The notes below the pieces were generated by a model. The model saw nothing but the letters and a program-made list of their open reading frames with translations. It made no database searches and was not told where the DNA came from. Shown here piece after piece: positions 1 to 64,000 of a stretch of DNA of 64,000 nt. The DNA is from a virus (lineage: Duplodnaviria > Caudoviricetes). Positions within the stretch are counted from its first letter, which is position 1; each line of letters opens with the position of its first letter. The position numbers were made by a program, and so were the translations under genes. The stretch lies in the IMG/VR virus record IMGVR_UViG_3300027892_004026, positions 1,869-65,868 of that record; one strand, 5' to 3'.

Positions 1-1
1 G

Positions 2-544
2 TCTCATTTTTATTTAGGTTGTGGAAATCCACACAGAGAAAAAGATAATAACTATTTCAAAGGGACTATAAGTTCTTTCGCAGTTTACAATGATATATTG
101 GAGGAAGATGAAATTGAAGAACTATCCAAAAATCAATTTTTTGGACTAACTCAAAACTTCGGAAATTATAGGTCAGATTATAAATTAATTTTAAACTACG
201 ATGCTAAATTTATCAAAGGCTACCAACTAATAGATTTAAGTGAAAAAGGTAATAATGGATGGATTTATAATTGTGAAATTATTGGATATACGTTTGACGA
301 TTATAAAGAAATAAAAATACCTCACCGTAGAGAATCAACATTTAAGTTATTACCACATGAAGAGAATGGATATGAAAACGGAGGGTGGAAAAATCAAACA
401 ACTAGATATAATCAACTTAGATTTCATAATGAAGTTTTGATTAATAGTAATCAAATCAAAAGTAATGGCCTTTCGACTTGTAAATTTAGAGAATTCGGTA
501 AGGAAACTGTCGATAATATTATACACATTAACGTAGGAATATGA
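2..544 (+). CDS. 5'-truncated GT7-like glycosyltransferase (end of LamG insert plus GT7 C-terminal part)
   Basis: The frame is open from base 2 (SHFYLGCGNPH...FKGTISSFAVYNDILEEDEI, LamG-like). The C-terminus HRRESTFKLLPHEENG...TTRYNQLRF is paralogous to YRRECSFDCIYHEDEG...TTARNEKRF of the next gene. Confidence 0.7.
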   Translation, partial: SHFYLGCGNPHREKDNNYFKGTISSFAVYNDILEEDEIEELSKNQFFGLTQNFGNYRSDYKLILNYDAKFIKGYQLIDLSEKGNNGWIYNCEIIGYTFDDYKEIKIPHRRESTFKLLPHEENGYENGGWKNQTTRYNQLRFHNEVLINSNQIKSNGLSTCKFREFGKETVDNIIHINVGI

Positions 545-1965
545 AACCAAAATTAGGAATCTGTATCCCATACAGAAATCGAAAAGAACATATCGAGGAA
601 TTAATACCTCGATTAACAGAACACCTGAATAAAATGGGCATCTCCCATAAGTTTTATGTGGGACACCAAGTTGATGATAAGTTGTTCAACAGAGGAGCAA
701 TGAAAAATATCGCAGCATATCATGCCTTTGAAGATGGTTGTGATTACATTGCTTGGCACGACGTTGATATGGTACCTCATGATGATAATTGTGACTACTC
801 TTATCCAGGTAATAATCCTGTCCACATTGCAACCAAATTATCAAAATACGAATATAAACTTGGATACGAACAATATTTTGGTGGAGTAATTCTATTCACC
901 AAAGACCAAGTTGAAAAAACAAACGGATATTCAAATGACTATTGGGATTGGGGACAAGAAGACGATGATTTGTTTTGGAGGGCGTACTATGAAAGATTAA
1001 CAACATATAAAATCTTCAAAAAATCTGAAAACAGAAGAGTTGCGGAATTTAATGGTAATGATTCATTTTTAGCATTAAGGACAAATCGAGAAATTAGTTC
1101 TTGTTTACACCAAGACCACACCATATCAATATTATTCAATGCTAATCAACAACCCGAAAAAGTACCAATTTGGTTAGTTGGAGATGAAGAAAAAAAGTTT
1201 ATTGAATATCCATTGATTAGAAAAGATGGAAGCCACAATTGGGGTATTTCTTTTAATAACTCAAGAGCCGTCACTTCAATAGTTTATGATAGGGACGATA
1301 AACATCATTATAATTACGCAAAAAGATTTGAGAATGAATGGACATGGGTGACTGTGACATATGATTCAGAAAATGGGGATTCATACTTTTACATCAATGA
1401 TGAATTAAATTACAACGTAAATGGAGTTAAAGAATCAATACCATTACACATTGATAAAAAATTAAAGACTCATGATGCGGTCAAAGCAATACTACTTGGA
1501 GTATGTACTCTCACTGGTGTTTTCTTAAAAGGTAAGATTGCTGAAGTCAAAATTTACAATAAGTTTTTTAAAGATGTAAATTCGATTTTTGAAGATAATA
1601 ATGATTTAGTGCTTCATTATAATTTTAATGTCTCGGATAAAGATTTAGTGAATGATTGTGAATTATACAATAATAATACTATCTTTATAAATGAAGATAT
1701 TGAAGTAAAAGATTTAGTTTTACCTTATCGGAGAGAATGTTCTTTTGATTGTATATACCATGAAGATGAAGGATTTGTAAATGGAAAATGGGCAAAAGGT
1801 GAGACAACGGCAAGAAATGAGAAAAGATTTGTTACAGAAATGCAACAAAATAAAATCAATTACAAAGAAGAGGGTTATAATAAAATATTGGATGTAACTG
1901 AGTTAGTAGATATTGATGAAACATTATATCCAAACACAAGGTTTATAAACGTAAAAATGAAGTAA
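541..1965 (+). CDS. GT7 (beta-1,4-galactosyltransferase-like) glycosyltransferase with internal LamG/ConA-like domain
   Basis: GT7 motifs IPYRNR, LFNRGAMKN, WHDVD, YFGGV and WDWGQEDDD. A ~200 aa LamG-like segment (WTWVTVTYD...FYIN...GKIAEVKIYN) precedes the GT7 C-terminal H...RNEKRF part. Confidence 0.8.
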   Translation: MKPKLGICIPYRNRKEHIEELIPRLTEHLNKMGISHKFYVGHQVDDKLFNRGAMKNIAAYHAFEDGCDYIAWHDVDMVPHDDNCDYSYPGNNPVHIATKLSKYEYKLGYEQYFGGVILFTKDQVEKTNGYSNDYWDWGQEDDDLFWRAYYERLTTYKIFKKSENRRVAEFNGNDSFLALRTNREISSCLHQDHTISILFNANQQPEKVPIWLVGDEEKKFIEYPLIRKDGSHNWGISFNNSRAVTSIVYDRDDKHHYNYAKRFENEWTWVTVTYDSENGDSYFYINDELNYNVNGVKESIPLHIDKKLKTHDAVKAILLGVCTLTGVFLKGKIAEVKIYNKFFKDVNSIFEDNNDLVLHYNFNVSDKDLVNDCELYNNNTIFINEDIEVKDLVLPYRRECSFDCIYHEDEGFVNGKWAKGETTARNEKRFVTEMQQNKINYKEEGYNKILDVTELVDIDETLYPNTRFINVKMK

Positions 1966-4061
1966 TGAAAGTAGAGTACGAAAAACCATGGTTTGTAAAA
2001 CCAAAATTAGGTGAAGACCAAACTAATATTATTATGAATCCATCATATACTATTAGTTTATCTTTTAGTGTTGGTCAAAATTATAAAAGAGATAATAAAA
2101 TAGGATTTTTTGGGGTTCCTGGTAAAAACTTTGGTATAAGTTATGATTATATAAAAAAATTATTTGTTTTTGAATTTTGGACTAAAGACCCGAAAGGAAA
2201 ACCTGTTTTTAATTGTTATACCTATGAGTCAATTACTGAAAAAATGTATGATAAAAAAACTAATATAACACTAACTTATAATGGATCTGAATACAAAATA
2301 TTTTTCGATTTTAAATTATTGGATATAATAGAGTCTAATTCTGTATTAATTGATGATTATGTTAATGAACCAATTTACATTGGTTGTCACAATATTGATA
2401 GTATAAATCAGTCACATAGAAATTTGACTGAAATGGATGTATTTCATTTTTCAACATTCAAAACACCTTTACCGATTAACGAAGTTAAAATGTTTGTTAA
2501 CAAAACAAACCGGAACTTAAATAAGTTTAGTGATAATCTTTTGTGTGTTTTTGATTTCGAATCTCAAAATGGAGATGAATTTATTATTTTGGACGAGTAT
2601 AAAGACAAATATTTTTTAAAGAAGAAAAATAAAAATTCTACTGTAGGATTTGAAATTGCTAAAAAGAAGTTGGACAACGTTGGGTGTGGATTCTGTTTGG
2701 CGAAATGGACTCAAGTTACTATGCATTTGCACAACGGAACTACCCATTCTTGTCACCACCCTGAACCACATAAGGTTAGTTTAGAAGAACTTTCACGTAA
2801 TCCAACTGCGTTACATAATAGTAAAGTTAAAAAAATGGCACGCAAAGAAATGTTAGAGAATAAACGTCCCTCGGAATGTTCTTATTGTTGGAATGTAGAA
2901 GATAAATCAACTTCATTTTCTGATAGAGTATTTAAGTCTTCCGAACCTTGGTCAGAACCTTTCTTTGATGAAATTTCCAAATCCGATTGGAGAGATAACT
3001 ATAATCCGAAATATGTTGAGGTTAGTTTTTCAAACACTTGTAATTTCAAATGTGCATATTGCGGGCCTGAATACTCATCAAAGTGGATGGAAGAAATAAA
3101 CGATCACGGACCATACAAACTTTCATTCGATTATAATGGGACACAACGTATGGAAGAACGTAACACTAAACCATATAAACATTCTGAAGATAACCCATAC
3201 GTCAACAGTTTTTGGGAATGGTTTCCAGAACTTTATAAAAGTATGGATACGTTCAGAATTACTGGAGGAGAACCTTTATTATCAAAAGATACTTGGAAAG
3301 TTTTAGATTTTATTTTACAAACAGATGAACCGAATAGAAATCTTAAATTATCAATAAACAGTAATTTAGGGGTTCCTGATAATTTGATAGATAGATTAAT
3401 AGAAAAAATAGACAATATAATCAAAAATAATTTAGTTAAAGAAATTATTATATTCACATCTTGTGATGGGTATGGGATTCAATCTGAATATACTAGATAT
3501 GGAATGAATTTTGAAAAATTATTTAATAATATAGATAAGGTATTATCTGCATTACCAAAGGTTACTATAGTTGTAATGTCAACGTTTAATATTTTTAGTG
3601 TTTTTTCATATGAGTCGTTAATTAGAAAAGTACACGAATTAAAAATTAAACATTTCAATCCTCATAGATATTGGAGTTCTTCAATTATATTAGATACATC
3701 TTATTTAAGACAACCTTCTTTTATGAGTTTTAGGTTACTTAAAGGATATATCAGTGAGGATTTCTTTGATAGGTGGATAAAATATATGAAGTTCAATTCT
3801 ACTTACAGAAGTTTGAATTTTCTTCAAATGCAAACTGTTGAAGATGTTGGATTCTCTACTCAAGAAATAGAAAAAGTTTCACGGTTAAGAGATATTTTTG
3901 TGTCAGATAAAAATTCAGATGATTCCTCATTATTGCAACATAAGATTGACCTTAATACTTTTGTGAAACAATATGAATCACGAAGGGGATTAAAAGTGTT
4001 AGATATTTACCCTGAAATGGAATCCTTTTTTAAAAAAATTGATAATGAAAATACGATATAA
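1965..4061 (+). CDS. LamG-like domain fused to N-terminal-Twitch radical SAM protein
   Basis: Twitch-type Cys motifs (CGFCLAKW...HSCHHP...CSYCW), radical SAM motif CNFKCAYC and TGGEP. The N-terminal ~220 aa are homologous to the next gene. Confidence 0.85.
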   Translation: MKVEYEKPWFVKPKLGEDQTNIIMNPSYTISLSFSVGQNYKRDNKIGFFGVPGKNFGISYDYIKKLFVFEFWTKDPKGKPVFNCYTYESITEKMYDKKTNITLTYNGSEYKIFFDFKLLDIIESNSVLIDDYVNEPIYIGCHNIDSINQSHRNLTEMDVFHFSTFKTPLPINEVKMFVNKTNRNLNKFSDNLLCVFDFESQNGDEFIILDEYKDKYFLKKKNKNSTVGFEIAKKKLDNVGCGFCLAKWTQVTMHLHNGTTHSCHHPEPHKVSLEELSRNPTALHNSKVKKMARKEMLENKRPSECSYCWNVEDKSTSFSDRVFKSSEPWSEPFFDEISKSDWRDNYNPKYVEVSFSNTCNFKCAYCGPEYSSKWMEEINDHGPYKLSFDYNGTQRMEERNTKPYKHSEDNPYVNSFWEWFPELYKSMDTFRITGGEPLLSKDTWKVLDFILQTDEPNRNLKLSINSNLGVPDNLIDRLIEKIDNIIKNNLVKEIIIFTSCDGYGIQSEYTRYGMNFEKLFNNIDKVLSALPKVTIVVMSTFNIFSVFSYESLIRKVHELKIKHFNPHRYWSSSIILDTSYLRQPSFMSFRLLKGYISEDFFDRWIKYMKFNSTYRSLNFLQMQTVEDVGFSTQEIEKVSRLRDIFVSDKNSDDSSLLQHKIDLNTFVKQYESRRGLKVLDIYPEMESFFKKIDNENTI

Positions 4062-4782
4062 ACAACCATATTGGATTAAATTTAGATGGGACATTAGTGA
4101 AAACCCTGATGACCAATACGTCACGCAGTTTAACAAAAGTAATAATGATGAGTTTATAAACTTTTTGCATAATAACTCTTTTGTTATTAGTACTACTTTT
4201 AAAATAGGAAAAACATTTGAAAGAGATGATATATCCATGATATATGGTAAGCCTGGAAAGCCAATTGGACTTTCATACAATACTGAGACTCAAACCGTAG
4301 CGTTTGAATATTGGGTTACTAACTATGGAGAGGATGAATTTAGGTATTTTCATATGAAAGGTGTTGATGGACATGATATTGAAAATGGGGTGACAATTAC
4401 AATTGTAAGAGATGAAAACATATTAATTGCTTACAAAAATTTTGAAGAAATTAATAGAATGGAAATTGAAGGGGAGTTCATTGAAGATTATAAAATACCT
4501 GAACTATTTTTAGGATGCGCTAGTCCACAGTCCCAAGAAAAAAAACATAGGTATCATTGTGAGGTGGATTATGAGTTCTTTTCAATTTTGAAAAACGAAA
4601 CTGATATTGAAAAAATTAAAGAACTCCACGAATCCAAAAATGAAAAATTAGTAAGTAAGGAGTACTATGATAATATTCTTTGTTTATATGATTTTCAAAC
4701 AATTAACAATATTGGAATTATCTATGATGAGTCCAAAAACACAAATTTCTTGGAAAGAGTACCAAGTGAATTTGTTTTATAA
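4045..4782 (+). CDS. Stand-alone LamG/ConA-like domain protein
   Basis: MKIRYKQPY / GKPIGLSYN / AFEYW / LFLGC / LCLYDF align with MKVEYEKPW / GKNFGISYD / VFEFW / IYIGC / LCVFDF of the previous gene. I prefer ATG 4045 to TTG 4039. Confidence 0.65.
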   Translation: MKIRYKQPYWIKFRWDISENPDDQYVTQFNKSNNDEFINFLHNNSFVISTTFKIGKTFERDDISMIYGKPGKPIGLSYNTETQTVAFEYWVTNYGEDEFRYFHMKGVDGHDIENGVTITIVRDENILIAYKNFEEINRMEIEGEFIEDYKIPELFLGCASPQSQEKKHRYHCEVDYEFFSILKNETDIEKIKELHESKNEKLVSKEYYDNILCLYDFQTINNIGIIYDESKNTNFLERVPSEFVL

Positions 4783-4817
4783 TTAATAAAAATAAGTTAT
4801 ATTTAAAAAAAAAAGAA

Positions 4818-6266
4818 ATGTCAGAGCAATTAGCAAATTGGAGAGATAAAAATTTAAATTCTATTAGTTGTAGTTTTTGTGCTGCAAAGTGGTACAACGT
4901 AAGTTTACACTTAGGTCATGGATTTACAAATTCTTGTCATCTTCCACTACCACACCCAATTGATTTGGAAAAAATTAAAACCAATCCATCGGCATTACAT
5001 AATACTGATTTCAAAAAAGAAATTAGAAAAATGATGTTGGAGGGTACCAAACCTGCGGAATGTTCATACTGTTGGAAGATTGAGGATATTGGTAGAAATA
5101 ATATTTCTGACCGTGTATACAAAAGCCAAATCTACACTGAAGAGGAAATCGAAGAGCTTAAACATCTTCCTTGGGATGCGGATATTACACCAAAGACAAT
5201 CGAAGTTAGTTTTGACCGTACTTGTAATTTCGCATGTTCATACTGTAACTCAGGTTATTCAACAACTTGGGGAAAAGACATTAAGAAGAATGGAGCTTAT
5301 CAGAAGTTTAAGACTACAAGTGCAGGAGCATATTACGCTGACGGATCTTGGTCTGAAATATATGGTAAACATAATGAAAATAATCCATATGTTACCGCAT
5401 TTTTAGAGTGGTGGCCTGATATAACAAAAACATTACAAGAAATTAGAGTCACTGGAGGAGAACCTATGTTGAGCCATAATTTTTGGGAATTTATGAAGGA
5501 AGTTAAAAAGTATCCATCACCAAATTTGAGAGTTGCTGTTAATTCTAATTTAGGTGTAAATCAAGAACTTATTGATAAGTTAATTAATGTAACTCAGGAA
5601 ATTGATGTCAAAGAGTTTGATATATACACTAGTTGTGAGGCTTATGGAGAGCAAGCAGAATATATAAGAGATGGTTTGAATTACGAAGTTTGGAGAAAAA
5701 ACTTGGTTCATGTTATTGAAAATGCAAATATTAGACAAGTCGTCATAATGATGACGATTAATAGTTTATGTTTATTTAGTATTACTGAGTTTTTAGATGA
5801 TATGTTAATATTAAAGTCTAAGTATGGGAGTCACAAACCTATTGTTGACTTTAACATTCTTAGATGGCCGGCATTTATGTCTCCATTAACTTTACCTGAT
5901 GACATCAAACACGACTTACATGGTAAATTATCGATGTGGTGGAGAAAAAATAAAAAAAATCCATTGATTAATATGCATGAAGGTGCCCAAATTCAACGTC
6001 TGATTGATTATATTGAGGTTGTAAACCGAGGACATAATACAACTGAAATGGACATGCAAATGCAATTCCATGACTTCAAAAGTTTTTATACTCAATATGA
6101 TAAACGAAGAAAGAAAAGTTTTGTTAAAACTTTTCCTGAGTTAGAAGATTGGTATAATTCCCTTGTTGTTGATGAAACAATACCTAATGTAAAAGTAACT
6201 GATGGTCGAATCACGCATTATGAACCAGGTGTATATATTTCAGATAAAGAAAATTATAATAAATAA
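4818..6266 (+). CDS. N-terminal-Twitch radical SAM protein
   Basis: CSFCAAKW...NSCHLP...CSYCW, CNFACSYC and TGGEP. Paralog of the C-terminal part of 1965..4061. Confidence 0.85.
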   Translation: MSEQLANWRDKNLNSISCSFCAAKWYNVSLHLGHGFTNSCHLPLPHPIDLEKIKTNPSALHNTDFKKEIRKMMLEGTKPAECSYCWKIEDIGRNNISDRVYKSQIYTEEEIEELKHLPWDADITPKTIEVSFDRTCNFACSYCNSGYSTTWGKDIKKNGAYQKFKTTSAGAYYADGSWSEIYGKHNENNPYVTAFLEWWPDITKTLQEIRVTGGEPMLSHNFWEFMKEVKKYPSPNLRVAVNSNLGVNQELIDKLINVTQEIDVKEFDIYTSCEAYGEQAEYIRDGLNYEVWRKNLVHVIENANIRQVVIMMTINSLCLFSITEFLDDMLILKSKYGSHKPIVDFNILRWPAFMSPLTLPDDIKHDLHGKLSMWWRKNKKNPLINMHEGAQIQRLIDYIEVVNRGHNTTEMDMQMQFHDFKSFYTQYDKRRKKSFVKTFPELEDWYNSLVVDETIPNVKVTDGRITHYEPGVYISDKENYNK

Positions 6267-6274
6267 ATAATTAG

Positions 6275-7315
6275 GTGGCAGAATACGAAAAAACATTACG
6301 ATGGTTAGAACCGTTTGGGGGGTGGAGACAATCTACAGATGATACTGGCCTTTGTAATAGAATATTTCATTGGGAAGTTGCCTATGAAATTAATAAAAAA
6401 AACGATTTTAAGTATAATATCCTAATAGAAGAAAAATATTGGCCAGAAACTAAATTATTATATTTACCGGAAACAAAAACAATTTCGAATATTGAGGGAG
6501 ACGAATATGAAGTCGAAAGGTTGAAATTTATCGCTGTTTATGATATAAAAAATAAAAAGATAAATACTGCAAAACCAATAAATCATGATGAGATAGAAAA
6601 AATGTTTAGAGATAATAATTTAACTCTTGAAGATAAACATTATTATAGTGATTTTGGATATAATGAACTATTACATTTATATTCAGAGGAAAATTTCAAC
6701 AATATTGATAGACCGTTATCGAAGATAAAATTAAGGCAGAAGAATATAGAGGATGGTATTATTAATGAAATGAAAAATGTTGTTGGTGTCCACATAAGAA
6801 GAGGTAATGGTGTATCATGTACTACAGATGACTTAAATAGTCTTCCCAAAAATAAAATAAATGATTTTAAGTTAGTCAAAAGAACAAAGTACAATCAAGA
6901 ACATTCATCATACTTATTTTATAGAGATGATTTATATTTTAACATTATTGATAATATGTTAAAAATAAATCCCCATCAAAAATTTTATCTCAGCACGGAT
7001 TTATCGGACGATATTATGGATTATTTTTATACTAAATATAAAAATAATTTAGTAGATAGAACTTTCATTTATAATATTGTTTATGATTTTATGTTAAATT
7101 CAGGATTTAAAAAAAGAGATTTTGTTTATGGTAATGTCGTTGAAAATGTAGTAGATTTATTTTCTTTATCATACTGTCCTTTTTTGGTGAAAGTTCCAAT
7201 ATCAATTTGGTCAATATTTGCTGAAAATTATACAAAAAAGGAAAGTGTATTTGTTACTGATGATTGGGAAAATGTAATCATGGAAAAATACCTTAAAACT
7301 TTTAAAATATCATAG
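6275..7315 (+). CDS. GT11/GT23-like fucosyl- or colitosyltransferase
   Basis: GLCNRIFHW (cf. GLGNQMFQY), VGVHIRRG, FYLSTD and DLFSLSYC...SIWS. GTG start. Confidence 0.65.
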   Translation: MAEYEKTLRWLEPFGGWRQSTDDTGLCNRIFHWEVAYEINKKNDFKYNILIEEKYWPETKLLYLPETKTISNIEGDEYEVERLKFIAVYDIKNKKINTAKPINHDEIEKMFRDNNLTLEDKHYYSDFGYNELLHLYSEENFNNIDRPLSKIKLRQKNIEDGIINEMKNVVGVHIRRGNGVSCTTDDLNSLPKNKINDFKLVKRTKYNQEHSSYLFYRDDLYFNIIDNMLKINPHQKFYLSTDLSDDIMDYFYTKYKNNLVDRTFIYNIVYDFMLNSGFKKRDFVYGNVVENVVDLFSLSYCPFLVKVPISIWSIFAENYTKKESVFVTDDWENVIMEKYLKTFKIS

Positions 7316-7316
7316 A

Positions 7317-8003
7317 ATGTACAAAGAATGGCCACTAGGTCAATTACCCGAAGATCTAAAGAGACCTGAATTACAACAACTGAAAAATATGGGTTATTTT
7401 TGGGATAACCCAAATGAAATAATTGAAATTTTTGAATCTAAGATTGCAGATTTTTGTGGGTCTAAATATGCAGTTGCGGTTGATTGCTGTAGTAATGCTA
7501 TTTTTTTAATTTTGAAATACATAAATAAACCACAAAAATTACAAATACCTTATTTTACATATGCTTCAGTACCAATGCAAATTTTACACGCAGGTTATGA
7601 ATTTGAATTTATTGAAAAAGAGTGGTCAGGTGTTTATAAATTAGACCCACTTGAGGTTTGGGATGGAGCCGGTAGGTGGACAAAGGGTATGTACCAAGGA
7701 GGTTTTCAAGCGTTATCATTCCAAATGAAAAAAAGACTTCCAATCGGAAGAGGTGGATCAATTTTATGTGACGATTACGAGGCTTATAAATGGTTCAAAA
7801 GAGCATGTTATGATGGTCGTAATTTAGAAAAAAACTATATGGACGATGATATTGAATTTTGTGGTTGGCATATGTATATGACTCCAGAGGACGCCGCAAG
7901 AGGGTTAATCCTAATGAATAAAATATCTGAAATTAATGATGATTCCCACAGTCATAAAAGTTATAAAGATTTAAGATCGAATACTGTTTTTATAAATGAA
8001 TAA
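7317..8003 (+). CDS. Short DegT/DnrJ/EryC1/StrS-family PLP aminotransferase
   Basis: FESKIADFCGSKYAVAV, WDGA (PLP Asp), SFQMKKRLPIGRGG (Schiff-base Lys), GWHMYM. Only 228 aa. Confidence 0.8.
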   Translation: MYKEWPLGQLPEDLKRPELQQLKNMGYFWDNPNEIIEIFESKIADFCGSKYAVAVDCCSNAIFLILKYINKPQKLQIPYFTYASVPMQILHAGYEFEFIEKEWSGVYKLDPLEVWDGAGRWTKGMYQGGFQALSFQMKKRLPIGRGGSILCDDYEAYKWFKRACYDGRNLEKNYMDDDIEFCGWHMYMTPEDAARGLILMNKISEINDDSHSHKSYKDLRSNTVFINE

Positions 8004-9915
8004 TTTACTATTGGTACAGGTCGTTGATAAGTACGGGCCTAATAGTTTTTTGCCACTTGCTATCAGTTATCAATGGATGTACGCGCAGACAAGTGAAATA
8101 GTAAAAAACAATTTCATGGTTTCGGATGTAATCATTGAAAAAAAAACTCCAAAAAAATACGTTGAAAGTATAGATTTTGAACCACATGTTGTTGCCCTTA
8201 GTAGCTATGTTTGGAATTGGAATTACAATCGAGAACTATCAAAAGAAATAAAGAAAAAATATCCTAATTGTTTAATTATAACAGGAGGACCAAACGTCGA
8301 TAAAAGAGACGTGGATTTCTTTAAGAAAAATGAAATGTTTGATATTGCGGTTCTTGGTGAGGGTGAAATCGCATTTAAAGAAATCTTAGAAAGATATCTA
8401 AAAAATGAAAATTATGATAATATACCACATGTGTTTCCAAAAAGTGGAAAATTATGTGAGCAGCCATCAAGATTAAATAATTTAGAAATAATACCAAGTC
8501 CAATACTTTCTGGATTTTATGATTGGATTATTGAAAAAGTAGAAAAAGAAATTGGACCTCAAATATGGCAGGTGACATATGAAACACTAAGAGGGTGTCC
8601 ATATAAATGTGCTTTCTGTGATATTGGTGACGAATATTGGCAAAAAATTAAAACATTTGATTTAGAGAGAGTGTATAACGAAATAGATTGGATGTCCGAT
8701 AAAAAAATTGAATATGTCAGTGTTTGTGATTCAAATTGGGGAATGATGGAAAGAGACAAAGACATTACGAGATATGTTATTCAAAAAAAGTTAGAGACTG
8801 AATATCCTAAATTTTGGGATGTAACGTGGGCTAAATCAAATGTTGAACAAATATATGAAATTGCCACTATGGATAATGATGCTAAAAGTAGACTTTTTAA
8901 GGGAATTACATTTGCAATGCAAAGTTTCAACACTGACACATTATTAGCAACGAATAGATTTAATTTAAAACAAGATAAAGTATACTCTTATCTACAAAAA
9001 TATAGAGAACAAAATATTTCTACATACAGTGAATTGATTTGGCCAATGCCGAACGAAACCTATGATACATTAAAAATAGGAATTCAAAAATTAATTGATT
9101 TAGGACAAAAAGATTTTTTAATGGTTCATCCATTAGTGTTAACATACAATGCCACGATGGGTCAACCATGGTATATGGAAAAACATGGTTTAAAATATGA
9201 AACGGTTCCTTTAGATACGTTTTATTTAAGCGTTGAGGATTTGGAAAACTACATTGTAGAACATACTTGGGGGGTAAAAGCAACTAGTACTGCAAGTGAA
9301 GAGGATGTTTTTAAAGGACACTCATTTTCACATTTAATAATTGTTTTATATTATTACGGGTGGGGGCATTATCTCTTAGAATATCTTTTTAACAAATATG
9401 GATATAAACATATTGATGTTATTGAAAAAATGTTATTGTATTTTACTAATACTCCTGAAACTTTAATAGGTTCTGAAATAAAAAAAACAGATGAATCTTT
9501 GAAATCTGTATTCTACAATAATGGGTTTTGGGGTAGACAAGTATTAGGAGAGAATGATATATTTTGGGAGTACAAAAGTGCCACTAGTATTGTTTTCCAT
9601 CAAAACAGGGAAACCTTACGTCAAGAATTTTTAAAATTTATTAATGATGAGTTTAATATGGATTTAGACGACGTAATTCAATTAAACATGGACATGTGTT
9701 TTGATTATAGAATTTCATATCCCATGGTCAAAAAGTACTCAAAAGATACTTTAAAGTATTGTTTAAATTTAGAAGAAAATTTATTATATTTAAATCATTA
9801 TGATAGTGGGATAAATTTTGATGAAAAAACTTTTTATCATACATCATATCATTATCAAAGAAAAAATAGATATTGGAGATGTCAGTTTTCAGAATTACAA
9901 ATGAAACCCCTATAA
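7996..9915 (+). CDS. Cobalamin-binding (class B) radical SAM protein
   Basis: B12-domain motifs ALSSYVWN, ITGGP and GEGE, followed by ETLRGCPYKCAFC. Confidence 0.85.
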   Translation: MNNLLLVQVVDKYGPNSFLPLAISYQWMYAQTSEIVKNNFMVSDVIIEKKTPKKYVESIDFEPHVVALSSYVWNWNYNRELSKEIKKKYPNCLIITGGPNVDKRDVDFFKKNEMFDIAVLGEGEIAFKEILERYLKNENYDNIPHVFPKSGKLCEQPSRLNNLEIIPSPILSGFYDWIIEKVEKEIGPQIWQVTYETLRGCPYKCAFCDIGDEYWQKIKTFDLERVYNEIDWMSDKKIEYVSVCDSNWGMMERDKDITRYVIQKKLETEYPKFWDVTWAKSNVEQIYEIATMDNDAKSRLFKGITFAMQSFNTDTLLATNRFNLKQDKVYSYLQKYREQNISTYSELIWPMPNETYDTLKIGIQKLIDLGQKDFLMVHPLVLTYNATMGQPWYMEKHGLKYETVPLDTFYLSVEDLENYIVEHTWGVKATSTASEEDVFKGHSFSHLIIVLYYYGWGHYLLEYLFNKYGYKHIDVIEKMLLYFTNTPETLIGSEIKKTDESLKSVFYNNGFWGRQVLGENDIFWEYKSATSIVFHQNRETLRQEFLKFINDEFNMDLDDVIQLNMDMCFDYRISYPMVKKYSKDTLKYCLNLEENLLYLNHYDSGINFDEKTFYHTSYHYQRKNRYWRCQFSELQMKPL

Positions 9916-10727
9916 TAAAAAATTTTGGTTTATCTAACCAAAAAATGTACTTTAATTCAACAGATTACGAAGATCTTTATCTAAAGAACAAAAACGAAAA
10001 AGGGCCTGATTGGTATTATTATGACAATGAAATTGAATATAAATTCAATTCATGGGGATATAGGACAAAAGAATTTGATGACTTAGACAAAGATTATTTA
10101 TTAACATTTGGGTGTTCATATACAGAAGGTATTGGGTTACATTATGATGATATGTGGTCTACTAAGTTGTCTAAGACTTTAAATATAGATTTGTTTAATT
10201 TAGGGGCAGGAGGAACAAGTCCCGATTTTCAAATGTATAATACAATTTTATTTTTCAACCATGTTTTAAAATTAAATAAACTGCCAAGGTTAGTGGTGTA
10301 TCAATGGCCTGAAATACACAGAATAGTATACGCATTTAAAACAGATAAACATAATGAAATAGAGTTTCAACCATTCACAGGTGCTATACCTGAAGAGTGG
10401 TACCCACAAAATTCATTAGAATATGGTAAATGGTATCATCATAGTTACTTAGAAAATCGGGGTGAATTAATAAAAAATACTAATTTTTGTCCAATGACCG
10501 TAGATGCTCTTTGGAAATCCGCAGGGGTCAAAGTTTTACATTGGACTTATTCCACTGATTTTAAAATGATACATAAAGAATCTTTTATTTCTAATAATGT
10601 TGATTTAATAAATATTATTGATGATAGTCAAGGTAAAGCCAGAGATTGTTCTCACAATGGTAAAGAGTCTCAAGATATAGTAATAAAATATTTACTAAAA
10701 AAATTAAATTTTAATGGTATCGGTTAA
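9873..10727 (+). CDS. SGNH/GDSL-like protein
   Basis: YKFNSWGYR leader, FGCSYT (block I), NLGAGG and DCSH (block V). The start codon is uncertain. Confidence 0.6.
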   Translation: MEMSVFRITNETPIIKNFGLSNQKMYFNSTDYEDLYLKNKNEKGPDWYYYDNEIEYKFNSWGYRTKEFDDLDKDYLLTFGCSYTEGIGLHYDDMWSTKLSKTLNIDLFNLGAGGTSPDFQMYNTILFFNHVLKLNKLPRLVVYQWPEIHRIVYAFKTDKHNEIEFQPFTGAIPEEWYPQNSLEYGKWYHHSYLENRGELIKNTNFCPMTVDALWKSAGVKVLHWTYSTDFKMIHKESFISNNVDLINIIDDSQGKARDCSHNGKESQDIVIKYLLKKLNFNGIG

Positions 10728-11724
10728 TAATGAATGGGGTAAATTAAGGGAAATAATTGTTGGGACAATTGATAATGCAAACATGCCTACTCACGGTAAA
10801 GATTTACATTGTATTAATTATGCTACTGAAACGGAGATACCAAAAGATGAAATTGGTTTTTGGGATAAACAGGTTTACGACGAAACACAAGAAGATTTAG
10901 AAAATCTTTCTAATTTGCTAACTGATATTGGAGTAAAGGTACACAGACCATCGTCAATCGACACACAAAAAGTTGTTTCCAACGGTTATTGGGAAACAAC
11001 TCAGTATTATACATTTTGCCCACGAGACACTGTAACTGTAATTGGGAATAACATTTTAGAATCTCCTATGTCTCTCAGATCGAGACAATTCGAAACCGAT
11101 TGTTTTAGGGATATTTTTATAGAAAAAATGGAAGAGGGAGCCAATTGGGTTAGTTCCCCCAAACCAAGATTGTTAGATTCAATGTATCAAAGAGAAGATT
11201 TATCTAAAATTACTTTAAATAATCATGAACCCGTATTTGACGCCGCTAATATACTTAGGTGTAATAATGATATATTGTATTTGGTGTCTAACACTGGAAA
11301 TTTAAAAGGGGCCAAATGGTTACAAAACTTTTTAGGAAAAGACTATAAAGTACATACTATTGAAAACGTATATTCTTATATTCACATAGATTCAACGATA
11401 GCATTGTTACGTGAAGGACTTTGTTTATTGAATCCTGAAAGAGTAAATGAAAATAATATACCCGAATTTTTAAAATCGTGGGATAAAATATGGTGTCCAC
11501 CTATGGTTGATATTGGATATCATAAAACAATAAGGGCATCTGTTTGGATTGGTGTTAATTTATTATCAGTTGATGAGAATACTGTAATTGTTGACAATAG
11601 ACAAATAGATTTAATAAAAGAATTAAAGAAATATAATATAGACACATTGGATAGTAAAATAAGACACTCTAGAACTTTGGGTGGGTCATTTCATTGTGTT
11701 ACAACAGAATTATCAAGAGATTAA
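10714..11724 (+). CDS. Amidinotransferase (glycine / inosamine-phosphate amidinotransferase family)
   Basis: NEWGKLREIIVG and CPRD. The catalytic Asp-His-Cys set is present in DAAN, HIDST and GGSFHC. Confidence 0.9.
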   Translation: MVSVNNEWGKLREIIVGTIDNANMPTHGKDLHCINYATETEIPKDEIGFWDKQVYDETQEDLENLSNLLTDIGVKVHRPSSIDTQKVVSNGYWETTQYYTFCPRDTVTVIGNNILESPMSLRSRQFETDCFRDIFIEKMEEGANWVSSPKPRLLDSMYQREDLSKITLNNHEPVFDAANILRCNNDILYLVSNTGNLKGAKWLQNFLGKDYKVHTIENVYSYIHIDSTIALLREGLCLLNPERVNENNIPEFLKSWDKIWCPPMVDIGYHKTIRASVWIGVNLLSVDENTVIVDNRQIDLIKELKKYNIDTLDSKIRHSRTLGGSFHCVTTELSRD

Positions 11725-11725
11725 T

Positions 11726-13891
11726 ATGAAATTTTTATTATTAGGAGGTGGTGGTTATCTCGGTAGCGTATTATCTGAATTAATTTCGGAAAGACGGCAG
11801 GAAGTCATAGTGTATGATACGTTTAAGTATTGGAACGTGAATAACAATCCGCAAAATGTAACATATATTAAGGATGACCTTACAAACATAACAAATCACT
11901 TGGATAAATTTCAAAATGTTGATTATGTATTGTATATGGCGTCACCAAGGTTCGGTGAGGTTAGAGACGACTTGCACATTACCTCAGAGATTTTATTAAT
12001 GGATCACACATTGAAATGTGTTAGGAAGGTATCTCCAAATTATAAATTAATATTTTTTAGTAGTTGCAGTGTTTATGGAAATACCAATGATGTTGTTGAT
12101 GAAAATACTGAATTGGTACCGACCACCATGTATTCTAAATTAAAAATAGAGGGTGAAAAACAAATTTTGAACTCCGATATTAAAAATTATTTAATTGTGA
12201 GATTGGCAACTTTATATGGTGTTGGAATTATTGAAAGGGATGATTTATTGATTAATAATATAGTAAATGATGTAAAAATTAATAAAAAGATTCAGATTTA
12301 TGAGGAAGATGCTTATCGTCCAAATTTAAATGTTAGAGATTGTGCAAAAATCATTTTCAGACTATGTGTAAAAAATATAGACACCAAGGTAATAAACGTT
12401 GGTTACAATGAATTTAATATAACTAAAACACAATTAATACATAAAGTTGAACAATCAATAAATAGAAAAATTGATGTGGATTTTGTAGACGATGGATTAG
12501 AATTTAGATCTTATTGTGTAAATTTTGATAATTTAGAAAAATATATTCCAAACTTTACACCAAAATCATTGGAAAGAGGAATTTATGAAATTTTCATGAA
12601 AGATAAACTCGTTTTTGGTTTAGAGGAATACGATTCAATATTAGGTTGCCCAAGACCAAATGGATCGAGTAGAACTTGGTATTTGGAAGAAGAGGGGAGA
12701 TTGGATATACCCAAAATGTGGGGGGTATGGAATTTGATGGACGTGAATAGTAACTATAAACTTTTCGGATATGGTACATATAAAGACCAAGTGGCTCCAA
12801 ATTTTTATGAAGAATTTGTGGATTTTAGACAAAAAGAAAACATAAATGGTGAAACGTACATTTATCTTATAAATGTTTTTCACCCTAATTTCTTTGTAAG
12901 AAACGAAAAAATTGGATTCAAGTGTATTTCAGAAAAATATATAAAAGATATAAAATCAGGATTATGTAAATTAGTTTTAGTAAACGGTTTGGAAGGTTAT
13001 ATTGGTTGTGAAAATAATAATGATTTGGAAATATTAAATTCTTGGATAAAAGAATTGGATATTCCATCGGAATTTGTTTTCTTATTGAGTGGTAATTTAA
13101 TCATCGAAGAAATCGCAAAAAGTAAAGGAATGGATTTTAAGTGTATTCCGATTTCAATTTTCGATAATTGGGTTAATTATCACGTGATGAGAGAAAAAAC
13201 CGAATCAATCCCATTCAATCCCAAAGACAATAAATTTCTTTATTTATCTTACAATAGAAATGTAAGACCTCATAGAATACATTTTTTATCCAGTATTTTA
13301 TCAAGAGATTTATTAGATGCGGGTAAGTTGAGTTTAAATCAATTTCAATATTTTCAAGATTTACCCGACGATCACCCAATTAATCAATTACAAAAAAGAG
13401 CACCGATTGAAATTGATAGAGGTTTGGATTATAATTGGGCAAGTGACATCTCACTACAAGATCACGAAGAAACATTTATGTCGGTTGTAACTGAAAGTTT
13501 GACAGATAAGTACACACTTTTTTTATCTGAAAAAATATGGAAACCTATTTCGTGTGGTCACCCATTTATGGTGTTAGGTAATAAAGGGGTACTTAAAAAA
13601 CTAAAAGAATTCGGATTCAAAACTTTTGACAAGTGGTTTGATGAAAGTTACGACAATGAGGAGGAAATGAATGTTAGGTCAGAACTGATAATAAATGAAA
13701 TTCAAAAATTTAAAAATAAAACGGTCGATGAGTTAAAACAGATTAGAAATGAAATGTATGAAATTTGTGAACACAACAGGTTAAATTATATACAAATGGT
13801 TACAAGTAAATATACTTTCAATGGTGATAGTATGAATCAATACAAAGAAACACTATCATTACTAAATCAAATAAAATTAGGTATGATATGA
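11726..13891 (+). CDS. NAD-dependent epimerase/dehydratase (SDR) fused to GT10-like putative glycosyltransferase domain
   Basis: GGGGYLG, SSCSVYG and YSKLK in the N-terminal part. C-terminal YNRNVRPHR...VVTES...LSEKIWKP...HPF. The true start is likely ATG 11726. Confidence 0.75.
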   Translation: MKFLLLGGGGYLGSVLSELISERRQEVIVYDTFKYWNVNNNPQNVTYIKDDLTNITNHLDKFQNVDYVLYMASPRFGEVRDDLHITSEILLMDHTLKCVRKVSPNYKLIFFSSCSVYGNTNDVVDENTELVPTTMYSKLKIEGEKQILNSDIKNYLIVRLATLYGVGIIERDDLLINNIVNDVKINKKIQIYEEDAYRPNLNVRDCAKIIFRLCVKNIDTKVINVGYNEFNITKTQLIHKVEQSINRKIDVDFVDDGLEFRSYCVNFDNLEKYIPNFTPKSLERGIYEIFMKDKLVFGLEEYDSILGCPRPNGSSRTWYLEEEGRLDIPKMWGVWNLMDVNSNYKLFGYGTYKDQVAPNFYEEFVDFRQKENINGETYIYLINVFHPNFFVRNEKIGFKCISEKYIKDIKSGLCKLVLVNGLEGYIGCENNNDLEILNSWIKELDIPSEFVFLLSGNLIIEEIAKSKGMDFKCIPISIFDNWVNYHVMREKTESIPFNPKDNKFLYLSYNRNVRPHRIHFLSSILSRDLLDAGKLSLNQFQYFQDLPDDHPINQLQKRAPIEIDRGLDYNWASDISLQDHEETFMSVVTESLTDKYTLFLSEKIWKPISCGHPFMVLGNKGVLKKLKEFGFKTFDKWFDESYDNEEEMNVRSELIINEIQKFKNKTVDELKQIRNEMYEICEHNRLNYIQMVTSKYTFNGDSMNQYKETLSLLNQIKLGMI

Positions 13892-15060
13892 AAATAGGAT
13901 TTATAGGCATTGGTAAATTAGGTAAAGATGCTGCGGAAGTGATGTCATATCATCACGATGTAATTGGTTATGATATACAAAAAGTTGATACAGATAGGTT
14001 TGATGTGGTTGACTCTATTGAGAATGTCTGTAAAGATAGAGAATTAATCTTTATTGCAGTCCCAACCCCACATCATGTTGATTATGATGGTAGATACCCT
14101 ACATCACACTTAGAAAATAAAGATTTTGATTATTCTATAGTTAAAAGTGTATTGACTGAGGTTAATAAGTATACTAATAAAAATCAACTCGTTGTTTTAA
14201 TCTCCACAGTACTTCCAGGTACAATTAGAAGGGAATTCATTAGTTTATGTGATAATTTTAGATTTATATATAATCCATATCTAATTGCTATGGGTACTGT
14301 TAAATGGGATATGGTTAATCCTGAGATGATTATTATTGGGACCGAGGATGGAACCACAACTGGTGACGCTAAATTACTAATAGATTTTTATAAAACATTT
14401 GTGAAATTCGACACCAGATACGAAGTGGGTACATGGGATGAAGCGGAAGGAATTAAAATCTTTTACAACACATTCATTTCAACGAAAGTTGCACTTGTTA
14501 ATATGATTCAAGATGTTGCGGAAAAATTGGGTAACATCAATGTTGACGTTATTACAGGTGCCTTAGAAAGAAGTACTAATCGAATATTAGGGCCTGCGTA
14601 TATGAAAGCGGGAATGGGAGATGGTGGCGGCTGTCACCCAAGAGATAACATAGCGTTAAGATACTTAGCGGAAAATTTAAATTTAGGTTACGATTTGTTT
14701 GATTCCATAATGACTGCTAGAGAAATACAATCAAAAAACATTGCTATTAAATTGGTAAATTTATCTAAAAAATATAATTTACCTATTGTTATTTTAGGTA
14801 AATCATATAAACCTGATGTGGATTATATTGATGGGTCATCATCAATTTTAGTTGGTTATTATGTGGAGAAATTAGGTGTGGAGGTTAAATATGACGTAGA
14901 GGTACCTATTGACGCAATTTATCTTTTGGCACATTATGGTAAACATCATAATTATAATTTTACAAAAAATTCTATTGTTTTAGATCCGTGGAGAAAATAT
15001 AAAAATGATGACATTGAAGTGATTCATTATGGAAACACAAGAATTAAAAAAGGAACTTAA
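13888..15060 (+). CDS. ugd: UDP-glucose/GDP-mannose 6-dehydrogenase family
   Basis: GFIGIGKLG, IAVPTP, STVLPGT, KIFYN and GDGGGCHPRD (catalytic Cys). Confidence 0.9.
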   Translation: MKIGFIGIGKLGKDAAEVMSYHHDVIGYDIQKVDTDRFDVVDSIENVCKDRELIFIAVPTPHHVDYDGRYPTSHLENKDFDYSIVKSVLTEVNKYTNKNQLVVLISTVLPGTIRREFISLCDNFRFIYNPYLIAMGTVKWDMVNPEMIIIGTEDGTTTGDAKLLIDFYKTFVKFDTRYEVGTWDEAEGIKIFYNTFISTKVALVNMIQDVAEKLGNINVDVITGALERSTNRILGPAYMKAGMGDGGGCHPRDNIALRYLAENLNLGYDLFDSIMTAREIQSKNIAIKLVNLSKKYNLPIVILGKSYKPDVDYIDGSSSILVGYYVEKLGVEVKYDVEVPIDAIYLLAHYGKHHNYNFTKNSIVLDPWRKYKNDDIEVIHYGNTRIKKGT

Positions 15061-16261
15061 TTTAGTGTATGATGATTGGATTGATGAGGTTCCGTTACCA
15101 AATGGTAACAAAATATTTCCACAATATAATTTAGGGATAGGTGAATATATTTCTGAAACATATAACTTGAACGTAAAATACTTTAAACTGGAACATATAA
15201 AAAAAGAACCAAACAAAAAATTTTTTTATATCATTCAACACACAAGTATAAGACTTGATTCAATATTATCACCTGAAATGATTATTTCAGAAATAATTCT
15301 AAAATTGTTTCATGAATGTGAAAACTTAAATATCTTATTTTTAGACGCTCATGAAAGTTATTTAAAAACAGATTTTTTGAGGTTAAAGAATGTTATAGAA
15401 AAAAATAAAATAGACGAAAAAAGATTTTATATTATCAATAACAACCACTTAACAGAAAAACAAATAAAAAAAAATTATTTAAATATTAATTATCACCCAA
15501 ATATTTTAATACCAATTGGATATGTTTGTTCTGTTCAAAATAAAAATATTATTACTAATTTTGTCATAAATAAAGTAGGTAAATTTTTTATTTGTTTGAA
15601 TAATATGAAAAAAATACATCGTCTGATTCTTTTATCTAATTTAAAAAAATTAAAAATAATAGATGATGTTAATTGGTCCTATAGAGATGGACATAACAAT
15701 TTTAGTAATGATAACTATAATAATTTTAAAGATATTTTAAATGAGGATGATTTTAATTATCTAAAAAATGATATTCTTTTTTTTAATAATATTGAATTAA
15801 AAAATGCTGATTTTGAAAACGATTTTATTGATTTGCCATACATTGGACATATTTCTGAAATTGTAAAAGATCAAGAAAACTCATATATTAATATAGTGTC
15901 GGAATCTTTATTTTTAGAGGAAGACGTAGTACAAATAACAGAAAAGTCATTAAAACCTTTTTTTTACTATCAAATACCAATATATTGTGCAACACATCAT
16001 CATGTTAAATCTCTTAAAGAAAAATACGATTTTGATTTATTTTCAGATATTGTTAACCATGATTATGATGATGAATTTGATAATATAAAAAGAATGAAAA
16101 AATTAACATTGGAATTAAAAAGATTAGATAATAATAAAGAGGAAATAAAAAAAATATATCCGTTGTTGAAAGAAAGGATGGAATTAAATAAAATTAAATT
16201 ATTTAATATATTAAAAAATAAAGACGACGAAAATTTTATAAAAAATATGTGCAATGAATAA
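15029..16261 (+). CDS. GT10-like putative glycosyltransferase (paralog family)
   Basis: CLNNMKKIHR...YINIVSES...ITEKSLKPF, shared with four other ORFs in the window. Confidence 0.5.
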   Translation: METQELKKELNLVYDDWIDEVPLPNGNKIFPQYNLGIGEYISETYNLNVKYFKLEHIKKEPNKKFFYIIQHTSIRLDSILSPEMIISEIILKLFHECENLNILFLDAHESYLKTDFLRLKNVIEKNKIDEKRFYIINNNHLTEKQIKKNYLNINYHPNILIPIGYVCSVQNKNIITNFVINKVGKFFICLNNMKKIHRLILLSNLKKLKIIDDVNWSYRDGHNNFSNDNYNNFKDILNEDDFNYLKNDILFFNNIELKNADFENDFIDLPYIGHISEIVKDQENSYINIVSESLFLEEDVVQITEKSLKPFFYYQIPIYCATHHHVKSLKEKYDFDLFSDIVNHDYDDEFDNIKRMKKLTLELKRLDNNKEEIKKIYPLLKERMELNKIKLFNILKNKDDENFIKNMCNE

Positions 16262-17567
16262 AAATATTAGACTTGTTTTTGAAATGTGGAACGGATATAA
16301 CCCATTACCTAATTGTTCAGAATTTTTTGGATTGGATGGGTTTAGATATGAAGATGGATTTTTTGATTTTTATGAAAGATTTTACCATAGTTTAGGAAAA
16401 TATGAAAGGCATTCTCTTCCAAGAACATTTCATAAAATACAAGAAGTGTACGAGAATAAGGATTTAAATTATTATTTTTTTATAAAAACATCTTTATCTA
16501 TTTACGAGATGTTTAAAGAAAGAAAACTTTCCTTTTCTGACAAAGTATTGAATTGTTTGAGAAATTGTAACAATTTCACAATTGTTTTTTTAACCGAACA
16601 TGAAAGTGATGATGAGTTGGGATATGTGGAATTAAAAAATTATATCACCAAAAATGGTTTAAATGATAATCAATTTATGTTATTGAATAATAACGGAAAC
16701 TTTCAAATGTATAATTTAAAACACAATGGAAATATTCAGTTTAATCAATTACAACTAATACCAATTACAAGTAATAGTATTTTTTCCGATTTTAAACCAC
16801 CATTAATAACTGAAAAAACTGGTAAATTATTTATATGTCATAACAAGTCTCCAAAACCACACCGATATGCAACGTTAGCATTATTACATAAAAGAGGTTT
16901 AATTGACGACGTGAATTGGTCTTTAGTCACTGGTCAACTACGACCACCTGAAGATTATGTTTGGTTGAACGAGGCCTTACCTATCGATGTCGTTAAAAGT
17001 TGTAAAAATGAAATAAAAAAACTTTTTTCAATCAAAGTAAAAGAAAGTGACTATGAGATTAATAAAAAATATTTTAGTGAAGATGGCGAAATAATTTTTG
17101 ATAAAAATGAATTTCCTGATTTAGGTGATGCTGCAATGGAGTCGGGTGGATTATTGATACCTGAAGATAGTTTTTCATATATGAATTCATATGTGAATAT
17201 TGTAACAGAATCTCAGTTTAGGGATGATTTTAATGTTATCCATGTTAGTGAAAAATCATTTAGACCATTTGCGTACTATAACTTACCTTTGATTGTCGCT
17301 ACTCAGAATCATATAAAATATATGAAAGATAAATATGGTTTTGATTTTTACGATGATTTAATTAATCATGATTACGATAATGAAAAATCTATAGGTAGTA
17401 GAATAACAATGTTGATTGATGAAGTGATTAGACTAAAAAAGAATAAAGAAGACGTTATAAAATTTTATAAACAGAACACTCATAGATTAATAAATAATCA
17501 AAAAATTATTAGTGAAATCAAAAATAACAATGATGATTATGAATTTTTTAAAACAATCATGTCATGA
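16254..17567 (+). CDS. GT10-like putative glycosyltransferase (paralog family)
   Basis: CHNKSPKPHR...YVNIVTES...VSEKSFRPF. Confidence 0.5.
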   Translation: MNKNIRLVFEMWNGYNPLPNCSEFFGLDGFRYEDGFFDFYERFYHSLGKYERHSLPRTFHKIQEVYENKDLNYYFFIKTSLSIYEMFKERKLSFSDKVLNCLRNCNNFTIVFLTEHESDDELGYVELKNYITKNGLNDNQFMLLNNNGNFQMYNLKHNGNIQFNQLQLIPITSNSIFSDFKPPLITEKTGKLFICHNKSPKPHRYATLALLHKRGLIDDVNWSLVTGQLRPPEDYVWLNEALPIDVVKSCKNEIKKLFSIKVKESDYEINKKYFSEDGEIIFDKNEFPDLGDAAMESGGLLIPEDSFSYMNSYVNIVTESQFRDDFNVIHVSEKSFRPFAYYNLPLIVATQNHIKYMKDKYGFDFYDDLINHDYDNEKSIGSRITMLIDEVIRLKKNKEDVIKFYKQNTHRLINNQKIISEIKNNNDDYEFFKTIMS

Positions 17568-18190
17568 GATTAATTTGTTTTGGTGATAGTTGGACTGCGG
17601 GACATGGAATTGAAAATAATACTGAATATAAAGAAACCGCAAATGCTCCCATTTTTATTGAAAAACTTAGAAACCAAAATTCTTGGCCAAGATGGACATC
17701 GGAAAAATTAGGTGGTATTGAATATGTAAATATGGGTGTTTGTGGTTATGGAAACGAATATATTTTTCGTGAAATTGAATCCGCAATAAACCATAATTTT
17801 ATTGAAAAGACTGACATTATTATTGTTATGTTTTCTTACCCTTATAGGTACACGGGAGATACCCATACAGTTATTGAAGTTTACAATAAAATTGAGAATA
17901 TCCTTAATGGTTATAAACACTTTTATTTTAATTCATTTTTCCCAACATTTAAATATGAAACAGAAATTAACATAAAGGAATTACCATCCTATTTTATAAA
18001 TCCAAATAAATCGGTATCAGACGTGTTAAAAGAATATGAGATAAATAATGATGTTTCTGTGTGGGAGCACGATAGTAGATTAGTATGGAATGATGAAAAA
18101 AATTTTTACGAAGGAGATTACCACCCAAATATTATTGGATATAAAATAATTGGACAACATATATATGAAAACATAATAGATATGATATGA
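17564..18190 (+). CDS. SGNH/GDSL-like protein
   Basis: FGDSWT, NMGVCGYGN and DYHPN. Confidence 0.7.
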   Translation: MRLICFGDSWTAGHGIENNTEYKETANAPIFIEKLRNQNSWPRWTSEKLGGIEYVNMGVCGYGNEYIFREIESAINHNFIEKTDIIIVMFSYPYRYTGDTHTVIEVYNKIENILNGYKHFYFNSFFPTFKYETEINIKELPSYFINPNKSVSDVLKEYEINNDVSVWEHDSRLVWNDEKNFYEGDYHPNIIGYKIIGQHIYENIIDMI

Positions 18191-18918
18191 TAACCCAACA
18201 TTATTTAATTGAAAAATATCTAAATGATTTTGTAAAAAAAATTGGAGAATATAATCCAACATTGCCATCTGAAACCAATTACTATGCTGTTATAGTTGAG
18301 CCAAGAATTGACCCCAAAATGTTATCAATTATAAAAAATCATTTATTTTTTCTAAATGAAACTAATTCAAATATAAAATGGGGGTTACAGGTTTTTCATG
18401 GTATTGACAATAGAGAGTATGTATACGATATCTTAAAAGATATTAAGAATGTAAAATATGTTAATACAGGAGTCAAAGATTTTACTAAAATAGAATATAA
18501 CCAATATATAAAATCTAATGATTTTTGGTCACTTGTTGAGGGAGAAAAAATATTAACATTTCAATTAGATACTTTACTACTACGATTCGGAATTGATGAA
18601 TTTTTAGACTATGACTATATAGGGGCACCATGGTCAAAACCAAAAGAAAATAGATTTATAGGTAATGGAGGACTATCATTAAGAACTAAAGATGTTATGT
18701 TAGAAATAACCAAAAATCATAAAGATTATGAGCCAAGGTGGGAAGATATTTTTTTTGTTAAATGGTTAGATGAATATAATTTACCTGATATTGAAACCGC
18801 AATGAAATTTAGCGTTGAAACTTTATTTCATCCTAATACGTTTGGATTACATAATCCAATCAATATCTCTCCACATTTATTGGAATTGATTTTAAATAAA
18901 TCAATTAATAACTTTTGA
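18187..18918 (+). CDS. DUF5672-like putative glycosyltransferase
   Basis: AVIVEPR, FQLD, YDYIGAPW, GNGGLSLR, EDIFF, FSVE and FGLH. Confidence 0.65.
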   Translation: MITQHYLIEKYLNDFVKKIGEYNPTLPSETNYYAVIVEPRIDPKMLSIIKNHLFFLNETNSNIKWGLQVFHGIDNREYVYDILKDIKNVKYVNTGVKDFTKIEYNQYIKSNDFWSLVEGEKILTFQLDTLLLRFGIDEFLDYDYIGAPWSKPKENRFIGNGGLSLRTKDVMLEITKNHKDYEPRWEDIFFVKWLDEYNLPDIETAMKFSVETLFHPNTFGLHNPINISPHLLELILNKSINNF

Positions 18919-18947
18919 AACCTAATTTTTTTTATTATACTATAGAT

Positions 18948-20135
18948 ATGAAGCTAAATTATAAATGGCCACTAATAAACGACAATATTTCAAATTCAGA
19001 TAGAGTTGCACTCAGTGAGTTTTTATTATCAAACCAAAGACTAACGAATGGTGAAAAGGTAAAAGAATTTGAAAAAATTTGGTCGAATTGGTTAGGAGTC
19101 AAAAGTTCCACAATGTTAAATTCTGGATCTTCAGGAAATTATATTTCAATTGCTATAGTAAAAGAATTACTTGGTATTGGTGAGGTTATTGTGCCACCAC
19201 TTGGTTGGGTGTCAGATGTTTCATCCATAGTACAACTTGGAATGAAGCCTGTTTTTGTTGATATATCACTAGACAACCTATCTATAACTACAGAGAAAAT
19301 TAAAGAAGCAATCACTGACGAAACCAAAGCCATTGTAATTGTACATTGTTTGGGGTTCAATGCTATTGATGATGAATTAATACAAATCGCTAAAGATAAA
19401 AATATAATTTTAATAGAAGACTGTTGTGAATCACATGGAGCATGTTACAACGGGAAAAAAGTTGGTTCATTTGGTGATATTTCTGTTTTTTCTTTTTTCT
19501 TTGGACACCACATAACCACCGTAGAAGGTGGGATGATATCAACCAATAATGAAAAAATTTATGAATTGTCGAAATTATTTAGGTCACACGGAATGACCAG
19601 AGAGGTTTCGGAAGAGACACAGGAACATTACCAAAATAATTACCCAAATCTCAATCCGTTGTTTACGTTTGTTGTACCTGGATTTAATATGAGAAGTACC
19701 GAAATGAACGCGATACTTGGAATTGAACAGATGAAAAGGATTGATTACAACATTGAAAAAAGAAAACATAATCTTAATGTATGGTTAAATAATTTAGATA
19801 AAAATAAATTTAAAACGGATTTTGATTTAGACGGTAATAGTAATTTTGCACTACCTTTAATTGTTAAAGAAGATTACAAAAATAGATTTCATAAGAATGA
19901 TGATTTTAACGGTGTGTGTGACATTTTATTTTTAGAGGATGTTGAGTATAGATTAGGGACTTCGGGTGGTGGAAATCAAGTGTTACAACCTTATTTAGAG
20001 AAATGTGACTATCGAGTTGTTGGGGAATTGAATAATGTTAATTATGTACACAACTATTCATTGTACATTGGTAATCATACAGACCTTACCGATGAACAAA
20101 TTATAAACCTTACTAAAGTATTAAACGATGTTTAA
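18948..20135 (+). CDS. colD: ColD-like PLP-dependent GDP-4-keto-6-deoxymannose 3-dehydratase
   Basis: DegT fold with His in place of the Schiff-base Lys (SFFFGHHITTVEGG), EDCCES, and SHGMTR...FVVPGFNMRSTEM. It has no RfbH-type Cys cluster. ATG 18948 is preferred. Confidence 0.7.
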   Translation: MKLNYKWPLINDNISNSDRVALSEFLLSNQRLTNGEKVKEFEKIWSNWLGVKSSTMLNSGSSGNYISIAIVKELLGIGEVIVPPLGWVSDVSSIVQLGMKPVFVDISLDNLSITTEKIKEAITDETKAIVIVHCLGFNAIDDELIQIAKDKNIILIEDCCESHGACYNGKKVGSFGDISVFSFFFGHHITTVEGGMISTNNEKIYELSKLFRSHGMTREVSEETQEHYQNNYPNLNPLFTFVVPGFNMRSTEMNAILGIEQMKRIDYNIEKRKHNLNVWLNNLDKNKFKTDFDLDGNSNFALPLIVKEDYKNRFHKNDDFNGVCDILFLEDVEYRLGTSGGGNQVLQPYLEKCDYRVVGELNNVNYVHNYSLYIGNHTDLTDEQIINLTKVLNDV

Positions 20136-21099
20136 CAATCAAAAAGTATTAGTCACAGGCGGATCAGGAATGATTGGAAGACAGCTTGTTAAAAAGTTAA
20201 TGATGAGAGGGGCCAAAGTCACTATCGCGGATTTGACAGAGCCAGAAGATTTACCTGAAAATGTTGAGTTTGTTAAGACAGATTTAAGATTCTTTGATAA
20301 TTGTTTGGACATTTGTAAAGGTAAAGATTATGTATTTCACTTAGCGGGTGTAAAAGGTTCTCCTCAGATGTGTATGAATCAACCAGTTGATTTTATGGTT
20401 CCTATGTTACAATTCAATACTAATATGACTCAAGCGGCGTTTGAATCTGATGTCAAATGGTATTTGTTTACAAGTTCAGTGGGGGTATATGCACCATCTG
20501 AAATTTTTTATGAGGAAAATGTATGGGGATCATTTCCATCACCAAATGATATGTATGCAGGATGGGCAAAAAGAATCGGAGAATTACAGACCGAAACATA
20601 TTCTAAACAATATGGGTGGGACAGGGTATCCATAGTTAGACCTGCAAACGTTTATGGACCGTATGACAACTTTAATCCAGCTAATGCGATGGTTGTACCT
20701 TCATTGATACGTAAAGTTCAGGATAACGATGTTTTAGAGGTTTTTGGAGATGGGTCACCGATTCGAGATTTCATTTATGCTGAAGATGTCGCAAAAGGAA
20801 TGATTTTTACGGTTGAAAATAAAATTACGGAGCCTGTAAATTTAGGTTCGGGTGAAGGGAATTCAATCAAAGAAGTTGTTGAATTAGTTATCAAACATTC
20901 AGGAAAAGATATTGATGTTAAGTGGTTAACAGACGTACCGAGTGGAGATAAAAAAAGATTGATGAGTATGAATAAGATGAATAAATATGGATTCAAAAGT
21001 CATACTTCATTAGAAGAAGGTATTAAGTTAACAACTGATTGGTTTTTGAATAATAAAGATATTTTAGATAAACGATATAATCCTTTTGTTAACCATTAA
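20128..21099 (+). CDS. GDP-L-fucose synthase/ColC-like extended SDR (copy 1)
   Basis: VTGGSGMIG, RPANVYGPYDNF, VVPSLI, FGDGSPIRDFIY and NLGSG. Confidence 0.75.
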   Translation: MFNNQKVLVTGGSGMIGRQLVKKLMMRGAKVTIADLTEPEDLPENVEFVKTDLRFFDNCLDICKGKDYVFHLAGVKGSPQMCMNQPVDFMVPMLQFNTNMTQAAFESDVKWYLFTSSVGVYAPSEIFYEENVWGSFPSPNDMYAGWAKRIGELQTETYSKQYGWDRVSIVRPANVYGPYDNFNPANAMVVPSLIRKVQDNDVLEVFGDGSPIRDFIYAEDVAKGMIFTVENKITEPVNLGSGEGNSIKEVVELVIKHSGKDIDVKWLTDVPSGDKKRLMSMNKMNKYGFKSHTSLEEGIKLTTDWFLNNKDILDKRYNPFVNH

Positions 21100-21100
21100 T

Positions 21101-22057
21101 ATGAGTGAATTTTGGAAAGATAAAAAAGTTGTAGTCACTGGTGGGTCTGGGTTTATTGGGACACATTTTTTAATGAAATTAGCGGAAATGGGAGTAGATG
21201 TGAGAACACATGTACATAAAAATCCATTACAATATGAACATAACAACATTCAAGTTTTTCATGATATTGATTTAATGAAATTAGAAGATTGTGTTAAATT
21301 AACTGAAGGAGCGGATTATGTGATTCACTGTGCGGGAGAAGTCGCTCACCCATCTTCAGTGCCAACCGATATACAAATATCTCTTAAACAATTAAATCTA
21401 ATTGGTAACGTATTAGAAGCATGTGCAAAAAATAAAGTAAAAAGATTTTTAGATTTAAATAGTTCAACTGGATATCCCGATATCAGAAGACCAATAACTG
21501 AAGATGAATATTGGGTTGACGAACCTTACATATCATACTATGGATATGGTTGGATGAGAAGATATAGAGAAAAGTTAATGGAACATGTGTCAAAATTCTC
21601 TGGGTTAGAAATTGCACTGGCAAGATGTACCGCAATATTTGGGCCGCATGATAATTTTGATTTAAAAACTTGTCATGTTGTTCCTGCATTAATTAAAAGA
21701 GTACTCAGTGGAGAAAATCCGTTTACTGCTTGGGGTAATCCTGATGTTGTAAGGGATTTTTTATATGTGAAAGATGTGGTTAATGGGGCATTATTGATTT
21801 TAGAAAAGGGTGAATCTATGAAACCATACAATTTGGGATATGGAAACGGAGTCACAATTGGTGAAATATTGAATACCATACTAACAGTTACGGGTAAAAA
21901 TCCTAAGGTTATATGGGATGAATCCAAACCTACAACAATACCTTTTAGAGCGGTTAGTGTAGATAGAATAAAAAATGAATTAGGATTTAATCCAAAATAT
22001 ACTTTTGAAGAGGGTATTAAAGAAACTATTGAATGGTATAATGAAAATAAAGAATAA
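21101..22057 (+). CDS. GDP-L-fucose synthase/ColC-like extended SDR (copy 2)
   Basis: VTGGSGFIG, FGPHDNF...CHVVPALI and WGNPDVVRDFLY. ATG 21101 is preferred. Confidence 0.75.
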   Translation: MSEFWKDKKVVVTGGSGFIGTHFLMKLAEMGVDVRTHVHKNPLQYEHNNIQVFHDIDLMKLEDCVKLTEGADYVIHCAGEVAHPSSVPTDIQISLKQLNLIGNVLEACAKNKVKRFLDLNSSTGYPDIRRPITEDEYWVDEPYISYYGYGWMRRYREKLMEHVSKFSGLEIALARCTAIFGPHDNFDLKTCHVVPALIKRVLSGENPFTAWGNPDVVRDFLYVKDVVNGALLILEKGESMKPYNLGYGNGVTIGEILNTILTVTGKNPKVIWDESKPTTIPFRAVSVDRIKNELGFNPKYTFEEGIKETIEWYNENKE

Positions 22058-22748
22058 TCTATTCATAATTGGAGATAGTTTTTGTCAAGATAGTTTTTAT
22101 GTTAACGCTCCATCAAATCAAAACAAATGTTTTTGGGGGGAAGACCTTTCAGACAAATTGAACACAAACTTAATATGCGATGGAGAGCCAAGCCGAGATG
22201 CACAGACTATTATAGATAATTGGATTAAGATATTATCATTGATTGAACCCGAAGACTATTTAGTTATTTGTATTCCCTTTTTTAATAGAACTAGATTACC
22301 ACTATCTGAAAAAGATTATCAATTTTTTGAAAGGAATGAGGTAAACTATGTGAATAGATTTGTCGGAACCGCGTCTTATAATAATATAGATACTGAAATT
22401 GAAATTTTTGGTAAAGAGTATAATTGGAAAAAATTTGAAAAAGAGTTAAGGACACAAGAAATAATAAATGGTTCTAAAGCAAACCAATTAAATCAAATCG
22501 AAATAATTGAATCACTGTATACGTTGACTAATGGAAAAAAATTCATATTTTCTTGGGATAATATGGATTTTAAATCTTATGTTATAGAAGACAAAGATAT
22601 ATTAACAAAAAAAATTGGTGAATGGGAAACACATAGGGACGTGTTTTATCAATCCAATGGTGAATATGGTTTAGAGAATGACATACATTGGAGTTATAGA
22701 ATGAATGAGTTGTTTTCTGAATATTTGTATAAAAAATTTATGATATGA
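22041..22748 (+). CDS. SGNH-like protein
   Basis: IIGDSF near the N-terminus and NDIHW near the C-terminus. ATG 22041 is preferred. Confidence 0.5.
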   Translation: MKIKNNLFIIGDSFCQDSFYVNAPSNQNKCFWGEDLSDKLNTNLICDGEPSRDAQTIIDNWIKILSLIEPEDYLVICIPFFNRTRLPLSEKDYQFFERNEVNYVNRFVGTASYNNIDTEIEIFGKEYNWKKFEKELRTQEIINGSKANQLNQIEIIESLYTLTNGKKFIFSWDNMDFKSYVIEDKDILTKKIGEWETHRDVFYQSNGEYGLENDIHWSYRMNELFSEYLYKKFMI

Positions 22749-23755
22749 ATATATTAATAACGGGTGTTTTAGGTATGGTTGGTTCCCATATGGTTGATTT
22801 TCTTTTGGAGAAACCGAATGTAAAAATTTATGGTTTTTGTAGATGGAATGACTCTATGGATAACATAGAACATTTGACAGATATTATTAATACTGGTAAT
22901 AGAATTAAATTAATCTATGGAGATTTGAATGATTTTAGTTCTATTGTTAACGCGATTGATATATCTAAACCCGACTATGTTTTTCATCTCGGGGCACAAT
23001 CTTATCCTCAAACAAGTTTTGATTCTCCAATCGAAACATTACAAACAAATATCATCGGTACTGCTAATTTATTAGAAGCACTTAGAAAATCACCATATAA
23101 GAATGCGATGATACATGTGTGTGCGTCGAGTGAAATATTCGGAAGAGTTAGTAAAGATAAACTTCCGATAAACGAAGAATGTTCATTACATCCAGCATCT
23201 CCATATGCGATTTCTAAAGTCGGAACTGATTTAATTGGTAGATACTATGGAGAGGCGTATAAAATGAATGTAATGACAACCAGAATGTTTACACATACAG
23301 GACCAAGAAGAGGGGATGTGTTTCATGAATCTACATTCGCGAAACAAATCGCAATGATAGAATATGGATTACAGGAACCAAAAATATTTGTTGGTAATTT
23401 GAATTCACTTAGAACATATGCCGATGTAAGAGATGCTGTCAGAGCATATTGGATGTTATTGACTATCAATCCATCATCTGGTGCATATTATAATATTGGA
23501 GGAGATTATACTTGTAAAGTTGAAGACACTTTGAAATATCTTATATCCAAATCATTTATGAAAAATGAAATTGAAATTGTTGTTGACCCGAACAGGTTAA
23601 GACTAATAGATGCGGATTTACAAATACCTGACACAACAAAATTCAGAGAATTAACTGGATGGGAACCGAAGATTCCTTTTAATAAAACAATGGACGACCT
23701 GTTGGATTATTGGAGAGATAGAATAAATAAAGGTCGTAAATTTTTAAATAGATAA
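22745..23755 (+). CDS. gmd: GDP-mannose 4,6-dehydratase
   Basis: ITGVLGMVG, HLGAQS...SF, SSEIFG, SPYAISK, THTGPRRG..F and GNLNSLR. Confidence 0.8.
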   Translation: MNILITGVLGMVGSHMVDFLLEKPNVKIYGFCRWNDSMDNIEHLTDIINTGNRIKLIYGDLNDFSSIVNAIDISKPDYVFHLGAQSYPQTSFDSPIETLQTNIIGTANLLEALRKSPYKNAMIHVCASSEIFGRVSKDKLPINEECSLHPASPYAISKVGTDLIGRYYGEAYKMNVMTTRMFTHTGPRRGDVFHESTFAKQIAMIEYGLQEPKIFVGNLNSLRTYADVRDAVRAYWMLLTINPSSGAYYNIGGDYTCKVEDTLKYLISKSFMKNEIEIVVDPNRLRLIDADLQIPDTTKFRELTGWEPKIPFNKTMDDLLDYWRDRINKGRKFLNR

Positions 23756-23756
23756 A

Positions 23757-24167
23757 ATGGATAAAAGAAAATACTTGCCCACACTAGCGGAGTTAATTGA
23801 TAGAATGAGCATTTCGCAACTAAAAGAAGTTTTTATTCCTGAACACAAAGAGGAATATGCTCAAGAAATTAGAGATATTAAACATGATATTGATTTGATA
23901 CTTCAAGAAAATAAAGGAATTGTTGATGCTGAGACGATTCGTTCGATTGTTGTTTTGGCACAAACAAACTTACACATTTGGCACAACGAGTCCAACTATA
24001 GAAAATATGGTAAGACTGAGAATATTAATTTGGAATTAACGCACGGATTAAACGGTGTTAGAAATACTGCCAAAAACAAAATACAAGAAATCGTTGGTGG
24101 TAGAAAAGATTATAAAACAGATTGTTTAGCCTCAGAATTTAAAGATTGGGGTATTAGTTGGGAATAA
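23757..24167 (+). CDS. Hypothetical helical protein (ELIDRMSI motif)
   Basis: Tightly packed ORF in the operon with PTLAELIDRMSISQLKE. No function recognised. Confidence 0.6.
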   Translation: MDKRKYLPTLAELIDRMSISQLKEVFIPEHKEEYAQEIRDIKHDIDLILQENKGIVDAETIRSIVVLAQTNLHIWHNESNYRKYGKTENINLELTHGLNGVRNTAKNKIQEIVGGRKDYKTDCLASEFKDWGISWE

Positions 24168-24177
24168 AAAATATCTT

Positions 24178-24921
24178 ATGTTAAACGAAAAAGAAATTTT
24201 TGATTGGAAATATAAGGGTTATCTCGTAAATAATATCTTATCACAAAATGATGTTGATGAGATTAATAACGAATTAAATATTCTAAGAATTCAAAGGAAT
24301 AAAAAAGACTCCTCATGGGGTGAATATGGAATATATTCACACCCACAGAAAGAATCTGAATTAATTTTAAAATATTTTGGGCATCCTAAAGTAATTGAAA
24401 TTCTTGAGACTATATTAAACAATAAAATTGAAGGGATACAAAGTCAGGCATATTTTAAACCACCTGGCGAACTAGGTAGAGATGCTCATCAAGACGGTTT
24501 TTATACTGAATCTGGATGGGGAAATTCAATAAATGTGATTTTTTGTTTAGATGATAGCGACCAATCAAACGGGTGTCTGTGGTCATATGAATCATCACAC
24601 TTTTTACCTATTCTATCCATTGAAATTGATGAGGAAAGAACAAAGACAAACCCAACATTTTGGAAAAACGAAAGAGGCAAGGGATGTGTGATGCCACAAA
24701 ATCATAATTTTAAAAAAATATATCATGAATGTAAATATGGTGATGTTTTATTCACTCACGATTATTTAGTTCACGGTTCCGAAGATAATAATAGTAAAAA
24801 TTATAGAAGGTCAATTGTTATGAGTTATAAAACAATTGGGTCAAACCTAAGACAGGGTGGACAAATGAAAAGAGAGCCATTTGATGTCTATGAAATTAGA
24901 AAAAAATATTGGAATTTATGA
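24178..24921 (+). CDS. PhyH (phytanoyl-CoA dioxygenase)-family 2OG-Fe(II) oxygenase
   Basis: WKYKGYL, FKPPG...AHQD (HxD), GCLW, LVHGS..N and RRS. Confidence 0.85.
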   Translation: MLNEKEIFDWKYKGYLVNNILSQNDVDEINNELNILRIQRNKKDSSWGEYGIYSHPQKESELILKYFGHPKVIEILETILNNKIEGIQSQAYFKPPGELGRDAHQDGFYTESGWGNSINVIFCLDDSDQSNGCLWSYESSHFLPILSIEIDEERTKTNPTFWKNERGKGCVMPQNHNFKKIYHECKYGDVLFTHDYLVHGSEDNNSKNYRRSIVMSYKTIGSNLRQGGQMKREPFDVYEIRKKYWNL

Positions 24922-24959
24922 ATGAGAAAAAAATAGAATTTATGAATGAAAAAAAATGG
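24912..24959 (+). repeat. Imperfect 24-bp tandem duplication across the PhyH stop / RmlC start
   Basis: gaatttatgaatgagaaaaaaata followed by gaatttatgaatgaaaaaaaatgg, giving EFMNEKKI/EFMNEKKW and two possible ATGs (24918, 24942). Confidence 0.7.
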
Positions 24960-25490
24960 AACGATTTTGACGTAAGACCATCTAAAATTTTTGGATACGA
25001 AGTTCCTGTGTATACTCCATCTATATTCAGAGAATTTAGAGGTGAGATTTTTACAACCTATCATTCTGAAGACCATCCTGTGATGAGTAAAATTCACTAC
25101 GATAAAAATGAACTTGCAATTCATGGAAGATTCTCAAAATCATACAAAGGAGTTTTAAGAGGTTTACATTACGATGATAAAACATGGAAACTAGTACAAG
25201 CGTTAGTTGGTGACATATATTTAGTTGTATTGGACATAAGAGAGAATTCACTTAATTATGGAAAATGGGATTGGTTTTTAATTTCAGAAAAAAATAGAGA
25301 CCAAGTTTTAGTTCCTCCAGGTTTTGCAAACGGACACTACGCATTAACTGATTGTGTGTTTCATTACAATATGTTTTATAAAGGAGAGTATGTCGATTCA
25401 ATAAATCACGGAGTGGCAAAATGGAACGACCCAAAATGGAATATAGAGTGGCCGTCAAATAACCCAATACTTCAAATGAAAGACAAATGA
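24918..25490 (+). CDS. rmlC: dTDP-4-dehydrorhamnose 3,5-epimerase-like cupin
   Basis: FRGE, SYKGVLRGLHY, KLVQALVGDIYLVVLDIR, YGKW and VPPGFANG. Confidence 0.85.
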   Translation: MNEKKIEFMNEKKWNDFDVRPSKIFGYEVPVYTPSIFREFRGEIFTTYHSEDHPVMSKIHYDKNELAIHGRFSKSYKGVLRGLHYDDKTWKLVQALVGDIYLVVLDIRENSLNYGKWDWFLISEKNRDQVLVPPGFANGHYALTDCVFHYNMFYKGEYVDSINHGVAKWNDPKWNIEWPSNNPILQMKDK

Positions 25491-26119
25491 TTAAAAATTT
25501 AGAACAATATCCAATAGTTAGAGAACAAAAATTGACTTCACAAGATTTAATAAATTTTGAAGATTTAATTGTTAGTCATTGGGAAGGAGGTAAAATTAGG
25601 GGGCCAGTACATTTATCAAATGGTAATGAAGAAGAGTTGATAGAAATCTCTAAAAGAATAGGTCCATCTGATTGGGTTTTTTCTACGTGGAGATCACATT
25701 ATCATGCTTTAGTGAAAGGTATTTGTCCCATTTGGTTAGAAGACCAAATTTTAAAAGGTAAATCGATTACAATTTGTAATCCAAAAGATAAGTTTTACTC
25801 TTCGGCAATTGTTGGAGGAACACTATCAATCGCCTTAGGTGTTGCAATGAGTATCAAACAAAATGGTGGTGATGAAAAGGTGTGGGTATTTGTTGGTGAC
25901 ATGAGTTTTGAAAGTGGAATATTTTATGAAATACATAAGTATGCGAGAAACTTTGATTTACCACTTTATTTTGTGGTGGAAGATAACGGAGTTTCGACCT
26001 ACACTCCAACAGAGGCAACATGGAATAACATAAAAAAAGATATACCGAACGATGTAATTTGGTATCAATACAAATCCAAATACCCACATTACGGAACTGG
26101 TAAGTGGGTTGCGTTTTAA
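25487..26119 (+). CDS. TPP-dependent E1-alpha-like subunit (short)
   Basis: HLSNGNE, STWRSHYHAL, SAIVG and the TPP motif GDMSFESG...EDN. Confidence 0.85.
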   Translation: MIKNLEQYPIVREQKLTSQDLINFEDLIVSHWEGGKIRGPVHLSNGNEEELIEISKRIGPSDWVFSTWRSHYHALVKGICPIWLEDQILKGKSITICNPKDKFYSSAIVGGTLSIALGVAMSIKQNGGDEKVWVFVGDMSFESGIFYEIHKYARNFDLPLYFVVEDNGVSTYTPTEATWNNIKKDIPNDVIWYQYKSKYPHYGTGKWVAF

Positions 26120-26129
26120 ATTAAAGAAT

Positions 26130-27866
26130 ATGACATATAAAGAAATACTTTCTCAAATTATGACCGATTTATCTAACGATGATAATACCGTTTTTATTGG
26201 TCAACAGATAGTTTACAGGGGAAATCCGATGAGTACGACACTTGATGATGTCCCCAAAGAAAAGATGATTGAAGTACCGGTAATGGAAGAAACTCAAATG
26301 GGGATGAGTTTGGGTTTAGCGATGACGGGTAAAAGAGTTATTACATTTTACCCAAGATGGGACTTTTTAATATCCGCATCCAATCAATTAGTAAACCATG
26401 TGGACAAATATGAATTGATGACAGGTGAAAAAGTCCACATCATAATTAGGGTCGGTAAAGGGTCTGAGACACCATTAGATCCAGGGCATCAACATAAAGC
26501 AAATTATATAGAAGAATTTAAATCTTTGTGTAAACATACTAAAATTTTTGATTGTAAAACTATCGAGGAATTAAAATTACATTATCAATTTGCAAAAGAT
26601 AATGTTGGTGTGTATATTATAAATGAGTATCCAGAATTGTATCATAATAAAACAGTTTTAAATCTCATATCCGATGAATCGAATGAAAGTACTAACACAC
26701 TTATGATTGAAGATTTTATGGGAGATGGATGGTATGACATTGAAAATTATAAAATATGTGAAATTACTGAAATATCAGAAAGAAAAGATGAAAATTTTTA
26801 CCATTTGGTACATGTAAACTATTATTTATCTCTATATAGTTTAGAACATAAAGATTTACCAATCTCAGAAGAAATTAAAATTTTACTAAAGAAAAATCAA
26901 AACTTCAAAGTTATTTTTATAACAGAGCATGAATGTGACCTGGAAAATGTTATAAAAATCACGGATTTCTTACTTAGAATTATTGAAATACCGGCAAACC
27001 AAGTTTTTATTATAAATGGTAATCAGTTGTTACCACAATTAAAAAACGAGATAAATTCTAAAATAAATGTTCATGTGTCAAACAGACTTCCATTGGTGAT
27101 TACAAGAAATATTGTGAATTTGTGTGATGGATATCCGTTTAAAATCAATAAAGAAAAAACGTTTACGTGTTATAATAGGAATCTAACTATGCATAGATTA
27201 GGTATTTTAACGGCACTTAAACATCATAATTTATTAGATGATACCGATTGGTCTTTTCTAAGAGGAAATAGATTGTCCGCAATGAAATTAGAAAATGGTG
27301 ATATCGATTCTAATATTTTATTGACCGTATTTGACCAAGATTTAATTAATGAAACACAAAGTAGTTTAAACTTTTTTAAAAATATTGATATTAAAAAAAG
27401 TGAGTTTGAGGATTATGACGTGGATACCCCTGGTGGAGGTCAAGATTGGAATTCAATGTTTGAAAATAATCCATATAAACATTCATACATCAATATTGTC
27501 AATGAGTCTCAGTTTGAAAAAAATAATTTAATTCATATTACTGAGAAGACATTTATTCCTTTTTATTATTCACAGTTTCCATTAATTGTTGCTACTTATC
27601 AACACATTAAAAAAACAAAAGAACTCTATGGATTCGATTTTTTTGAAGATTTTTTTGATTTAAGTTATGATAATGAACCAAATCCACAAAAAAGAATGAG
27701 AATGATTATTGATGAAATTGTTAGAGTTAGTAAGAAAAAAAACCAATTACAGGGATTTTATCAAATCTCAAAAAAAAGGTTCAAACACAATAAAGATATA
27801 GTTACAAGTTTATATGATGATAAAACAGACCATAACTTTTTTCAAAGTTTAATAAATTTTCAGTAA
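26130..27866 (+). CDS. E1-beta/transketolase pyrimidine-binding domain fused to GT10-like domain
   Basis: FIGQ, PVMEETQMGMSLGLA, DQLVN-like SNQLVNH and GHQH in the N-terminal ~175 aa. C-terminal CYNRNLTMHR...INIVNES...ITEKTFIPF. ATG 26130 is preferred. Confidence 0.8.
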   Translation: MTYKEILSQIMTDLSNDDNTVFIGQQIVYRGNPMSTTLDDVPKEKMIEVPVMEETQMGMSLGLAMTGKRVITFYPRWDFLISASNQLVNHVDKYELMTGEKVHIIIRVGKGSETPLDPGHQHKANYIEEFKSLCKHTKIFDCKTIEELKLHYQFAKDNVGVYIINEYPELYHNKTVLNLISDESNESTNTLMIEDFMGDGWYDIENYKICEITEISERKDENFYHLVHVNYYLSLYSLEHKDLPISEEIKILLKKNQNFKVIFITEHECDLENVIKITDFLLRIIEIPANQVFIINGNQLLPQLKNEINSKINVHVSNRLPLVITRNIVNLCDGYPFKINKEKTFTCYNRNLTMHRLGILTALKHHNLLDDTDWSFLRGNRLSAMKLENGDIDSNILLTVFDQDLINETQSSLNFFKNIDIKKSEFEDYDVDTPGGGQDWNSMFENNPYKHSYINIVNESQFEKNNLIHITEKTFIPFYYSQFPLIVATYQHIKKTKELYGFDFFEDFFDLSYDNEPNPQKRMRMIIDEIVRVSKKKNQLQGFYQISKKRFKHNKDIVTSLYDDKTDHNFFQSLINFQ

Positions 27867-29533
27867 TGTACATACTCGGAATTTCATCGTTTTATCACGA
27901 TTCTTCAGCATGTTTATTCAAAGACGGAGAATTAGTGTTTGCTTGTGAAGAGGAAAAATTTACGGGAATTAAACACGATAGTTCTTTTCCAATTAATACA
28001 ATAGAATATATCTTCAGTCATTATAACATTACCCATAAGGATATTGATATGGTTTGTTATTATGAAAATCTTAATCTGAAATTGAAAAGAGTCTTAAATA
28101 ATATTAAGAAAAACTTTGTTACATCACCAAAATATTCTTTGAAGTCTTTGGTTAAAATCTTAAAAAATATTTCAGACGTAAATAAACATTTGAAACCGTT
28201 TAAGGAAAGAGTATTTTATTCTGAACACCATTTGGCTCATCAGTATTATTCATTTTTCACTTCCGATTTTGAAAAGGCAATCTGTTTGTCTATTGATGGT
28301 GTTGGAGAAATTGATACCTTATCTATTGGTTTAGCGGATGATGATGGAATTGAATATCATGATTTAGGGAAATATCCTCATTCATTGGGACTTTATTATT
28401 CTACAATGACTTCGTATTTGGGATTTAAACCAAATGAGGGAGAGTACAAACTAATGGGATTGGCATCATACGGAGACCCTCAAGAGCATATTGAAAAAGT
28501 TAGAAGTTTGATTGAATTCAAAGATGGAGAATTAATCTGTAATATGAATGTTTTTTGTTGGGATAGGTCGGAAAGAGTAATGTTCAATGAAAAACTAATT
28601 GAACATTTAGGTATTTCACCAAGGTTGACGGAAGAAGAAATTACTATAACTCATCAAAATTTAGCGGCATCAGTTCAACTAAGATACGAAGAAGTTTTAT
28701 TTGATATTATCAAAAGTTTGAAAAATCTTGGTAGTAATAATCTTTGCTTAGGAGGTGGTTCGGCATACAATGGTACTGCGAATGGAAAGATAGTTTCTAA
28801 TTCTGACTTTGATAAAATTTGGATACCAGTTGCTCCATCTGATGCTGGATCCTGTGTTGGAGCTTGTATTCATTACCTTATACAAAATAAAAAATTAGCC
28901 AAGAGAGTTACTAAGAATCCTTTTTTAGGACCAAAGTACGATGTTGAATTTTATTTGAGTCATATTAAAAATTTGAATTTTTTTGAAATTCACGATTACA
29001 ATAGATTAATAAAATACGTTGCAACAAAAATTCATGAAGGTAAAGTAGTTGGATGGTATAGAGATAGAATTGAATTTGGAGCAAGAGCATTAGGACATAG
29101 GTCTATTTTAGCTGACCCTACAGTTCCGAATATGAAATCGAGAATTAATAAGTTGATTAAGAAAAGAGAGGGCTTTCGTCCTTTTGCACCTATGGTCATT
29201 AAAGAAAAACAAAATGAATTTTTTCATACGATTGATGATGTACCATATATGAATCAAATTGTTAAAGTAAGGGAAGAATTTGCGGATAAATTATCTGCGG
29301 TTGTTCACGTGGATGGAACCTCAAGAATTCAAACTGTGTATGAGAACACTGTTATTCACGATTTATTAATTGAATTCGAAAAACTAAGTGGATTTCCCAT
29401 TATACTGAATACATCGTTTAACATTAAAGATAAAACAATGGTACTAACTCCGTTTGATGCGATAGAAACTTTCAAGGATACTGATTTAGACTTGCTAGTT
29501 TTAGATAATTATATAATACACAAAATACTATGA
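27866..29533 (+). CDS. Carbamoyltransferase (NodU/CmcH/TobZ family)
   Basis: GISSFYHDSSA, EHHLAH, GEYKLMGLASYG, SDAG, EFGARALGHRS, KREGFRPFAP, HVDGTSRIQTV and LNTSFN. Confidence 0.92.
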   Translation: MYILGISSFYHDSSACLFKDGELVFACEEEKFTGIKHDSSFPINTIEYIFSHYNITHKDIDMVCYYENLNLKLKRVLNNIKKNFVTSPKYSLKSLVKILKNISDVNKHLKPFKERVFYSEHHLAHQYYSFFTSDFEKAICLSIDGVGEIDTLSIGLADDDGIEYHDLGKYPHSLGLYYSTMTSYLGFKPNEGEYKLMGLASYGDPQEHIEKVRSLIEFKDGELICNMNVFCWDRSERVMFNEKLIEHLGISPRLTEEEITITHQNLAASVQLRYEEVLFDIIKSLKNLGSNNLCLGGGSAYNGTANGKIVSNSDFDKIWIPVAPSDAGSCVGACIHYLIQNKKLAKRVTKNPFLGPKYDVEFYLSHIKNLNFFEIHDYNRLIKYVATKIHEGKVVGWYRDRIEFGARALGHRSILADPTVPNMKSRINKLIKKREGFRPFAPMVIKEKQNEFFHTIDDVPYMNQIVKVREEFADKLSAVVHVDGTSRIQTVYENTVIHDLLIEFEKLSGFPIILNTSFNIKDKTMVLTPFDAIETFKDTDLDLLVLDNYIIHKIL

Positions 29534-29646
29534 AAAAAATTATTGATTGGTTCCTTAAAAAAATTAAAGAACGCAAAAGAAAAAAAGAGTTAAAAAAGAA
29601 AATTGAAGAATTAAGGAAAAGAGACCCATTTATTTATAATCATTGA
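29530..29646 (+). CDS. Small basic 38-aa protein (KRDPFIY tail), absent from the ORF track
   Basis: An ATGA overlap with the carbamoyltransferase stop. It translates MKKIIDWFLKKIKERKRKKELKKKIEELRKRDPFIYNH and fills the gap exactly. Confidence 0.65.
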   Translation: MKKIIDWFLKKIKERKRKKELKKKIEELRKRDPFIYNH

Positions 29647-29660
29647 ATCAACAATTTTGA

Positions 29661-30962
29661 ATGAGTTTATTTAATAAATTACGAATAAATTTGGGATACG
29701 ACTCAATGGATTTGAATAATAACCCAATTCCTAATCTCTATAATTTAGATATTACTTCAAACCCAAAGTTAAAAAAAATGACAGTAGATACACTGTTGGA
29801 TAATACGTATGGCAATTTTGTTTCAACAACTGTCGATTTTTTTTTCGAAAAGGGGGAAAATTTTATTTATCCTATAGTATTGTTTGAAAGTTTATTATTC
29901 ACTGAGACCAATACTATCGAACTATCACAAAAAATTGTTGATTCAATAAGAAAAAACAAAGTTAAAATAGTCATATTTTATTTGACTGAGGGATTTTATG
30001 GGCATTGGGATTGTGAATATATTTGGATTAATAATTTAGTTGAAAAATATCAAATTCAGAAAAATCAATTTATTGTCGTAACTTCAAATTTATTAGCGGA
30101 TGAAAAAAAGGTTGATAAAAATTTTATAATATATCCATATCCATTTTTTTTAAACCATATTTCTTTTTTTTGTAAAATTCAAAAGTTTCACCCTTCAACG
30201 GAAGTTTATTTTAACGACCACCGTGATTTTTTATCTGATAATATTGAAAAAAACAAAGATTATCATTTTTTGTGTTTCAATGGCATTCCAAAGTTACATA
30301 GGTTACTTGTGTTCTCGGAGTTTCTAACAAAACCTGAATATAAAGATAAATTTATTTTGACTATGGGAAAAACAAAAGGTAACATAGAAAAAAATTTTTA
30401 TGAAATAGTTAAAAATGGAACTCAAGGATATATTTTGGAAAACAAGAATACAATATTAGATTTTTTTGAAAAATATGATTCTCGGAATGAAAGAACTTAC
30501 GATAGGATTAACTTGTCACAAAATGGTAGGTTAAATGGAGGGACCATCAATGTGAAAGCTCACAAAAAATGTTTTGTAAATGTTGTTACCGAAACTTTAT
30601 GGGACACTGATAATTGTGTTTTTTTCACAGAAAAAACTTTGAAACCAATATATACTTGTCAACCGTTCATAATAGTTGGTAATCCATATACCTTAAAAAA
30701 ATTAAAAAACTATGGGTTTCAAACATTTTCACGATGGTGGGACGAAAGTTATGATGAAGAGACTGATGAATATAGAAGAATTGAAAAAATATTCAAAGTT
30801 ATGAGAGATATTTCAACTTGGGATAAAGATAAGTGTAGAGAAACTTTGGTTGAAATGAATGAAATACTCAAACACAACTTTAGAATTTTGTTTACTACTA
30901 CAGAATTGAAGAAGTTGTACTCATTGTTAAAAACACATGATGATAGTGTCAAAATAATTTGA
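29661..30962 (+). CDS. GT10-like putative glycosyltransferase (paralog family)
   Basis: CFNGIPKLHR...FVNVVTET...FTEKTLKPI...QPFIIVG. Confidence 0.5.
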   Translation: MSLFNKLRINLGYDSMDLNNNPIPNLYNLDITSNPKLKKMTVDTLLDNTYGNFVSTTVDFFFEKGENFIYPIVLFESLLFTETNTIELSQKIVDSIRKNKVKIVIFYLTEGFYGHWDCEYIWINNLVEKYQIQKNQFIVVTSNLLADEKKVDKNFIIYPYPFFLNHISFFCKIQKFHPSTEVYFNDHRDFLSDNIEKNKDYHFLCFNGIPKLHRLLVFSEFLTKPEYKDKFILTMGKTKGNIEKNFYEIVKNGTQGYILENKNTILDFFEKYDSRNERTYDRINLSQNGRLNGGTINVKAHKKCFVNVVTETLWDTDNCVFFTEKTLKPIYTCQPFIIVGNPYTLKKLKNYGFQTFSRWWDESYDEETDEYRRIEKIFKVMRDISTWDKDKCRETLVEMNEILKHNFRILFTTTELKKLYSLLKTHDDSVKII

Positions 30963-31007
30963 TTTTTATTCAAAAAATAATTATATTATAACTCATTGTT
31001 CCATTAT

Positions 31008-31508
31008 ATGATAATTCAAAAAATTTTATTTTCGAAGGAAGAGTGTGATGATATAATCAATATACACAAAGTTAATTCACAAAAATGGAAAAATTATGAC
31101 CGAGAGTATAAATCGTTTTCTATAATTTTGAATGGAGAGACCGAATGGATATTTTCTAAAATGAAAAACTTCTTTGAAAAAGAAAGTGGATTAAAGATTG
31201 AAACTATCAAGAATGAAGTTCATTTTCACGTGTTTAAAACTAATGATTGGTTTGGTGTACATAATGATGCTAGGAATAATAGATTGTTTTCACTAGGAGT
31301 TTTGTTGAACGATGATTTTGATGGGGGAGAATTTAAATTGTATCTTCAAGGGGAAGAAATTGTTTTAGAAAAAAAAGTTGGTAATACATATATTTTTGAC
31401 GCAGCAATTTCACATGAAGTAACGCCAATCCAATATGGGATTCGTTATTCCCTAATATGGTTTATTCAAAATAATAATGTAAAAACTAAACCAACAAAAT
31501 TTATATAA
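31008..31508 (+). CDS. 2OG-Fe(II) oxygenase (prolyl-hydroxylase-like)
   Basis: HND...LNDDFDGGEF...HEV...RYSL. Confidence 0.85.
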   Translation: MIIQKILFSKEECDDIINIHKVNSQKWKNYDREYKSFSIILNGETEWIFSKMKNFFEKESGLKIETIKNEVHFHVFKTNDWFGVHNDARNNRLFSLGVLLNDDFDGGEFKLYLQGEEIVLEKKVGNTYIFDAAISHEVTPIQYGIRYSLIWFIQNNNVKTKPTKFI

Positions 31509-31510
31509 AT

Positions 31511-32068
31511 ATGATTATTACCATATTATGTGAGCCAAGAAGTGGTTCAACTAATTTAATTAATTGGTTTTATCATAATAAAAATTTTAGTATTTTATTT
31601 ACACCTAGTGATCCTAAATCAAAATGGTATAAAGTAGGATCTCCAAAAAATTATAAATATAATACTCGATATTTTTTGATAAAAGAAGATTATTATCACT
31701 ACAAAAATTTTGATGAATTAGTTTCCATATCAGATAAGATAATATTACTTTACAGAGAAAATACGGAGGAACAGATAGAATCTTGGATAAATGCAATAAC
31801 AACAAAAAATTGGGATAAGCCATGGGTTTCAAAAAATATAAAAAATATTAATGAAACTCAATTTTTTATTGAATTAAAAAATAGTTTCAAAAAAGAATAT
31901 TTAGATAAAGAATATTTTAAAATATCGTATGAAGAATTATATTGTCGAAATGGGTTTCAAAAAATATTAGATTACTTGGGTATAAATGAGTTAGAAAATA
32001 AAGATTTTCCATACGGACAAAAATATAGGGTAGATGCCAACAAACCAAAAATAAAAAAATTAATTTAA
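31511..32068 (+). CDS. Sulfotransferase family protein
   Basis: N-terminal PAPS-binding loop PRSGST, LYREN...ES, and ISYEEL. Confidence 0.75.
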   Translation: MIITILCEPRSGSTNLINWFYHNKNFSILFTPSDPKSKWYKVGSPKNYKYNTRYFLIKEDYYHYKNFDELVSISDKIILLYRENTEEQIESWINAITTKNWDKPWVSKNIKNINETQFFIELKNSFKKEYLDKEYFKISYEELYCRNGFQKILDYLGINELENKDFPYGQKYRVDANKPKIKKLI

Positions 32069-32074
32069 TTTATT

Positions 32075-32695
32075 ATGATTTATCAAGAGGTTATTTTTAC
32101 TAAAAAAGAATGTGAAACAATTATGAATCTTAGAAATAATCATAAATTATTTTTTGTCACACCTGAATCGTCTCTCATCAAAAACACCCGTACAGTATAT
32201 CATAAAGAAAAAAATTTTAATGGTGTTGGATACGACAATTCAAAAGATTGGGTCAAAAGGTACAACGTTTGGGATATACCAATTAATAAAGAAACTTTTT
32301 GGTTTTATGATAGAATTTACAAATGGTTTTCAGAATTGACTAATATTCAAATTGACAGGGAAAAATATTTTAATCGCAGTGATGCCGCTCACAAAATTCA
32401 TGAGTACAATATAGGAGACAAATTTGATTTACATGCCGATCAAAATGATGGAAGTATTGATAGAATTTGGAATTTGGGTATTCAATTAAACTCCAATTAC
32501 GAAGGAGGCGATTATATTTGTTATGACAAAAATAATCACCCGATTAATATTTCTAAAGAAACAGGTAACACAATAGCGTATTCCTCTGATGTGTTACATG
32601 AAATAAATGAAATTTTACAAGGAAAAAGATATTCTTTAGTTGTCAAAATCTACTCATGGGAATTATACACCAAAAAAAACAAAAGTTTTATTTAA
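32075..32695 (+). CDS. 2OG-Fe(II) oxygenase
   Basis: FDLHAD...LNSNYEGGD...HEI...RYSL. Confidence 0.85.
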   Translation: MIYQEVIFTKKECETIMNLRNNHKLFFVTPESSLIKNTRTVYHKEKNFNGVGYDNSKDWVKRYNVWDIPINKETFWFYDRIYKWFSELTNIQIDREKYFNRSDAAHKIHEYNIGDKFDLHADQNDGSIDRIWNLGIQLNSNYEGGDYICYDKNNHPINISKETGNTIAYSSDVLHEINEILQGKRYSLVVKIYSWELYTKKNKSFI

Positions 32696-33268
32696 ATGAT
32701 TTATCAAAAAAAAATTTTCTCAAAAAAAGAATGTGATTTAATTATAGATTATGCGAACCGTTATAAAGATATTTCTATAAATCCTAAAACTTTTGAACTT
32801 CACGAAAAAAATAGGATAGTAAGTCCATCTAATTTTTTTATGCAGTATTATGTGTTTGGAATACCAATGAATGATTCCACCTTTTGGGTTTATAGTAGAT
32901 TATTTAAATGGTTCGAATTGGTGACAAGTGAAAAAATGTCGAACAATTTTGGTTCATTCATTTCAACTTTACATTGTTACAAAGAAAATGATGGATTTGG
33001 AAGACACATAGATTTGACGGAAGGATTTGAAGATAGGAGGTATAATATTGGAATTCAACTTAATGAAAATTATAGTGGTGGGGACTACATATGTTGGGAC
33101 GAAGACAAAAATGAAATATTGATATCAAAAAAAGTTGGTACATCACTTTGTTATCATGCTAAAATTGAACACGAAATAAAAATGGTGACAGGTGGTGAAA
33201 GATGGTCTTTGGTTGTACCAATAACTAAGAGAATGATAGTCAATCAGAATAAACCTAAAATTTTATAA
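32696..33268 (+). CDS. 2OG-Fe(II) oxygenase
   Basis: FGRHID...LNENYSGGD...HEI...RWSL. Confidence 0.85.
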   Translation: MIYQKKIFSKKECDLIIDYANRYKDISINPKTFELHEKNRIVSPSNFFMQYYVFGIPMNDSTFWVYSRLFKWFELVTSEKMSNNFGSFISTLHCYKENDGFGRHIDLTEGFEDRRYNIGIQLNENYSGGDYICWDEDKNEILISKKVGTSLCYHAKIEHEIKMVTGGERWSLVVPITKRMIVNQNKPKIL

Positions 33269-33345
33269 TTTAGTAAATAAAAAACCTACCATGACAAATC
33301 AATCATTTTATTATAATATGTTAAAGTTAGAAATAGTAAGAAAAT

Positions 33346-33834
33346 ATGAATGAAATCAAGAAAGAATATAATTTTTTAAATCAGTCAGAAATAAAATATT
33401 TAATTACTTTATCTGAAAATTTTGTAGTACACCAATTTGATTTGTATCATCAGACTGATGTTGATAAAGGTAATTTACAAACATATTTCAACACAATTAC
33501 TAAATATATATCAGAAAATTTTGTGGGAGAGTATCAGCTCAAAGCCATAGAAATGAACAGAGTTACTGAATCAGACATTATGGATGGGTATCACCAAGAT
33601 GATTGTGATTTAACATTTGTTACTTATTTTGAAATAAATTTTGAAGGTGGTGAATTTGAATATTTAGATGAAAAAAACTCAAATCTGATTGAACCTGAGG
33701 CTAATTTGACATTAATCATGGATAAAAATCTATTACATAGAATTAGACGAGTAAAAAAAGGTGAAAGATTTTCATTAGTTTCTTTTTTTATTTTAAAACC
33801 ATCAGTTCAAAAAAAAATTAAAACTTTTATTTAA
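33346..33834 (+). CDS. 2OG-Fe(II) oxygenase
   Basis: YHQD...FEGGEF...LHRI...GERFSL. Confidence 0.8.
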   Translation: MNEIKKEYNFLNQSEIKYLITLSENFVVHQFDLYHQTDVDKGNLQTYFNTITKYISENFVGEYQLKAIEMNRVTESDIMDGYHQDDCDLTFVTYFEINFEGGEFEYLDEKNSNLIEPEANLTLIMDKNLLHRIRRVKKGERFSLVSFFILKPSVQKKIKTFI

Positions 33835-33846
33835 AAAAACAATAAT

Positions 33847-34392
33847 ATGAACAAGGTAATCTTTGAAAATACATACGGGTATAAAGATTTTATTACCGAA
33901 GAAGAAAGACTTTTTTTAGAGGAGTGGGCCATCAATAATAACTCTTATCTTAAAAGAAACGGTAAAGGACCTTATCGTAATTTTGGTAGATTGGACAGTT
34001 TATCTGACATCCCGCCACTAATAAAGGAATTAAAAACCAAACTAATAGAATTAGAATCTATTGAAAAAGTAATCGAAGCTCCAAAAAATGCTGATTGGTT
34101 AGGTATACAAAAGGAAACCGCGTTTGTTGAGCCTCATATGGATTACAATGGTCCGGATGATAGATATTACACTAGAAGATATAACATATTAATATCTTTA
34201 CCCGAAGAAGGGGGACAACCTATATATGGGAATAAAGTATTAAATGTCAAAGAGAGGATGATTTGGAGATGTGATGCTGGATTAGTAATCCACTCAAGTA
34301 TACCAAACAAAGGTAAAAAACCAAGAATAAACCTATCTTTTGGGTTCTTAATGCCAAAATCAGGTAACTCATTCGAAACTAAATTAATGTGA
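33847..34392 (+). CDS. 2OG-Fe(II) oxygenase
   Basis: PHMD...PEEGGQP...HSS...RINLSFG. Confidence 0.75.
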   Translation: MNKVIFENTYGYKDFITEEERLFLEEWAINNNSYLKRNGKGPYRNFGRLDSLSDIPPLIKELKTKLIELESIEKVIEAPKNADWLGIQKETAFVEPHMDYNGPDDRYYTRRYNILISLPEEGGQPIYGNKVLNVKERMIWRCDAGLVIHSSIPNKGKKPRINLSFGFLMPKSGNSFETKLM

Positions 34393-34537
34393 CGAACCCA
34401 CACCAATCAAATAAAGTATTATATTTGCATAAAACAAAACAAGAATATGAAAGGTGCATTAATTATAAAAAATTAGATAATATTCTGAGTTATTAGATTT
34501 CTCAAATTCTCTAAAATTAAACAAACAAACTTTATAA

Positions 34538-35164
34538 ATGAAAATTTTACTTTTATACACACCTAGAAGTGGGTCTACTTCTATAATGAGATATTTTGAA
34601 AAACTGAAGCCCGAATATCAAATTTTCAACCAACCATGGTCCTCGTGGAAAGGTACTAAAAATTATCGGTTGAATGATTTTTTAGGGATGGATAAACTTT
34701 TTGTAAAAAATACGATAGATTGGGTTATGGATAATAAAGAAGATAGTGGAAAAATGAAATCTAATTCTATTCCAACAATTCAAGAGATTTTTAATTTTTT
34801 TGATAAGGTTTTGGTCTTATCGAGAAAAGATATAACTCAACAAAGTATAAGTTTGTATTTTTCATCCGAAAATAACTCTTACTTGGAAACATATGACCGA
34901 CTTTATAATATAGAATCTATAGATGAAACAAGATTAAATGAAATAAAATCCAATCTTACAAAGGATAATGATTTGGTAAATGAATTGGTGAATCTTGGTG
35001 TTAGTCATTATTATTATGAAGACTTGTATTATGAATCTTTCAATGACTTTTTTCAAACACTGAATTTAGACTATCATAATGAATATTTCGATAGATATTT
35101 GAATACCACAAAAAGATACAAAAAAGGGGAGGTGACAAATAAAGTTGTTAAAACATTTATTTAA
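34538..35164 (+). CDS. Sulfotransferase family protein
   Basis: YTPRSGST, LSRKD...QSIS and YYYEDL. Paralog of 31511..32068. Confidence 0.75.
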   Translation: MKILLLYTPRSGSTSIMRYFEKLKPEYQIFNQPWSSWKGTKNYRLNDFLGMDKLFVKNTIDWVMDNKEDSGKMKSNSIPTIQEIFNFFDKVLVLSRKDITQQSISLYFSSENNSYLETYDRLYNIESIDETRLNEIKSNLTKDNDLVNELVNLGVSHYYYEDLYYESFNDFFQTLNLDYHNEYFDRYLNTTKRYKKGEVTNKVVKTFI

Positions 35165-35174
35165 AAATTTTTAG

Positions 35175-35182
35175 TATTTATA
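35175..35182 (+). promoter_or_regulatory. TATTTATA candidate phage promoter element
   Basis: Intergenic, 28 nt upstream of ATG 35210. The same octamer precedes three other gene starts. Confidence 0.3.
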
Positions 35183-35209
35183 TTATAGTAATTTCAATTA
35201 TTAAAAATA

Positions 35210-35488
35210 ATGGATATAGACGTAAAAAAAATTGTTTCAGCATGGATGACATCATTTAGTCCTAATGATGATGAAAAAAAGTTGGCTGAGGATAGATATA
35301 ATATTTGTTCAACTTGTGACCGAAAAGAAAAAAATTTGTTAGGGATTGATGTTTGTAAGGAATGTGGATGCCCTCTGTCAAAAAAAATTTTTACGTTGAC
35401 AGATAGAGAAACTTGTCCCTTAAAAAAATGGGATGATTTAGATAGTGAGTTTAGAAAAAATAAAAAACATAAGTATAACTTATTTTAA
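35210..35488 (+). CDS. Small Cys-rich Zn-binding protein (DUF6171-like)
   Basis: RYNICSTC...CKECGCPL..K.....CPLKKW. Confidence 0.65.
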   Translation: MDIDVKKIVSAWMTSFSPNDDEKKLAEDRYNICSTCDRKEKNLLGIDVCKECGCPLSKKIFTLTDRETCPLKKWDDLDSEFRKNKKHKYNLF

Positions 35489-35517
35489 ATAAATTAAATT
35501 AATTCGTAAAATAAAGT

Positions 35518-37050
35518 ATGAGAAGTGTATTAATAAGTTTAGATTTTATTTACAGGGAAGATGGCAGCTTGACTCCATTAGAGTTGAATACTGAAACGAA
35601 AGATGATATTGATATTTGGAATATTACAAATGATAACTTTATCGAAATAACATCACCTTTTTTCAGACATGAAGAACTAAATCAATATTTGCAGTCAAAT
35701 AACATTACAAAAATAGTTGTAATTGCAGGTAATGCTCACAGTAAATACATAAAAGCGTTCGCGGATTTTTATAATTATGAATATACTTTGGTTTCGGTTG
35801 GAAAAAACCAAGTGACAGTTCCTGAAGTCGAAGACTCAGATGATACGATTATAATAAGAATTGCTTATGATACTTATGCCTTGATTGATGATTTGTATGC
35901 GAGGGATAATTATGAGTTTCATAATCTAATTAAAAACGAATCGTTCGCAAGTCCTGTAACTTTCACTGAAAATAATTTTGATACAATTCTTAATTTTGAG
36001 GATTCCCAAGACGGAACAATACCAAATTATGTTTTGAAGGCAAGAACACCAGGATACGTCAAATCCGAATATCCTAAAATTTACAAATTTGATAATGTTT
36101 CTCAACTTGAAAACTTGAAGTCCAATTTAAAAAATAATGAATTTATTCAAAAGTTTGAATATAATGAAAATCTTTCACTGATAGACCAAAGAACACATCA
36201 TTTAAGGAGTATGAATTTGATATGTGGAGAAAATTTAGATGTTGTTAATTTCATAAATTACAAGTCAAGTAATCTTGTTTCTATTGATAATACAAAATTA
36301 ATTAAAGACTATGAAATTAATGAAAATAATAGATTACACCCATTAAATGAATGTAAATATTATCCAACTTACTTGTCCAAGTATGGATTCAGATACCATT
36401 TCGATAATGAAGACAAAGTTTTAATGTGGGACAACAGTCTTAAACTTATTCAAGATGTAAACATAGGGGATATTTTTAAAGGAGTAAAATTTCCTCAGGG
36501 GCATGAAATTTTTCCTAATGACCCTGAATATGTAAATTTAAACGATATTGAAAATTTTGAATTGGAGGAGACAAAAGTAGTAAGTATTCAAGGGGGACAA
36601 CAGGGTATTTTTGCCAATATTACAGCATCGAATGAAGAATATGGTACTCTTTCTTGGTTTGACGGTATAAGTAATTTATATTTAGTATCTGGCGGAGATG
36701 TTCCAAATGGATTTGCTTTTTATCAAAAAGGGGGAGAGTTAGAGATTGGACAAAGGATATATGTCTATAACAAAAGTTCAAATACTATGATAGATTTTAT
36801 CGTTGAAGATTTATATTTTGATTTGAAAGATTTAACTTGTTATATCCTTTCTTTGTATAAAACACCTGAATTTTTAATTCAACTCGAACAAAATCATGAT
36901 CTTTACTTGGTACAACACAATAGTTGTAATGCTTATGGTTGTTACTATAATAGATATCCAGGTAGATGCACTGGTACATGTGATGATTGTGGAAAAGGTT
37001 CTCCCCTTTGTAATAATTGTGGGGGAGATGCTGGAGTACTGTGTTATTAA
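35518..37050 (+). CDS. Circularly permuted ATP-grasp-like domain + Hint domain + Cys-rich C-terminal peptide
   Basis: N-terminal DFIYREDGSLTPLELNT (D..ExN), later YVLKARTPG and FIQKF. Hint block A-like FDNEDKVLMWDNSLKLIQDVNIGD, block F-like CYILSL and terminal LVQHN|S, then 42 aa with 8 Cys. Confidence 0.65.
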   Translation: MRSVLISLDFIYREDGSLTPLELNTETKDDIDIWNITNDNFIEITSPFFRHEELNQYLQSNNITKIVVIAGNAHSKYIKAFADFYNYEYTLVSVGKNQVTVPEVEDSDDTIIIRIAYDTYALIDDLYARDNYEFHNLIKNESFASPVTFTENNFDTILNFEDSQDGTIPNYVLKARTPGYVKSEYPKIYKFDNVSQLENLKSNLKNNEFIQKFEYNENLSLIDQRTHHLRSMNLICGENLDVVNFINYKSSNLVSIDNTKLIKDYEINENNRLHPLNECKYYPTYLSKYGFRYHFDNEDKVLMWDNSLKLIQDVNIGDIFKGVKFPQGHEIFPNDPEYVNLNDIENFELEETKVVSIQGGQQGIFANITASNEEYGTLSWFDGISNLYLVSGGDVPNGFAFYQKGGELEIGQRIYVYNKSSNTMIDFIVEDLYFDLKDLTCYILSLYKTPEFLIQLEQNHDLYLVQHNSCNAYGCYYNRYPGRCTGTCDDCGKGSPLCNNCGGDAGVLCY

Positions 37051-37072
37051 TTATGAATTTAAAAATAAAAAA

Positions 37073-37189
37073 ATGGAAACTAATAAAATAATCAAACCAA
37101 AAACATTACCAGTTACAGATTCACAAAGGGAATCTATGAATATTATCACAAATAAAATAATTCAATTAATTAAGGATAAACATTTGTGA
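37073..37189 (+). CDS. Small 38-aa helical protein
   Basis: A-rich start context (aaaataaaaaaATG). It translates METNKIIKPKTLPVTDSQRESMNIITNKIIQLIKDKHL and fills the gap. It is the true end of the track's 36896..37189 ORF. Confidence 0.6.
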   Translation: METNKIIKPKTLPVTDSQRESMNIITNKIIQLIKDKHL

Positions 37190-37219
37190 TTCGCATAATA
37201 ATCAAATTGAGTTAGTTTT

Positions 37220-37759
37220 ATGGAAAAAATTTTTATTTCAGAAAATTTTTTATCTAAAAACGAGTGTGATAATATTCTAAAAACAATTTTTGATAAAACT
37301 ACCTTGGAAGTTGCTCGAATCGGGTCACAAGGAGGTCATATCCATACGCAATTAAGAAAGTCATCAACCTCATTCATCACGGAATTAGGAGACTTAAATC
37401 AAAAACTAGTTAGGGTACTTTCAGATAAAGTAAAAGTTAAAGGTGGTAATCCGACTAATCTGTCAGACTTTCAACTCACAAAGTATGATGTTGGGGACTA
37501 TTTTAATTGGCACATTGATCCTCCACACAGAGATTATACAATAATTATTTTTTTGAACAATGATTATCAAGGAGGAGAATTGGAAATTAAAGATGAGAAC
37601 GAAAAAGTTTTTAGAATAGAAAAAAAAGAAGGAAAACTTGTTGTATTCCCTTCTTTCCTTTTTCATCGTGTCACCAAAATTGAAAAAGGAATAAGATATT
37701 CATTAGTGAATTGGGTAGCTATTGAAAAAACACTGAATTATAAAAAAACTTTGATTTAG
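37220..37759 (+). CDS. 2OG-Fe(II) oxygenase (prolyl-hydroxylase-like)
   Basis: FNWHID...LNNDYQGGEL...FPSFLFHRV...GIRYSLVNW. Confidence 0.88.
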   Translation: MEKIFISENFLSKNECDNILKTIFDKTTLEVARIGSQGGHIHTQLRKSSTSFITELGDLNQKLVRVLSDKVKVKGGNPTNLSDFQLTKYDVGDYFNWHIDPPHRDYTIIIFLNNDYQGGELEIKDENEKVFRIEKKEGKLVVFPSFLFHRVTKIEKGIRYSLVNWVAIEKTLNYKKTLI

Positions 37760-37777
37760 TTAAATTAGACTCAAACT

Positions 37778-38599
37778 ATGAATGTTTTAAAATTTTGGAA
37801 TACTGATTCGTTCGAAATTTCTAGTTATAGATACGGAATATCCGAAAGAAAAAATTCTACGTATACAACATCTGGTACAGACACAACAGGAAAATGTTTG
37901 TATCAATACAATGAATTAGGATTTAGAGGAGACTCTATGTATAAACAAGGTTTTAAAATTCTATCAATAGGAGATTCCAACACTGAAGGAGTAGGATTGA
38001 ATAACAATGATACATGGTCATCGAGGTTTTCGAATTTTTTTAGTAATGGAGTAAATATGAATTTTGGTACGGGAGGAAGAAGTAATGATTTTATCGCTAG
38101 ATGTTTGTTAACATATTTCGATTTGATTAAACCTGATTTAGTTTTGGTCATGTACACCTCTCCTCAACGCAGAGAAGTATATACGAAATATAATACAATA
38201 GAGCCTTTTATGCCAACCGCTTCTTGGGGGTATACTAAAGAAACTGAGGAGGGGCAGCATATTCAGAAAAATCTGATAGAAATACAAAATGATGGTGAAG
38301 ATTTTGTAAATTGGTATAAAAATCATCTTTTGATTAAATATTTTTTACAATCAAAAAATTGTAATTGGTTGTGGAACGGATGGATGTTAAATTATGAAGG
38401 GTATGATGAGTTCAATCGTTATGATGGTGACTATGGTAAATTTTTAGATTATGCGGTTGATGGAACTCATCCAGGTATTCTTCATAATAGATTGTACTCA
38501 AAAAATTTGGTTAACCACATCAAATTAAATTTTTTAGATTATATTCCCATAAATAATTTTAAAGAAGATGCGAATGATGTTCACACTAAACTCTTTTAA
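37778..38599 (+). CDS. SGNH/GDSL-like protein
   Basis: YNELGFRG leader, IGDSNT, NFGTGGRSN and DGTHPG. Paralog of 9873..10727. Confidence 0.7.
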   Translation: MNVLKFWNTDSFEISSYRYGISERKNSTYTTSGTDTTGKCLYQYNELGFRGDSMYKQGFKILSIGDSNTEGVGLNNNDTWSSRFSNFFSNGVNMNFGTGGRSNDFIARCLLTYFDLIKPDLVLVMYTSPQRREVYTKYNTIEPFMPTASWGYTKETEEGQHIQKNLIEIQNDGEDFVNWYKNHLLIKYFLQSKNCNWLWNGWMLNYEGYDEFNRYDGDYGKFLDYAVDGTHPGILHNRLYSKNLVNHIKLNFLDYIPINNFKEDANDVHTKLF

Positions 38600-38626
38600 T
38601 CTCTATTGTCAATGTAGATTATAATT

Positions 38627-40918
38627 TCATTGTAATAAATTTTGTATTTTGTTCATAACCATTTCTGATGTAATAGATTTTTGACAGATATGTTGTCTCT
38701 CAGTTCCTTTGTAAACTGGACACCAATCCCAATCACCAGAGTCAAATGTTAAAACAGGATCATTCCAACATTTAATACAAACATTATTTGAAACTCTTGT
38801 CATGTTATATGAAAACTCGTGATTGTTTTCACTAAATCCTGCAATCATAACTGTTTTTTTACCTAGTGCCCAATTCATCCAAGATAATCCTGAACTTAAT
38901 CCTACGAAGAAATCTGCATGGAATAGAATATTCATAACTTCAGGCCAATCTTTATCATGATTATGTATGACACCATCAATATTATATTTCTTTAACGATA
39001 AAATCACAACTTCATATCCTAACTCTTTTAACCTTTTTGAAAGAGTAGCCCAATTTTCAAAAACCCATTCTTTACAACCAGCAGTTGATTGAGGGCCAAA
39101 AACAACATATTTCTTTTTTATTGGTCTTGCTTTAGGTGTGAAGTTTAAAGTATAATTCATCTCTTTATAGTTTAAACCTAAAATATCCGTTGCGGTTTGT
39201 TGTAGTGGAATTAAATTGATTTGAGTTGGGTAATTGTCAAACTTTCTCCAAGTTTGGTCATCATCTTTAAACCAACCTAATCTATAAACCACATCACAAT
39301 TAACTGACTTACCAGGTTTTATGAATGAAATGTCTTTATAGTCATTTGAACCTTCAAACCATTCATTATGGAATGTACTTAAAATGACCTTACATTTTTT
39401 CTGATTCATTAATTCAATAGCGTATGGAGCCCATGCTAATGTATCACCGACGGCTTTTGTTTCAAAAGAAATTAGAACAGTTTTATTTTCCAAAGTAAAT
39501 CTATCGACAATTTCCCCGTTAATTTTTATAATCCAAGGGATGTAATATTTTTTGGAACTGGCAGTCCACATGTTATTGGTAATGGTTTGAGAATGAATTA
39601 CTTGATTGTTATCACCATTAATGAATTCAACAAAGTATTCTTTTTTGTCATCACCTAAAACTTCAACTCTTGGGCCATCTAAGTAATTGATAATAACTCT
39701 ATTTTCTTTTATTGGTCTATCTAACCAAGGTTTTCTTTCTAAGAAATCATTGACTGTTTCTAGCCCTATTTCAGCAATGCGTTCCCAATTAAACTCTTGT
39801 CTAATCTGTTCTGATTCTACTAATGATAATGTTTTATATTTTTCATAATCACCATAAACCGAAAACATCTTTTCACCCAAATCATTAAAATCAGGTTCAT
39901 AATAATTTCCAACATTATCGTTGAAATGGTTGTATGTACTGGCACTTACTGGTAATTCGTGTGATATCTTAACAGGAATACCTTTACCTTGTGCGAATTC
40001 TAATTGGCCTGAACAATCTGAATAGATTGACGGTGTACCGCAAGCCATTGCTTCAATAAGAGGTAAATTCCAACCCTCAGCTCTTGCACAAGACACAAAC
40101 ACACTACAAGACTTTAATAATCTAATGTATTCTTCTCTTGGTGGAAAATGGAGAATTTTAATTCTATCATCCTCCAACCCATAATGTTTTAATCTTTCCT
40201 CAGTTGATTTTAAACCATCATTTGAGAATGGGTTATCAACAGAAACAATTAGTTCAACAGGTTCGTTTTTATCAAATGTTTTTACGAAGGTTTCAATGAC
40301 TTCCTTAATTGACTTTCGATAATCCCACCTTCCCGCTAAAAAGAATGTAAACTTATCTTTCGTTAATGGGTGAGTAACTTCTTTATCAGGAAAGAAAGTA
40401 TTCACATCGACACCTTCAGGTACCACTTTAATTTTATTTGGGTCATAACCTTGGGCAATGGTACAATCTCTTTGCCATTTTGACGGAACCCACATCTCAT
40501 CAAATTCTTTTAACTTATTAAAGTATTCTTGTGGTTGTAAGGTTGACTCCCATACATTGTAGGCAATTTTTGGGCCATCGTAGTTATCATAAAAAATGTG
40601 ATGATTTGTTTCGCATAATACAATATTAACATCAGGTTCAAATTCTTTAGATACATCAGGGTATAAAGAGAAGTCACTTCTTGTTTTATCTGAGTTCCAA
40701 AGGATTTGTTTGTATAATAATTTTTTATCAATTTCATTAAAATAATGTTCATTATCATGAGCATTTTCATTATATCCCTCCCAAGAGTCACCAACGGTAA
40801 AGTTTCTAACTTTAATATCCGCGTGTTTATCTAAATGTCTAAAAAAATCTCTTGTATGTTGATTATATCCTGTGTTACCAACGTAAGAACCGTGGGCGTA
40901 AATTTTAGGTCTGATCAT
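38627..40918 (-). CDS. GT4 glycosyltransferase fused to TibC/Aah-like autotransporter O-heptosyltransferase domain
   Basis: GT4 signature AEGWNLPLIE (Ex7E). C-terminal AVGDTLAW, GLSSGLSW and a four-Cys set CIKCWND...WCP...ICQK. Confidence 0.8.
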   Translation of the reverse strand: MIRPKIYAHGSYVGNTGYNQHTRDFFRHLDKHADIKVRNFTVGDSWEGYNENAHDNEHYFNEIDKKLLYKQILWNSDKTRSDFSLYPDVSKEFEPDVNIVLCETNHHIFYDNYDGPKIAYNVWESTLQPQEYFNKLKEFDEMWVPSKWQRDCTIAQGYDPNKIKVVPEGVDVNTFFPDKEVTHPLTKDKFTFFLAGRWDYRKSIKEVIETFVKTFDKNEPVELIVSVDNPFSNDGLKSTEERLKHYGLEDDRIKILHFPPREEYIRLLKSCSVFVSCARAEGWNLPLIEAMACGTPSIYSDCSGQLEFAQGKGIPVKISHELPVSASTYNHFNDNVGNYYEPDFNDLGEKMFSVYGDYEKYKTLSLVESEQIRQEFNWERIAEIGLETVNDFLERKPWLDRPIKENRVIINYLDGPRVEVLGDDKKEYFVEFINGDNNQVIHSQTITNNMWTASSKKYYIPWIIKINGEIVDRFTLENKTVLISFETKAVGDTLAWAPYAIELMNQKKCKVILSTFHNEWFEGSNDYKDISFIKPGKSVNCDVVYRLGWFKDDDQTWRKFDNYPTQINLIPLQQTATDILGLNYKEMNYTLNFTPKARPIKKKYVVFGPQSTAGCKEWVFENWATLSKRLKELGYEVVILSLKKYNIDGVIHNHDKDWPEVMNILFHADFFVGLSSGLSWMNWALGKKTVMIAGFSENNHEFSYNMTRVSNNVCIKCWNDPVLTFDSGDWDWCPVYKGTERQHICQKSITSEMVMNKIQNLLQ

Positions 40919-40983
40919 TTGTTAAATTATTTATTGAAAATATAAGGGATATGTGTTATAATTTCAATTGAAAACTAAATAAT

Positions 40984-41628
40984 ATGGCACAAGGAGTTCA
41001 TAAAATAACTGAAGATTTTGAGAAGGCGTTATGTGACTACACAGGAGCTCCTCATGCAATCGCATTAGACAACATGAGTAACGCATTATTTTTAGCGTTA
41101 TATTATGAAAAGAATATTGTAAAAACATTAACTGGTGATACGGTTGATTGTCCGTCAAAGACATATCCTTCGGTTCCTTGTGAGATTATTCATGCTGGAT
41201 TAAAAGTTAATTTTATACCTGTTGAAGGAAAAACAATCAAAGGAGCATATACCCTTTCACCATCTAATGTAGTGGACTCAGCACTTAGATTTACTGCTGA
41301 TATGTACCAAGCGGGTACTCACATGTGTTTATCTTTTACAGGTCCGTATAAGACCTTAAAATTGAGCAAAGGTGGTGCAATTATTACCGATGATTATCAG
41401 GCGATGTTATGGTTTAAGAGAGCAAGATTTAGTGGAAGGAGAGAATGTTCTTATCATGACGACCATTTTGATATGTTGGGATGGAATTTCTATATGATGC
41501 CAGAACTTTCGGCAAGAGGGTTATTAATGATGACTCAATTCTATAATTTAGATGGGGCAAAAAAGCATAACCAAGACTTGGAATTACCCTATCCTGATTT
41601 ATCAAAATTTGAAATTTATAAGAAATGA
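40984..41628 (+). CDS. Short DegT-family PLP aminotransferase (paralog of 7317..8003)
   Basis: FEKALCDYTGAPHAIAL, VVDSA, SFTGPYKTLKLSKGGAI and GWNFYM. Only 214 aa. Confidence 0.8.
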   Translation: MAQGVHKITEDFEKALCDYTGAPHAIALDNMSNALFLALYYEKNIVKTLTGDTVDCPSKTYPSVPCEIIHAGLKVNFIPVEGKTIKGAYTLSPSNVVDSALRFTADMYQAGTHMCLSFTGPYKTLKLSKGGAIITDDYQAMLWFKRARFSGRRECSYHDDHFDMLGWNFYMMPELSARGLLMMTQFYNLDGAKKHNQDLELPYPDLSKFEIYKK

Positions 41629-43490
41629 AAATTATTTTAATACAATTGTGGTTAGGGAAAATTCCTGATTATTTTTGGTATCACTATGACACCACTAAAA
41701 ATATAAATGGTATCGATTTCCTTTTTGTGACTGACCAAGATATTGAGTTGAATGCTAAAAATTATAAAGTGGTTAAAACTACAAAAGAAGACGTTGAATT
41801 ATTACTGTTAAATAAATTAAATAGTCCAATTATTTTAAAAAATAATAAAAAAGTTTGTGACCTCAGACCATGTTACGGTGAATTATTTGAATCATATTTG
41901 GATGGATATGATTATTATGGGCATTATGATATTGACACTTTATTTGGGAATGTTAATAATTGGATAAAACCTTATTTGGAAAAATATGATGTTATTTCTA
42001 CTGCAGATGAACTAAACCATAATAGGATTTCAGGACCTTTTACAATTGTTAAAAATACGTTTAACAATAGGAGACTATATAGAAAAAATTATGAAGATTT
42101 TGTAAATTCATTTGAGTATGAACATATATTAGGACTTGACGAGAACCAATTAAATCATATATTTCATGATTTTTTAAATGTTAAATTACTTTATAATTCT
42201 ATAAACTGTGAAAGTAATAATGGGAGTAAAAATACTTATGATGTTCGTTGGAGTGGTGGTAATGTATATGTAAATGAGGAAGAAAAAATGATTTATCATT
42301 TCTATCGTAAAAATCACACAGTATTTCAAAACGTAGGAAATCAAATCTATGGCAGATATGATAAAAAATATGTGGATGATTTCTATTGGGTTTTTGGATT
42401 TACTGAAAACTATTCAGAAAGCGTTAAATATTTGATGGAATCAATTCATTATTATTCAAACAGAAAATGTATAATTTATAGTATTAATTTTGATTATAGA
42501 ATCCCTGATAAATTTCTCACAAGCCCACAATTTATTTTTAAAAAAATTAATATTGAAGAAGGATTAAAAGATGAAAAAGGTAGAGATGAAAATATTATAA
42601 GTTGTAAACCAAAGTTGATGATTGATGTGATTAATCAATATCCTGATAAGAAGTTTATTTTTATAGATAGTGACATTTATCTAACAACATCTGCTGACGA
42701 CATATCAAAATATTTTAACAAACTTACAACATACCCTTTAATTAACTCACATATTCATGATGTAGTTTATTATTCTGGGCTTATTGAAGGTGAAGAATGG
42801 ACAAGTACTGCTCATATATTGGCAAAAAAAGTTGGTGTTGAAATTTGTGTATTTCCACGTAGAAAAACAAATGTAATGTTGTTTGATAAAAATTCTAAGT
42901 GGTTCTTCCAAGAACAAATTGATATGTATGAAAAATACAAAAATACCGAAGTAGGTATATTTAAATTACATGATGAAGATTCTGCAAATATAATTCTTTC
43001 AAAATATCAATTGTATGATTGTCTTCACTTATGTGATATTGAAAATTGTGATGATATTGAAATTGACACAATCACCGATATGAATAACTCGTTTCATATG
43101 ACTCAAATATCTCCAAGTGTAAGACTACCACAAAATCAAAATGATATTGCAGTATTTCACGGTATGAAAAATACGGAGTCGTTTAAAAAAATCCAAAAAA
43201 ACTATGGGAATAAAGTTTTGGATTGTGAAGAGATGGTTGTTTATTATGTTGATAATACACTTTTTTTTGAAAAGAATTCTTTTTTAACAACAAAAAATTT
43301 ACACGGTGAATTTGACTTTATCTTAAAAAATAAAGAGGGTGAAATAGTTCAAAGATTAAATAACCAAATTCTTATGAACTATTGGACTTTTTACATCTCT
43401 GATGTATTTTTATCTGAAGGAGATTACTCAGTAGAAATTATACAAACGCACACAGGAAATAAAATTTATAATAATGTTTATAAAAAATAA
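41625..43490 (+). CDS. DUF6625-like domain fused to GT-A (DxD) glycosyltransferase domain
   Basis: WLGKIPDYF, CDLRPCYG and YGHYDIDTLFGN in the first half. KPKL...FIFIDSDI in the second half. Confidence 0.6.
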   Translation: MKIILIQLWLGKIPDYFWYHYDTTKNINGIDFLFVTDQDIELNAKNYKVVKTTKEDVELLLLNKLNSPIILKNNKKVCDLRPCYGELFESYLDGYDYYGHYDIDTLFGNVNNWIKPYLEKYDVISTADELNHNRISGPFTIVKNTFNNRRLYRKNYEDFVNSFEYEHILGLDENQLNHIFHDFLNVKLLYNSINCESNNGSKNTYDVRWSGGNVYVNEEEKMIYHFYRKNHTVFQNVGNQIYGRYDKKYVDDFYWVFGFTENYSESVKYLMESIHYYSNRKCIIYSINFDYRIPDKFLTSPQFIFKKINIEEGLKDEKGRDENIISCKPKLMIDVINQYPDKKFIFIDSDIYLTTSADDISKYFNKLTTYPLINSHIHDVVYYSGLIEGEEWTSTAHILAKKVGVEICVFPRRKTNVMLFDKNSKWFFQEQIDMYEKYKNTEVGIFKLHDEDSANIILSKYQLYDCLHLCDIENCDDIEIDTITDMNNSFHMTQISPSVRLPQNQNDIAVFHGMKNTESFKKIQKNYGNKVLDCEEMVVYYVDNTLFFEKNSFLTTKNLHGEFDFILKNKEGEIVQRLNNQILMNYWTFYISDVFLSEGDYSVEIIQTHTGNKIYNNVYKK

Positions 43491-43501
43491 AATAAAAAAA
43501 T

Positions 43502-44128
43502 ATGAGAGATTTAAGAGGGTTAATTACAAGAGACAATTATGAAAAAGGCGGGTGGTGTTTGGATGAAAAAAGAAATCTTATACATGATTTGGTTGAAACA
43601 ACAAACAGTAAAAGTTGTATTGAAATTGGAGTGTATAAAGGAAGTTCTTTGTTTTCATTTGCGGAAGTTTTAGAAAAAATAGGAGGAAAAATAGTCGGAA
43701 TAGACCCGTGGTCTTTTGAAATGTCTAAAAATGAAATCCCATTCTTTGATAAGAATCAAGAAGATTATTTTTATAATGAATTATTGAAGGGCCAAGAAAC
43801 ATTTGAATTTATTTATAAAGGTGTTTGTGAAATTATTGAAAATAATGATTTATCAAAAACAGTATCTTTAATAAGGAAACCATCACAAGACGCATTTAAT
43901 AATTTTGAAAATGAATCAATTGATATAGTTCATATCGATGGAAACCATAATGAGATGAATGTCTCAAGAGATATTTTACTTTATTTACCTTTGGTTAAAA
44001 AAGGTGGGCATATTATTATGGACGACTCTGATTGGGATAGTGTTCGTAATTCTATTAATAAATTTTTAGTACCATATTGTGATTTGGTTAAAGATATTGG
44101 TTACTGCTCTTATTATAAGAAAAAATGA
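43502..44128 (+). CDS. Class I SAM-dependent methyltransferase (Methyltransf_24-like)
   Basis: IEIGVYKGSS, GIDPW, IVHIDGNH and KKGGHIIMDD. Confidence 0.85.
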   Translation: MRDLRGLITRDNYEKGGWCLDEKRNLIHDLVETTNSKSCIEIGVYKGSSLFSFAEVLEKIGGKIVGIDPWSFEMSKNEIPFFDKNQEDYFYNELLKGQETFEFIYKGVCEIIENNDLSKTVSLIRKPSQDAFNNFENESIDIVHIDGNHNEMNVSRDILLYLPLVKKGGHIIMDDSDWDSVRNSINKFLVPYCDLVKDIGYCSYYKKK

Positions 44129-46404
44129 AATTAGCGTTATTTGGATGCGGTGGACATGCTCGTGAAGTTGCTGCGCAAATAAATGAAGAAATAACTTTTT
44201 TTGTTGATGACGAATATGTAAATGAGTTTTCCAAACCTATCAGTACATTTGACCCTGAAGTTTATCAGATGATGGTGGCGGTTGCAGATTCAAAAGAAAG
44301 AGAAAAAATTGTTAAAAAACTTCCGCAAAATACATCATACTTTACCTTTGTTCATCCGACAGTTTTACTTATGTCTGAAGATATACAAATTGGGATTGGA
44401 AGTTTTATAGGAGCTTATTCCATATTGACTACAAATATTACTCTTGGTAATCACGCTATTTTAAACAGAGGAAATCAAATTGGGCATGACAGTAAAATAG
44501 GTGATTTCTTTAGTGCAATGCCAGGAGCAATTGTTTCAGGAAATGTTGTCATTGGTACAAATGTCTACATGGGTAATAATTCCTCAATCCGAGAAAAAAT
44601 AAATATTAGTTCTAACGTTATAATAGGGGCAAATGCTACCGTTGTTAAGAGCATAATTACAAGTGGAACATATCTTGGAGTACCTGCAAAATTAAAAAGT
44701 TATAAACTACAAGAAGGAGACCCTGATGATATTAAGAAGTTACATAATGTAAACCCAAAAATTGGTATAGTAATTCCAACTTATCAAAGGCCAGATGGTT
44801 TATCACCGTTATATTTATCAAATGCTTTGAATTCTATAAAGAATCAAACGTTTAAGAATTATAAAGTTTTTCTTATTGGTGATAGATATGAAGACAATGA
44901 TGAATTTATAAAAATTGCGACATCAATTATTGATAGTGATAAAATATATTATGAAAATTTACCATTTGCGGAGGAAAGAGATAACTATGGAGATAATAAT
45001 TTAGCTATTTGGAACTATGGTGGAGTTAATGCAACCAATTATGGGATTGAAATATCTTTAAATCAAGGATATGACTATATCTGTCATTTAGACCATGATG
45101 ATACATGGGATTCTAATCACTTATTATTAATATCAAGTACTATTGCAAAAACGGACGCTTTATTTGTATTTACAAAATCAAAACACAAAAATTCTATTTT
45201 CCCAAATATAAACTCAGATGATGAGATTATTGAAATTTTACCTGAAAATGAGCGATTAATACGTTCTTCAGTGTGTATGAACTTTAAAGAAATTCCATTA
45301 CGTTATAGAGACATTTTCAAAGAAACAGGTATGGTTGGTTTACCTGGAGATGGGGATTTGTGGAATCGTGTTAAAGAATGGATAATTAAAAATGGATTAA
45401 AAAGTTATTTAATAAATGAAAAAACTTGTATACATGAACAAGAAGGATATTCACTTAATATGAATTTAAATTTAAAAATGAAAAAAGTTGCGTTAATTAG
45501 TACATTCTGTGACACTTCTGAAAAAATAGATACTCTTGAGAAGAATATAAAAATAATTAAGAATCATAACTTAGATGTTATTGTTATATCACCATTTAAT
45601 TTACCTGAGTACCTGACAAAACAATGTGATTATTTTTTAATTACAAAAGATAATCCAATTTTGGATTGGCCAACAAAAGCGATGTGTACATGGAGAGTGT
45701 TAAATGTTAATAAAGTTAAATATACGATGACAAAAACACTCGCGGATTATGGATTTGCAGGGTTGACACAAATTAAACAATTAAGTCAAATTGCATTAGG
45801 GTTAGATTATAATCAATTTTATCATATGATATATGATATTAAAATTGATGAAAATGTAATTGAAGGGTTTTATTCAAATAGAGTTAATAATGTTTATCCA
45901 TCTAAAAGAAACGATAAAATTTGGGAAGTTGGATTACATTTTTTAATTTTTAACAAAGAAAATTTAAAAAATTTTATATCATATATTAATTTAGAAACTT
46001 ATTTAGATGTTAAAAATGGAGATGCTTTTGAATTATTATACACATTACAAAATAAATTAAATTATGTGATTGAAAAAACACCTGTTGAAGATGAAATTTA
46101 TTATTACGAAAACGTTGATTCCTTTAATTACTCTCCAATCGAAGGAATTAAATTTTTTATAGAAAATGACGACGAAAATCCATCATCAATTAAAATTTTA
46201 TTTTACGATGTTGTTGGTGAAAAAGAAATTAAAGTTAAAATTGGTGAGACTGAATCGGCACATACCATTAGTAGTTTATATCTAATTGATTTAGGATTTA
46301 ATAAATTCAATCTACAACCTGTAACTGTTGAAGTGGATGATACCAATTACGATATTACCGACATAATTAAAAAAATTAAGCATAGTACTTTAAGTATTAG
46401 TTAG
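44125..46404 (+). CDS. NeuD-like hexapeptide acetyltransferase + GT2 glycosyltransferase + unknown domain
   Basis: FGCGGHA, FVHPT and hexapeptide repeats ending GVPAK. Then IVIPTY...HLDHDD (GT2). A third domain starts at MKKVALIS. Confidence 0.8.
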   Translation: MKLALFGCGGHAREVAAQINEEITFFVDDEYVNEFSKPISTFDPEVYQMMVAVADSKEREKIVKKLPQNTSYFTFVHPTVLLMSEDIQIGIGSFIGAYSILTTNITLGNHAILNRGNQIGHDSKIGDFFSAMPGAIVSGNVVIGTNVYMGNNSSIREKINISSNVIIGANATVVKSIITSGTYLGVPAKLKSYKLQEGDPDDIKKLHNVNPKIGIVIPTYQRPDGLSPLYLSNALNSIKNQTFKNYKVFLIGDRYEDNDEFIKIATSIIDSDKIYYENLPFAEERDNYGDNNLAIWNYGGVNATNYGIEISLNQGYDYICHLDHDDTWDSNHLLLISSTIAKTDALFVFTKSKHKNSIFPNINSDDEIIEILPENERLIRSSVCMNFKEIPLRYRDIFKETGMVGLPGDGDLWNRVKEWIIKNGLKSYLINEKTCIHEQEGYSLNMNLNLKMKKVALISTFCDTSEKIDTLEKNIKIIKNHNLDVIVISPFNLPEYLTKQCDYFLITKDNPILDWPTKAMCTWRVLNVNKVKYTMTKTLADYGFAGLTQIKQLSQIALGLDYNQFYHMIYDIKIDENVIEGFYSNRVNNVYPSKRNDKIWEVGLHFLIFNKENLKNFISYINLETYLDVKNGDAFELLYTLQNKLNYVIEKTPVEDEIYYYENVDSFNYSPIEGIKFFIENDDENPSSIKILFYDVVGEKEIKVKIGETESAHTISSLYLIDLGFNKFNLQPVTVEVDDTNYDITDIIKKIKHSTLSIS

Positions 46405-46405
46405 G

Positions 46406-46954
46406 ATGATTGAGAACATAAATTTGTGGCATGCAGATAGAGGAACTTATTTTGATAGAAACGTTAACATAATTTCTTGGAGTAATGATTACCATATACA
46501 CGTTGGAAAATACTGTTCTATCGGTAGAGATTGTAACTTCTTTTTACACGCAAATCACAGATCTGATTGGATAACAACATCTTCTCAACTGTGGGGACCT
46601 GTCACACCTGAGATTGCTTCATTACATATGGATATGGGTCATCCATCTTGTAAAGGTGATATCATAATTGGAAGTGATGTTTGGATTGGTGCAAAATCAA
46701 CAATAATGTCTGGTATTAAAATAGGACACGGAGCCATTGTTGCCGCAGGTGCGGTAGTAACCAAAGACGTTGAACCATTTTCTGTTGTTGGAGGTAATCC
46801 CGCAAAACATTTAAAGTACAGATTTGAAGAACAACAAATTAAAGATCTATTAGATATTGCTTGGTGGGATTGGGAAGAAAGTAAGATTAAAGAAGAGGCA
46901 ATGATATTATGGAGTCAAGATATAAATTATTTTATAGAAAAAAATAGGAAATGA
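46406..46954 (+). CDS. CatB/Vat-related O-acetyltransferase (LbH)
   Basis: GKYCSIG, KGDIIIGSDVWIG, GAVVTKDV, GGNPAK and WWDW. Confidence 0.9.
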   Translation: MIENINLWHADRGTYFDRNVNIISWSNDYHIHVGKYCSIGRDCNFFLHANHRSDWITTSSQLWGPVTPEIASLHMDMGHPSCKGDIIIGSDVWIGAKSTIMSGIKIGHGAIVAAGAVVTKDVEPFSVVGGNPAKHLKYRFEEQQIKDLLDIAWWDWEESKIKEEAMILWSQDINYFIEKNRK

Positions 46955-47793
46955 TAACGGTAACATATAATTCAGATGGTATCAAAGTTAGCGTTGAACA
47001 AATTAGCAAGTACAACAAAAATTTACCATTAAAGTTAAACATTAAAAAACATGTCAGTGGTGAAATACAATGGTCATCAAACTTAGGAGATAATTGGATC
47101 GCAACTTATCCTAATACTGAAATGTTTGATGTAGAAATTCTTGACTCAAGAGGACTTGTATTGTATACCAAAAAGTGGGACATAATGGAACATGGAAACC
47201 ATTTCTACAAATCTTTATGGACGTATAATAAATCGTTATTATCGAATGGAAAATTCCCAACAGGATTAGTTATTGGAACCCATGATGGTGAGTTTGGAGA
47301 ATGGGTTCCAAGTGTTCAAAATCGGCTGTGTAGAGTGGTTTTAGTTGAAGCTTCAAATAATCAATATAGTAAGTTACAAAAAAATTATTGTAAAAACTCA
47401 CTTGTTAAAACAATTCAAAATATAATAACACCAAACGGTGGAGAAGTTGAGTTTTTTGAAGGGGGTGAAGGTTATACAAATACCGTAGTTGAAAGAGTAA
47501 TTAAACACTGGGAGACAGAAGAGATTCACTCAACTAAAAAAAGTTCGATTGCTATTACCGATTTAATATTAACAGAATGTAACGGGAAAATTGACTGGTT
47601 ACATCTTGATGTTGAAGGATTAGATGCCCAATTAATAATGGGGATTGATGAGAACAAAGTTTCATTACCCGACTTTATTATTTTTGAGGACTATAATTTA
47701 ACTCAAGATAAAAAAGATGAAATTTACAATTGGTTAAAAGACAGAGGATTTGAACTTAAATCCGAAGGGGGTATTTGCGAGGCAATCAGATAA
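46951..47793 (+). CDS. FkbM-like methyltransferase with N-terminal beta module
   Basis: VIGTHDG, LVEAS, HLDVEGLD and IIFE. Confidence 0.7.
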   Translation: MITVTYNSDGIKVSVEQISKYNKNLPLKLNIKKHVSGEIQWSSNLGDNWIATYPNTEMFDVEILDSRGLVLYTKKWDIMEHGNHFYKSLWTYNKSLLSNGKFPTGLVIGTHDGEFGEWVPSVQNRLCRVVLVEASNNQYSKLQKNYCKNSLVKTIQNIITPNGGEVEFFEGGEGYTNTVVERVIKHWETEEIHSTKKSSIAITDLILTECNGKIDWLHLDVEGLDAQLIMGIDENKVSLPDFIIFEDYNLTQDKKDEIYNWLKDRGFELKSEGGICEAIR

Positions 47794-47796
47794 AAA

Positions 47797-47979
47797 TTAT
47801 TTCTTTTTAAATTGTTCCTTTTTTTCTTCAGACTGGTACAACTTCAACAACTTGAGAGAATCTTTGTAATGTTTCTCAAGCCTGTCCAATTCTTCAACAG
47901 GGACACATGAATCACAAGCAATGTTATATTGTTCTTCAGCCTCTTTGATAATATTTTGAATTGTGTTTATAAGTTTCAT
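47797..47979 (-). CDS. Small hypothetical helical protein
   Basis: It fills the gap on the minus strand (MKLINTIQNIIKEAEEQY...) and is preceded by TATTTATA on the same strand. Confidence 0.5.
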   Translation of the reverse strand: MKLINTIQNIIKEAEEQYNIACDSCVPVEELDRLEKHYKDSLKLLKLYQSEEKKEQFKKK

Positions 47980-47984
47980 ACACA

Positions 47985-47992
47985 TATAAATA
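47985..47992 (-). promoter_or_regulatory. TATTTATA candidate phage promoter element (minus strand)
   Basis: TATAAATA on the + strand, just upstream of the minus-strand ATG at 47979. Confidence 0.3.
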
Positions 47993-48063
47993 TTATCGAG
48001 GTACTACTTTATTTAGTTTTCAACAAAACTATATTATTGAGTGTATAAAACCTAATATCTGGT

Positions 48064-48071
48064 TATTTATA
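48064..48071 (+). promoter_or_regulatory. TATTTATA candidate phage promoter element
   Basis: Intergenic, just upstream of ATG 48088 at the start of the structural block. Confidence 0.3.
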
Positions 48072-48087
48072 TAGGAACAATTCTTAA

Positions 48088-51000
48088 ATGGGTATAATAT
48101 CAGTAAATTTTTATAGTGGGGGAACAGATGAATATCTGAAAGCCCTTACATGCTCCTCAACATCTTATAACTTAAACTTTGATGGAGACCCTGGAAATCC
48201 GAATCCAAACTTTTGTGATCTTGATGAATTGTTGTCTTGTGATATTACACCATTTGAAGCTCAAATTGCTGTAGGTCAAGAATTTTATCTTTCATCTGCA
48301 GGGCAAATTAGGGAATTTATACGACCATCTGCGGCGTCTGTTGCTTTTCAAAATGACAGTTTTGCCGGAGGGTGCCAACCCTGTTCTGTAGAAACTCCAA
48401 CTCCAACTCCCACACCATCACCTACTCCTATTGATTCATGTGTTTGTTATCAATATGCAAATGATGGAGAACCTACCGGTATAAATTCAATAACTTATTT
48501 AGATTGTGATCATGTACCGCAATCTATAAATAACGTTCCTTTTAGCCCTGCGGTTAACTATTTTTGTGCTATACTCGGAAGTGTTACTGCAACTGTAGGT
48601 TTAACTATTATCCAAGTTGATGAAAGTCTTTGTCCTGGAGGTGGATGTGTTGAAGGATTCACACCTACACCAACTCCAACGAATACTGAAACTCCAACAG
48701 AAACACCTACAAATACTGTAACACCAACAAGTACCTCAACTACAACACCTACAAATACTGGAACACCAACAAGCACCCCAACCCAAACCACTACGGTTGG
48801 ATTGACTCCAACTGCGACCGAAACCCAAACACCGACTCCAACTGAAACACCAACACAAACTCAGACTCCTACAGAAACCTCAACTCAGACTCCTACTCAA
48901 ACGGCAACGAATACTGCCACGCCAACAAATACTACGACTCAAACTCCTACTGAAACTCCAACACAAACGGCAACGAATACTGCCACGCCAACGAATACTA
49001 CGACTCAAACTCCTACTAACACTGCAACACAGACTCAAACTCCTACAAATACTGCAACACAGACTCAAACTCCAACTAATACCGCAACACAGACTCAAAC
49101 TCCTACAAATACTGCAACACAGACTCAAACTCCAACTAATACCGCAACACAAACTCCAACAACGACACAAACACCGTCACCAACAAATAGTATTGTTATA
49201 CAATTTCAAGATTGTACAAATGGTTCAAACATATTCAGATTTGGAGGACCAAGTATTCCTACTGTAATTGGTGATGTATATTGTATTACTAATAGTATTG
49301 AATTCGAAGGGTGTGCAACAATTGTAAGTGGGTTCACTAGTGGGACTCTATACAATTCTGTTGGAGTTACATTCACACAGGTTCCAACATGTGCGGATTC
49401 TTCATGTCCAAGAACCGCTCTAACCGCCGCTTTATTAACAAAATGCTCCGACGGAAGTGTATTATACGCCAATGTAAATGAAGATACTGCATTTGTTGGT
49501 GCTGCTTATCTTTATAATGGGGAGTGTTATAGTTTCGTTGAATTCTCAGGGCCAGGTGGGCCTGATTTTGGTGACCCTGATTTTGATGATTGTTCTTTTT
49601 GTGTACCTACGTCAACTCCGACCAATACACCACAACCTACACCGACGAATACTCCGACAGTATCACCGTCACCATCGGCATGTGCATTTACTGACTTCTG
49701 TTTCTATACCACATTACCATCTTTCTCAGGGTACAATGGAAACTATGAATCGGCCGGAACTTACAACTCAAGAATTTATTATTCGGGAGATGGAATAACT
49801 TCTGCGGTTATCTATCATACTGGTAGTTTTTGGTGTTTAAGCGATACCTTGGGAGGAACTTGTTTATTAAGAGGTTCCAATCCTTGTAATTCACAATGCC
49901 CTGATATTTCTTCAAATGATTTTGAAGGAGGAATTTGCCCAACTCCAACGCCAACTGGTGTTGATTGTTCAATATTTGATTTCAATGCTTATTTTGATTG
50001 TGATTGGGAGCCATTACCAACGCCAACTCCGAGTGTTGCTTGTGATGATGTTAATTTCATCATAGATTCAATAGGAGTAACTCCTACACCAACTCCTTCG
50101 GGTAACTTCTGTTCTGGTGTGGGTATTGATTTTAGTTTAAGTGGATTCACTTCAACAACTCCAACTGTGACATTGACACCTTCAGTTACACTTACAAGAA
50201 CCGTGTCCATTGAAGGTAGTGTTACTTTTGAAATGTTGGATGAAACATTTAGTTGTGTATCTGCTAAGGTATTAACTGATTGTGGTAGTGGAGAAGAATT
50301 CTATACGACCGATAGCTTGTCCTTCTTGGGAACTCCTGTATTAATTGGTATGACAATGTTTGTCCAAGTTAACGGAGTGAATCGTTGTGTGATTTATTCT
50401 CGAGATGACCAAAACTTATCATCTAATAGCACACTTGGAGCCATTGTACAAATCTATTCTTCTTGTGAATACTGTAGTACAATACCAACTCCAACACCAA
50501 CTACTACATCAACACCGACGAACACTCCTACATCAACTGCAGGAATTACACCAAGTGTAACTAAAACACAAACTCCAACACCATCTCAGACTGCAACTTT
50601 AGGAACTACACCTCCACCAACACCGACTCAAACTAGAACTCCAACCGCTACAAACACGCCAACACCATCTATAACCGCATCTCCATCAGCAACACCTAAT
50701 TTCCTATATGTATATGAGTCTTGTAACCGTATCGGTGGAGGAAGAGGAACAATAACTCAAGTTATCCAAACACAACCAGTATCTTTCACAATTGCGGTAA
50801 ATGAAACATTCAAAGATAACGATGGAAATTGTTGGTATTATATTGGCCAGTTTAATACATCTTATATTGCACCACCAAAAGTTACGCCAATAAACTTTGG
50901 AGGTAATTATTTTATAGGTGTTTCAAGTCAAACTTATTCTAATTGTGAGACCTGTGCTACAGGAAACATCGGAGCATTTGGAGAAAGTGGTGTGAGTGAT

Positions 51001-51207
51001 ATAAGTATTTTTGACGCTTGTTCGGACGCTATTATCAATCCGAAAACATTATATTCAAATTGTGAGACGATTAATGTTGGATGTGTATTATATACAGATT
51101 CAACTTTACAGAATGTAGTTAGTGAAATATATGTATACCATCAAGGAGCCAATTGGGACCTTAATGGATCTGGTGGAGTAATCGGATTATCATCAACACA
51201 ATGTTAA
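48088..51207 (+). CDS. Thr/Pro-repeat (mucin-like) putative virion protein with Cys-rich modules
   Basis: Long TPT(N/Q/E) tracts separate several ~60-70 aa modules with paired Cys. Confidence 0.65.
49021..49140 (+). repeat. 30-bp coding tandem repeat x4 ([10 protein letters not shown])
   Basis: ac(t/c)gcaacacagactcaaactcc(taca/aact)aat repeated in frame, with a 60-bp higher-order period. Confidence 0.9.
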
Positions 51208-51218
51208 ATAAATAAGAA

Positions 51219-51443
51219 ATGGGAGTACAAGTTACAATAAATAATATTTCAGGAGTAACACCTTATGATATTTATGTCTGTCAAGTTGATGGGTCAGGTT
51301 GTTTTTATATATCAACTATAGGTTCAACATTTCCATATATATTTGATATCCCTTCACCATATGATTTATCTCCAAACTATATGGTTAAGGCGATTGATGC
51401 AAACAATTGCATAATTTCAGGTACTAGTGCTGTAATATTATGA
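51219..51443 (+). CDS. 74-aa beta-rich protein homologous to the N-terminal module of the next gene
   Basis: VQVTI...TPYDIYVC...CFYIST...FPYIFDIPSPYD...D..NCI aligns with QQVTI...TPVEIFYC...CVYVST...FPFTFSVPPPYD...D..GCI. Confidence 0.75.
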   Translation: MGVQVTINNISGVTPYDIYVCQVDGSGCFYISTIGSTFPYIFDIPSPYDLSPNYMVKAIDANNCIISGTSAVIL

Positions 51444-54400
51444 GTCAACAAGTAACAATTACATCAGTAACCGCAAATACACCAGTAGAAATATTCTACT
51501 GTGATTCATTTAGCGCGAACTGTGTATACGTTTCAACCGTTTCAGTTTTTCCATTTACTTTCTCTGTACCTCCTCCTTATGATGAATCGAATATAGTAAT
51601 AAAAATCGAGGATACTAGTGGTTGTATTGATGGTGAAATAATATTTGTTACTCCTACACCAACTTCAAGTGTGACTCCAACAGTTACTATAACACCAACA
51701 AACACGTCAACTCAAACAAATACTCCGACGGTAAGTCCGACGGTAAGTCCAACAAATACCTTCACTCCGACTCAGACACAAACAAATACTCCTACTCCGT
51801 CAGTAACACCAGTATTTTCACTTCACTTGATTGGGCAAAATACATTTTCAACTTCAGCAAACACATGTAATGACCAATTAACTTTTGATAATTACTATAC
51901 CTACCTGAATGAAGCGGACACAGTACCTGTAGTTGGAGTTAAAATTTATCAAACAGCCTTCGGTGGAGTTCTATTTAATCCTTATAACGGTAATAACCAA
52001 TATACTAAATTTACTTTCGGAGGAAATGAGTATGCTGTTGAGGTTGATACTAGTGGAACCATAGTAAGTTTCGACCTATGCGGTGTATTGGTTACTGTTA
52101 CACCAACTAATACACCTACGGCAACAAATACACCTACCAATACCACAACTTCAACATTAACACCTACAAATACACAGACAAATACACAAACAATCACCCC
52201 AACAAATACTACAACTCAGACAGTGACTCCGTCCACAACTGCCACTTTTGGATTGACTCCAACTGCTACCGAGACACAAACTCCTACACAAACAGCGACA
52301 CAAACTCAAACTCCAACAAATACTGAAACTGCGACACCAACTACAACATCGACACCAACTCAAACTCCGACTGCAACTATTGGAAATAACGAAATAACTT
52401 TAGATGGATTTATATTTTCTGGATCAGTAGGGGCGGGATTCTCGGCAACATCTGAGGCACCTGTGGCAGACGATTTCACGGTCAATTTTAATGCTGTCTT
52501 GGGAGTTACAACTGGTGGAACTATTACAATACCGGTTTCAATATTAATTCCAATCGGTGAATCTTCTGGATTTACTCAAACATTCGTAAATGGTGACTAT
52601 AATAGTTTGAACCAAACTGCGGCACTGACAGATATTAGTTATTCAACTTCTGCGACAACATCATTTACTTTCGCTTCAGAATTTTTCTTTAATGTAACCC
52701 CAACGCCAACTCAATCACCAACTCCAACAGAAACACCAACACAAACTGTTACTCGAACTCCTACAAATACTGCTACTGAGACTTTAACTAACACTCCCAC
52801 TCAAACACCAACCAAAACCGCGACTAATACTCCAACAAATACTGAGACACCGACTAATACTCCTACTGAGACACCTACAAATACTCCTACAGAAACGCCT
52901 GCTAACACTCAAACTCCGTCACAAACTGCGACTGCGACTCCTACAGAAACACCGGTACCAACTGCTTCTGAAACTCCTACAAATACTCCAACTAATACTG
53001 AGACATCTACTCCAACTAATACAGAAACTCCAACGCAAACAGGAACTGCTGCGGTAACACCAACCACAACAACAACTTTAACAGCAACTAATACAGAAAC
53101 TCCGACAAATACTGCTACTGAAACACCTACAAATACTCAAACTCCAACTGAAACACCGACAGAGACACCTACAAACACTCCGAGTGAGACTCCTACTAAT
53201 ACTCCAACTAATACTGAAACATCTACGCCAACTAATACTGAAACACCAACAAATACGCCAACGCCAGAATCTACACCTACTGAGACACCGACTGAAACAC
53301 CTACAGAAACACCTACACCAGAAGCTACAACTACACCAACTAATACACCTACTGAGACACCAACTAATACCGCAAGTGTAACACCTACTAATACTACAAG
53401 TGTAACACCTACTAACACATCAACTCCAACAAATACTGCAGGTGAAACTCCAACAGTTACTCCAACAGTTACTCCAACAAAAACAGTTACACCTACAGTT
53501 ACTTCAACTCCTACAGGAACTTCGGTAACACCAACTGTAACACCAACCAAAACAACAACACCAACTGTAACACCAACTTCAACACCTTGTACAGTTTTAG
53601 ATGGAAGTTTATTATTTAACGGTAGTAGTCAATCATTAGGATTAAGTCCTGGTGTGATTTTTGGAGTCGGTTCATACACTGTTGAGGGATGGTTCTATAA
53701 TACCTCAGGCTTCGTTAATAAAGGGATATTGGGGGTTCCTGTTAGTAGTAATATAGGAGCGTTAAACTTGTTCTTTGGAAGTAGTACAGCAATCGTTACA
53801 GACAAAAATGGTGGAGGAGGTCAATATACCTATAACATGGCATCCGCTATTAGTGTAAATGCTTGGCACTATTTCATATACAATAGTAATTCTGATGGAA
53901 CTACAGCGGTTTACATTGATGGTGTAAGAAGTCTAAATACTCAGGTTGACACATATAATTATACAACCGCAACTGATACTGTTGGTAGATTCTATTCAGG
54001 ATATTGGCCAGGTTATTGGACTAATATGAGAATAACTAAAGGAACTGCGGTCTATAATTCAAATTTAACAACTCAACTTAATCCAAAAGCGCCTCTTACA
54101 TCGTTACCAAACACTAAATACTTAATGTTAGGTGCGTCAATAACAACGGATTCGTCTGGTACTCAAACTGTAACAAACATTGGTGGTGTTACATTAAGTA
54201 CTTTACAACCTTGTCCAGGACCAACTCCAACTCCTACGGTAACGGCAACTAATACTGTTACTCCAACTAACACTCCGACAAATACTACAACATCAACTCA
54301 AACACCGACCAACACTGCAAGTAATACTCAAACACCAAGTAATACTGCAACTAATACACAAACACCAACTCAAACACCAACCAATACTCAAACACCAACA

Positions 54401-55870
54401 ACTACAACAACATTAACTGCTACTAATACTGAAACTCCAACTAATACTCAAACACCAAGTAATACTCCAACTAATACACAAACGCCTACAACTACAACAA
54501 CATTAACTGCGACACCTACAGAGACTCCAACTAACACGGCTACTAATACTCAAACTCCGACGAACACAACTACAAATACTCAAACTCCAACAACTACTCC
54601 AACAACTACTCCTACTAATACAGAAACGCCAACTCAAACACAAACACCTACAAAGACGGGAGCAACATTAACTCCAACTACAACTCCAACTACAACTCCA
54701 ACACCAACACGTCAACCAACCCCAATTTTCTATTTGGACGCATCAACAGTGAGTGGAGGAACAACAACATGGACAGATTCGGTTGCAGGTATTCCATTTA
54801 CTCTTTATGGTAATGGTAGAACATCTCCTAACCAAAGTACTTATCCAACTTATAATAGTGGATATGGTGGTTATTTAAGTTTTGATAGTAATAATAGACA
54901 ATTTGCTAGAGCAAGTACGTCTTTGGGTAGCCAAACAACCTTTACTGTTACTGGTTGGTGGTGGATAACAAGTCTTGATACCGTACAAGGTAATACCGCA
55001 TTTACAATAATAACGGAAAGACTTGGTGGTAGTCCTGCGGCGATTAATTTCGCTTTAGGGTATGGAGTTAATACTCAAACAAATACTATTAATGGAGGTC
55101 TTTTTAAAGGTGGGTGGGCATCAGCAGGTTCCGCGGCACCAACTACTGGAGCTTGGCAATATTTAGCATTAACATATAATAACTCAACAGCAACACTTCA
55201 ATCTTATATTAATGGAGCAGTTAATGGACCTTCGTATTCTGTTCCATCGGGTCAACAAAACCCAATAACAAGTAATATTGGATACTTTGTTGGAACAAGA
55301 TGGGATGCAACTGCTCAAGATACGTCAATTAACTACTTAAACGGTAGAGTTGCGACAATTAAAGTTTATAACCAAGCATTTGGTTCATCTCAAATATTGA
55401 GTATGTATAATGCTGAATTATCTAGATTCTTAGAGCCGACTCCAACGCCAACTGCAACACCAACTCAAACAGGTACACCATCTGTTACATCAACTCAAAC
55501 TCCTACTAATACTAAAACTCCAACTGAAACACCAACAAATACTCCTACTAATACAGAGACTCCAACTGAAACACCAACAAATACACCTACCAATACAGAA
55601 ACACCAACAAATACTCCTACTAATACAGAAACACCAACAAATACTCCTACTAATACGACAACTAATACAGAAACACCAACTCAGACACAAACACCTACTA
55701 ATACTGAAACTCCAACTGTAACTCCTACGGAAACTCCTACGCCTGAACCAACAACTACACCTACAAATACAGAGACTCCTACACCAACACAATCCGTACC
55801 ACCTTGTGATATAACATATAATGTAGTACCATTTGATATGACTTGTGATATAACGTATAATATAATATAA
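51440..55870 (+). CDS. Thr/Pro-repeat putative virion fibre protein with two LamG domains
   Basis: Extensive TPT/TET tracts. LamG-like domains lie at about 53590-54230 (YTVEGWF...AWHY...VYIDG...WTNMRI) and about 54720-55430 (FTVTGWW...WQYLALTY...YING...NGRVATIKVYN). Confidence 0.75.
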   Translation: MSQQVTITSVTANTPVEIFYCDSFSANCVYVSTVSVFPFTFSVPPPYDESNIVIKIEDTSGCIDGEIIFVTPTPTSSVTPTVTITPTNTSTQTNTPTVSPTVSPTNTFTPTQTQTNTPTPSVTPVFSLHLIGQNTFSTSANTCNDQLTFDNYYTYLNEADTVPVVGVKIYQTAFGGVLFNPYNGNNQYTKFTFGGNEYAVEVDTSGTIVSFDLCGVLVTVTPTNTPTATNTPTNTTTSTLTPTNTQTNTQTITPTNTTTQTVTPSTTATFGLTPTATETQTPTQTATQTQTPTNTETATPTTTSTPTQTPTATIGNNEITLDGFIFSGSVGAGFSATSEAPVADDFTVNFNAVLGVTTGGTITIPVSILIPIGESSGFTQTFVNGDYNSLNQTAALTDISYSTSATTSFTFASEFFFNVTPTPTQSPTPTETPTQTVTRTPTNTATETLTNTPTQTPTKTATNTPTNTETPTNTPTETPTNTPTETPANTQTPSQTATATPTETPVPTASETPTNTPTNTETSTPTNTETPTQTGTAAVTPTTTTTLTATNTETPTNTATETPTNTQTPTETPTETPTNTPSETPTNTPTNTETSTPTNTETPTNTPTPESTPTETPTETPTETPTPEATTTPTNTPTETPTNTASVTPTNTTSVTPTNTSTPTNTAGETPTVTPTVTPTKTVTPTVTSTPTGTSVTPTVTPTKTTTPTVTPTSTPCTVLDGSLLFNGSSQSLGLSPGVIFGVGSYTVEGWFYNTSGFVNKGILGVPVSSNIGALNLFFGSSTAIVTDKNGGGGQYTYNMASAISVNAWHYFIYNSNSDGTTAVYIDGVRSLNTQVDTYNYTTATDTVGRFYSGYWPGYWTNMRITKGTAVYNSNLTTQLNPKAPLTSLPNTKYLMLGASITTDSSGTQTVTNIGGVTLSTLQPCPGPTPTPTVTATNTVTPTNTPTNTTTSTQTPTNTASNTQTPSNTATNTQTPTQTPTNTQTPTTTTTLTATNTETPTNTQTPSNTPTNTQTPTTTTTLTATPTETPTNTATNTQTPTNTTTNTQTPTTTPTTTPTNTETPTQTQTPTKTGATLTPTTTPTTTPTPTRQPTPIFYLDASTVSGGTTTWTDSVAGIPFTLYGNGRTSPNQSTYPTYNSGYGGYLSFDSNNRQFARASTSLGSQTTFTVTGWWWITSLDTVQGNTAFTIITERLGGSPAAINFALGYGVNTQTNTINGGLFKGGWASAGSAAPTTGAWQYLALTYNNSTATLQSYINGAVNGPSYSVPSGQQNPITSNIGYFVGTRWDATAQDTSINYLNGRVATIKVYNQAFGSSQILSMYNAELSRFLEPTPTPTATPTQTGTPSVTSTQTPTNTKTPTETPTNTPTNTETPTETPTNTPTNTETPTNTPTNTETPTNTPTNTTTNTETPTQTQTPTNTETPTVTPTETPTPEPTTTPTNTETPTPTQSVPPCDITYNVVPFDMTCDITYNII

Positions 55871-55889
55871 AAATAAAGATAGATATAAA

Positions 55890-58643
55890 ATGGCAACAAC
55901 AGTCCAGATATTAACAACAAATTATAGTGGTCAAACCGCTACAATTACATTTTCGCCATGTAGTGGAGGAACGATTAACTTAGGTTCACATATTGTTCCT
56001 TACAACTATGTAAGTGATAACTATACGGGGGATTATTCATTATATTTTGCAGATTATAATCAAACTTGTACATTTAGTATTCCATGTGTAACACCAACAA
56101 CTACACCAACATCTACTCCTACAACTACACCTACAAATACAGAGACGCCAACACTTGAACCAACAACTACGCCTACTAATACAGAAACACCAACTGAGAC
56201 TCCTACAGAAACTCCTACAGAGACTCCAACTAATACAGCTACTCCAAGTACAACTGCTACTTTAGGTGTGACACCGACTGCAACTGAGACACAAACTCCA
56301 ACACTAACTGAGACTCCTACAAATACTCCTACCAACACAGAAACTCCTACAGAAACTCCTACAGAAACTCCTACAGCAGAACCTACAACAACACCAACAA
56401 CTACTCCTACAAATACAGAGACTCCTACTGAGACACCGACTAATACTACAACTCCAACTAATACTGAAACACCAACAATACCACCAAACACATTTAATGT
56501 AACTGCTAATGGTTCCTCTGCTTATATAATAAATGGACAATCGAATCCAACATTAAGTATAACTGAAGGACAAACTTACACCTTTAATATAAATGCCAGT
56601 GGACATCCGTTTTGGATTAAAACAGTAAGTTCAACAGGTACAGGAAATGCATATAATGATGGAGTAACTAATAACGGAACGGATAATGGAACAATAACAT
56701 TTATAGTTCCATATACCGCACCATCCACTCTTTATTACAATTGCCAGTACCATATTAGTATGGCAGGAATAATTAATGTAACAGATGTACCGGCTCCAAC
56801 CTCTACTCCTACTAATACAGAAACTCCGACTAGTACCGTAACTGAAACTCCTACCAATACTCCAACAAACACAGAAACTCCGACTCAGACGGCAACAAAT
56901 ACTCCTACTAATACAGAAACGCCAACTGAAACTCCTACACCAGAACCGACAACTACACCTACTAACACAGAAACGCCAACTAACACTGAAACTCCTACAG
57001 AAACACCAACTTTAGGAGTAACACCGACTGCAACCGAGACACCAACTGAAACACCTACCGAAACTCCAACAGAAACACCTAGCGAAACTCCAACTCAAAC
57101 TCCAACTCAAACTCCAACAATAACAAGAACTCCAACAAGAACTCCAACACCTACACCTACACCATATCCACCTAATTCGTACCTGTTCTATAGAACTGAA
57201 GGTTCAAATCCAGCACTTCCAACAGCTAATGGTGATTTAATGTTAGTTGCTGCAGGAGATTTGATAACCTACAATCCAAATGATAGTTTTGAAATTACAT
57301 TTACCGCAATTGATAAATCAGGAACTTCACATCCTGAATATGATGATTTAGTAACTTATGGTGGAACAATTACATTAACACAAGGAGGTAACACTTATAT
57401 TGCGAGTGGTGAAAGTGGATTCTTCACATATACGTCATATTCTATTCCTTACTATTCAGCGGCTTATTTAGATGTAATACAACCTTCAGCAAATCCGTTT
57501 GTTTCAGGTAGTACCATCTTCTTAACTGCGTCTGTTAACTATCCTCCGACACCAACTCCAACAACAACTGAAACTCCTACAGAAACTCCAACCAACACAC
57601 CATCACCAACTGAAACTCCTACAGAGACTCCAACTCCTACAGAGACTCCAACTCCTACTGTAACAACAGGGTTAAGTCCAACACCAACTGAAACTCCAAC
57701 AGAAACACCTACCGAAACTCCAACAGAAACACCTAGCGAAACTCCAACTCAAACTCAAACACCAACAAGAACATCAACAAGAACACCTACACCAACCAGG
57801 ACTCCAACTTCAACACCTTACACACCTAATTCATACCTGTTCTATAGAACTGAAGGATCAAGTCCAACGATTCCACCAAGTAATGGAGGTATAATGTTAC
57901 TTGATGCTGGAGATTCGGTAACATACAATCCAAATGATGAGCAAGAAATTACATTTACCGCAATTGATAAATCAGGAACTTCACATCCTGAATATGATGA
58001 TTTATTAATTTATGGTGGAACAATTACATTGACACAAGGTGTTAATACTTACATTGCAAGCGGTGAAAGTGGACAATTCTTCTATTACGTCGGATCTAAT
58101 AGTTACTATTCTGCAACCTTTTTAGATGTAATACAACCTTCGGCAAATCCGTTTGTTTCAGGTAGTACCATCTTCTTAACTGCGTCTGTTAACTATCCTC
58201 CGACACCTACGGCAACTAATACTCAAACACCAACTAATACTCAAACACCTACTAATACAAGTACACCTACGCCAAGTGTTACTAATACTCAAACACCAAC
58301 ATTAACTCCAACACCAACTTCAACTAATTTGAGTTCAATAACTACATACAGTATTTCAGGATGTACTAATCTAAATGTTTTAGTTGTCGATTTAGGACCA
58401 GGACTTATAGTTCTTGGTGATGTAAACTATTACACATTCACAGGAGCGACACCAAGTGGATGTTATTCAGTCATTAGTAAGATAAATGCTCCGATAGACG
58501 ACGCGTTTACCACATCATTTGGAACTGGTGGATGTAATGATTGTGAGAGTACTTATATAACTCCAACCCCAACAACAACTGAAACTCCTACAGAGACACC
58601 AACAAATACTCCTACAGAGACGCCAACTCAAACACCAACATAA
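55890..58643 (+). CDS. Thr/Pro-repeat putative virion protein with cupredoxin-like domain and duplicated module
   Basis: GQTYTF...SGHPF...LYYNCQYHISMAG, two copies of a ~127 aa module, and TPT tracts. Confidence 0.7.
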   Translation: MATTVQILTTNYSGQTATITFSPCSGGTINLGSHIVPYNYVSDNYTGDYSLYFADYNQTCTFSIPCVTPTTTPTSTPTTTPTNTETPTLEPTTTPTNTETPTETPTETPTETPTNTATPSTTATLGVTPTATETQTPTLTETPTNTPTNTETPTETPTETPTAEPTTTPTTTPTNTETPTETPTNTTTPTNTETPTIPPNTFNVTANGSSAYIINGQSNPTLSITEGQTYTFNINASGHPFWIKTVSSTGTGNAYNDGVTNNGTDNGTITFIVPYTAPSTLYYNCQYHISMAGIINVTDVPAPTSTPTNTETPTSTVTETPTNTPTNTETPTQTATNTPTNTETPTETPTPEPTTTPTNTETPTNTETPTETPTLGVTPTATETPTETPTETPTETPSETPTQTPTQTPTITRTPTRTPTPTPTPYPPNSYLFYRTEGSNPALPTANGDLMLVAAGDLITYNPNDSFEITFTAIDKSGTSHPEYDDLVTYGGTITLTQGGNTYIASGESGFFTYTSYSIPYYSAAYLDVIQPSANPFVSGSTIFLTASVNYPPTPTPTTTETPTETPTNTPSPTETPTETPTPTETPTPTVTTGLSPTPTETPTETPTETPTETPSETPTQTQTPTRTSTRTPTPTRTPTSTPYTPNSYLFYRTEGSSPTIPPSNGGIMLLDAGDSVTYNPNDEQEITFTAIDKSGTSHPEYDDLLIYGGTITLTQGVNTYIASGESGQFFYYVGSNSYYSATFLDVIQPSANPFVSGSTIFLTASVNYPPTPTATNTQTPTNTQTPTNTSTPTPSVTNTQTPTLTPTPTSTNLSSITTYSISGCTNLNVLVVDLGPGLIVLGDVNYYTFTGATPSGCYSVISKINAPIDDAFTTSFGTGGCNDCESTYITPTPTTTETPTETPTNTPTETPTQTPT
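57011..58207 (+). repeat. 654-bp-period internal tandem duplication
   Basis: acacctaccgaaactcc occurs at 57051 and 57705. cctaattc.tacctgttctatagaactgaagg occurs at 57171 and 57825. Long identical blocks are shared. Confidence 0.9.
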
Positions 58644-58704
58644 TGAATAAACCTATACAAAAAATACTTAAAACCTATAATTATAGGATATAATAAATTA
58701 ATAG

Positions 58705-61194
58705 ATGTGTACTTGTTTCTACATTGAAGTCCCTTATGATTTAGCCACCAGTGGAGGCCAAGATTTATATGTTGTATTTACTGACTGTGATGGTCAAGCA
58801 GATAGTGCAATTGCCTTAAACTTACCAAATACCAATCTTGGAAGTTCATTCGCATTTTATATTTGTTCATCTATATTAGATACTCCAACATTTAAATATG
58901 GTTTCTTCGGTGATACGCTATTAATTGAGGGAATTACCGTAACTGATACTGGTAATATATGTACTGATAATAATAGTTGTTATCCCGCAGTAACACCTGA
59001 ACCAACCACAACACCTACAAACACTCCAAGTAATACACAGACTCAAACACCTACTGTAACACCAACCAGAACGCCAAAACCAACTCCAGCGATTACATCT
59101 TCGCCAACTAATACACCAACACAAACAAGAACACCAAATCCAACTCCAAGTACCACACCAATTTTATGTGGACAAGCATATACCTTAGTTAATCCAGGTT
59201 CAAATTATTTTTATACCGATTGTTGTGGCAATTTCCAACAAGGGACTGAGAGTGGCATATCCATAACTATGGATTATACCAAGCCATCTAATGGTGTGGT
59301 TAAGTTGAATGTAACTGCATCAGTGAGTTGTCCTACTCCAACACCGACTAAAACTCCGACTACAACACCAACTAATACAACAACTCCAACTATTACTCCG
59401 ACAAGTTCTTTAACTCCATCGGTAACTAAAACACCTACACAGACACCAACAAATAGTCAAGTACTTTCATTAAGAAATAATTGTGATGTGTTCACCCTTT
59501 TTGATATGGGTGTAACTTGTTTTCCAATATCAATGCCGAGTTCATCGAGTTCATTGGATGGTATCTTGTCTTTGAGAATAACTGGTGGTACAAGTCCTTA
59601 TTCTATTTATTGGGCAGGAGGGCAAAGAACTCAAACTTTAATTGGAATTCCTCAAGGATCCTATCAAGTAACAGTTGTGGATTATTATGGAGATTATACT
59701 GCTTCAACTATTTGTAGTTTATTTCCACCAACACAGACTATCACTCCGAGCCCAACGTTAACTCCAACGGTTACTCCATCAGGAGTTTGTCCTCAATTGT
59801 GTTTAATTGCTTTAAGTACATCAACCGCTTATGGTCCACTACAATTTAACTGTAATGGATTGAGAAATGGAAGAACAACATGGTCAACTTCAGACGGACA
59901 ATATAATATTGTTTGGAACTCTACAGTTGGTAGATGGGAAGTTACTGGGTCGAATCCGACAATACCATTCAATCCAGTCGGAGGTGGTATATTCATAAGT
60001 ACGTCAACTGCTTCGGTGCCGTTATCAGGATGGGTTATTGCTGGTGGATTGGATACATATAGTGTTACCATGACTCAAGGTGTTTGTCCGGCAGTAATAC
60101 CTGTACAAGTTAGCCTGTCAGTAAATAATAACACATGTGATAGTGTTGCAAATTGTGACGGTGATATAATTGTGAACGCACAATATGGATATCCTCCATA
60201 TCTATTCTCAATTAACGGAGGTTCAACTTATCAGTCAACTAATATATTCGAAGACCTATGTGCTGGAACATATACAATAACCGTGACAGATTCTGCAGGT
60301 AACACCGACATCGAAAGTGCTACAGTTGGATTCACTCAACAACCTGTGACGTATCAGTTATCTTTAAGTGCTAATACTGCTGCAACTCAAGATATTACTT
60401 TGAGTAATTATAATTCTCGTACAACATTCTATCAGATTGTGAGTACTCCATCACTACCTCCAGGACTTACCATACCATTCAATTTAACAATATCATCTAT
60501 CAAAACTTTCAATGGACCTGGTACTGGAACTATTACCGATACCTTCTTGATGTTTGAGAATGGAGTATTAAAGACACCTTCAACAACTCAGACAATTGTT
60601 CAAACAGGTAGTAGACCTAATTGTAGCCCTGAAACATTCACTGCCGTTACTGAAGCAGATACCTACCAATTACAAATTGGAAACAACTATCCTGTGTTTA
60701 TTGAAAATACATCGGTGTTGACAATAACACAAGGACAATCAGGAGCTCAAAGTAATTGTTTGACTAACTTAACACAACAGATTACGGCACAATTTACTCA
60801 ACAAAGTATTAACGGATGTAGATGTTGTGAGGTAGTTGCTGATTCGACATCTAATACAATCAACTCAAACAGTGTCACATTTAATTCGACTGGTAACGCT
60901 CCTTCAAAACCATTGTTTGCAACATCAACGGTACTTTGTGGATTCGGTGGATTTGCACTTGTAGTTCTTACAAATTTTGCTGGTGGATCAGGGCAATATG
61001 ACATCACTGACACATATTATACAAATTGTAATGATGCGTTAACTGGAACATTCAATTTCTTGAATGGAACTTCCAAAGATTATCTTTACGTACCAAGTGG
61101 AACTTCGTATGTTGGAATAAGGGACGCAAATAATCCAACTAATGTCACTTGTCTTACTCTTGTAGTAGATTGTGACTTCGGACCCATAGCATAA
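58705..61194 (+). CDS. Thr/Pro-repeat putative virion protein with SprB-like repeats
   Basis: GILSLRITGGTSPYSIYW...GSYQVTVVDYYG and GDIIVNAQYGYPPYLFSINGG..YQSTNIFEDLCAGTYTITVTDSAG. Confidence 0.7.
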   Translation: MCTCFYIEVPYDLATSGGQDLYVVFTDCDGQADSAIALNLPNTNLGSSFAFYICSSILDTPTFKYGFFGDTLLIEGITVTDTGNICTDNNSCYPAVTPEPTTTPTNTPSNTQTQTPTVTPTRTPKPTPAITSSPTNTPTQTRTPNPTPSTTPILCGQAYTLVNPGSNYFYTDCCGNFQQGTESGISITMDYTKPSNGVVKLNVTASVSCPTPTPTKTPTTTPTNTTTPTITPTSSLTPSVTKTPTQTPTNSQVLSLRNNCDVFTLFDMGVTCFPISMPSSSSSLDGILSLRITGGTSPYSIYWAGGQRTQTLIGIPQGSYQVTVVDYYGDYTASTICSLFPPTQTITPSPTLTPTVTPSGVCPQLCLIALSTSTAYGPLQFNCNGLRNGRTTWSTSDGQYNIVWNSTVGRWEVTGSNPTIPFNPVGGGIFISTSTASVPLSGWVIAGGLDTYSVTMTQGVCPAVIPVQVSLSVNNNTCDSVANCDGDIIVNAQYGYPPYLFSINGGSTYQSTNIFEDLCAGTYTITVTDSAGNTDIESATVGFTQQPVTYQLSLSANTAATQDITLSNYNSRTTFYQIVSTPSLPPGLTIPFNLTISSIKTFNGPGTGTITDTFLMFENGVLKTPSTTQTIVQTGSRPNCSPETFTAVTEADTYQLQIGNNYPVFIENTSVLTITQGQSGAQSNCLTNLTQQITAQFTQQSINGCRCCEVVADSTSNTINSNSVTFNSTGNAPSKPLFATSTVLCGFGGFALVVLTNFAGGSGQYDITDTYYTNCNDALTGTFNFLNGTSKDYLYVPSGTSYVGIRDANNPTNVTCLTLVVDCDFGPIA

Positions 61195-61208
61195 AAAAAC
61201 AGAACAAC

Positions 61209-61216
61209 TATTTATA
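61209..61216 (+). promoter_or_regulatory. TATTTATA candidate phage promoter element
   Basis: Intergenic, 5 nt upstream of ATG 61221. Confidence 0.3.
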
Positions 61217-61220
61217 GACA

Positions 61221-63410
61221 ATGGCTTATATTATTAAAAATACTGCAGGACTTATTAACACCAGATTAACTGATGTTGGACGGAGAAACCTTTCTCAAGG
61301 TACCTTCAATATCTCTTATTTTCAAATTGGTGATAGTGAAGTGAGTTATACTGCGGTACCGAACTATAATCAGACAAATAATAATATTTTGATGCCAGCG
61401 TTCAACGCACAAAACGATACAGGTTCTCCTCAGTCAAACAAACAGAACATCAAGTATCCATATTACGTACAAAGTTCATCAGGTAACACTTACGGAATTC
61501 CTTTTATGGATAGTAATTTCCAACAGGTATATAACTCAGCTGGAGTAAAAGGATTCTTCACAACAGGTACCACCACACTAATACAAACAAGTACCGCTTA
61601 CACAATGACTACAAGTTATTGGGTGGATATGTCAGCCTTATCAGGGCAAACTTCAATGGAGATTGAATTTGATAGTTCACCAACTCCTTGTCTGACTTCA
61701 GGTACACCATCCATTAACGATTTTGTTACAATTGTTTATGATGGAAATGGTGGATGTGGTGATTTTACTACAAACCAAATTCTAACTTACAAGATTCAAA
61801 ACATGAGTCCTGCTACGGGAACAACAGGAAGTACATTCACATTAACATTAGATAGGTCTTTACCAACATTTGATAACCTACCTATTGAAACAAATTATGC
61901 CAGATTGTATGTTTATCCATCAGGTATGACAGAATTATATGACTTTGTCACACCTGCACCTTATTGGCAAACAGATACTCTTAACTTTGAATCACCTTGT
62001 GATGTGAGCAACAGAGAGAATACTCCTATTTGGAACATGAATATTCCTTGGACTGAGAGCCCTGCTGGATTGTTTAGTAGTACCTATGAAGACTACACCA
62101 AGTTTGGTTCGGTAACATACATTGGTACGAAGGAATATTTGGGTTACAATGAACCATCAGGTCAAACAGACACTAGTCAAGTATTTTATTACAACTCATT
62201 CGATGAGAAAATTGTAGTGAGACCTCAAGACCAAAAAGCCATTGCTATAATTCACTATACTAACCAAGATATTGACCATATCTATGGAGAAAAGTTTTCA
62301 ACACAACCATTTGACCCACAAAATCCAACTGATGATATTGGATTAGCAAGACATTTCAAATTGAATATGCCAACCTTGATGTGGCACAAATCAACAGGAA
62401 CTACAATTGGCCAAACATTCTATATTGACCCACCTAATTATGATTTGTGTAAACCATTCTATATCAAATCTACGAAAAATCTTGATATGAATGACCCTGG
62501 TATTAGATATTTCCATCTATGGGATACTAATGCGGATAGTAACAATAATTTGAATAGAATAGGAAAAGTATTTCCTGACCAAGAGATTATTGTAATTGAT
62601 GATGAAGAAGTAGTCGCAGCATTATCTTATAAGTCAAATAGAAATTTCACTTTGCCAGCTCCTAAGTTAAGTTTGATTACTCCAAACGTTTGTAGTACTG
62701 GTAATAATTCAACAGGATTGATGAACAATTCAACTCAGAGATTTTGGGTTAGTTATTTATTTGAATCAGAAACGGGTGTAACAAGTTCTCTACATTGTAA
62801 TTATTATTCTGTGATACAACCAACAAGTTCGGTAACCGCAAACACTCAAAACGTTGCTGTAAGATTCGGAGGAGAGTTTGGATTCTTGGGAGTCAATGAA
62901 TTTACAGGGTACACTGCAACCTCAATGAAAATAATTTGTCAAATGGTTACAGGTGATACAAGACCTTCACCAACTTTATGGAAACAGATAGATGTTACAT
63001 CTGCGATGACACTTTCTAATGGGTATATTACTCAATCTGGTTTGACTGGAACTACTTTCCAAATTGGGATTGATGATTATACGAACGCTGCGGCTTACCA
63101 ATTACAAAACTATTTGGATATTCCGTTAAACGGAGAAACCAATCAGTTGAACTTTGGTGACGAATATTATTTCTATGGAAATTTTGAAACTGACATTTCC
63201 GCAACCATTTATGAAATGAAATATTTGATAAACTTGAATAGAAATCAATTTACAAATACTTCCAATCCTACGTGGTCGGCTGGTACAAAATCATATATAA
63301 CTGAAATAGGACTTTACGATCAAAATAAAGATCTTATTGTTATATCTAAACTACAATCTCCTGAATTAAGGCAAGGAATTCAACAGTTTGTGGTTAAGTT
63401 AGATTTTTAA
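61221..63410 (+). CDS. Putative virion tail/baseplate (tail-collar-like) protein
   Basis: N-terminal LTDVGR...FQIGDSEV and C-terminal YITEIGLYDQNKDLIVISKL..P resemble phage tail-fibre attachment/collar motifs. It follows the fibre-like genes. Confidence 0.55.
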   Translation: MAYIIKNTAGLINTRLTDVGRRNLSQGTFNISYFQIGDSEVSYTAVPNYNQTNNNILMPAFNAQNDTGSPQSNKQNIKYPYYVQSSSGNTYGIPFMDSNFQQVYNSAGVKGFFTTGTTTLIQTSTAYTMTTSYWVDMSALSGQTSMEIEFDSSPTPCLTSGTPSINDFVTIVYDGNGGCGDFTTNQILTYKIQNMSPATGTTGSTFTLTLDRSLPTFDNLPIETNYARLYVYPSGMTELYDFVTPAPYWQTDTLNFESPCDVSNRENTPIWNMNIPWTESPAGLFSSTYEDYTKFGSVTYIGTKEYLGYNEPSGQTDTSQVFYYNSFDEKIVVRPQDQKAIAIIHYTNQDIDHIYGEKFSTQPFDPQNPTDDIGLARHFKLNMPTLMWHKSTGTTIGQTFYIDPPNYDLCKPFYIKSTKNLDMNDPGIRYFHLWDTNADSNNNLNRIGKVFPDQEIIVIDDEEVVAALSYKSNRNFTLPAPKLSLITPNVCSTGNNSTGLMNNSTQRFWVSYLFESETGVTSSLHCNYYSVIQPTSSVTANTQNVAVRFGGEFGFLGVNEFTGYTATSMKIICQMVTGDTRPSPTLWKQIDVTSAMTLSNGYITQSGLTGTTFQIGIDDYTNAAAYQLQNYLDIPLNGETNQLNFGDEYYFYGNFETDISATIYEMKYLINLNRNQFTNTSNPTWSAGTKSYITEIGLYDQNKDLIVISKLQSPELRQGIQQFVVKLDF

Positions 63411-63412
63411 AT

Positions 63413-64000
63413 ATGCAGAGAAACATTAAGAAGGATTCGCCCAAAATACTTGGGTTAGACGTTTCCACAAAAACAATAGGATGGTCTTTATTTGACATCG
63501 AGAGTGGAAATTTATTGGAGTTGACTCATATTTCACCAATTCCAAAACCAAAAGTAGACAATAAAATTGAAGAACTTTTGTTGAAAGGAAAAATTTTCCG
63601 CGAAAAGTTGGAATCCTATAGGGGTATGGGAATTCAATATGTTGTCATCGAAGAACCTTTATTGAACTCCAATAACGTTTATACTGTCAGTACTTTGATG
63701 AGATTTAATACATTGATTTGTAAAGAAGTTTATGATGTGTTGGGCGTAGTCCCTGAATTTATTTCAACTTACAATTCAAGAAAATTTGCATTCCCACATT
63801 TAGTTCAACCCAACGACAAAGACAAATATGTTTTGTTCGGAGGAATGCCAAAAGATATTGATAAGAAAGTAGTTATTTGGGAATTAGTTGCAAAAAGAGA
63901 GCCACAAATCACGTGGCAATACACCAAAAATAATACTCTGAAAAAAGAAAATTTTGACCAAACTGACGCTTATTGTGCCGCACTTGGTTTCATGAAGATA
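63413..64000 (+). CDS. RuvC-like Holliday junction resolvase, 3'-truncated by the window, absent from the ORF track
   Basis: Open for 196 codons to the window edge, with acidic catalytic motifs ILGLDVST, VVIEEP and FDQTDA. Confidence 0.8.
   Translation, partial: MQRNIKKDSPKILGLDVSTKTIGWSLFDIESGNLLELTHISPIPKPKVDNKIEELLLKGKIFREKLESYRGMGIQYVVIEEPLLNSNNVYTVSTLMRFNTLICKEVYDVLGVVPEFISTYNSRKFAFPHLVQPNDKDKYVLFGGMPKDIDKKVVIWELVAKREPQITWQYTKNNTLKKENFDQTDAYCAALGFMKI

Follow-up and report, generated by a model that had tools for sequence, protein, structure and literature searches.

A shared C-terminal motif on unrelated tailoring-type enzymes of uncultured T4-like phages, a candidate docking handle for an ATP-grasp-Hint protein

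Results

Genes of the tagged block

The window, that is, the whole 64,000-nucleotide stretch of viral DNA analyzed, carries a block of plus-strand genes between positions 30996 and 38599, ten of which end in a similar short tail (referred to as the tail or tag). Four of them, 30996..31508 (ending KPTKFI, with the Pfam domain stopping 13 residues short of the C-terminus), 32075..32695 (KNKSFI), 32696..33268 (NKPKIL), and 33346..33834 (KIKTFI), matched the 2OG-Fe(II) oxygenase family PF13640, as did 37220..37759 (YKKTLI, containing the canonical tag KKTLI; E = 6e-16). These five proteins scored 30.8-59.6 bits against a cut-off of 27 bits and contain the His-x-Asp...His triad and an arginine (H98, D100, H149, and R159, invariant across 25 sequences), and on these sequence criteria they are 2OG-Fe(II) oxygenases. 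The sequence-only reading of this DNA had counted six such enzymes; the sixth, a 181-aa protein (33847..34392, FETKLM), is only weakly 2OG-like, with 14 bits against the cut-off of 27 (E = 0.09). Two sulfotransferases had also been proposed, and the paralogous pair formed by 31511..32068 (KIKKLI, the tail being kept in orthologues behind a variable linker) and 34538..35164 (VVKTFI) gave weak Pfam matches (Sulfotransfer_3, E = 0.013; NodH, E = 0.057) together with the conserved residues Arg10, Gly12, Arg82, and Ser91, which we take to fit the PAPS-binding motifs of known sulfotransferases. The proposed Zn-finger and SGNH assignments both correspond to matches below the Pfam thresholds: a 92-aa Cys-rich Zn-finger-like protein with the variant end KYNLF (35210..35488, weak match to DUF6171) and an SGNH/GDSL-like protein (37778..38599, HTKLF).

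Two genes of the block are untagged, the ATP-grasp-Hint gene (35518..37050) and a 38-aa microprotein gene (37073..37189), and these are the only exceptions, as had been noted from the sequence; the ten termini given above also agree with that reading. Directly upstream, also on the plus strand, lies a pair of genes with a borderline motif (27866..30962), encoding a carbamoyltransferase (27866-29533, ending HKIL) and a 433-aa unknown protein (29661-30962, ending VKII). The carbamoyltransferase ends within its own Pfam domain, which makes an appended tag improbable in this case.

The tail motif exceeds chance expectation

Two hydrophobic residues close 10 of the 11 genes counted in 30996-38599, and nine of these ten have Lys at position -3 or -4. 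The stop codon follows the motif directly in all tagged genes. With a strict motif defined as K at -3 or -4 followed by two F/L/I/M as the final residues, 9/11 genes in the block matched, compared with 3/42 in the rest of the contig (Fisher p = 2.4e-6), and two of the three outside matches were the genes of the upstream pair; genes outside the block thus mostly end otherwise, as the sequence-only reading held. The GC content of 28% makes Lys, Ile, Phe, and Leu codons common. However, internal 4-mers of the same proteins fit the strict motif at a frequency of only 0.0076, and ends ahead of off-frame stop codons at 0.028. These null values (0.8-2.8%, against 82% observed) are low, so that AT-rich composition or chance is insufficient as the origin of the tail.

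The tail is shared by unrelated families in related viral loci

The same tail was found in more than 25 related viral loci, and the carrier viruses are uncultured T4-like aquatic myophages. When the window and 24 related loci were pooled (405 distinct genes), two-hydrophobic ends were present in 175 genes; these loci share common ancestry and hence do not count as separate instances of the tag arising. Among the 175 tails, K was found at -4 in 82 (47%), L at -2 in 108, and I or L at -1 in 155, while position -3 was T/S in 60 and K/N in 62, giving the consensus K-[KTSN]-L-[IL]-COOH with Leu and the terminal Ile/Leu as the best-conserved positions. Lys was also the commonest residue at -5 to -7, in about one quarter of the tails, Arg being rare; many of the 175 tails contain a single Lys only. 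Some members within the clusters carry degenerate tails, with, for example, T or K as the last residue. In one clade the last residue was Leu in 24 tails and Ile in 14, while other clades mostly had Ile; this clade-specific shift may hint that the tail evolves together with one common reader, but shared descent confounds it and it is not used as evidence here.

At least 12 unrelated families carry the tail. The tagged fraction was 52/57 for 2OG oxygenases, 23/26 for SGNH-like proteins (in which the tag sits behind a linker of variable sequence), 17/17 for radical SAM, 12/12 for sulfotransferase-like, 11/12 for Zn-finger, 11/11 for SET, and 5/5 for methyltransferase proteins, others being tagged as well; for the ATP-grasp-Hint family it was 0/19. 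A Trp halogenase and an Asp/Asn hydroxylase were also tagged in more distant loci. The tagged methyltransferases belong to class I, the oxygenases are prolyl-hydroxylase-like and Asp/Asn-hydroxylase-like, and the halogenase is of the flavin type; taken together, the tagged set is typical of enzymes that tailor peptides or proteins. The presence of the tail on unrelated folds, and its retention in orthologues across variable linkers, bears out the earlier claim that shared ancestry does not explain it, and paralogy was rejected as its source. A megablast search of the block against GenBank phages gave no match, and no description of the tail or of an ATP-grasp-Hint fusion was found in the published literature.

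A flexible extension under protein-level selection

In the AF2 model of the 179-residue product of 37220-37759, no strand extends beyond residue 166; residues 167-179 form a coil, with a mean pLDDT of 58 over the final nine residues. Cyanophage 2OG homologues terminate straight after the last strand, and untagged paralogues likewise terminate at the end of the fold. Because of these observations, and of the syn9 array considered below, the tail is regarded as a flexible add-on of about 10-25 residues, in agreement with the proposal that it lies beyond the catalytic folds. Within families, identity was 0.43-0.54 at -1/-2 compared with 0.08-0.13 at -5 to -13, in pairs that had been pre-selected for hydrophobic ends.

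Candidate DNA-level functions were also considered. The nucleotide sequences of the tails differ among the window genes, the codons for Leu, Thr, Asn, and Lys in the tails track genome-wide synonymous usage, and all three types of stop codon are used behind the tail. An excess of ATA and TGA at the tails is due to ATGA overlaps. The distance from a tail gene to the next start varies between -53 and over 100 nt, similar to that of untagged genes, and a role as the initiation region of the next gene was discarded on this basis, as was a DNA-level element in general. This free variation of synonymous codons, stops, and spacing shows that it is the protein sequence, rather than any DNA element, that is under selection.

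The ATP-grasp-Hint protein and its microprotein

The protein encoded by 35518-37050 consists of an ATP-grasp-like region (residues 1-290), a Hint/BIL domain (294-468), and a hypervariable peptide with 8 Cys (469-510), which across the family has 30-68 residues and 6-12 Cys. Foldseek matched residues 1-290 to YjfC, YgiC, GspS, and glutathione synthetases (E = 1e-5 to 2e-4) over approximately 300-375 columns, with low TM values of 0.25-0.29 on the scale of the whole protein, within which the domain had been folded. In a 15-sequence alignment, E22 and N24 were invariant, as were Lys and Arg residues; by analogy with glutathione synthetase, Glu22-x-Asn24 is presumably the Mg-binding motif. The modeled region thus resembles a permuted ATP-grasp of the glutathione synthetase/GspS/YjfC type.

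Residues 294-468 have a Hint fold. They aligned with a DnaB mini-intein (Z = 16.6, rmsd 2.8 Å, 148 residues aligned), corresponding to the intein from residue 1 through its last residue; the Foldseek E-value was 6e-8, and the sequence matched a Tetrahymena BIL2 domain (E = 0.002). The window protein has His294 at position 1, so the nucleophile is absent, and no conserved Cys, Ser, or Thr was found at this position in the 15-sequence alignment; at the other end, all 15 sequences have N468 and at least 90% of them have H467. Since Cys, Ser, or Thr is missing at position 1, the domain is predicted to cleave at its C-terminal end only and is not a splicing intein.

Some versions of this protein contain an S74 chaperone domain of the tail-fibre type. 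A microprotein counterpart of 25-50 aa was located 3' of the ATP-grasp-Hint gene in 18/18 loci examined. No homologue of the ATP-grasp-Hint protein was detected by tblastn against 50,697 GenBank phage records, and a pattern scan over 185,579 prokaryote genomes gave no match. In a sample too small to carry weight, the Cys-rich peptide had three Trp where a halogenase was present and one where it was not.

The tag is restricted to a single operon type

One complete genome of 326 kb had a run in which 11/12 genes were tagged, compared with 44/368 elsewhere (p = 2.5e-9), and the sole untagged gene of the run was the ATP-grasp-Hint gene. At two loci (L054 and L055), only the co-directional mini-operon was fully tagged, with 2-3 tagged genes among the 16 and 13 opposite-strand neighbours. 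The ATP-grasp-Hint gene was present in every locus with enough upstream sequence, and the Zn-finger gene adjoined it in every fully listed locus holding a Zn-finger gene. Two-hydrophobic ends were also seen on a few enzymes of an adjacent glycan cluster. The operon is located in the fibre-containing hypervariable region of T4-like phages, and large fibre-like proteins come after the block.

Discussion

The tail lies outside the fold, is carried by unrelated folds, is selected at the protein level, and is confined to one operon type, which is what a common address tag predicts. The sequence-only reading had proposed such a tag, and these properties fit it; as to what reads the tag, we infer that it is the ATP-grasp-Hint protein, and that the Cys-rich peptide would be the substrate of the tagged enzymes. 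A reader from the same operon is favoured because of the confinement of the tag and the constant presence of the ATP-grasp-Hint protein, although a host protein or a phage protein from elsewhere in the genome could take this role, and neighbouring fibre-like proteins could be the substrate in place of the peptide. In our preferred reading, the tail, a C-terminal short linear motif selected at the level of the protein, docks tailoring enzymes on the ATP-grasp-Hint partner for modification of the Cys-rich peptide, and we give this reading a probability of about one half. The free α-carboxylate would be read together with the tail as a docking handle, recruiting whatever tailoring enzymes a phage carries to the common partner. 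The ATP-grasp part resembles enzymes acting on the terminal carboxylate of a peptide, and the motif is always at the very C-terminus.

A wider proposal, tentative and in our estimate somewhat improbable, is a phage peptide-maturation system with reversed recognition, in which a self-removing ATP-grasp-Hint precursor carries a disulfide-rich peptide and enzymes plug in through a four-residue tag. The logic of RiPP biosynthesis would then be turned around, with enzymes that bear the recognition peptide and a precursor that bears the recognition domain; new enzymes would enter the pathway just by gaining the tail, and the tagged termini may themselves be substrates for the chemistry of the ATP-grasp. 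A universal plug, if true, would explain how enzymes are swapped in a hypervariable operon without re-evolving substrate recognition, would provide a simple sequence rule to find pathway members in metagenomes, and would supply a portable tag of four residues with which any chosen enzyme could be brought to a scaffold. It would also point to a class of Cys-rich phage peptides, heavily modified and so far undescribed, whose self-cleaving precursor is encoded in the region governing host recognition.

The docking reading has to be weighed against its main rival, unlikely but still a live one, in which the tail is a degron or unfoldase tag, probably of the ClpX C-motif-2 type, and the enzymes are short-lived or handed to ClpX at a set time of infection. 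The likeness to the MuA signal is close: both are phage-encoded, lie at the extreme C-terminus with a free carboxylate, and have an aliphatic end, and the tail is flexible and exposed in the AF2 model. The Lys-rich positions -3 to -7 recall the basic patch of MuA, although Arg is rare here and many tails have a single Lys. Mu transposase, with its basic patch and Ala-Ile-COOH, is the phage precedent, and RRKKAI is the end of the MuA degron employed in a recent study (PMC12723719). However, conservation here peaks at Leu and Ile/Leu and not at the basic patch, as illustrated by the 47% of tails with K at -4, and the tag marks a dozen enzyme families of a single operon, with just the 44/368 matches elsewhere in the complete genome. 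Homologous enzymes of cultured cyanophages do not carry it, and there is no evident need for turnover of just these enzymes. If a degron were nevertheless correct, programmed proteolysis would govern an entire operon of phage enzymes, which is rarely the case.

The tail could also be a substrate itself, the ATP-grasp activating its terminal carboxylate and ligating an amine, such as the N-terminus that Hint cleavage would expose on the Cys-rich peptide, or adding residues like RimK or tubulin-tyrosine ligase. The enzymes nearest in fold to the ATP-grasp part phosphorylate the C-terminal carboxylate of peptides, an established chemistry; Glu22-x-Asn24 and the Lys and Arg residues are invariant, the motif is exactly C-terminal without exception, and the predicted Hint cleavage at the invariant Asn would free an amine. 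We nevertheless find this quite doubtful: it is pure inference, linking many enzymes to one peptide has no obvious use, and the Cys-rich peptide or the microprotein would be equally possible ATP-grasp targets. Targeting to the virion, to a tail-fibre assembly intermediate, or to another compartment would suit the position of the operon among fibre genes, the large fibre-like proteins after the block, and the S74 domain of some partner versions, but it is very improbable, given that the tail is unlike any known packaging signal, that oxygenases needing cytoplasmic co-substrates are odd cargo, and that the cluster proteins scanned included none of a shell or compartment. That the tail is a functionless by-product of AT-rich composition, paralogy, or a boundary DNA element (promoter, initiation region, or recombination site) can practically be dismissed, for although the genes are tightly packed and 6/10 window carriers are paralogues, the null frequencies, the unrelated folds, and the differing nucleotide sequences with background-like codons, stops, and spacing contradict it, and other tightly packed genes of the contig lack the tail.

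Comparison with known systems

Two other types of C-terminal signal were considered and rejected. PDZ ligands have Ser/Thr at p-2 in class I and a hydrophobic residue at p-2 in class II; here T/S stands at -3 in just 60/175 tails and K/N in 62, and no PDZ domain was found among the cluster proteins scanned with Pfam. The encapsulin cargo-loading peptide is C-terminal and of the Gly-Ser-Leu type, a different consensus, and there was no shell gene among the cluster proteins scanned.

Like the SSB C-terminal tail and other hub peptides, the tail is a flexible extension with a hydrophobic end in which the carboxylate would be part of recognition. SSB-type tails, however, are acidic and the tail here is basic; there, one tail serves many partners, whereas here many proteins share one tail and presumably one partner. 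For the partner, BIL and Hedgehog-type Hint domains offer the nearest likeness in the fold of residues 294-468 and the terminal His-Asn, but here position 1 has no Cys, Ser, or Thr, an ATP-grasp precedes the domain, and a Cys-rich peptide follows it.

In gene content, the operon recalls the tandem dioxygenase/halogenase/sulfotransferase arrays of T4-like cyanophages such as syn9 (gp41-gp61), for which a role in modifying peptides or metabolites was proposed (Iyer et al., 2010, PMC2938197). Diverse 2OG oxygenases and halogenases in a hypervariable region are common to both; however, the common tail is absent from the syn9 dioxygenase array, where the motif was present in 1/17 genes.

The docking reading is similar in logic to RiPP leader/RRE recruitment and to PKS/NRPS docking domains, in which a short element brings a changeable tailoring set to one precursor or partner, and the enzyme types are also alike (radical SAM, hydroxylases, methyltransferases, halogenase). 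No PqqD-like RRE domain was matched by Pfam in the scanned cluster proteins, and the tail system works like RiPP recruitment at most and is not a member of it. Here the enzymes carry the peptide, the folded domain belongs to the putative precursor, and the "leader" would be a 470-residue self-removing ATP-grasp-Hint module.

Enrichment and conservation of the C-terminal tail

The sequence-only reading had proposed that ten proteins encoded at 31008-38599 share a C-terminal tail, and all ten termini read exactly as described there. The proposed enrichment over the rest of the contig was also found: a strict motif, defined by two terminal F/L/I/M residues and a K at -3 or -4, was present in 9 of the 11 genes of 30996-38599 versus 3/42 elsewhere (Fisher p = 2.4e-6). 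The genes immediately upstream account for two of these three. As background, the motif occupied 0.76% of internal positions within the same proteins and preceded 2.8% of off-frame stop codons.

Searches with the SGNH protein (37778-38599) and the ATP-grasp-Hint protein (35518-37050, + strand) yielded 24 related viral loci. When these were pooled with the window, 175 of 405 distinct genes ended in two hydrophobic residues, and the 175 tails had the profile K(-4), K/T/S/N(-3), Leu(-2), Ile/Leu(-1). After clustering, the tag tracked protein families across the related loci: it was carried by 2OG oxygenases (52/57), SGNH proteins (23/26), a radical SAM protein of ~350 aa (17/17), sulfotransferase-like proteins (12/12), Zn-finger proteins (11/12), two SET-domain families (11/11), a class I methyltransferase (5/5), and several families of unknown fold, and by none of the 19 ATP-grasp-Hint homologues. 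In more distant loci, one homologue each of tryptophan halogenase (Pfam E = 4e-89) and Asp/Asn beta-hydroxylase had the canonical tail. C-terminus-anchored identity within families, calculated for pairs pre-selected for hydrophobic ends, was 0.43-0.54 at the last two positions versus 0.08-0.13 at -5 to -13, and the linker ahead of the tail varied in length among family members.

The tail had further been placed beyond the catalytic fold, in agreement with the AlphaFold2 model of the 2OG oxygenase at 37220-37759 (pLDDT 87), in which the last strand extends to residue 166 and residues 167-179 are coil, with a mean pLDDT of 58 over the last nine residues. Cultured-cyanophage 2OG homologues stop within a few residues of this strand, and untagged paralogues inside the clusters (a 156-aa 2OG protein, a 77-aa Zn-finger protein, and a 2OG protein in the glycan part of a relative's complete 326-kb genome) stop at the fold end.

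An origin of the tail in a DNA feature was rejected, since the tails differ at the nucleotide level. Among the 175 pooled tagged genes, the Leu, Thr, Asn, and Lys codons of the tails matched genome-wide synonymous usage, and TAA, TGA, and TAG all served as stop codons; an excess of ATA and TGA is required by ATGA overlaps. The distance from a tagged gene to the next start ranged from a 53-nt overlap to a gap of >100 nt, similar to untagged genes. Because Leu, Ile, Phe, Met, or Val interchange at the hydrophobic positions, it is the amino-acid class that is conserved, not the bases.

Restriction of the tail to one operon

A loose form of the motif was found in 11/12 genes of one run in the complete 326-kb genome, versus 44/368 elsewhere (p = 2.5e-9), the lone untagged gene of the run being the homologue of 35518-37050. 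The ATP-grasp-Hint gene was present in every SGNH-anchored locus having enough upstream sequence, and loci retrieved through this gene, at identities down to 25%, had tagged neighbours. Two loci (L054 and L055) contain a co-directional mini-operon of a Zn-finger protein, the ATP-grasp-Hint partner, a microprotein (annotated only in L054), and one enzyme, in which both non-partner proteins carry the tag; among the opposite-strand neighbours (16 in L054 and 13 in L055), only 2-3 per locus end in two hydrophobic residues.

The ATP-grasp-Hint partner and its microprotein

The structure model of 35518-37050 had a pLDDT of 76. Residues 294-468 form a Hint domain: the fold scored Z = 16.6 in comparison with mini-inteins, and the sequence matched the BIL2 domain of Tetrahymena. 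The domain lacks a nucleophile at position 1, which is His, and ends in an invariant Asn preceded by a nearly invariant His; only C-terminal cleavage is therefore predicted. Residues 1-290, which contain an invariant Glu-x-Asn motif, resembled in Foldseek the permuted ATP-grasp of glutathione synthetase, GspS, and YjfC/YgiC, and represent a putative permuted ATP-grasp, an assignment weaker than that of the Hint domain. Beyond the Asn lies a hypervariable peptide, 30-68 residues long and containing 6, 8, 10, or 12 Cys; this invariably even count suggests a disulfide-rich product. In some relatives (L029:10001-11791 and L053:10001-11764), a tail-fibre-type S74 self-cleaving chaperone domain with the motif Ser-Asp-Arg-Arg-Leu-Lys lies C-terminal to the peptide; the Hint His-Asn before it and the S74 module after it would excise exactly the Cys-rich segment.

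Directly 3' of the ATP-grasp-Hint gene, a microprotein of 25-50 aa was encoded in 18/18 loci (37073-37189 in the window plus 17 others); its sequence is clade-dependent, and it is probably a single amphipathic helix. The partner is represented by 141 clusters. Neither GenBank phage records nor a pattern scan of prokaryote genomes yielded a homologue.

Tandem paralogues also occur in these loci. L001:2016-7190, upstream of the ATP-grasp-Hint gene, encodes 12 of 98-157 aa, 11 having near-identical C-termini. Three of ~370 aa at L009:16320-19707, 3' of an 1811-aa protein and beside the tagged block, each carry a terminal conserved Ser-Gly-His-Cys-Gly-Trp-Arg motif and are possible further substrates.

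Function of the tail

The tagged set is one of peptide- or protein-modifying enzymes. That the tag invariably sits at the very C-terminus suggests a recognition involving its carboxylate, and its restriction to one operon points to a reader encoded there. The partner is the sole invariant large protein of this operon, and peptide carboxylates are the substrates of its ATP-grasp relatives. On these grounds we favour, at roughly even odds, the tail as a docking or recognition handle to which the ATP-grasp-Hint partner would bind. A bolder variant has the partner's ATP-grasp use the tail covalently. Chief among the rivals is a ClpX degron of the kind at the C-terminus of the Mu transposase MuA, which the tail resembles (PMC12723719); this reading accounts less well than the docking handle for the confinement of the tag to one operon.

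Genomic setting and comparison with known phages

The 64-kb window belongs to an AT-rich viral contig of 65.9 kb, in which GC is ~28% along most of the sequence and nearly all genes lie on the + strand. Window 541-47793 encodes sugar-nucleotide and glycan enzymes, radical SAM proteins, methyltransferases, and a carbamoyltransferase; 48088-63410 encodes very large proteins that match no Pfam family and weakly resemble structural proteins of cyanophages. At 48001-62000, GC increases from ~0.28 to 0.37-0.40 and the GC skew becomes negative with genes still on the + strand, coinciding with five very large no-Pfam proteins, one ending in a Thr-Pro repeat.

The phage glycan cluster includes eukaryote-type beta-1,4-galactosyltransferase domains (Glyco_transf_7N, 7C) fused to a lectin-like Laminin_G_3 domain (window 541-1965, L054:5798-8613, L055:5608-8440), duplicated in some relatives. 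An APS kinase gene shares the cluster with sulfotransferase-like genes (L029:6714-7151, L053:8676-9113), which fits a phage supply of PAPS for sulfation. Directly 3' of the carbamoyltransferase gene, another conserved microprotein is encoded (38-39 aa and very rich in Lys/Arg; window 29530-29646, L053:8506-8625), the last 11 residues being identical between the two.

Relatives of the block were found only in uncultured viral contigs, among them the complete 326-kb genome, which encodes a T4-type major capsid protein. The setting fits the hypervariable 'host recognition cluster' of T4-like pelagimyophages and cyanomyophages (PMC7029224). The tagged block differs from the tandem array of dioxygenases and halogenases described in the T4-like cyanophage syn9 (Iyer et al., PMC2938197), where just 1/17 genes has a tag-like ending.

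Follow-up and report, generated by a model that had tools for sequence, protein, structure and literature searches.

Tagged oxygenases and sulfotransferases around an ATP-grasp/Hint/peptide fusion gene point to a peptide-maturation module in a phage

Introduction

BIL domains and the Hint domains of polymorphic toxins lie directly upstream of a hypervariable C-terminal module, retain a terminal Asn, and are not expected to splice; in the toxins, the N-terminus is a secretion or trafficking domain and the cargo is an enzyme toxin. Borosins of the OphMA type carry a catalytic domain, a methyltransferase, on one chain with a presumed C-terminal core peptide, and use a separate protease for its release. 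In graspetides of the microviridin type, ATP-grasp ligases (MdnB/C) are tied to a ribosomal peptide with a core motif of Thr/Ser/Lys with Asp/Glu. Tandem arrays of 2OG-Fe(II) oxygenases occur in T4-like cyanophages (Syn9, S-RSM4; PMC2938197), while encapsulin cargo-loading peptides and similar C-terminal tags place one short peptide on unrelated folds. Conotoxin- and cyclotide-type peptides, considered here by analogy only, follow a conserved pro-region with a hypervariable product of even Cys count.

Here we describe a block of genes at positions 30996-38599 (+ strand) of the 64,000-nucleotide stretch of DNA that was analysed (the window), whose source we read as a freshwater T4-like myophage. 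The block encodes six 2OG-Fe(II) oxygenases (five clear, one divergent), two sulfotransferase-like proteins, one SGNH hydrolase, one zinc-ribbon protein, and a central 510-aa fusion protein made up of a permuted ATP-grasp domain, a Hint fold, and an eight-Cys tail of 42 aa. The fusion protein shares the Hint arrangement, the conserved terminal Asn, and the expected lack of splicing with BIL and toxin Hint domains, but has ATP-grasp at its N-terminus and a Cys-rich peptide of 26-56 aa as cargo. Like borosins, it joins a catalytic domain to a C-terminal presumed core peptide on one chain, but with ATP-grasp in place of the methyltransferase, a built-in Hint release, and many further enzymes. As in graspetides, an ATP-grasp enzyme is linked to a ribosomal peptide; however, the domain is permuted, nearer to glutathione synthetase (GS), GspS, or TTL than to MdnB/C, and fused to the peptide, and the tail has no conserved motif of the graspetide kind. 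The oxygenases belong to the same superfamily as those of the cyanophages and are also in tandem, sharing no more than 33% identity with cyanophage genes, but the arrays of cultured cyanophages, unlike the block, come without a Hint gene, a zinc-ribbon partner, or a C-terminal tag. The block's own tag, common to unrelated folds like encapsulin cargo peptides, is only ~4-6 residues long, and the block has no recognisable shell gene. The tail recalls conotoxins and cyclotides in its layout, and the enzyme classes near it would yield hydroxy-Pro and sulfo-Tyr, but there is no homology, and the presumed producer is a bacteriophage.

Results

The block contains the following features, given with their supporting matches and, for the tagged genes, their C-terminal residues.

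30996..31508, + strand: 2OG-Fe(II) oxygenase 1 (P4H/PKHD-like); PF13640 E 9e-8, phrog_61, HxD/H/RxS aligned; end T-K-F-I
31511..32068, + strand: sulfotransferase-like protein 1, P-R-S-G-S-T loop; Sulfotransfer_3 E 0.013, sub-threshold; end K-K-L-I
32075..32695, + strand: 2OG-Fe(II) oxygenase 2; PF13640 E 1.7e-8, motifs aligned; end K-S-F-I
32696..33268, + strand: 2OG-Fe(II) oxygenase 3; PF13640 E 8.6e-9, motifs aligned; end P-K-I-L
33346..33834, + strand: 2OG-Fe(II) oxygenase 4; PF13640 E 5.7e-7, motifs aligned; end K-T-F-I
33847..34392, + strand: probable divergent 2OG-Fe(II) oxygenase 5; PF13640 E 0.094, phrog_13746 (also matched by oxygenase 6); end T-K-L-M
34538..35164, + strand: sulfotransferase-like protein 2, P-R-S-G-S-T loop; BLAST cluster shared with protein 1, in family alignment; end K-T-F-I
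35210..35488, + strand: 92-aa zinc-ribbon-like protein; phrog_13558 E 2e-10, six invariant Cys; end Y-N-L-F
35518..37050, + strand: ATP-grasp/Hint fusion gene, 510 aa; AlphaFold2 model, pLDDT 81.8
35518..36387, + strand: circularly permuted ATP-grasp domain (residues 1 to ~290); Foldseek, invariant columns, Atlas
36397..36921, + strand: Hint domain (residues 294-468), ends His467-Asn468; structure match, column counts
36922..37047, + strand: 42-aa hypervariable tail (residues 469-510), eight Cys, predicted released peptide; pLDDT < 50
37220..37759, + strand: 2OG-Fe(II) oxygenase 6, nearest PKHD/YbiX/PiuC; PF13640 E 6e-16, PDB PKHD-type hydroxylases E 3e-5, NCBIfam; end K-T-L-I
37778..38599, + strand: SGNH/GDSL hydrolase-like protein; Lipase_GDSL_2 E 9e-4, below cut-off; end T-K-L-F

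The enzymes named in an earlier note on this DNA were largely borne out. Its six intact oxygenases are five that exceed the Pfam PF13640 cut-off, with HxD, the distal His, and RxS in register in the alignment, and a sixth, oxygenase 5, that is sub-threshold and aligns poorly. In the translation of the latter, H-M-D, a later His, and R-x-N-x-S can be read by eye, and it is probably a divergent member of the set. Oxygenase 1 could begin either with the TTG at 30996 or with the ATG at 31008. Blocks I (GDS), III (G-x-S-N-D), and V (D-x-x-H) are all readable in the protein that had been called SGNH, and its homologues in related loci are 61% identical.

Both proteins that had been read as sulfotransferases carry the expected loop and are homologous to each other by BLAST clustering. 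In an alignment of 34 sequences, the family's invariant residues are R10 and G12 of the P-R-x-G-S-T loop, K58, R82, S91, Y140, and E141, columns that fit the 5'-PSB and 3'-PB motifs. Pfam matches were sub-threshold for the first protein (16.2 bits against a Sulfotransfer_3 cut-off of 27) and nil for the second. The family profile meets NodH (E 0.026) and CurM (E 0.27) weakly at the same motifs, and ESM Atlas neighbours bear Sulfotransfer_3 or Stf0. No APS kinase gene is in the present window, but 16 of 54 related loci encode one (PF01583, E 5e-17), lending credibility to PAPS-dependent sulfation.

The 510-aa fusion protein had no match among Pfam, PHROG, NCBIfam, or PDB sequences, and its domains were recognised from structure and conservation. 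For the ATP-grasp part, Foldseek matched YjfC (7uk6, E 2.5e-5), YgiC, and glutathione synthetase at E 2.5e-5 to 1e-4, over ~300-370 columns with modest TM scores and with the N-terminal domain modelled only inside the full protein; Atlas neighbours lead to ATP-grasp_3, TTL, and YheCD. D9-x12-E22-x-N24, K174, and R230 are invariant in 32 sequences with identity down to 28%. The D-x12-E-x-N spacing is the same as that of the Mg ligands of E. coli DdlB (D257/E270/N272), and, by this spacing and by motif resemblance, these five residues form a putative Mg-ATP ligand set. We infer that the domain belongs to the class acting on peptide C-terminal carboxylates.

Residues 294-468 match the Hint domains of inteins, BIL, and hedgehog proteins (Z 15-16.4, rmsd ~2.1 A by model comparison; Foldseek E 2e-7), with the domain start set by the structure match of model residues 294..468 to an intein from residue 1 to its end. 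At position 1, 28 of 32 sequences have His, 3 have Lys, and 1 has Glu; none has Cys, Ser, or Thr. Residue +1 after the domain is variable, with Ala in 59, Gly in 22, and Phe in 21 of 170 relatives; just 23 have Ser or Thr. H467 and N468, by comparison, are invariant in the family alignment of the fusion protein; the terminal H-N is present in 170 of 174 relatives, and three full-length exceptions retain the Asn as Q-N-N or Q-V-N. A splicing intein was rejected on these grounds, since the fold and terminal His-Asn are present but the nucleophiles at position 1 and +1 are missing. The same pattern suggests that the domain would cleave only at its C-terminal end. Asn cyclisation without the preceding splicing steps is usually slow. 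We also considered and rejected a polymorphic toxin with Hint release: the N-terminus is ATP-grasp in place of a trafficking domain, and the neighbours of the fusion gene are enzymes, with no immunity gene recognised beside it.

The tail was described earlier as rich in Tyr, Asn, Asp, and Cys, which its composition confirms (5 Tyr, 4 Asn, 3 Asp, 8 Cys). Across the family this hypervariable segment has six or eight Cys in 26-56 aa; eight are found in 141 of 170 relatives, and the number is even in 166. The protein ends directly behind the tail in ~118 relatives. In ~52 others a Peptidase_S74 domain is appended, with its Ser-Lys cleavage motif directly behind the last Cys, and two have a second Hint domain there that begins C-F-x-x-G-S. 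Because a downstream autoprotease or a second, Cys-starting Hint domain also brackets the tail in these relatives, it appears to be excised as a free peptide. Judged from these sequences and from the Hint match, release of a Cys-rich peptide from the fusion protein, as the earlier note had proposed, is very likely. No hydroxylation or sulfation site in the tail is conserved beyond the Cys pattern and one near-invariant Lys, and no acidic residue is conserved. A graspetide was therefore rejected, as the residues that would form its ester or amide bonds are not conserved. With five Tyr in the tail, Tyr could be sulfated directly.

No other partner accompanies the Hint gene as constantly as the zinc-ribbon protein, whose gene adjoins it in 80 of 80 related loci. 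The zinc-ribbon family alignment has invariant C33, C36, C49, C52, C54, and C69, and structure comparison of the protein matched no fold (Z <= 4.3). In ~62 of the 80 loci an oxygenase is encoded no more than 10 kb from the Hint gene, and the recurrent gene order is Hint, zinc-ribbon, oxygenases, sulfotransferase, oxygenase, SGNH. Proposed as a check on the block, co-occurrence of the array with the Hint gene was confirmed: many uncultured phages keep oxygenase, sulfotransferase, and SGNH genes together with it as a conserved unit. The enzyme set is nonetheless variable, given that about a quarter of dereplicated loci have none of the oxygenases within 10 kb of the Hint gene and that one relative (G001) has its oxygenase array ~20 kb away. 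The Hint-fusion family occurs in phages only. Exact matches to the block occur among RNA-library contigs of four freshwater studies, including pieces that span zinc-ribbon–Hint and Hint–oxygenase 6. The stated lack of nucleotide-sugar genes holds inside 31.0-38.6 kb, but both flanks are dense in glycan genes, with nucleotide-sugar genes, glycosyltransferases, and a carbamoyltransferase. A neighbour of the block encodes a GT4 fused to a TibC/GT9-like protein.

A shared C-terminal tag, with the consensus K-[T/S]-L-I-COOH, defines the gene set. By eye it is present in 10 of 10 block genes around the fusion gene, and a loose pattern finds it in 8 of these 10 against 0 of 38 genes elsewhere in the window (Fisher p 1.2e-7); the ten bearers represent four unrelated folds. 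Counted over 54 dereplicated loci, tag bearers include zinc-ribbon proteins (44/48), oxygenases (73/100), members of two sulfotransferase families (25/35 and 36/48), a radical SAM enzyme (17/24), and some GT10-like relatives (11/30), among others; none of the APS kinase, nucleotidyltransferase, carbamoyltransferase, or Hsp20 genes has it. The tagged genes of G002, a complete 238-kb relative, make up a single contiguous run around the Hint gene, and two oxygenases distant from it are untagged. The oxygenase array of cultured cyanophage S-RSM4 has neither tag nor Hint gene, and the zinc-ribbon homologue encoded by a complete phage that lacks a Hint gene is untagged. Arrays independent of the Hint gene, which the earlier note would have counted against its reading, thus exist among untagged arrays but not among tagged ones. 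Tag codons are diverse (Ser via both TCN and AGY, all three stops used) and the gap to the next gene varies, which argues for selection at the protein level. The tag resembles class I PDZ ligands, the basic-then-hydrophobic ClpX degron of MuA, and encapsulin cargo peptides.

Discussion

We put about an even chance on the block being one functional module built around a self-processing precursor, with tagged enzymes that dock and modify the Hint-released peptide. The Hint domain would cut solely at its own C-terminal end via Asn cyclisation, freeing the 42-aa peptide. The tag would gather oxygenases, sulfotransferases, SGNH hydrolase, and zinc-ribbon protein at a common partner, for which the fusion protein, itself untagged, is the likeliest candidate, although the reader may be another protein. 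Before or around release, docked enzymes would hydroxylate the peptide at Pro, Asn, Asp, or Lys, sulfate it with PAPS at Tyr or the new hydroxyls, and acylate or deacylate it. That the block's enzymes modify this peptide is what we infer from the locus.

It is possible, but in our view unlikely, that the tagged enzymes tailor another macromolecule, either virion fibres or a glycan, with the fusion and zinc-ribbon proteins as accessories (for example, a ligase attaching the Cys-rich peptide or another group). Since the module lies within a very large region devoted to glycans and glycoproteins, sugars or fibres are possible substrates: nucleotide-sugar, glycosyltransferase, and carbamoyltransferase genes flank it, the GT4–TibC/GT9-like fusion adjoins it, and GT10-like relatives can carry the tag. 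At 48-61 kb, four proteins have 18-31% Thr, 8-14% Pro, and T-P-T-x repeats, and for the same enzyme classes in bacterial operons, hydroxylation then sulfation of collagen-like or tail-collar proteins has been proposed (Iyer et al. 2010, PMC2938197). However, the earlier suggestion of these Pro-rich tracts as an alternative substrate is weakened, as Thr/Pro-repeat proteins are absent both from the 100%-complete genome of relative G002 and, across 54 loci, from the 10 kb on either side of the Hint gene. The carbamoyltransferase of relatives is untagged, and the fusion protein is the sole universal untagged partner of the tagged set.

We are similarly doubtful that the tag directs the sorting or turnover (capsid packaging, compartment loading, or degradation by a protease or unfoldase) of auxiliary metabolic enzymes acting on host metabolites or proteins, with the peptide a separate effector in a shared island. 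The C-terminal basic patch and the two hydrophobic residues after it recall known degrons and cargo peptides, the island varies in content, and the tandem dioxygenase arrays of T4-like cyanophages are well documented without a Hint gene. Yet those arrays, the distant G002 oxygenases, and the zinc-ribbon homologue of the Hint-less phage lack the tag, which is restricted to lineages and blocks with a Hint gene; and cofactor-supply enzymes of the same blocks are untagged, a better fit to a shared macromolecule than to general sorting. Accessory genes do collect in variable islands of T4-like phages, but chance clustering of unrelated genes in a hypervariable region is very hard to reconcile with the invariable zinc-ribbon adjacency, the recurrent gene order, and a protein-level tag (p ~1e-7 in the window) that is repeated in 54 loci.

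Together, the ten tagged neighbours and the ATP-grasp/Hint/peptide fusion gene point to an undescribed peptide-maturation module. Under the docking mechanism, its product would be a small, disulfide-rich, heavily modified peptide that exits the cell at lysis.

A common T4-like phage lineage

The source IMG/VR virus record is 65.9 kb long, with a completeness of ~20% (CheckV), and the window covers 64 kb of it. GC content in the window is 26%–31% up to 48 kb, and the plus strand carries nearly all genes. Relatives that carry the central gene, which encodes the ATP-grasp/Hint fusion protein, have sizes up to 238–334 kb. Some related contigs bear "GVMAG" names; despite these, a giant-virus origin was rejected, because a T4-type Gp23 major capsid protein is encoded in two long relatives and in two closer ones (central protein 41%–42% identity), and no NCLDV capsid was found in the two long relatives, the two that were checked. 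On the same evidence, the lineage is an uncultured T4-like large myophage.

This family is common and has no cultured representative. IMG/VR holds at least 122 Hint loci and at least 570 zinc-ribbon loci, and many freshwater and lake metagenome studies, dated 2017 to 2025, contain the window stretch. The stretch also occurs in RNA libraries from four studies, a sign of presence only, with DNA carry-over possible and uncovered bins uninformative. The block, fusion protein, and zinc-ribbon protein had no DNA or protein match among 50,697 GenBank phage records, and a pattern scan of 185,579 prokaryote genomes returned no relatives of the fusion protein.

Enzymes of the block

Features of the block
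30996–38599: block of six oxygenases, two sulfotransferase-like proteins, an SGNH protein, a zinc-ribbon protein, and the central protein
33847–34392: sixth, probable oxygenase
35210–35488: zinc-ribbon protein, 92 aa
35518–37050: central protein, 510 aa, with an ATP-grasp part, a Hint domain (residues 294–468), and a 42-aa Cys-rich tail (469–510)

The enzyme families that the earlier note had recognized by motif were largely borne out. Of its six 2OG-Fe(II) oxygenases, five ORFs scored above the Pfam cut-off for PF13640, with HxD, distal His, and RxS in register in the alignment, and are nearest to PKHD/YbiX/PiuC-type hydroxylases; the sixth is a sub-threshold PF13640 match with the same residues visible by eye. 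A weak match to an NCBIfam cyclophane-peptide oxygenase (E 0.006, far under the model cut-off) was left unused. The two P-R-S-G-S-T proteins, read as sulfotransferases, fell under Pfam cut-offs and belong to one common family. The invariant residues of this family correspond to the 5'-phosphosulfate loop and the Arg...Ser 3'-phosphate motif, at both of which it weakly matches NodH and CurM, and its Atlas neighbors are annotated as sulfotransferases. The catalytic blocks of the SGNH protein are readable in its translation. A promoter and terminator scan, which was uninformative in DNA so rich in AT, returned no terminator-like site within the block.

The central protein as a putative self-cleaving precursor

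The central protein had no sequence match in Pfam, PHROG, NCBIfam, or PDB, and its profile was likewise without a PDB match. In an AlphaFold2 model built from 32 homologues (pLDDT 81.8, with the final 40 residues disordered), the N-terminal part matches ATP-grasp enzymes of the glutathionylspermidine-synthase-like and glutathione-synthetase kinds. Residues D9, E22, N24, K174, and R230 are invariant in relatives down to 28% identity. The D-x12-E-x-N spacing is what we take to be that of the ATP-grasp Mg ligands, yet it lies N-terminally. This arrangement fits a circularly permuted, active enzyme, with the putative ligands assigned from their spacing.

Residues 294–468 of the model superpose on inteins, bacterial intein-like domains, and hedgehog Hint domains at Z 15–16.4. 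The equivalent of intein position 1 is His in the window's protein, and relatives never have Cys, Ser, or Thr there. The terminal Asn is kept in every full-length member, and the residue after it is variable. As judged from these residues, splicing and N-terminal cleavage are excluded, and C-terminal cleavage via Asn cyclization is possible.

The architecture beyond the Hint domain supports release of the tail. The chain stops just past the tail in ~118 relatives. In ~52 others, a self-cleaving Peptidase_S74 chaperone follows, its Ser-x4-Lys motif starting directly past the last Cys, and in two a second Hint follows, starting with a canonical C-F-x-x-G-S. Whenever the chain continues past the tail, the tail thus has a self-cutting element at each end. 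The tail is hypervariable; its length is 26–56 residues in free-end forms, with a median of 43 over all 170 forms. Of 170 relatives, 141 have eight Cys in it and 166 have an even number.

Two further observations concern this gene. The 211-kb IMG/VR record G008 (locus L106, labelled provirus) carries two fusion-gene copies ~38 kb apart, at 27276–28793 and 65183–66634. In the window, a small ORF of ~38 codons (37073–37189, start approximate) fills the gap of 170 bases that separates the fusion gene from the last oxygenase gene; the gap 3' of the fusion gene is 100–500 bases in related loci, and an RNA-library contig covers this region.

Conservation of the module across relatives

The earlier note had asked whether the enzyme array accompanies the Hint gene in other phages, and for the most part it does. 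Among eighty IMG/VR loci retrieved with the central-protein alignment and later dereplicated to 54, at least one oxygenase was within 10 kb in ~62 of 80, a sulfotransferase of the window's type was present in ~35, and an SGNH gene in ~40. The 92-aa zinc-ribbon gene was present in all 80, within ~3 kb of the Hint gene and on the same strand. A repeated gene order was Hint, zinc-ribbon, oxygenases, sulfotransferase, oxygenase, SGNH. In the reverse search, the central gene was found in 22 of 26 records recovered via the zinc-ribbon protein; of those without it, one is truncated by the end of its contig and two are fragments.

Frequent neighbors in the 54 dereplicated loci
Second sulfotransferase-like family
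Radical SAM enzyme
Second SGNH family
APS kinase (PF01583, E 5e-17)
Cytidylyltransferase-like protein
Carbamoyltransferase and GT10-like family, both also flanking the block in the window

The zinc-ribbon model gave no fold match (Z ≤ 4.3). A complete 173-kb phage without the central gene (G019) encodes a 77-aa homologue (L157, 9989–10222) that stops short of the C-terminal tag described below and sits among tail genes, between tail-sheath genes and tail-fibre genes, one of the latter having an S74-type end. The core of the zinc-ribbon protein thus predates the module and is more widely distributed.

A shared C-terminal tag

Each of the ten genes in the block other than the Hint gene encodes a C-terminus made up of a basic residue, Thr/Ser/Lys, and two hydrophobic residues. 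A loose form of this pattern matched 8 of the block's 10 proteins and 0 of the window's other 38 (p 1.2e-7), and the consensus over the 54 loci is K-[T/S]-L-I-COOH. Tagged families were the zinc-ribbon, oxygenases, both sulfotransferase families, radical SAM, SGNH proteins, and three unnamed families; APS kinase, nucleotidyltransferase, carbamoyltransferase, and Hsp20 were never tagged in these loci. The tag divides enzymes that would act on a macromolecule from mere cofactor suppliers.

A cause at the DNA level was rejected: the tag Ser is encoded by codons of both families, the tagged genes end in any of the three stop codons, and the spacing to the following gene ranges from 0 to 170 bases, so the signal lies in the protein. 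The tag follows the module, not the protein family, because it is missing from oxygenases and a zinc-ribbon homologue found apart from it. In the complete 238-kb relative G002, one contiguous tagged block surrounds the central gene and two oxygenases elsewhere in the genome are untagged, an array of five oxygenases in the cultured cyanophage S-RSM4 has neither tag nor central gene, and the G019 homologue lacks the tag. Two adjoining tagged genes in G002 (94330–96937; 399 and 468 aa), ~20 kb off its main tagged block, may be satellite members.

Flanking region and alternative explanations

The earlier statement that the block contains no nucleotide-sugar genes holds inside it, but a very large glycan region surrounds it.

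Features outside the block
1965–9915: three radical SAM proteins within the sugar region, one of them carrying a B12-binding domain
4818–6266: radical SAM protein, distant kin of the relatives' tagged radical SAM family, untagged in the window
11681–30962: paralogous ~400-aa family with no Pfam hit, at least five copies, two fused to an epimerase or transketolase-like domain; some relatives tagged
38627–40918, minus strand: sole large minus-strand gene, a GT4 glycosyltransferase fused to a GT9/TibC-like domain (Pfam), whose homologues in related loci are a few kb away from the module
48088–61194: four very large proteins, 18%–31% Thr and 8%–14% Pro, with long T-P-T-x repeats

The Thr/Pro-repeat proteins look like targets of mucin-type O-glycosylation, and the Pro-rich tracts at 48–61 kb had been named as the alternative substrate of the enzymes. 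They are plausible as extra substrates in this phage; however, they are absent from G002 and, within 10 kb, from the 54 loci, and so cannot explain a conserved module. The tag itself could be a sorting or degradation signal, but it is confined to blocks with the Hint gene, which speaks against a signal of general use. Clustering of the genes by chance is excluded.

Proposed mechanism and relation to known systems

We propose that the central protein would be both self-cleaving precursor and hub. The tag would recruit the tailoring enzymes to it, perhaps by docking on the ATP-grasp domain; the tail would be hydroxylated, sulfated, and possibly acylated or deacylated, presumably by the neighboring enzymes, and freed by Asn cyclization. 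The ATP-grasp domain may instead ligate a carboxylate, either the tag's C-terminus or the peptide's own end, to the conserved Lys or the new N-terminus. A bolder form of the proposal, which we hold to be unlikely, is an assembly line steered by tags, in which the precursor's ATP-grasp domain reads the enzyme tags, the sets of oxygenases, sulfotransferases, radical SAM enzymes, and esterases are swappable, and Hint frees a hypermodified, conotoxin-like peptide at lysis. The tag would there be read by binding, or by activating its carboxylate, which would then be ligated to the conserved Lys or the new peptide N-terminus. In ordinary RiPP pathways the enzymes recognize a leader peptide, whereas here each tailoring enzyme would bear a tag read by the precursor.

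Known kinds of system include both enzyme-precursor fusions and Hint domains that release variable C-terminal modules. The present system belongs with such kinds, with a real chance of something more. The literature searched contained no description of a phage ATP-grasp/Hint/Cys-peptide fusion, of its ever-present zinc-ribbon partner, or of a tag common to the enzymes of a module. Tandem dioxygenase arrays of T4-like cyanophages have been published, together with the proposal that co-encoded structural proteins are hydroxylated and then sulfated (PMC2938197).

No substrate has been assigned to the dioxygenase arrays of T4-like aquatic phages since their first description (PMC2938197). This lineage supplies a candidate substrate, a putatively self-released Cys-rich peptide, and a handle, the common tag, by which genes can be grouped. 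Recruitment by tags on the enzymes, if true, would be a new organizing principle for peptide maturation. If the peptide is the product, these phages make heavily modified secreted peptides, and natural products encoded by phages would gain a new class.

Follow-up and report, generated by a model that had tools for sequence, protein, structure and literature searches.

A phage gene joining a permuted ATP-grasp ligase, a Hint domain and a cysteine-rich peptide: a candidate self-processing enzyme-plus-cargo fusion

The locus and its genes

The window analysed here is a stretch of 64,000 nucleotides of viral DNA (positions 1,869 to 65,868 of IMG/VR record IMGVR_UViG_3300027892_004026), and the gene under study is an open reading frame of 510 amino acids on its plus strand (35518-37050). 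The AF2 model of the full protein (pLDDT 88.6, pTM 0.84) and conservation within the family support the view that the product begins with a permuted ATP-grasp from the GspS/glutathione-synthetase class, continues with a Hint domain that retains only the C-terminal His-Asn, and ends in a Cys-rich peptide (Table 1). A signal peptide is absent, since the first 24 residues, D9, E22 and N24 among them, are part of the ligase core. An initial annotation of this DNA, made from the sequence alone, had quoted motifs that were all found (D9...E22-L-N24-T25, V172-L-K174, I210-Q-K-F and H467-N468), as was the 42-residue tail with eight cysteines and five tyrosines that it had placed after H467-N468.

Table 1. 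Features of the fusion gene and its surroundings, in window coordinates
Feature	Position	Strand	Basis or description
Ligase domain, residues 1-293	35518..36396	+	Foldseek, structural search, conserved active-site residues
Hint domain, residues 294-468	36397..36921	+	AF2 model, structural alignment, conservation
Predicted cargo peptide, residues 469-510 and stop	36922..37050	+	Sequence; Cys/Lys conservation; dN/dS
92-aa partner protein	35210..35488	+	Six invariant Cys (CxxC...CxxCxCP...CP..KW), zinc-ribbon-like
38-aa partner ORF	37073..37189	+	Amphipathic C-terminal helix, ending ...KIIQLIKDKHL
13-gene block around the fusion gene	29661..38599	+	Five PF13640 2OG-Fe(II) oxygenases, GDSL-like protein, unknowns

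Two small genes accompany the fusion gene. The 92-residue protein ends in a C-terminal tail shared with the neighbouring enzymes (...KYNLF) and gave a weak match to DUF6171 and a match to phrog_13558 at 2e-10. Its gene adjoins the ligase-Hint gene in the window and in contexts L002, L004, L005, L008, L009, L010 and L013, and is not adjacent to it in L006, L011, L014 and L015. The idea that this protein occurs only with Cys-rich cargo, which at first held in six of six contexts, was dropped because L008 and L013 combine the protein with Cys-poor cargo and L014 has Cys-rich cargo without it. The 38-residue ORF sits within a spurious 97-residue ORF (36896-37189). A gene of 37-48 residues was called independently, directly 3' of the ligase-Hint gene, in L002, L004, L005, L006, L009, L010, L011, L014 and L015, and a counterpart lies 5' of it in L008; the small ORF is present in every context with readable sequence to both sides of the fusion gene. 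The counterparts can be aligned even across completely different cargos, and their extreme C-terminus is variable (KHL, KHV, AHS, ANT, DNS).

The fusion gene stands among enzymes that modify sugars and metabolites. Eleven of the 13 ORFs in the block end in Lys-x(0-2)-hydrophobic-hydrophobic-COOH, compared with 3 of 38 elsewhere in the window (Fisher p 5e-7), and the same C-terminal tails surround homologues in L002, L005, L006, L011 and L014. These tails were not found in the dioxygenase cluster of the cultured cyanophage S-RSM4, which also lacks the fusion gene. In the part of their report considered here, Iyer et al. (2010; PMC2938197) describe tandem dioxygenase arrays of cyanophages, made up of 2OG-Fe(II) oxygenases, halogenases, sulfotransferases and PAPS-synthesis genes, for which they propose a role in peptide or metabolite modification; enzymes of the same types surround the fusion gene and its relatives, and no ligase-Hint gene is named in that part.

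At least 343 metagenomic protein clusters (50% identity) carry the ligase-Hint module, for which no model was found in Pfam, PHROG or NCBIfam. No matches were obtained among 50,697 phage records by tblastn with three members of the family (P0001, P0121 and P0229) and the 92-residue protein, or by megablast of the region against the same collection, and our searches found no cultured phage with the family. The ligase-Hint-Cys-peptide architecture is, as far as our literature searches extended, undescribed. The cassette was matched exactly by RNA-library contigs from four lake studies, which is weak evidence of transcription because DNA can occur in RNA libraries; the matches are to assembled contigs, which do not reveal the ends, strand or level of a transcript. 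An assignment to a marine phage, based on cyanophage- and pelagiphage-like neighbours, was overturned by a search of sequencing runs, which points to freshwater lakes.

The ligase and Hint domains

The N-terminal 293 residues have the fold of a circularly permuted ATP-grasp of the GspS / eukaryotic glutathione-synthetase class, in which an N-terminal Mg site (D9, E22 and N24) precedes K174 and R230. A Foldseek search with the full model returned YjfC (E 3.3e-6), followed by YgiC, GspS and eukaryotic glutathione synthetases. In an unbiased VIA structural search with a domain-only model against 48,161 chains, all ten matches with Z>=5 were permuted ATP-grasps of the GspS/YgiC/glutathione-synthetase type. 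The best was GspS (2io7; Z 7.2, rmsd 4.7, 203 residues aligned, model 1..271 to chain 310..615); the classical ATP-grasps RimK, LysX, DcsG and E. coli GshB aligned with the model only from about residue 62. The Z scores are modest because the domain-only model, which covers residues 1-291 and was built from 13 sequences, is mediocre (pLDDT 67), and the fold assignment draws on the consistency of the match list rather than on Z by itself. Residue 1 of the model aligns to GspS residue 310, and by this offset alone D9, E22 and N24 would fall near what we take to be GspS D318, E330 and N332. D9, E22, N24, R114, D124, K174 and R230 are invariant in 235 full-length relatives (the H467 and N468 columns were scored in 231).

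The domain shares with GspS, YgiC/YjfC and eukaryotic glutathione synthetase (2io7, 7uka, 7uk6, 1m0w), which were the top matches in both fold searches, the permuted topology and a Mg-binding Asp...Glu-x-Asn that precedes the ATP-binding Lys. In these known enzymes, a short peptide is activated at its C-terminal carboxylate and joined to an amine. The phage domain differs from them in its low identity (about 10-12%), its much smaller size (293 residues), its fusion to a Hint domain and its lack of a profile match: no curated model in Pfam, NCBIfam or PHROG (GSP_synth, CP_ATPgrasp and GSH_synth_ATP among those sought) matched it, and the family profile matched no PDB sequence. As far as the models tell, its kinship to the permuted ATP-grasps is at the level of the fold only.

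The Hint fold was also recovered, so that both folds proposed in the initial annotation stand. VIA gave Z 16.0-16.5 (rmsd 2.1-2.4, with 134-148 of about 140-170 residues aligned) to the Hints of NpuDnaB, Mtu RecA, BIL and Hedgehog proteins, and Foldseek gave E 4e-7 with TM 0.68-0.79 (normalised by target length). Model residues 294..468 span the intein from residue 1 to its terminal Asn, which is exactly the range (36397-36921) first assigned to the domain. In the alignments with Mtu RecA and other inteins, N468 falls on their terminal Asn. The His-Asn is retained across the family (H467 in 224 of 231 members, N468 in 230) down to about 28% sequence identity, with the other Hint catalytic residues lost. 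H294 occupies the position of the intein Cys1; this position is His in 141 of the 235 members and otherwise mostly Lys (20), Leu (19), Gly (11) or Ile (9), in agreement with the earlier remark that an N-terminal Cys or Ser is lacking. The companion remark, that a block-B His is missing as well, probably holds: H294 and H467 are the only conserved His residues of the domain. The residue after His-Asn is Ser here and Ala (76), Gly (19), Phe (18) or Pro (17) elsewhere in the family. The block-F His and Asp that assist Asn cyclisation in inteins are absent, and thus cleavage could be slow or require a trigger. The Hint is predicted to cut only the N468-S469 bond.

It is conceivable that the Hint is a decayed intein or selfish element that by chance came to separate a ligase gene from a small Cys-rich one, and in some relatives the first Hint is indeed followed in tandem by one to three canonical mini-intein-like Hints. 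We regard this as extremely improbable. The ligase-Hint junction and the His-Asn are conserved across all 235 full-length members (H467 and N468 at the frequencies given above), and the ligase-only sequences that were recovered are all short (108-322 residues). An intein, moreover, has Cys1, a Cys, Ser or Thr at +1, and exteins that form one protein. Here a ligase stands on one side and a polymorphic cargo on the other, and since there is neither a Cys1 nor a conserved +1 nucleophile (Ala being commonest), nothing would be spliced.

BIL domains and the BUBL loci of Tetrahymena (BIL-ubiquitin-like-BIL; 6y75/6tmm, 2lwy) were among the best structural matches of the Hint. In BUBL loci, a ubiquitin-like domain is reportedly flanked by Hint-type BILs; similarly, the relatives P0047 and P0055 have their cargo between a C-terminal-cleaving Hint and a Cys1 Hint. 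The phage proteins differ in lacking a nucleophile at position 1 of the first Hint, in having a Cys peptide as the flanked module and in the fusion of a ligase to the whole. The window's own protein has no second Hint.

The cysteine-rich tail and its exchange among relatives

The tail is built on a conserved scaffold with variable loops. Its Cys columns are 97-100% conserved, as is its single Lys (K493, in CxxCGK; 97%), and the remaining columns are 14-68% conserved. Mean pairwise identity is 22% in the tail loops compared with 51% in the ligase. Against the closest relative, 13.5% of nucleotides differ in the tail and 2.3% elsewhere, and dN/dS is 0.66 in the tail and 0.13 and 0.27 in the body. 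The tail thus evolves two to five times as fast as the body, but as its dN/dS never exceeds 1, positive selection is not supported. The expectation that the tail would be hypervariable and the His-Asn conserved was therefore met only in part: the loops do vary in front of a constant His-Asn, but the Cys scaffold and K493 are kept.

The tail was modelled at low confidence (pLDDT 49-67). Searches of Pfam, PHROGs, NCBIfam and a protein atlas, and of PDB sequences with the family profile, matched it to no known fold or family; the profile search gave only a weak resemblance to RING fingers that did not reach significance (E 2-4). The tail also has a pair of CxxC motifs, six residues apart, that is reminiscent of a zinc ribbon. 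Nevertheless, we favour disulfides over a metal site, because the number of Cys is even in 139 of 139 peptide tails (4, 6, 8, 10 or 12), and counts of 6 and 10 make a zinc-bound tail less likely. As the protein has no signal peptide, the peptide would be made in the reducing cytoplasm, and disulfides would then need an oxidant or have to wait for lysis.

What follows the His-Asn differs widely among relatives and is mostly a peptide of 21-68 residues. It is a Cys peptide alone in 139 members, a Cys peptide with an S74 domain in 45 and a Cys peptide with a Cys1-Hint in 9; at least 9 have a Hint within 0-8 residues, 15 have long, Cys-poor, adhesin-like sequences (BACON domains among them) and 4 have a stub of 5-7 residues. 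Every peptide tail has at least one Lys, 101 have exactly one and 75 have no Arg. The added S74 domains begin directly past the last Cys of the peptide, and a motif scan found the Ser-x4-Lys dyad in 41 of 41 S74-type sequences. The added second Hints begin with Cys. In these extended relatives the peptide is flanked by two self-cleaving ends; the window's protein ends at Y510 and has no Peptidase_S74 domain. Relatives with only a stub or only tandem Hints after the His-Asn have an intact ligase site, and thus the ligase cannot depend on the Cys peptide as such.

These patterns strongly suggest that the Hint releases the tail, because the His-Asn stays invariant whatever comes after it, and because some relatives carry a further self-cleaving domain right at the opposite end of the peptide. 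We considered whether there might be no processing at all, with the Hint serving as a structural spacer and the tail as a permanent zinc- or disulfide-stabilised domain of a phage ligase for glycan or small-molecule synthesis. The zinc-ribbon-like CxxC pair, the RING-finger similarity, the sugar- and metabolite-modifying neighbours and the loss of the canonical helper residues of Asn cyclisation would all suit such a protein. However, the His-Asn would then have been kept across distant relatives after the other catalytic residues had gone, the module behind it would be freely swapped or lost, the frequent Cys counts of 6 and 10 suit pairing better than Cys4 zinc sites, and the self-cleaving domains of relatives start exactly where the tail ends. 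We therefore find a spacer role quite unlikely.

Release of a variable C-terminal module by a Hint has a precedent in bacterial polymorphic toxins, in which the Pretoxin-HINT domain (PF07591) is thought to act by autoproteolysis (Zhang et al., 2012, PMC3482391). The phage Hint likewise lies directly before a polymorphic C-terminal module, which is swapped among relatives. The phage Hint was not matched by the PT-HINT profile, and the phage proteins differ in several respects: they are encoded by a phage, have an ATP-grasp ligase at the N-terminus and no secretion or stalk region, carry mostly Cys peptides of 21-68 residues rather than enzymatic toxins, and have a small adjacent gene that stays constant as the cargo varies. 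It is possible that the tail is an effector of this kind, a toxin, receptor blocker or adhesin directed at the host or at competing phages, with the downstream small ORF as its antidote and the ligase as an unrelated passenger. The gene layout (a cleaving Hint, a polymorphic module, then a small gene; PMC3482391) and the concentration of differences from the closest relative in the tail would suit such an effector. On the other hand, the protein begins with the ligase core and has no trafficking or secretion domain, the downstream ORF remains similar when the cargo changes wholly, unlike immunity genes, and no cargo matched a known toxin family. Furthermore, every member has the same ligase site, so the ligase is not a passenger. 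An effector role is, in our judgement, very unlikely.

A model for release and use of the cargo

Based on these results, we propose a model for the fusion protein, which we hold to be somewhat probable. We suggest that a large, uncultured, myovirus-like phage of fresh water here makes an enzyme and its cargo as one self-processing chain, from which Asn cyclisation would free a mini-protein; the ligase would form an amide bond as part of the same pathway. The N-terminal domain would be an active ATP-dependent carboxylate-amine ligase, whose class acts on peptides by activating their C-terminal carboxylate. The Hint would have lost its N-terminal thioester chemistry and kept the terminal His-Asn, so that cyclisation of N468 would cut the N468-S469 bond; the 42-residue tail set free in this way would bear a new alpha-amine. 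The freed tail would be a small, probably four-disulfide mini-protein with fast-evolving loops and an obligatory single Lys. The ligase may then form an amide bond with this Lys, with the new N-terminus or with the C-terminal carboxylate, acting along with the two small conserved partners and the block of enzymes that bear the common C-terminal tail. The initial annotation had read the gene as an enzyme fused to its precursor. The architecture behind that reading is borne out by the folds and by conservation, and the fused ligase and the neighbouring enzymes may modify the peptide.

Several known pathways bear comparison. Borosins of the OphMA type carry a modifying enzyme, a methyltransferase, and its own core peptide in one polypeptide, and use an external protease; the phage fusion likewise has enzyme and peptide substrate in one chain. 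In graspetides, classical non-permuted ATP-grasps form amide or ester bonds in separate ribosomal precursors that have a leader. The phage ligase, in contrast, is permuted and its peptide is fused downstream of the enzyme. The tails of P0153 and P0147 are among several that have no Asp or Glu, and thus side-chain cross-links of the graspetide type, from Asp or Glu to Ser, Thr or Lys, cannot be the general reaction.

The obligatory Lys and the shared tails of the enzymes fit modification of the peptide and its ligation to other proteins equally well. It is therefore worth weighing whether the fusion is a protein-tagging ligase, in which the Hint exposes an amine of the cargo (the alpha-amine of residue 469 or K493) and the ATP-grasp activates the C-terminal tails of the neighbours, or the 38-residue peptide, and joins the two, with one delivery of cargo per fusion protein. 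GspS and glutathione synthetase, the structural relatives of the ligase, activate the C-terminal carboxylates of peptides. Otherwise unrelated proteins share a conserved C-terminal tail only where the fusion gene is present, a Lys is obligatory in the cargo, any module can be cargo, BACON domains included, and the 38-residue ORF is a partner wherever both sides of the gene can be read. Yet there is no evident biological reason for placing a knotted peptide on a dozen dioxygenases, many donors could not share a single cargo Lys, and the extreme C-terminus of the small ORF is variable. We consider tagging of this sort unlikely. A more specific form of it would be ATP-driven, single-turnover protein ligation, in which the ATP-grasp takes the place of the intein's missing thioester half: it would activate the Lys-x-hydrophobic-hydrophobic tails or the 38-residue peptide, the Hint would present the cargo amine, and a defined set of phage proteins would be covalently tagged with exchangeable knotted peptides or adhesin domains. 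This we find distinctly doubtful; if true, it would be a virus-encoded protein tagging unrelated to ubiquitin-like or sortase chemistry.

If our preferred reading of a self-freed cargo is correct, the family would represent a widespread and previously undescribed route to small disulfide-rich peptides in aquatic phages. The fusion may be a new viral means of producing, freeing or attaching small knotted peptides. A precursor that is fused to its ligase and frees itself by means of a crippled Hint would be a new logic both for ribosomal peptide biosynthesis and for Hint biology. The peptide would also be a candidate substrate for the puzzling dioxygenase, halogenase and sulfotransferase arrays of aquatic phages (PMC2938197), and the hypervariable knotted peptides of the family, built on a fixed scaffold, would form a natural library. 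Protein engineering could make use of a self-cleaving cassette with an ATP-dependent ligase. The C-terminal tail that the neighbouring enzymes have in common suggests a code for docking or ligation.

Two features of the unit had been overlooked in the first reading of this DNA, namely that the cargo may be very unlike a peptide and that the unit includes two small partner genes.

The ligase and Hint domains

The reading frame reported in the initial annotation at 35518-37050 (+) is open and translates to the same 510 residues. None of the Pfam, PHROG and NCBIfam models matches this fusion protein. Searching 5.8 billion proteins recovered 141 relatives, of which 117 were aligned as input for AlphaFold2; when 1.84 billion representatives were searched with a profile, the family came to at least 343 clusters. 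The full-length model (pLDDT 88.6, pTM 0.84) is uncertain only at residues 470-510.

The N-terminal part (1-293) matches YjfC, YgiC, GspS and eukaryotic glutathione synthetases in Foldseek (E 3e-6 to 1e-4). Residues 1-291 folded alone gave a poorer model (pLDDT 67). In a VIA comparison with 48,161 chains, made without Foldseek, this model had ten matches of Z>=5. Every one is a permuted ATP-grasp whose alignment starts at model residue 1, whereas the alignment of the classical ATP-grasps RimK, LysX/ArgX, DcsG and E. coli GshB begins only at residue ~62. This difference is the signature of a circular permutation, as had been proposed from the motif order. Ligase residues D9, E22, N24, R114, D124, K174 and R230 are invariant among 235 full-length sequences.

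The second domain matches BIL2, the Mtu RecA and DnaB inteins and the Hedgehog Hint in Foldseek (E 4e-7 to 1e-4; TM 0.68-0.79, normalised by target length). By VIA it gave Z 16.0-16.5, with an rmsd of 2.1-2.4 across 134-148 residues. The VIA alignment runs from intein residue 1 to the terminal Asn over model residues 294 to 468, which places H294 at the Cys1 position and makes N468 the putative cyclising Asn. H467 is kept in 224 and N468 in 230 of the 231 sequences counted for these columns, and position 1 of the Hint is His in just 141 of 235. An invariant ligase site and a near-invariant His-Asn beside a variable position 1 show that both sites are strictly constrained and that the N-terminal Hint chemistry is gone.

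Exchangeable cargo after His-Asn

What follows His-Asn (the cargo) varies among members. In 139 of them it is a peptide 21-68 aa long (median 44) whose cysteine count is 4, 6, 8, 10 or 12 and never odd. In 45 members a Cys peptide is followed immediately by a Peptidase_S74 intramolecular-chaperone domain (the Ser-x4-Lys dyad is present in 41 of the 41 S74-type sequences picked out by motif scan), and in nine by a Hint that begins with Cys. At least nine others have one to three canonical mini-intein-like Hints 0-8 residues after His-Asn, 15 have a long Cys-poor cargo, and four have 5-7 residues only. One long Cys-poor cargo contains BACON domains, and its gene lies just upstream of a tail-sheath gene. 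The ligase-Hint part is thus constant, and the cargo at its C-terminal side is exchangeable. Where an S74 domain or a second Hint is added, the peptide has a self-cleaving end on both sides; this bracketing is the strongest indirect argument that the peptide would be excised.

In relatives P0257, P0260, P0262, P0268 and P0269, one to three of the mini-intein-like Hints stand in tandem directly behind the degenerate Hint. Their first residue is Cys, and they end in VHN followed only by Lys, Lys-Lys or Lys-Lys-Phe.

In the near family, pairs of sequences share on average 51% of ligase residues and 38% of Hint residues, compared with 22% at tail positions other than Cys; conservation is 97-100% in the Cys columns and 97% at K493. 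The closest relative (96% identical), whose tail at L009:7405-7530 corresponds to 36922-37047 of the window, differs at 17 of 126 nt in the tail (13.5%) and at 32 of 1404 in the rest of the gene (2.3%), with dN/dS of 0.66 in the tail and 0.13 and 0.27 in the body. The tail thus evolves faster than the body, although this does not prove positive selection. As dS too is higher in the tail (0.20) than elsewhere in the gene (0.06-0.08), recombination or mutation may be concentrated there.

All 139 peptide tails contain at least one Lys (exactly one in 101), and Arg is absent from 75. Two positions occur for this Lys: a Cys-x-Lys motif lying 17-21 residues before the C-terminus, as in the window protein, and the extreme C-terminus. 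Some tails are without any Asp or Glu, which rules out a graspetide-like internal side-chain cross-link as the general reaction.

Neighbouring genes and their shared C-terminal tail

The window derives from a 65.9-kb IMG/VR record rated 20% complete and has a GC content of about 29%. It has only distant relatives among cultured cyanophages and pelagiphages, and near-identical DNA is found in many freshwater and lake metagenomes. The fusion gene is surrounded by genes for a carbamoyltransferase, five small PF13640 2OG-Fe(II) oxygenases, a GDSL-like protein and glycosyltransferases; radical-SAM enzymes and large ORFs lie farther away. Of the large ORFs, four match phrog_15511 and a T4 gp10-like segment is present in one; all five are probably tail fibres. 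The GT4 + GT9 gene is the sole large gene on the opposite strand and breaks an otherwise co-directional block.

Features of the window around and beyond the fusion gene
Feature	Position	Remarks
Three radical-SAM proteins, one with B12-binding domain	1965-9915	Followed downstream by a long series of sugar-modifying genes
92-aa six-Cys partner	35210-35488	
38-aa partner ORF	37073-37189	Within a spurious 97-aa ORF
GT4 + GT9 (heptosyltransferase-like) fusion, 763 aa	38627-40918	(-)
Five large ORFs, 729-1476 aa	48088-63410	GC 34-40% vs ~29%; GC skew reversed
One of the large ORFs	55890-58643	Thr/Pro/Glu-rich repeat at its end

Two small genes accompany the fusion gene. A protein of about 90 aa with six invariant Cys adjoins the ligase-Hint gene in 8 of 12 contexts, regardless of cargo. 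In nine loci, very distant members among them, the gene immediately downstream is an ORF of 37-48 aa whose amphipathic C-terminal helix can be aligned. In the window this is the conserved 38-aa ORF; the 97-aa ORF 36896-37189, which runs into the 3' part of the fusion gene, is spurious. In one locus, L008, the small helical ORF is upstream instead (58-150), so that in this subfamily the three genes stand in a permuted order. An uncalled 84-aa homologue of the six-Cys partner (L008:5153-5407) is downstream of a 1667-aa BACON-bearing relative.

The neighbours also share a C-terminal ending, Lys-x(0-2)-hydrophobic-hydrophobic (for instance KTFI, KKLI, KTLI and TKLF). It occurs in 11 of the 13 consecutive ORFs within 29661-38599, eleven proteins of unrelated folds, compared with 3 of 38 elsewhere in the window (Fisher p 5e-7). 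The same tails are found around the homologues in five further loci, which come from distant phages. The ending is absent in a single control, the dioxygenase cluster of cyanophage S-RSM4, which is without the fusion gene. When a window oxygenase was aligned to cultured-phage homologues, the alignment ended 10-14 residues short of its C-terminus.

In loci L006 and L011, next after the fusion gene and its small ORF comes a gene with a SET domain, protein lysine methyltransferase-like (L006:7159-7536, L011:4645-5058). Its product bears the shared tail as well, and the cargo there is a stub or tandem Hints.

A putative pathway and its closest known systems

To the observed folds, conserved residues, cargo polymorphism, partner genes and shared tails we add a model of how the protein may work. 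We think it quite likely that N468 cyclises and thereby frees the tail. Four disulfides in the tail seem fairly likely, rather than zinc binding, because Cys counts are even, 6 and 10 included. We lean somewhat towards the ligase forming an amide bond in this pathway, because all full-length members pair it with the Hint and its site stays invariant across different cargos. Three products are conceivable: a bond from K493 or from the new alpha-amine to the carboxylate that ends a tailed protein or the 38-aa peptide; a bond between K493 and the C-terminus of the peptide that carries it; or, as in GspS, a small amine attached to the peptide C-terminus. Instead of being ligation targets, the shared tails could serve as docking motifs through which tailoring enzymes reach the tethered peptide.

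The closest known systems include permuted ATP-grasp ligases, BIL domains with BUBL loci and borosin-type enzyme-precursor fusions. The PT-HINT modules of polymorphic toxins (PMC3482391) and the cyanophage dioxygenase arrays discussed by Iyer et al. (PMC2938197) also belong here. In none of these systems are a ligase, a cleavage-only Hint and polymorphic Cys peptides known to occur together, and our literature searches did not turn up a description of this combination. The known part is Hint-released polymorphic cargo; the new part is the unprecedented ligase partner and the set of tailed neighbouring enzymes.

Contigs from metatranscriptome libraries of four lake studies match the cassette exactly, with DNA carry-over possible. 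One such contig corresponds to 36352-37271 and spans the Hint, the tail, the 38-aa ORF and the start of the next gene.
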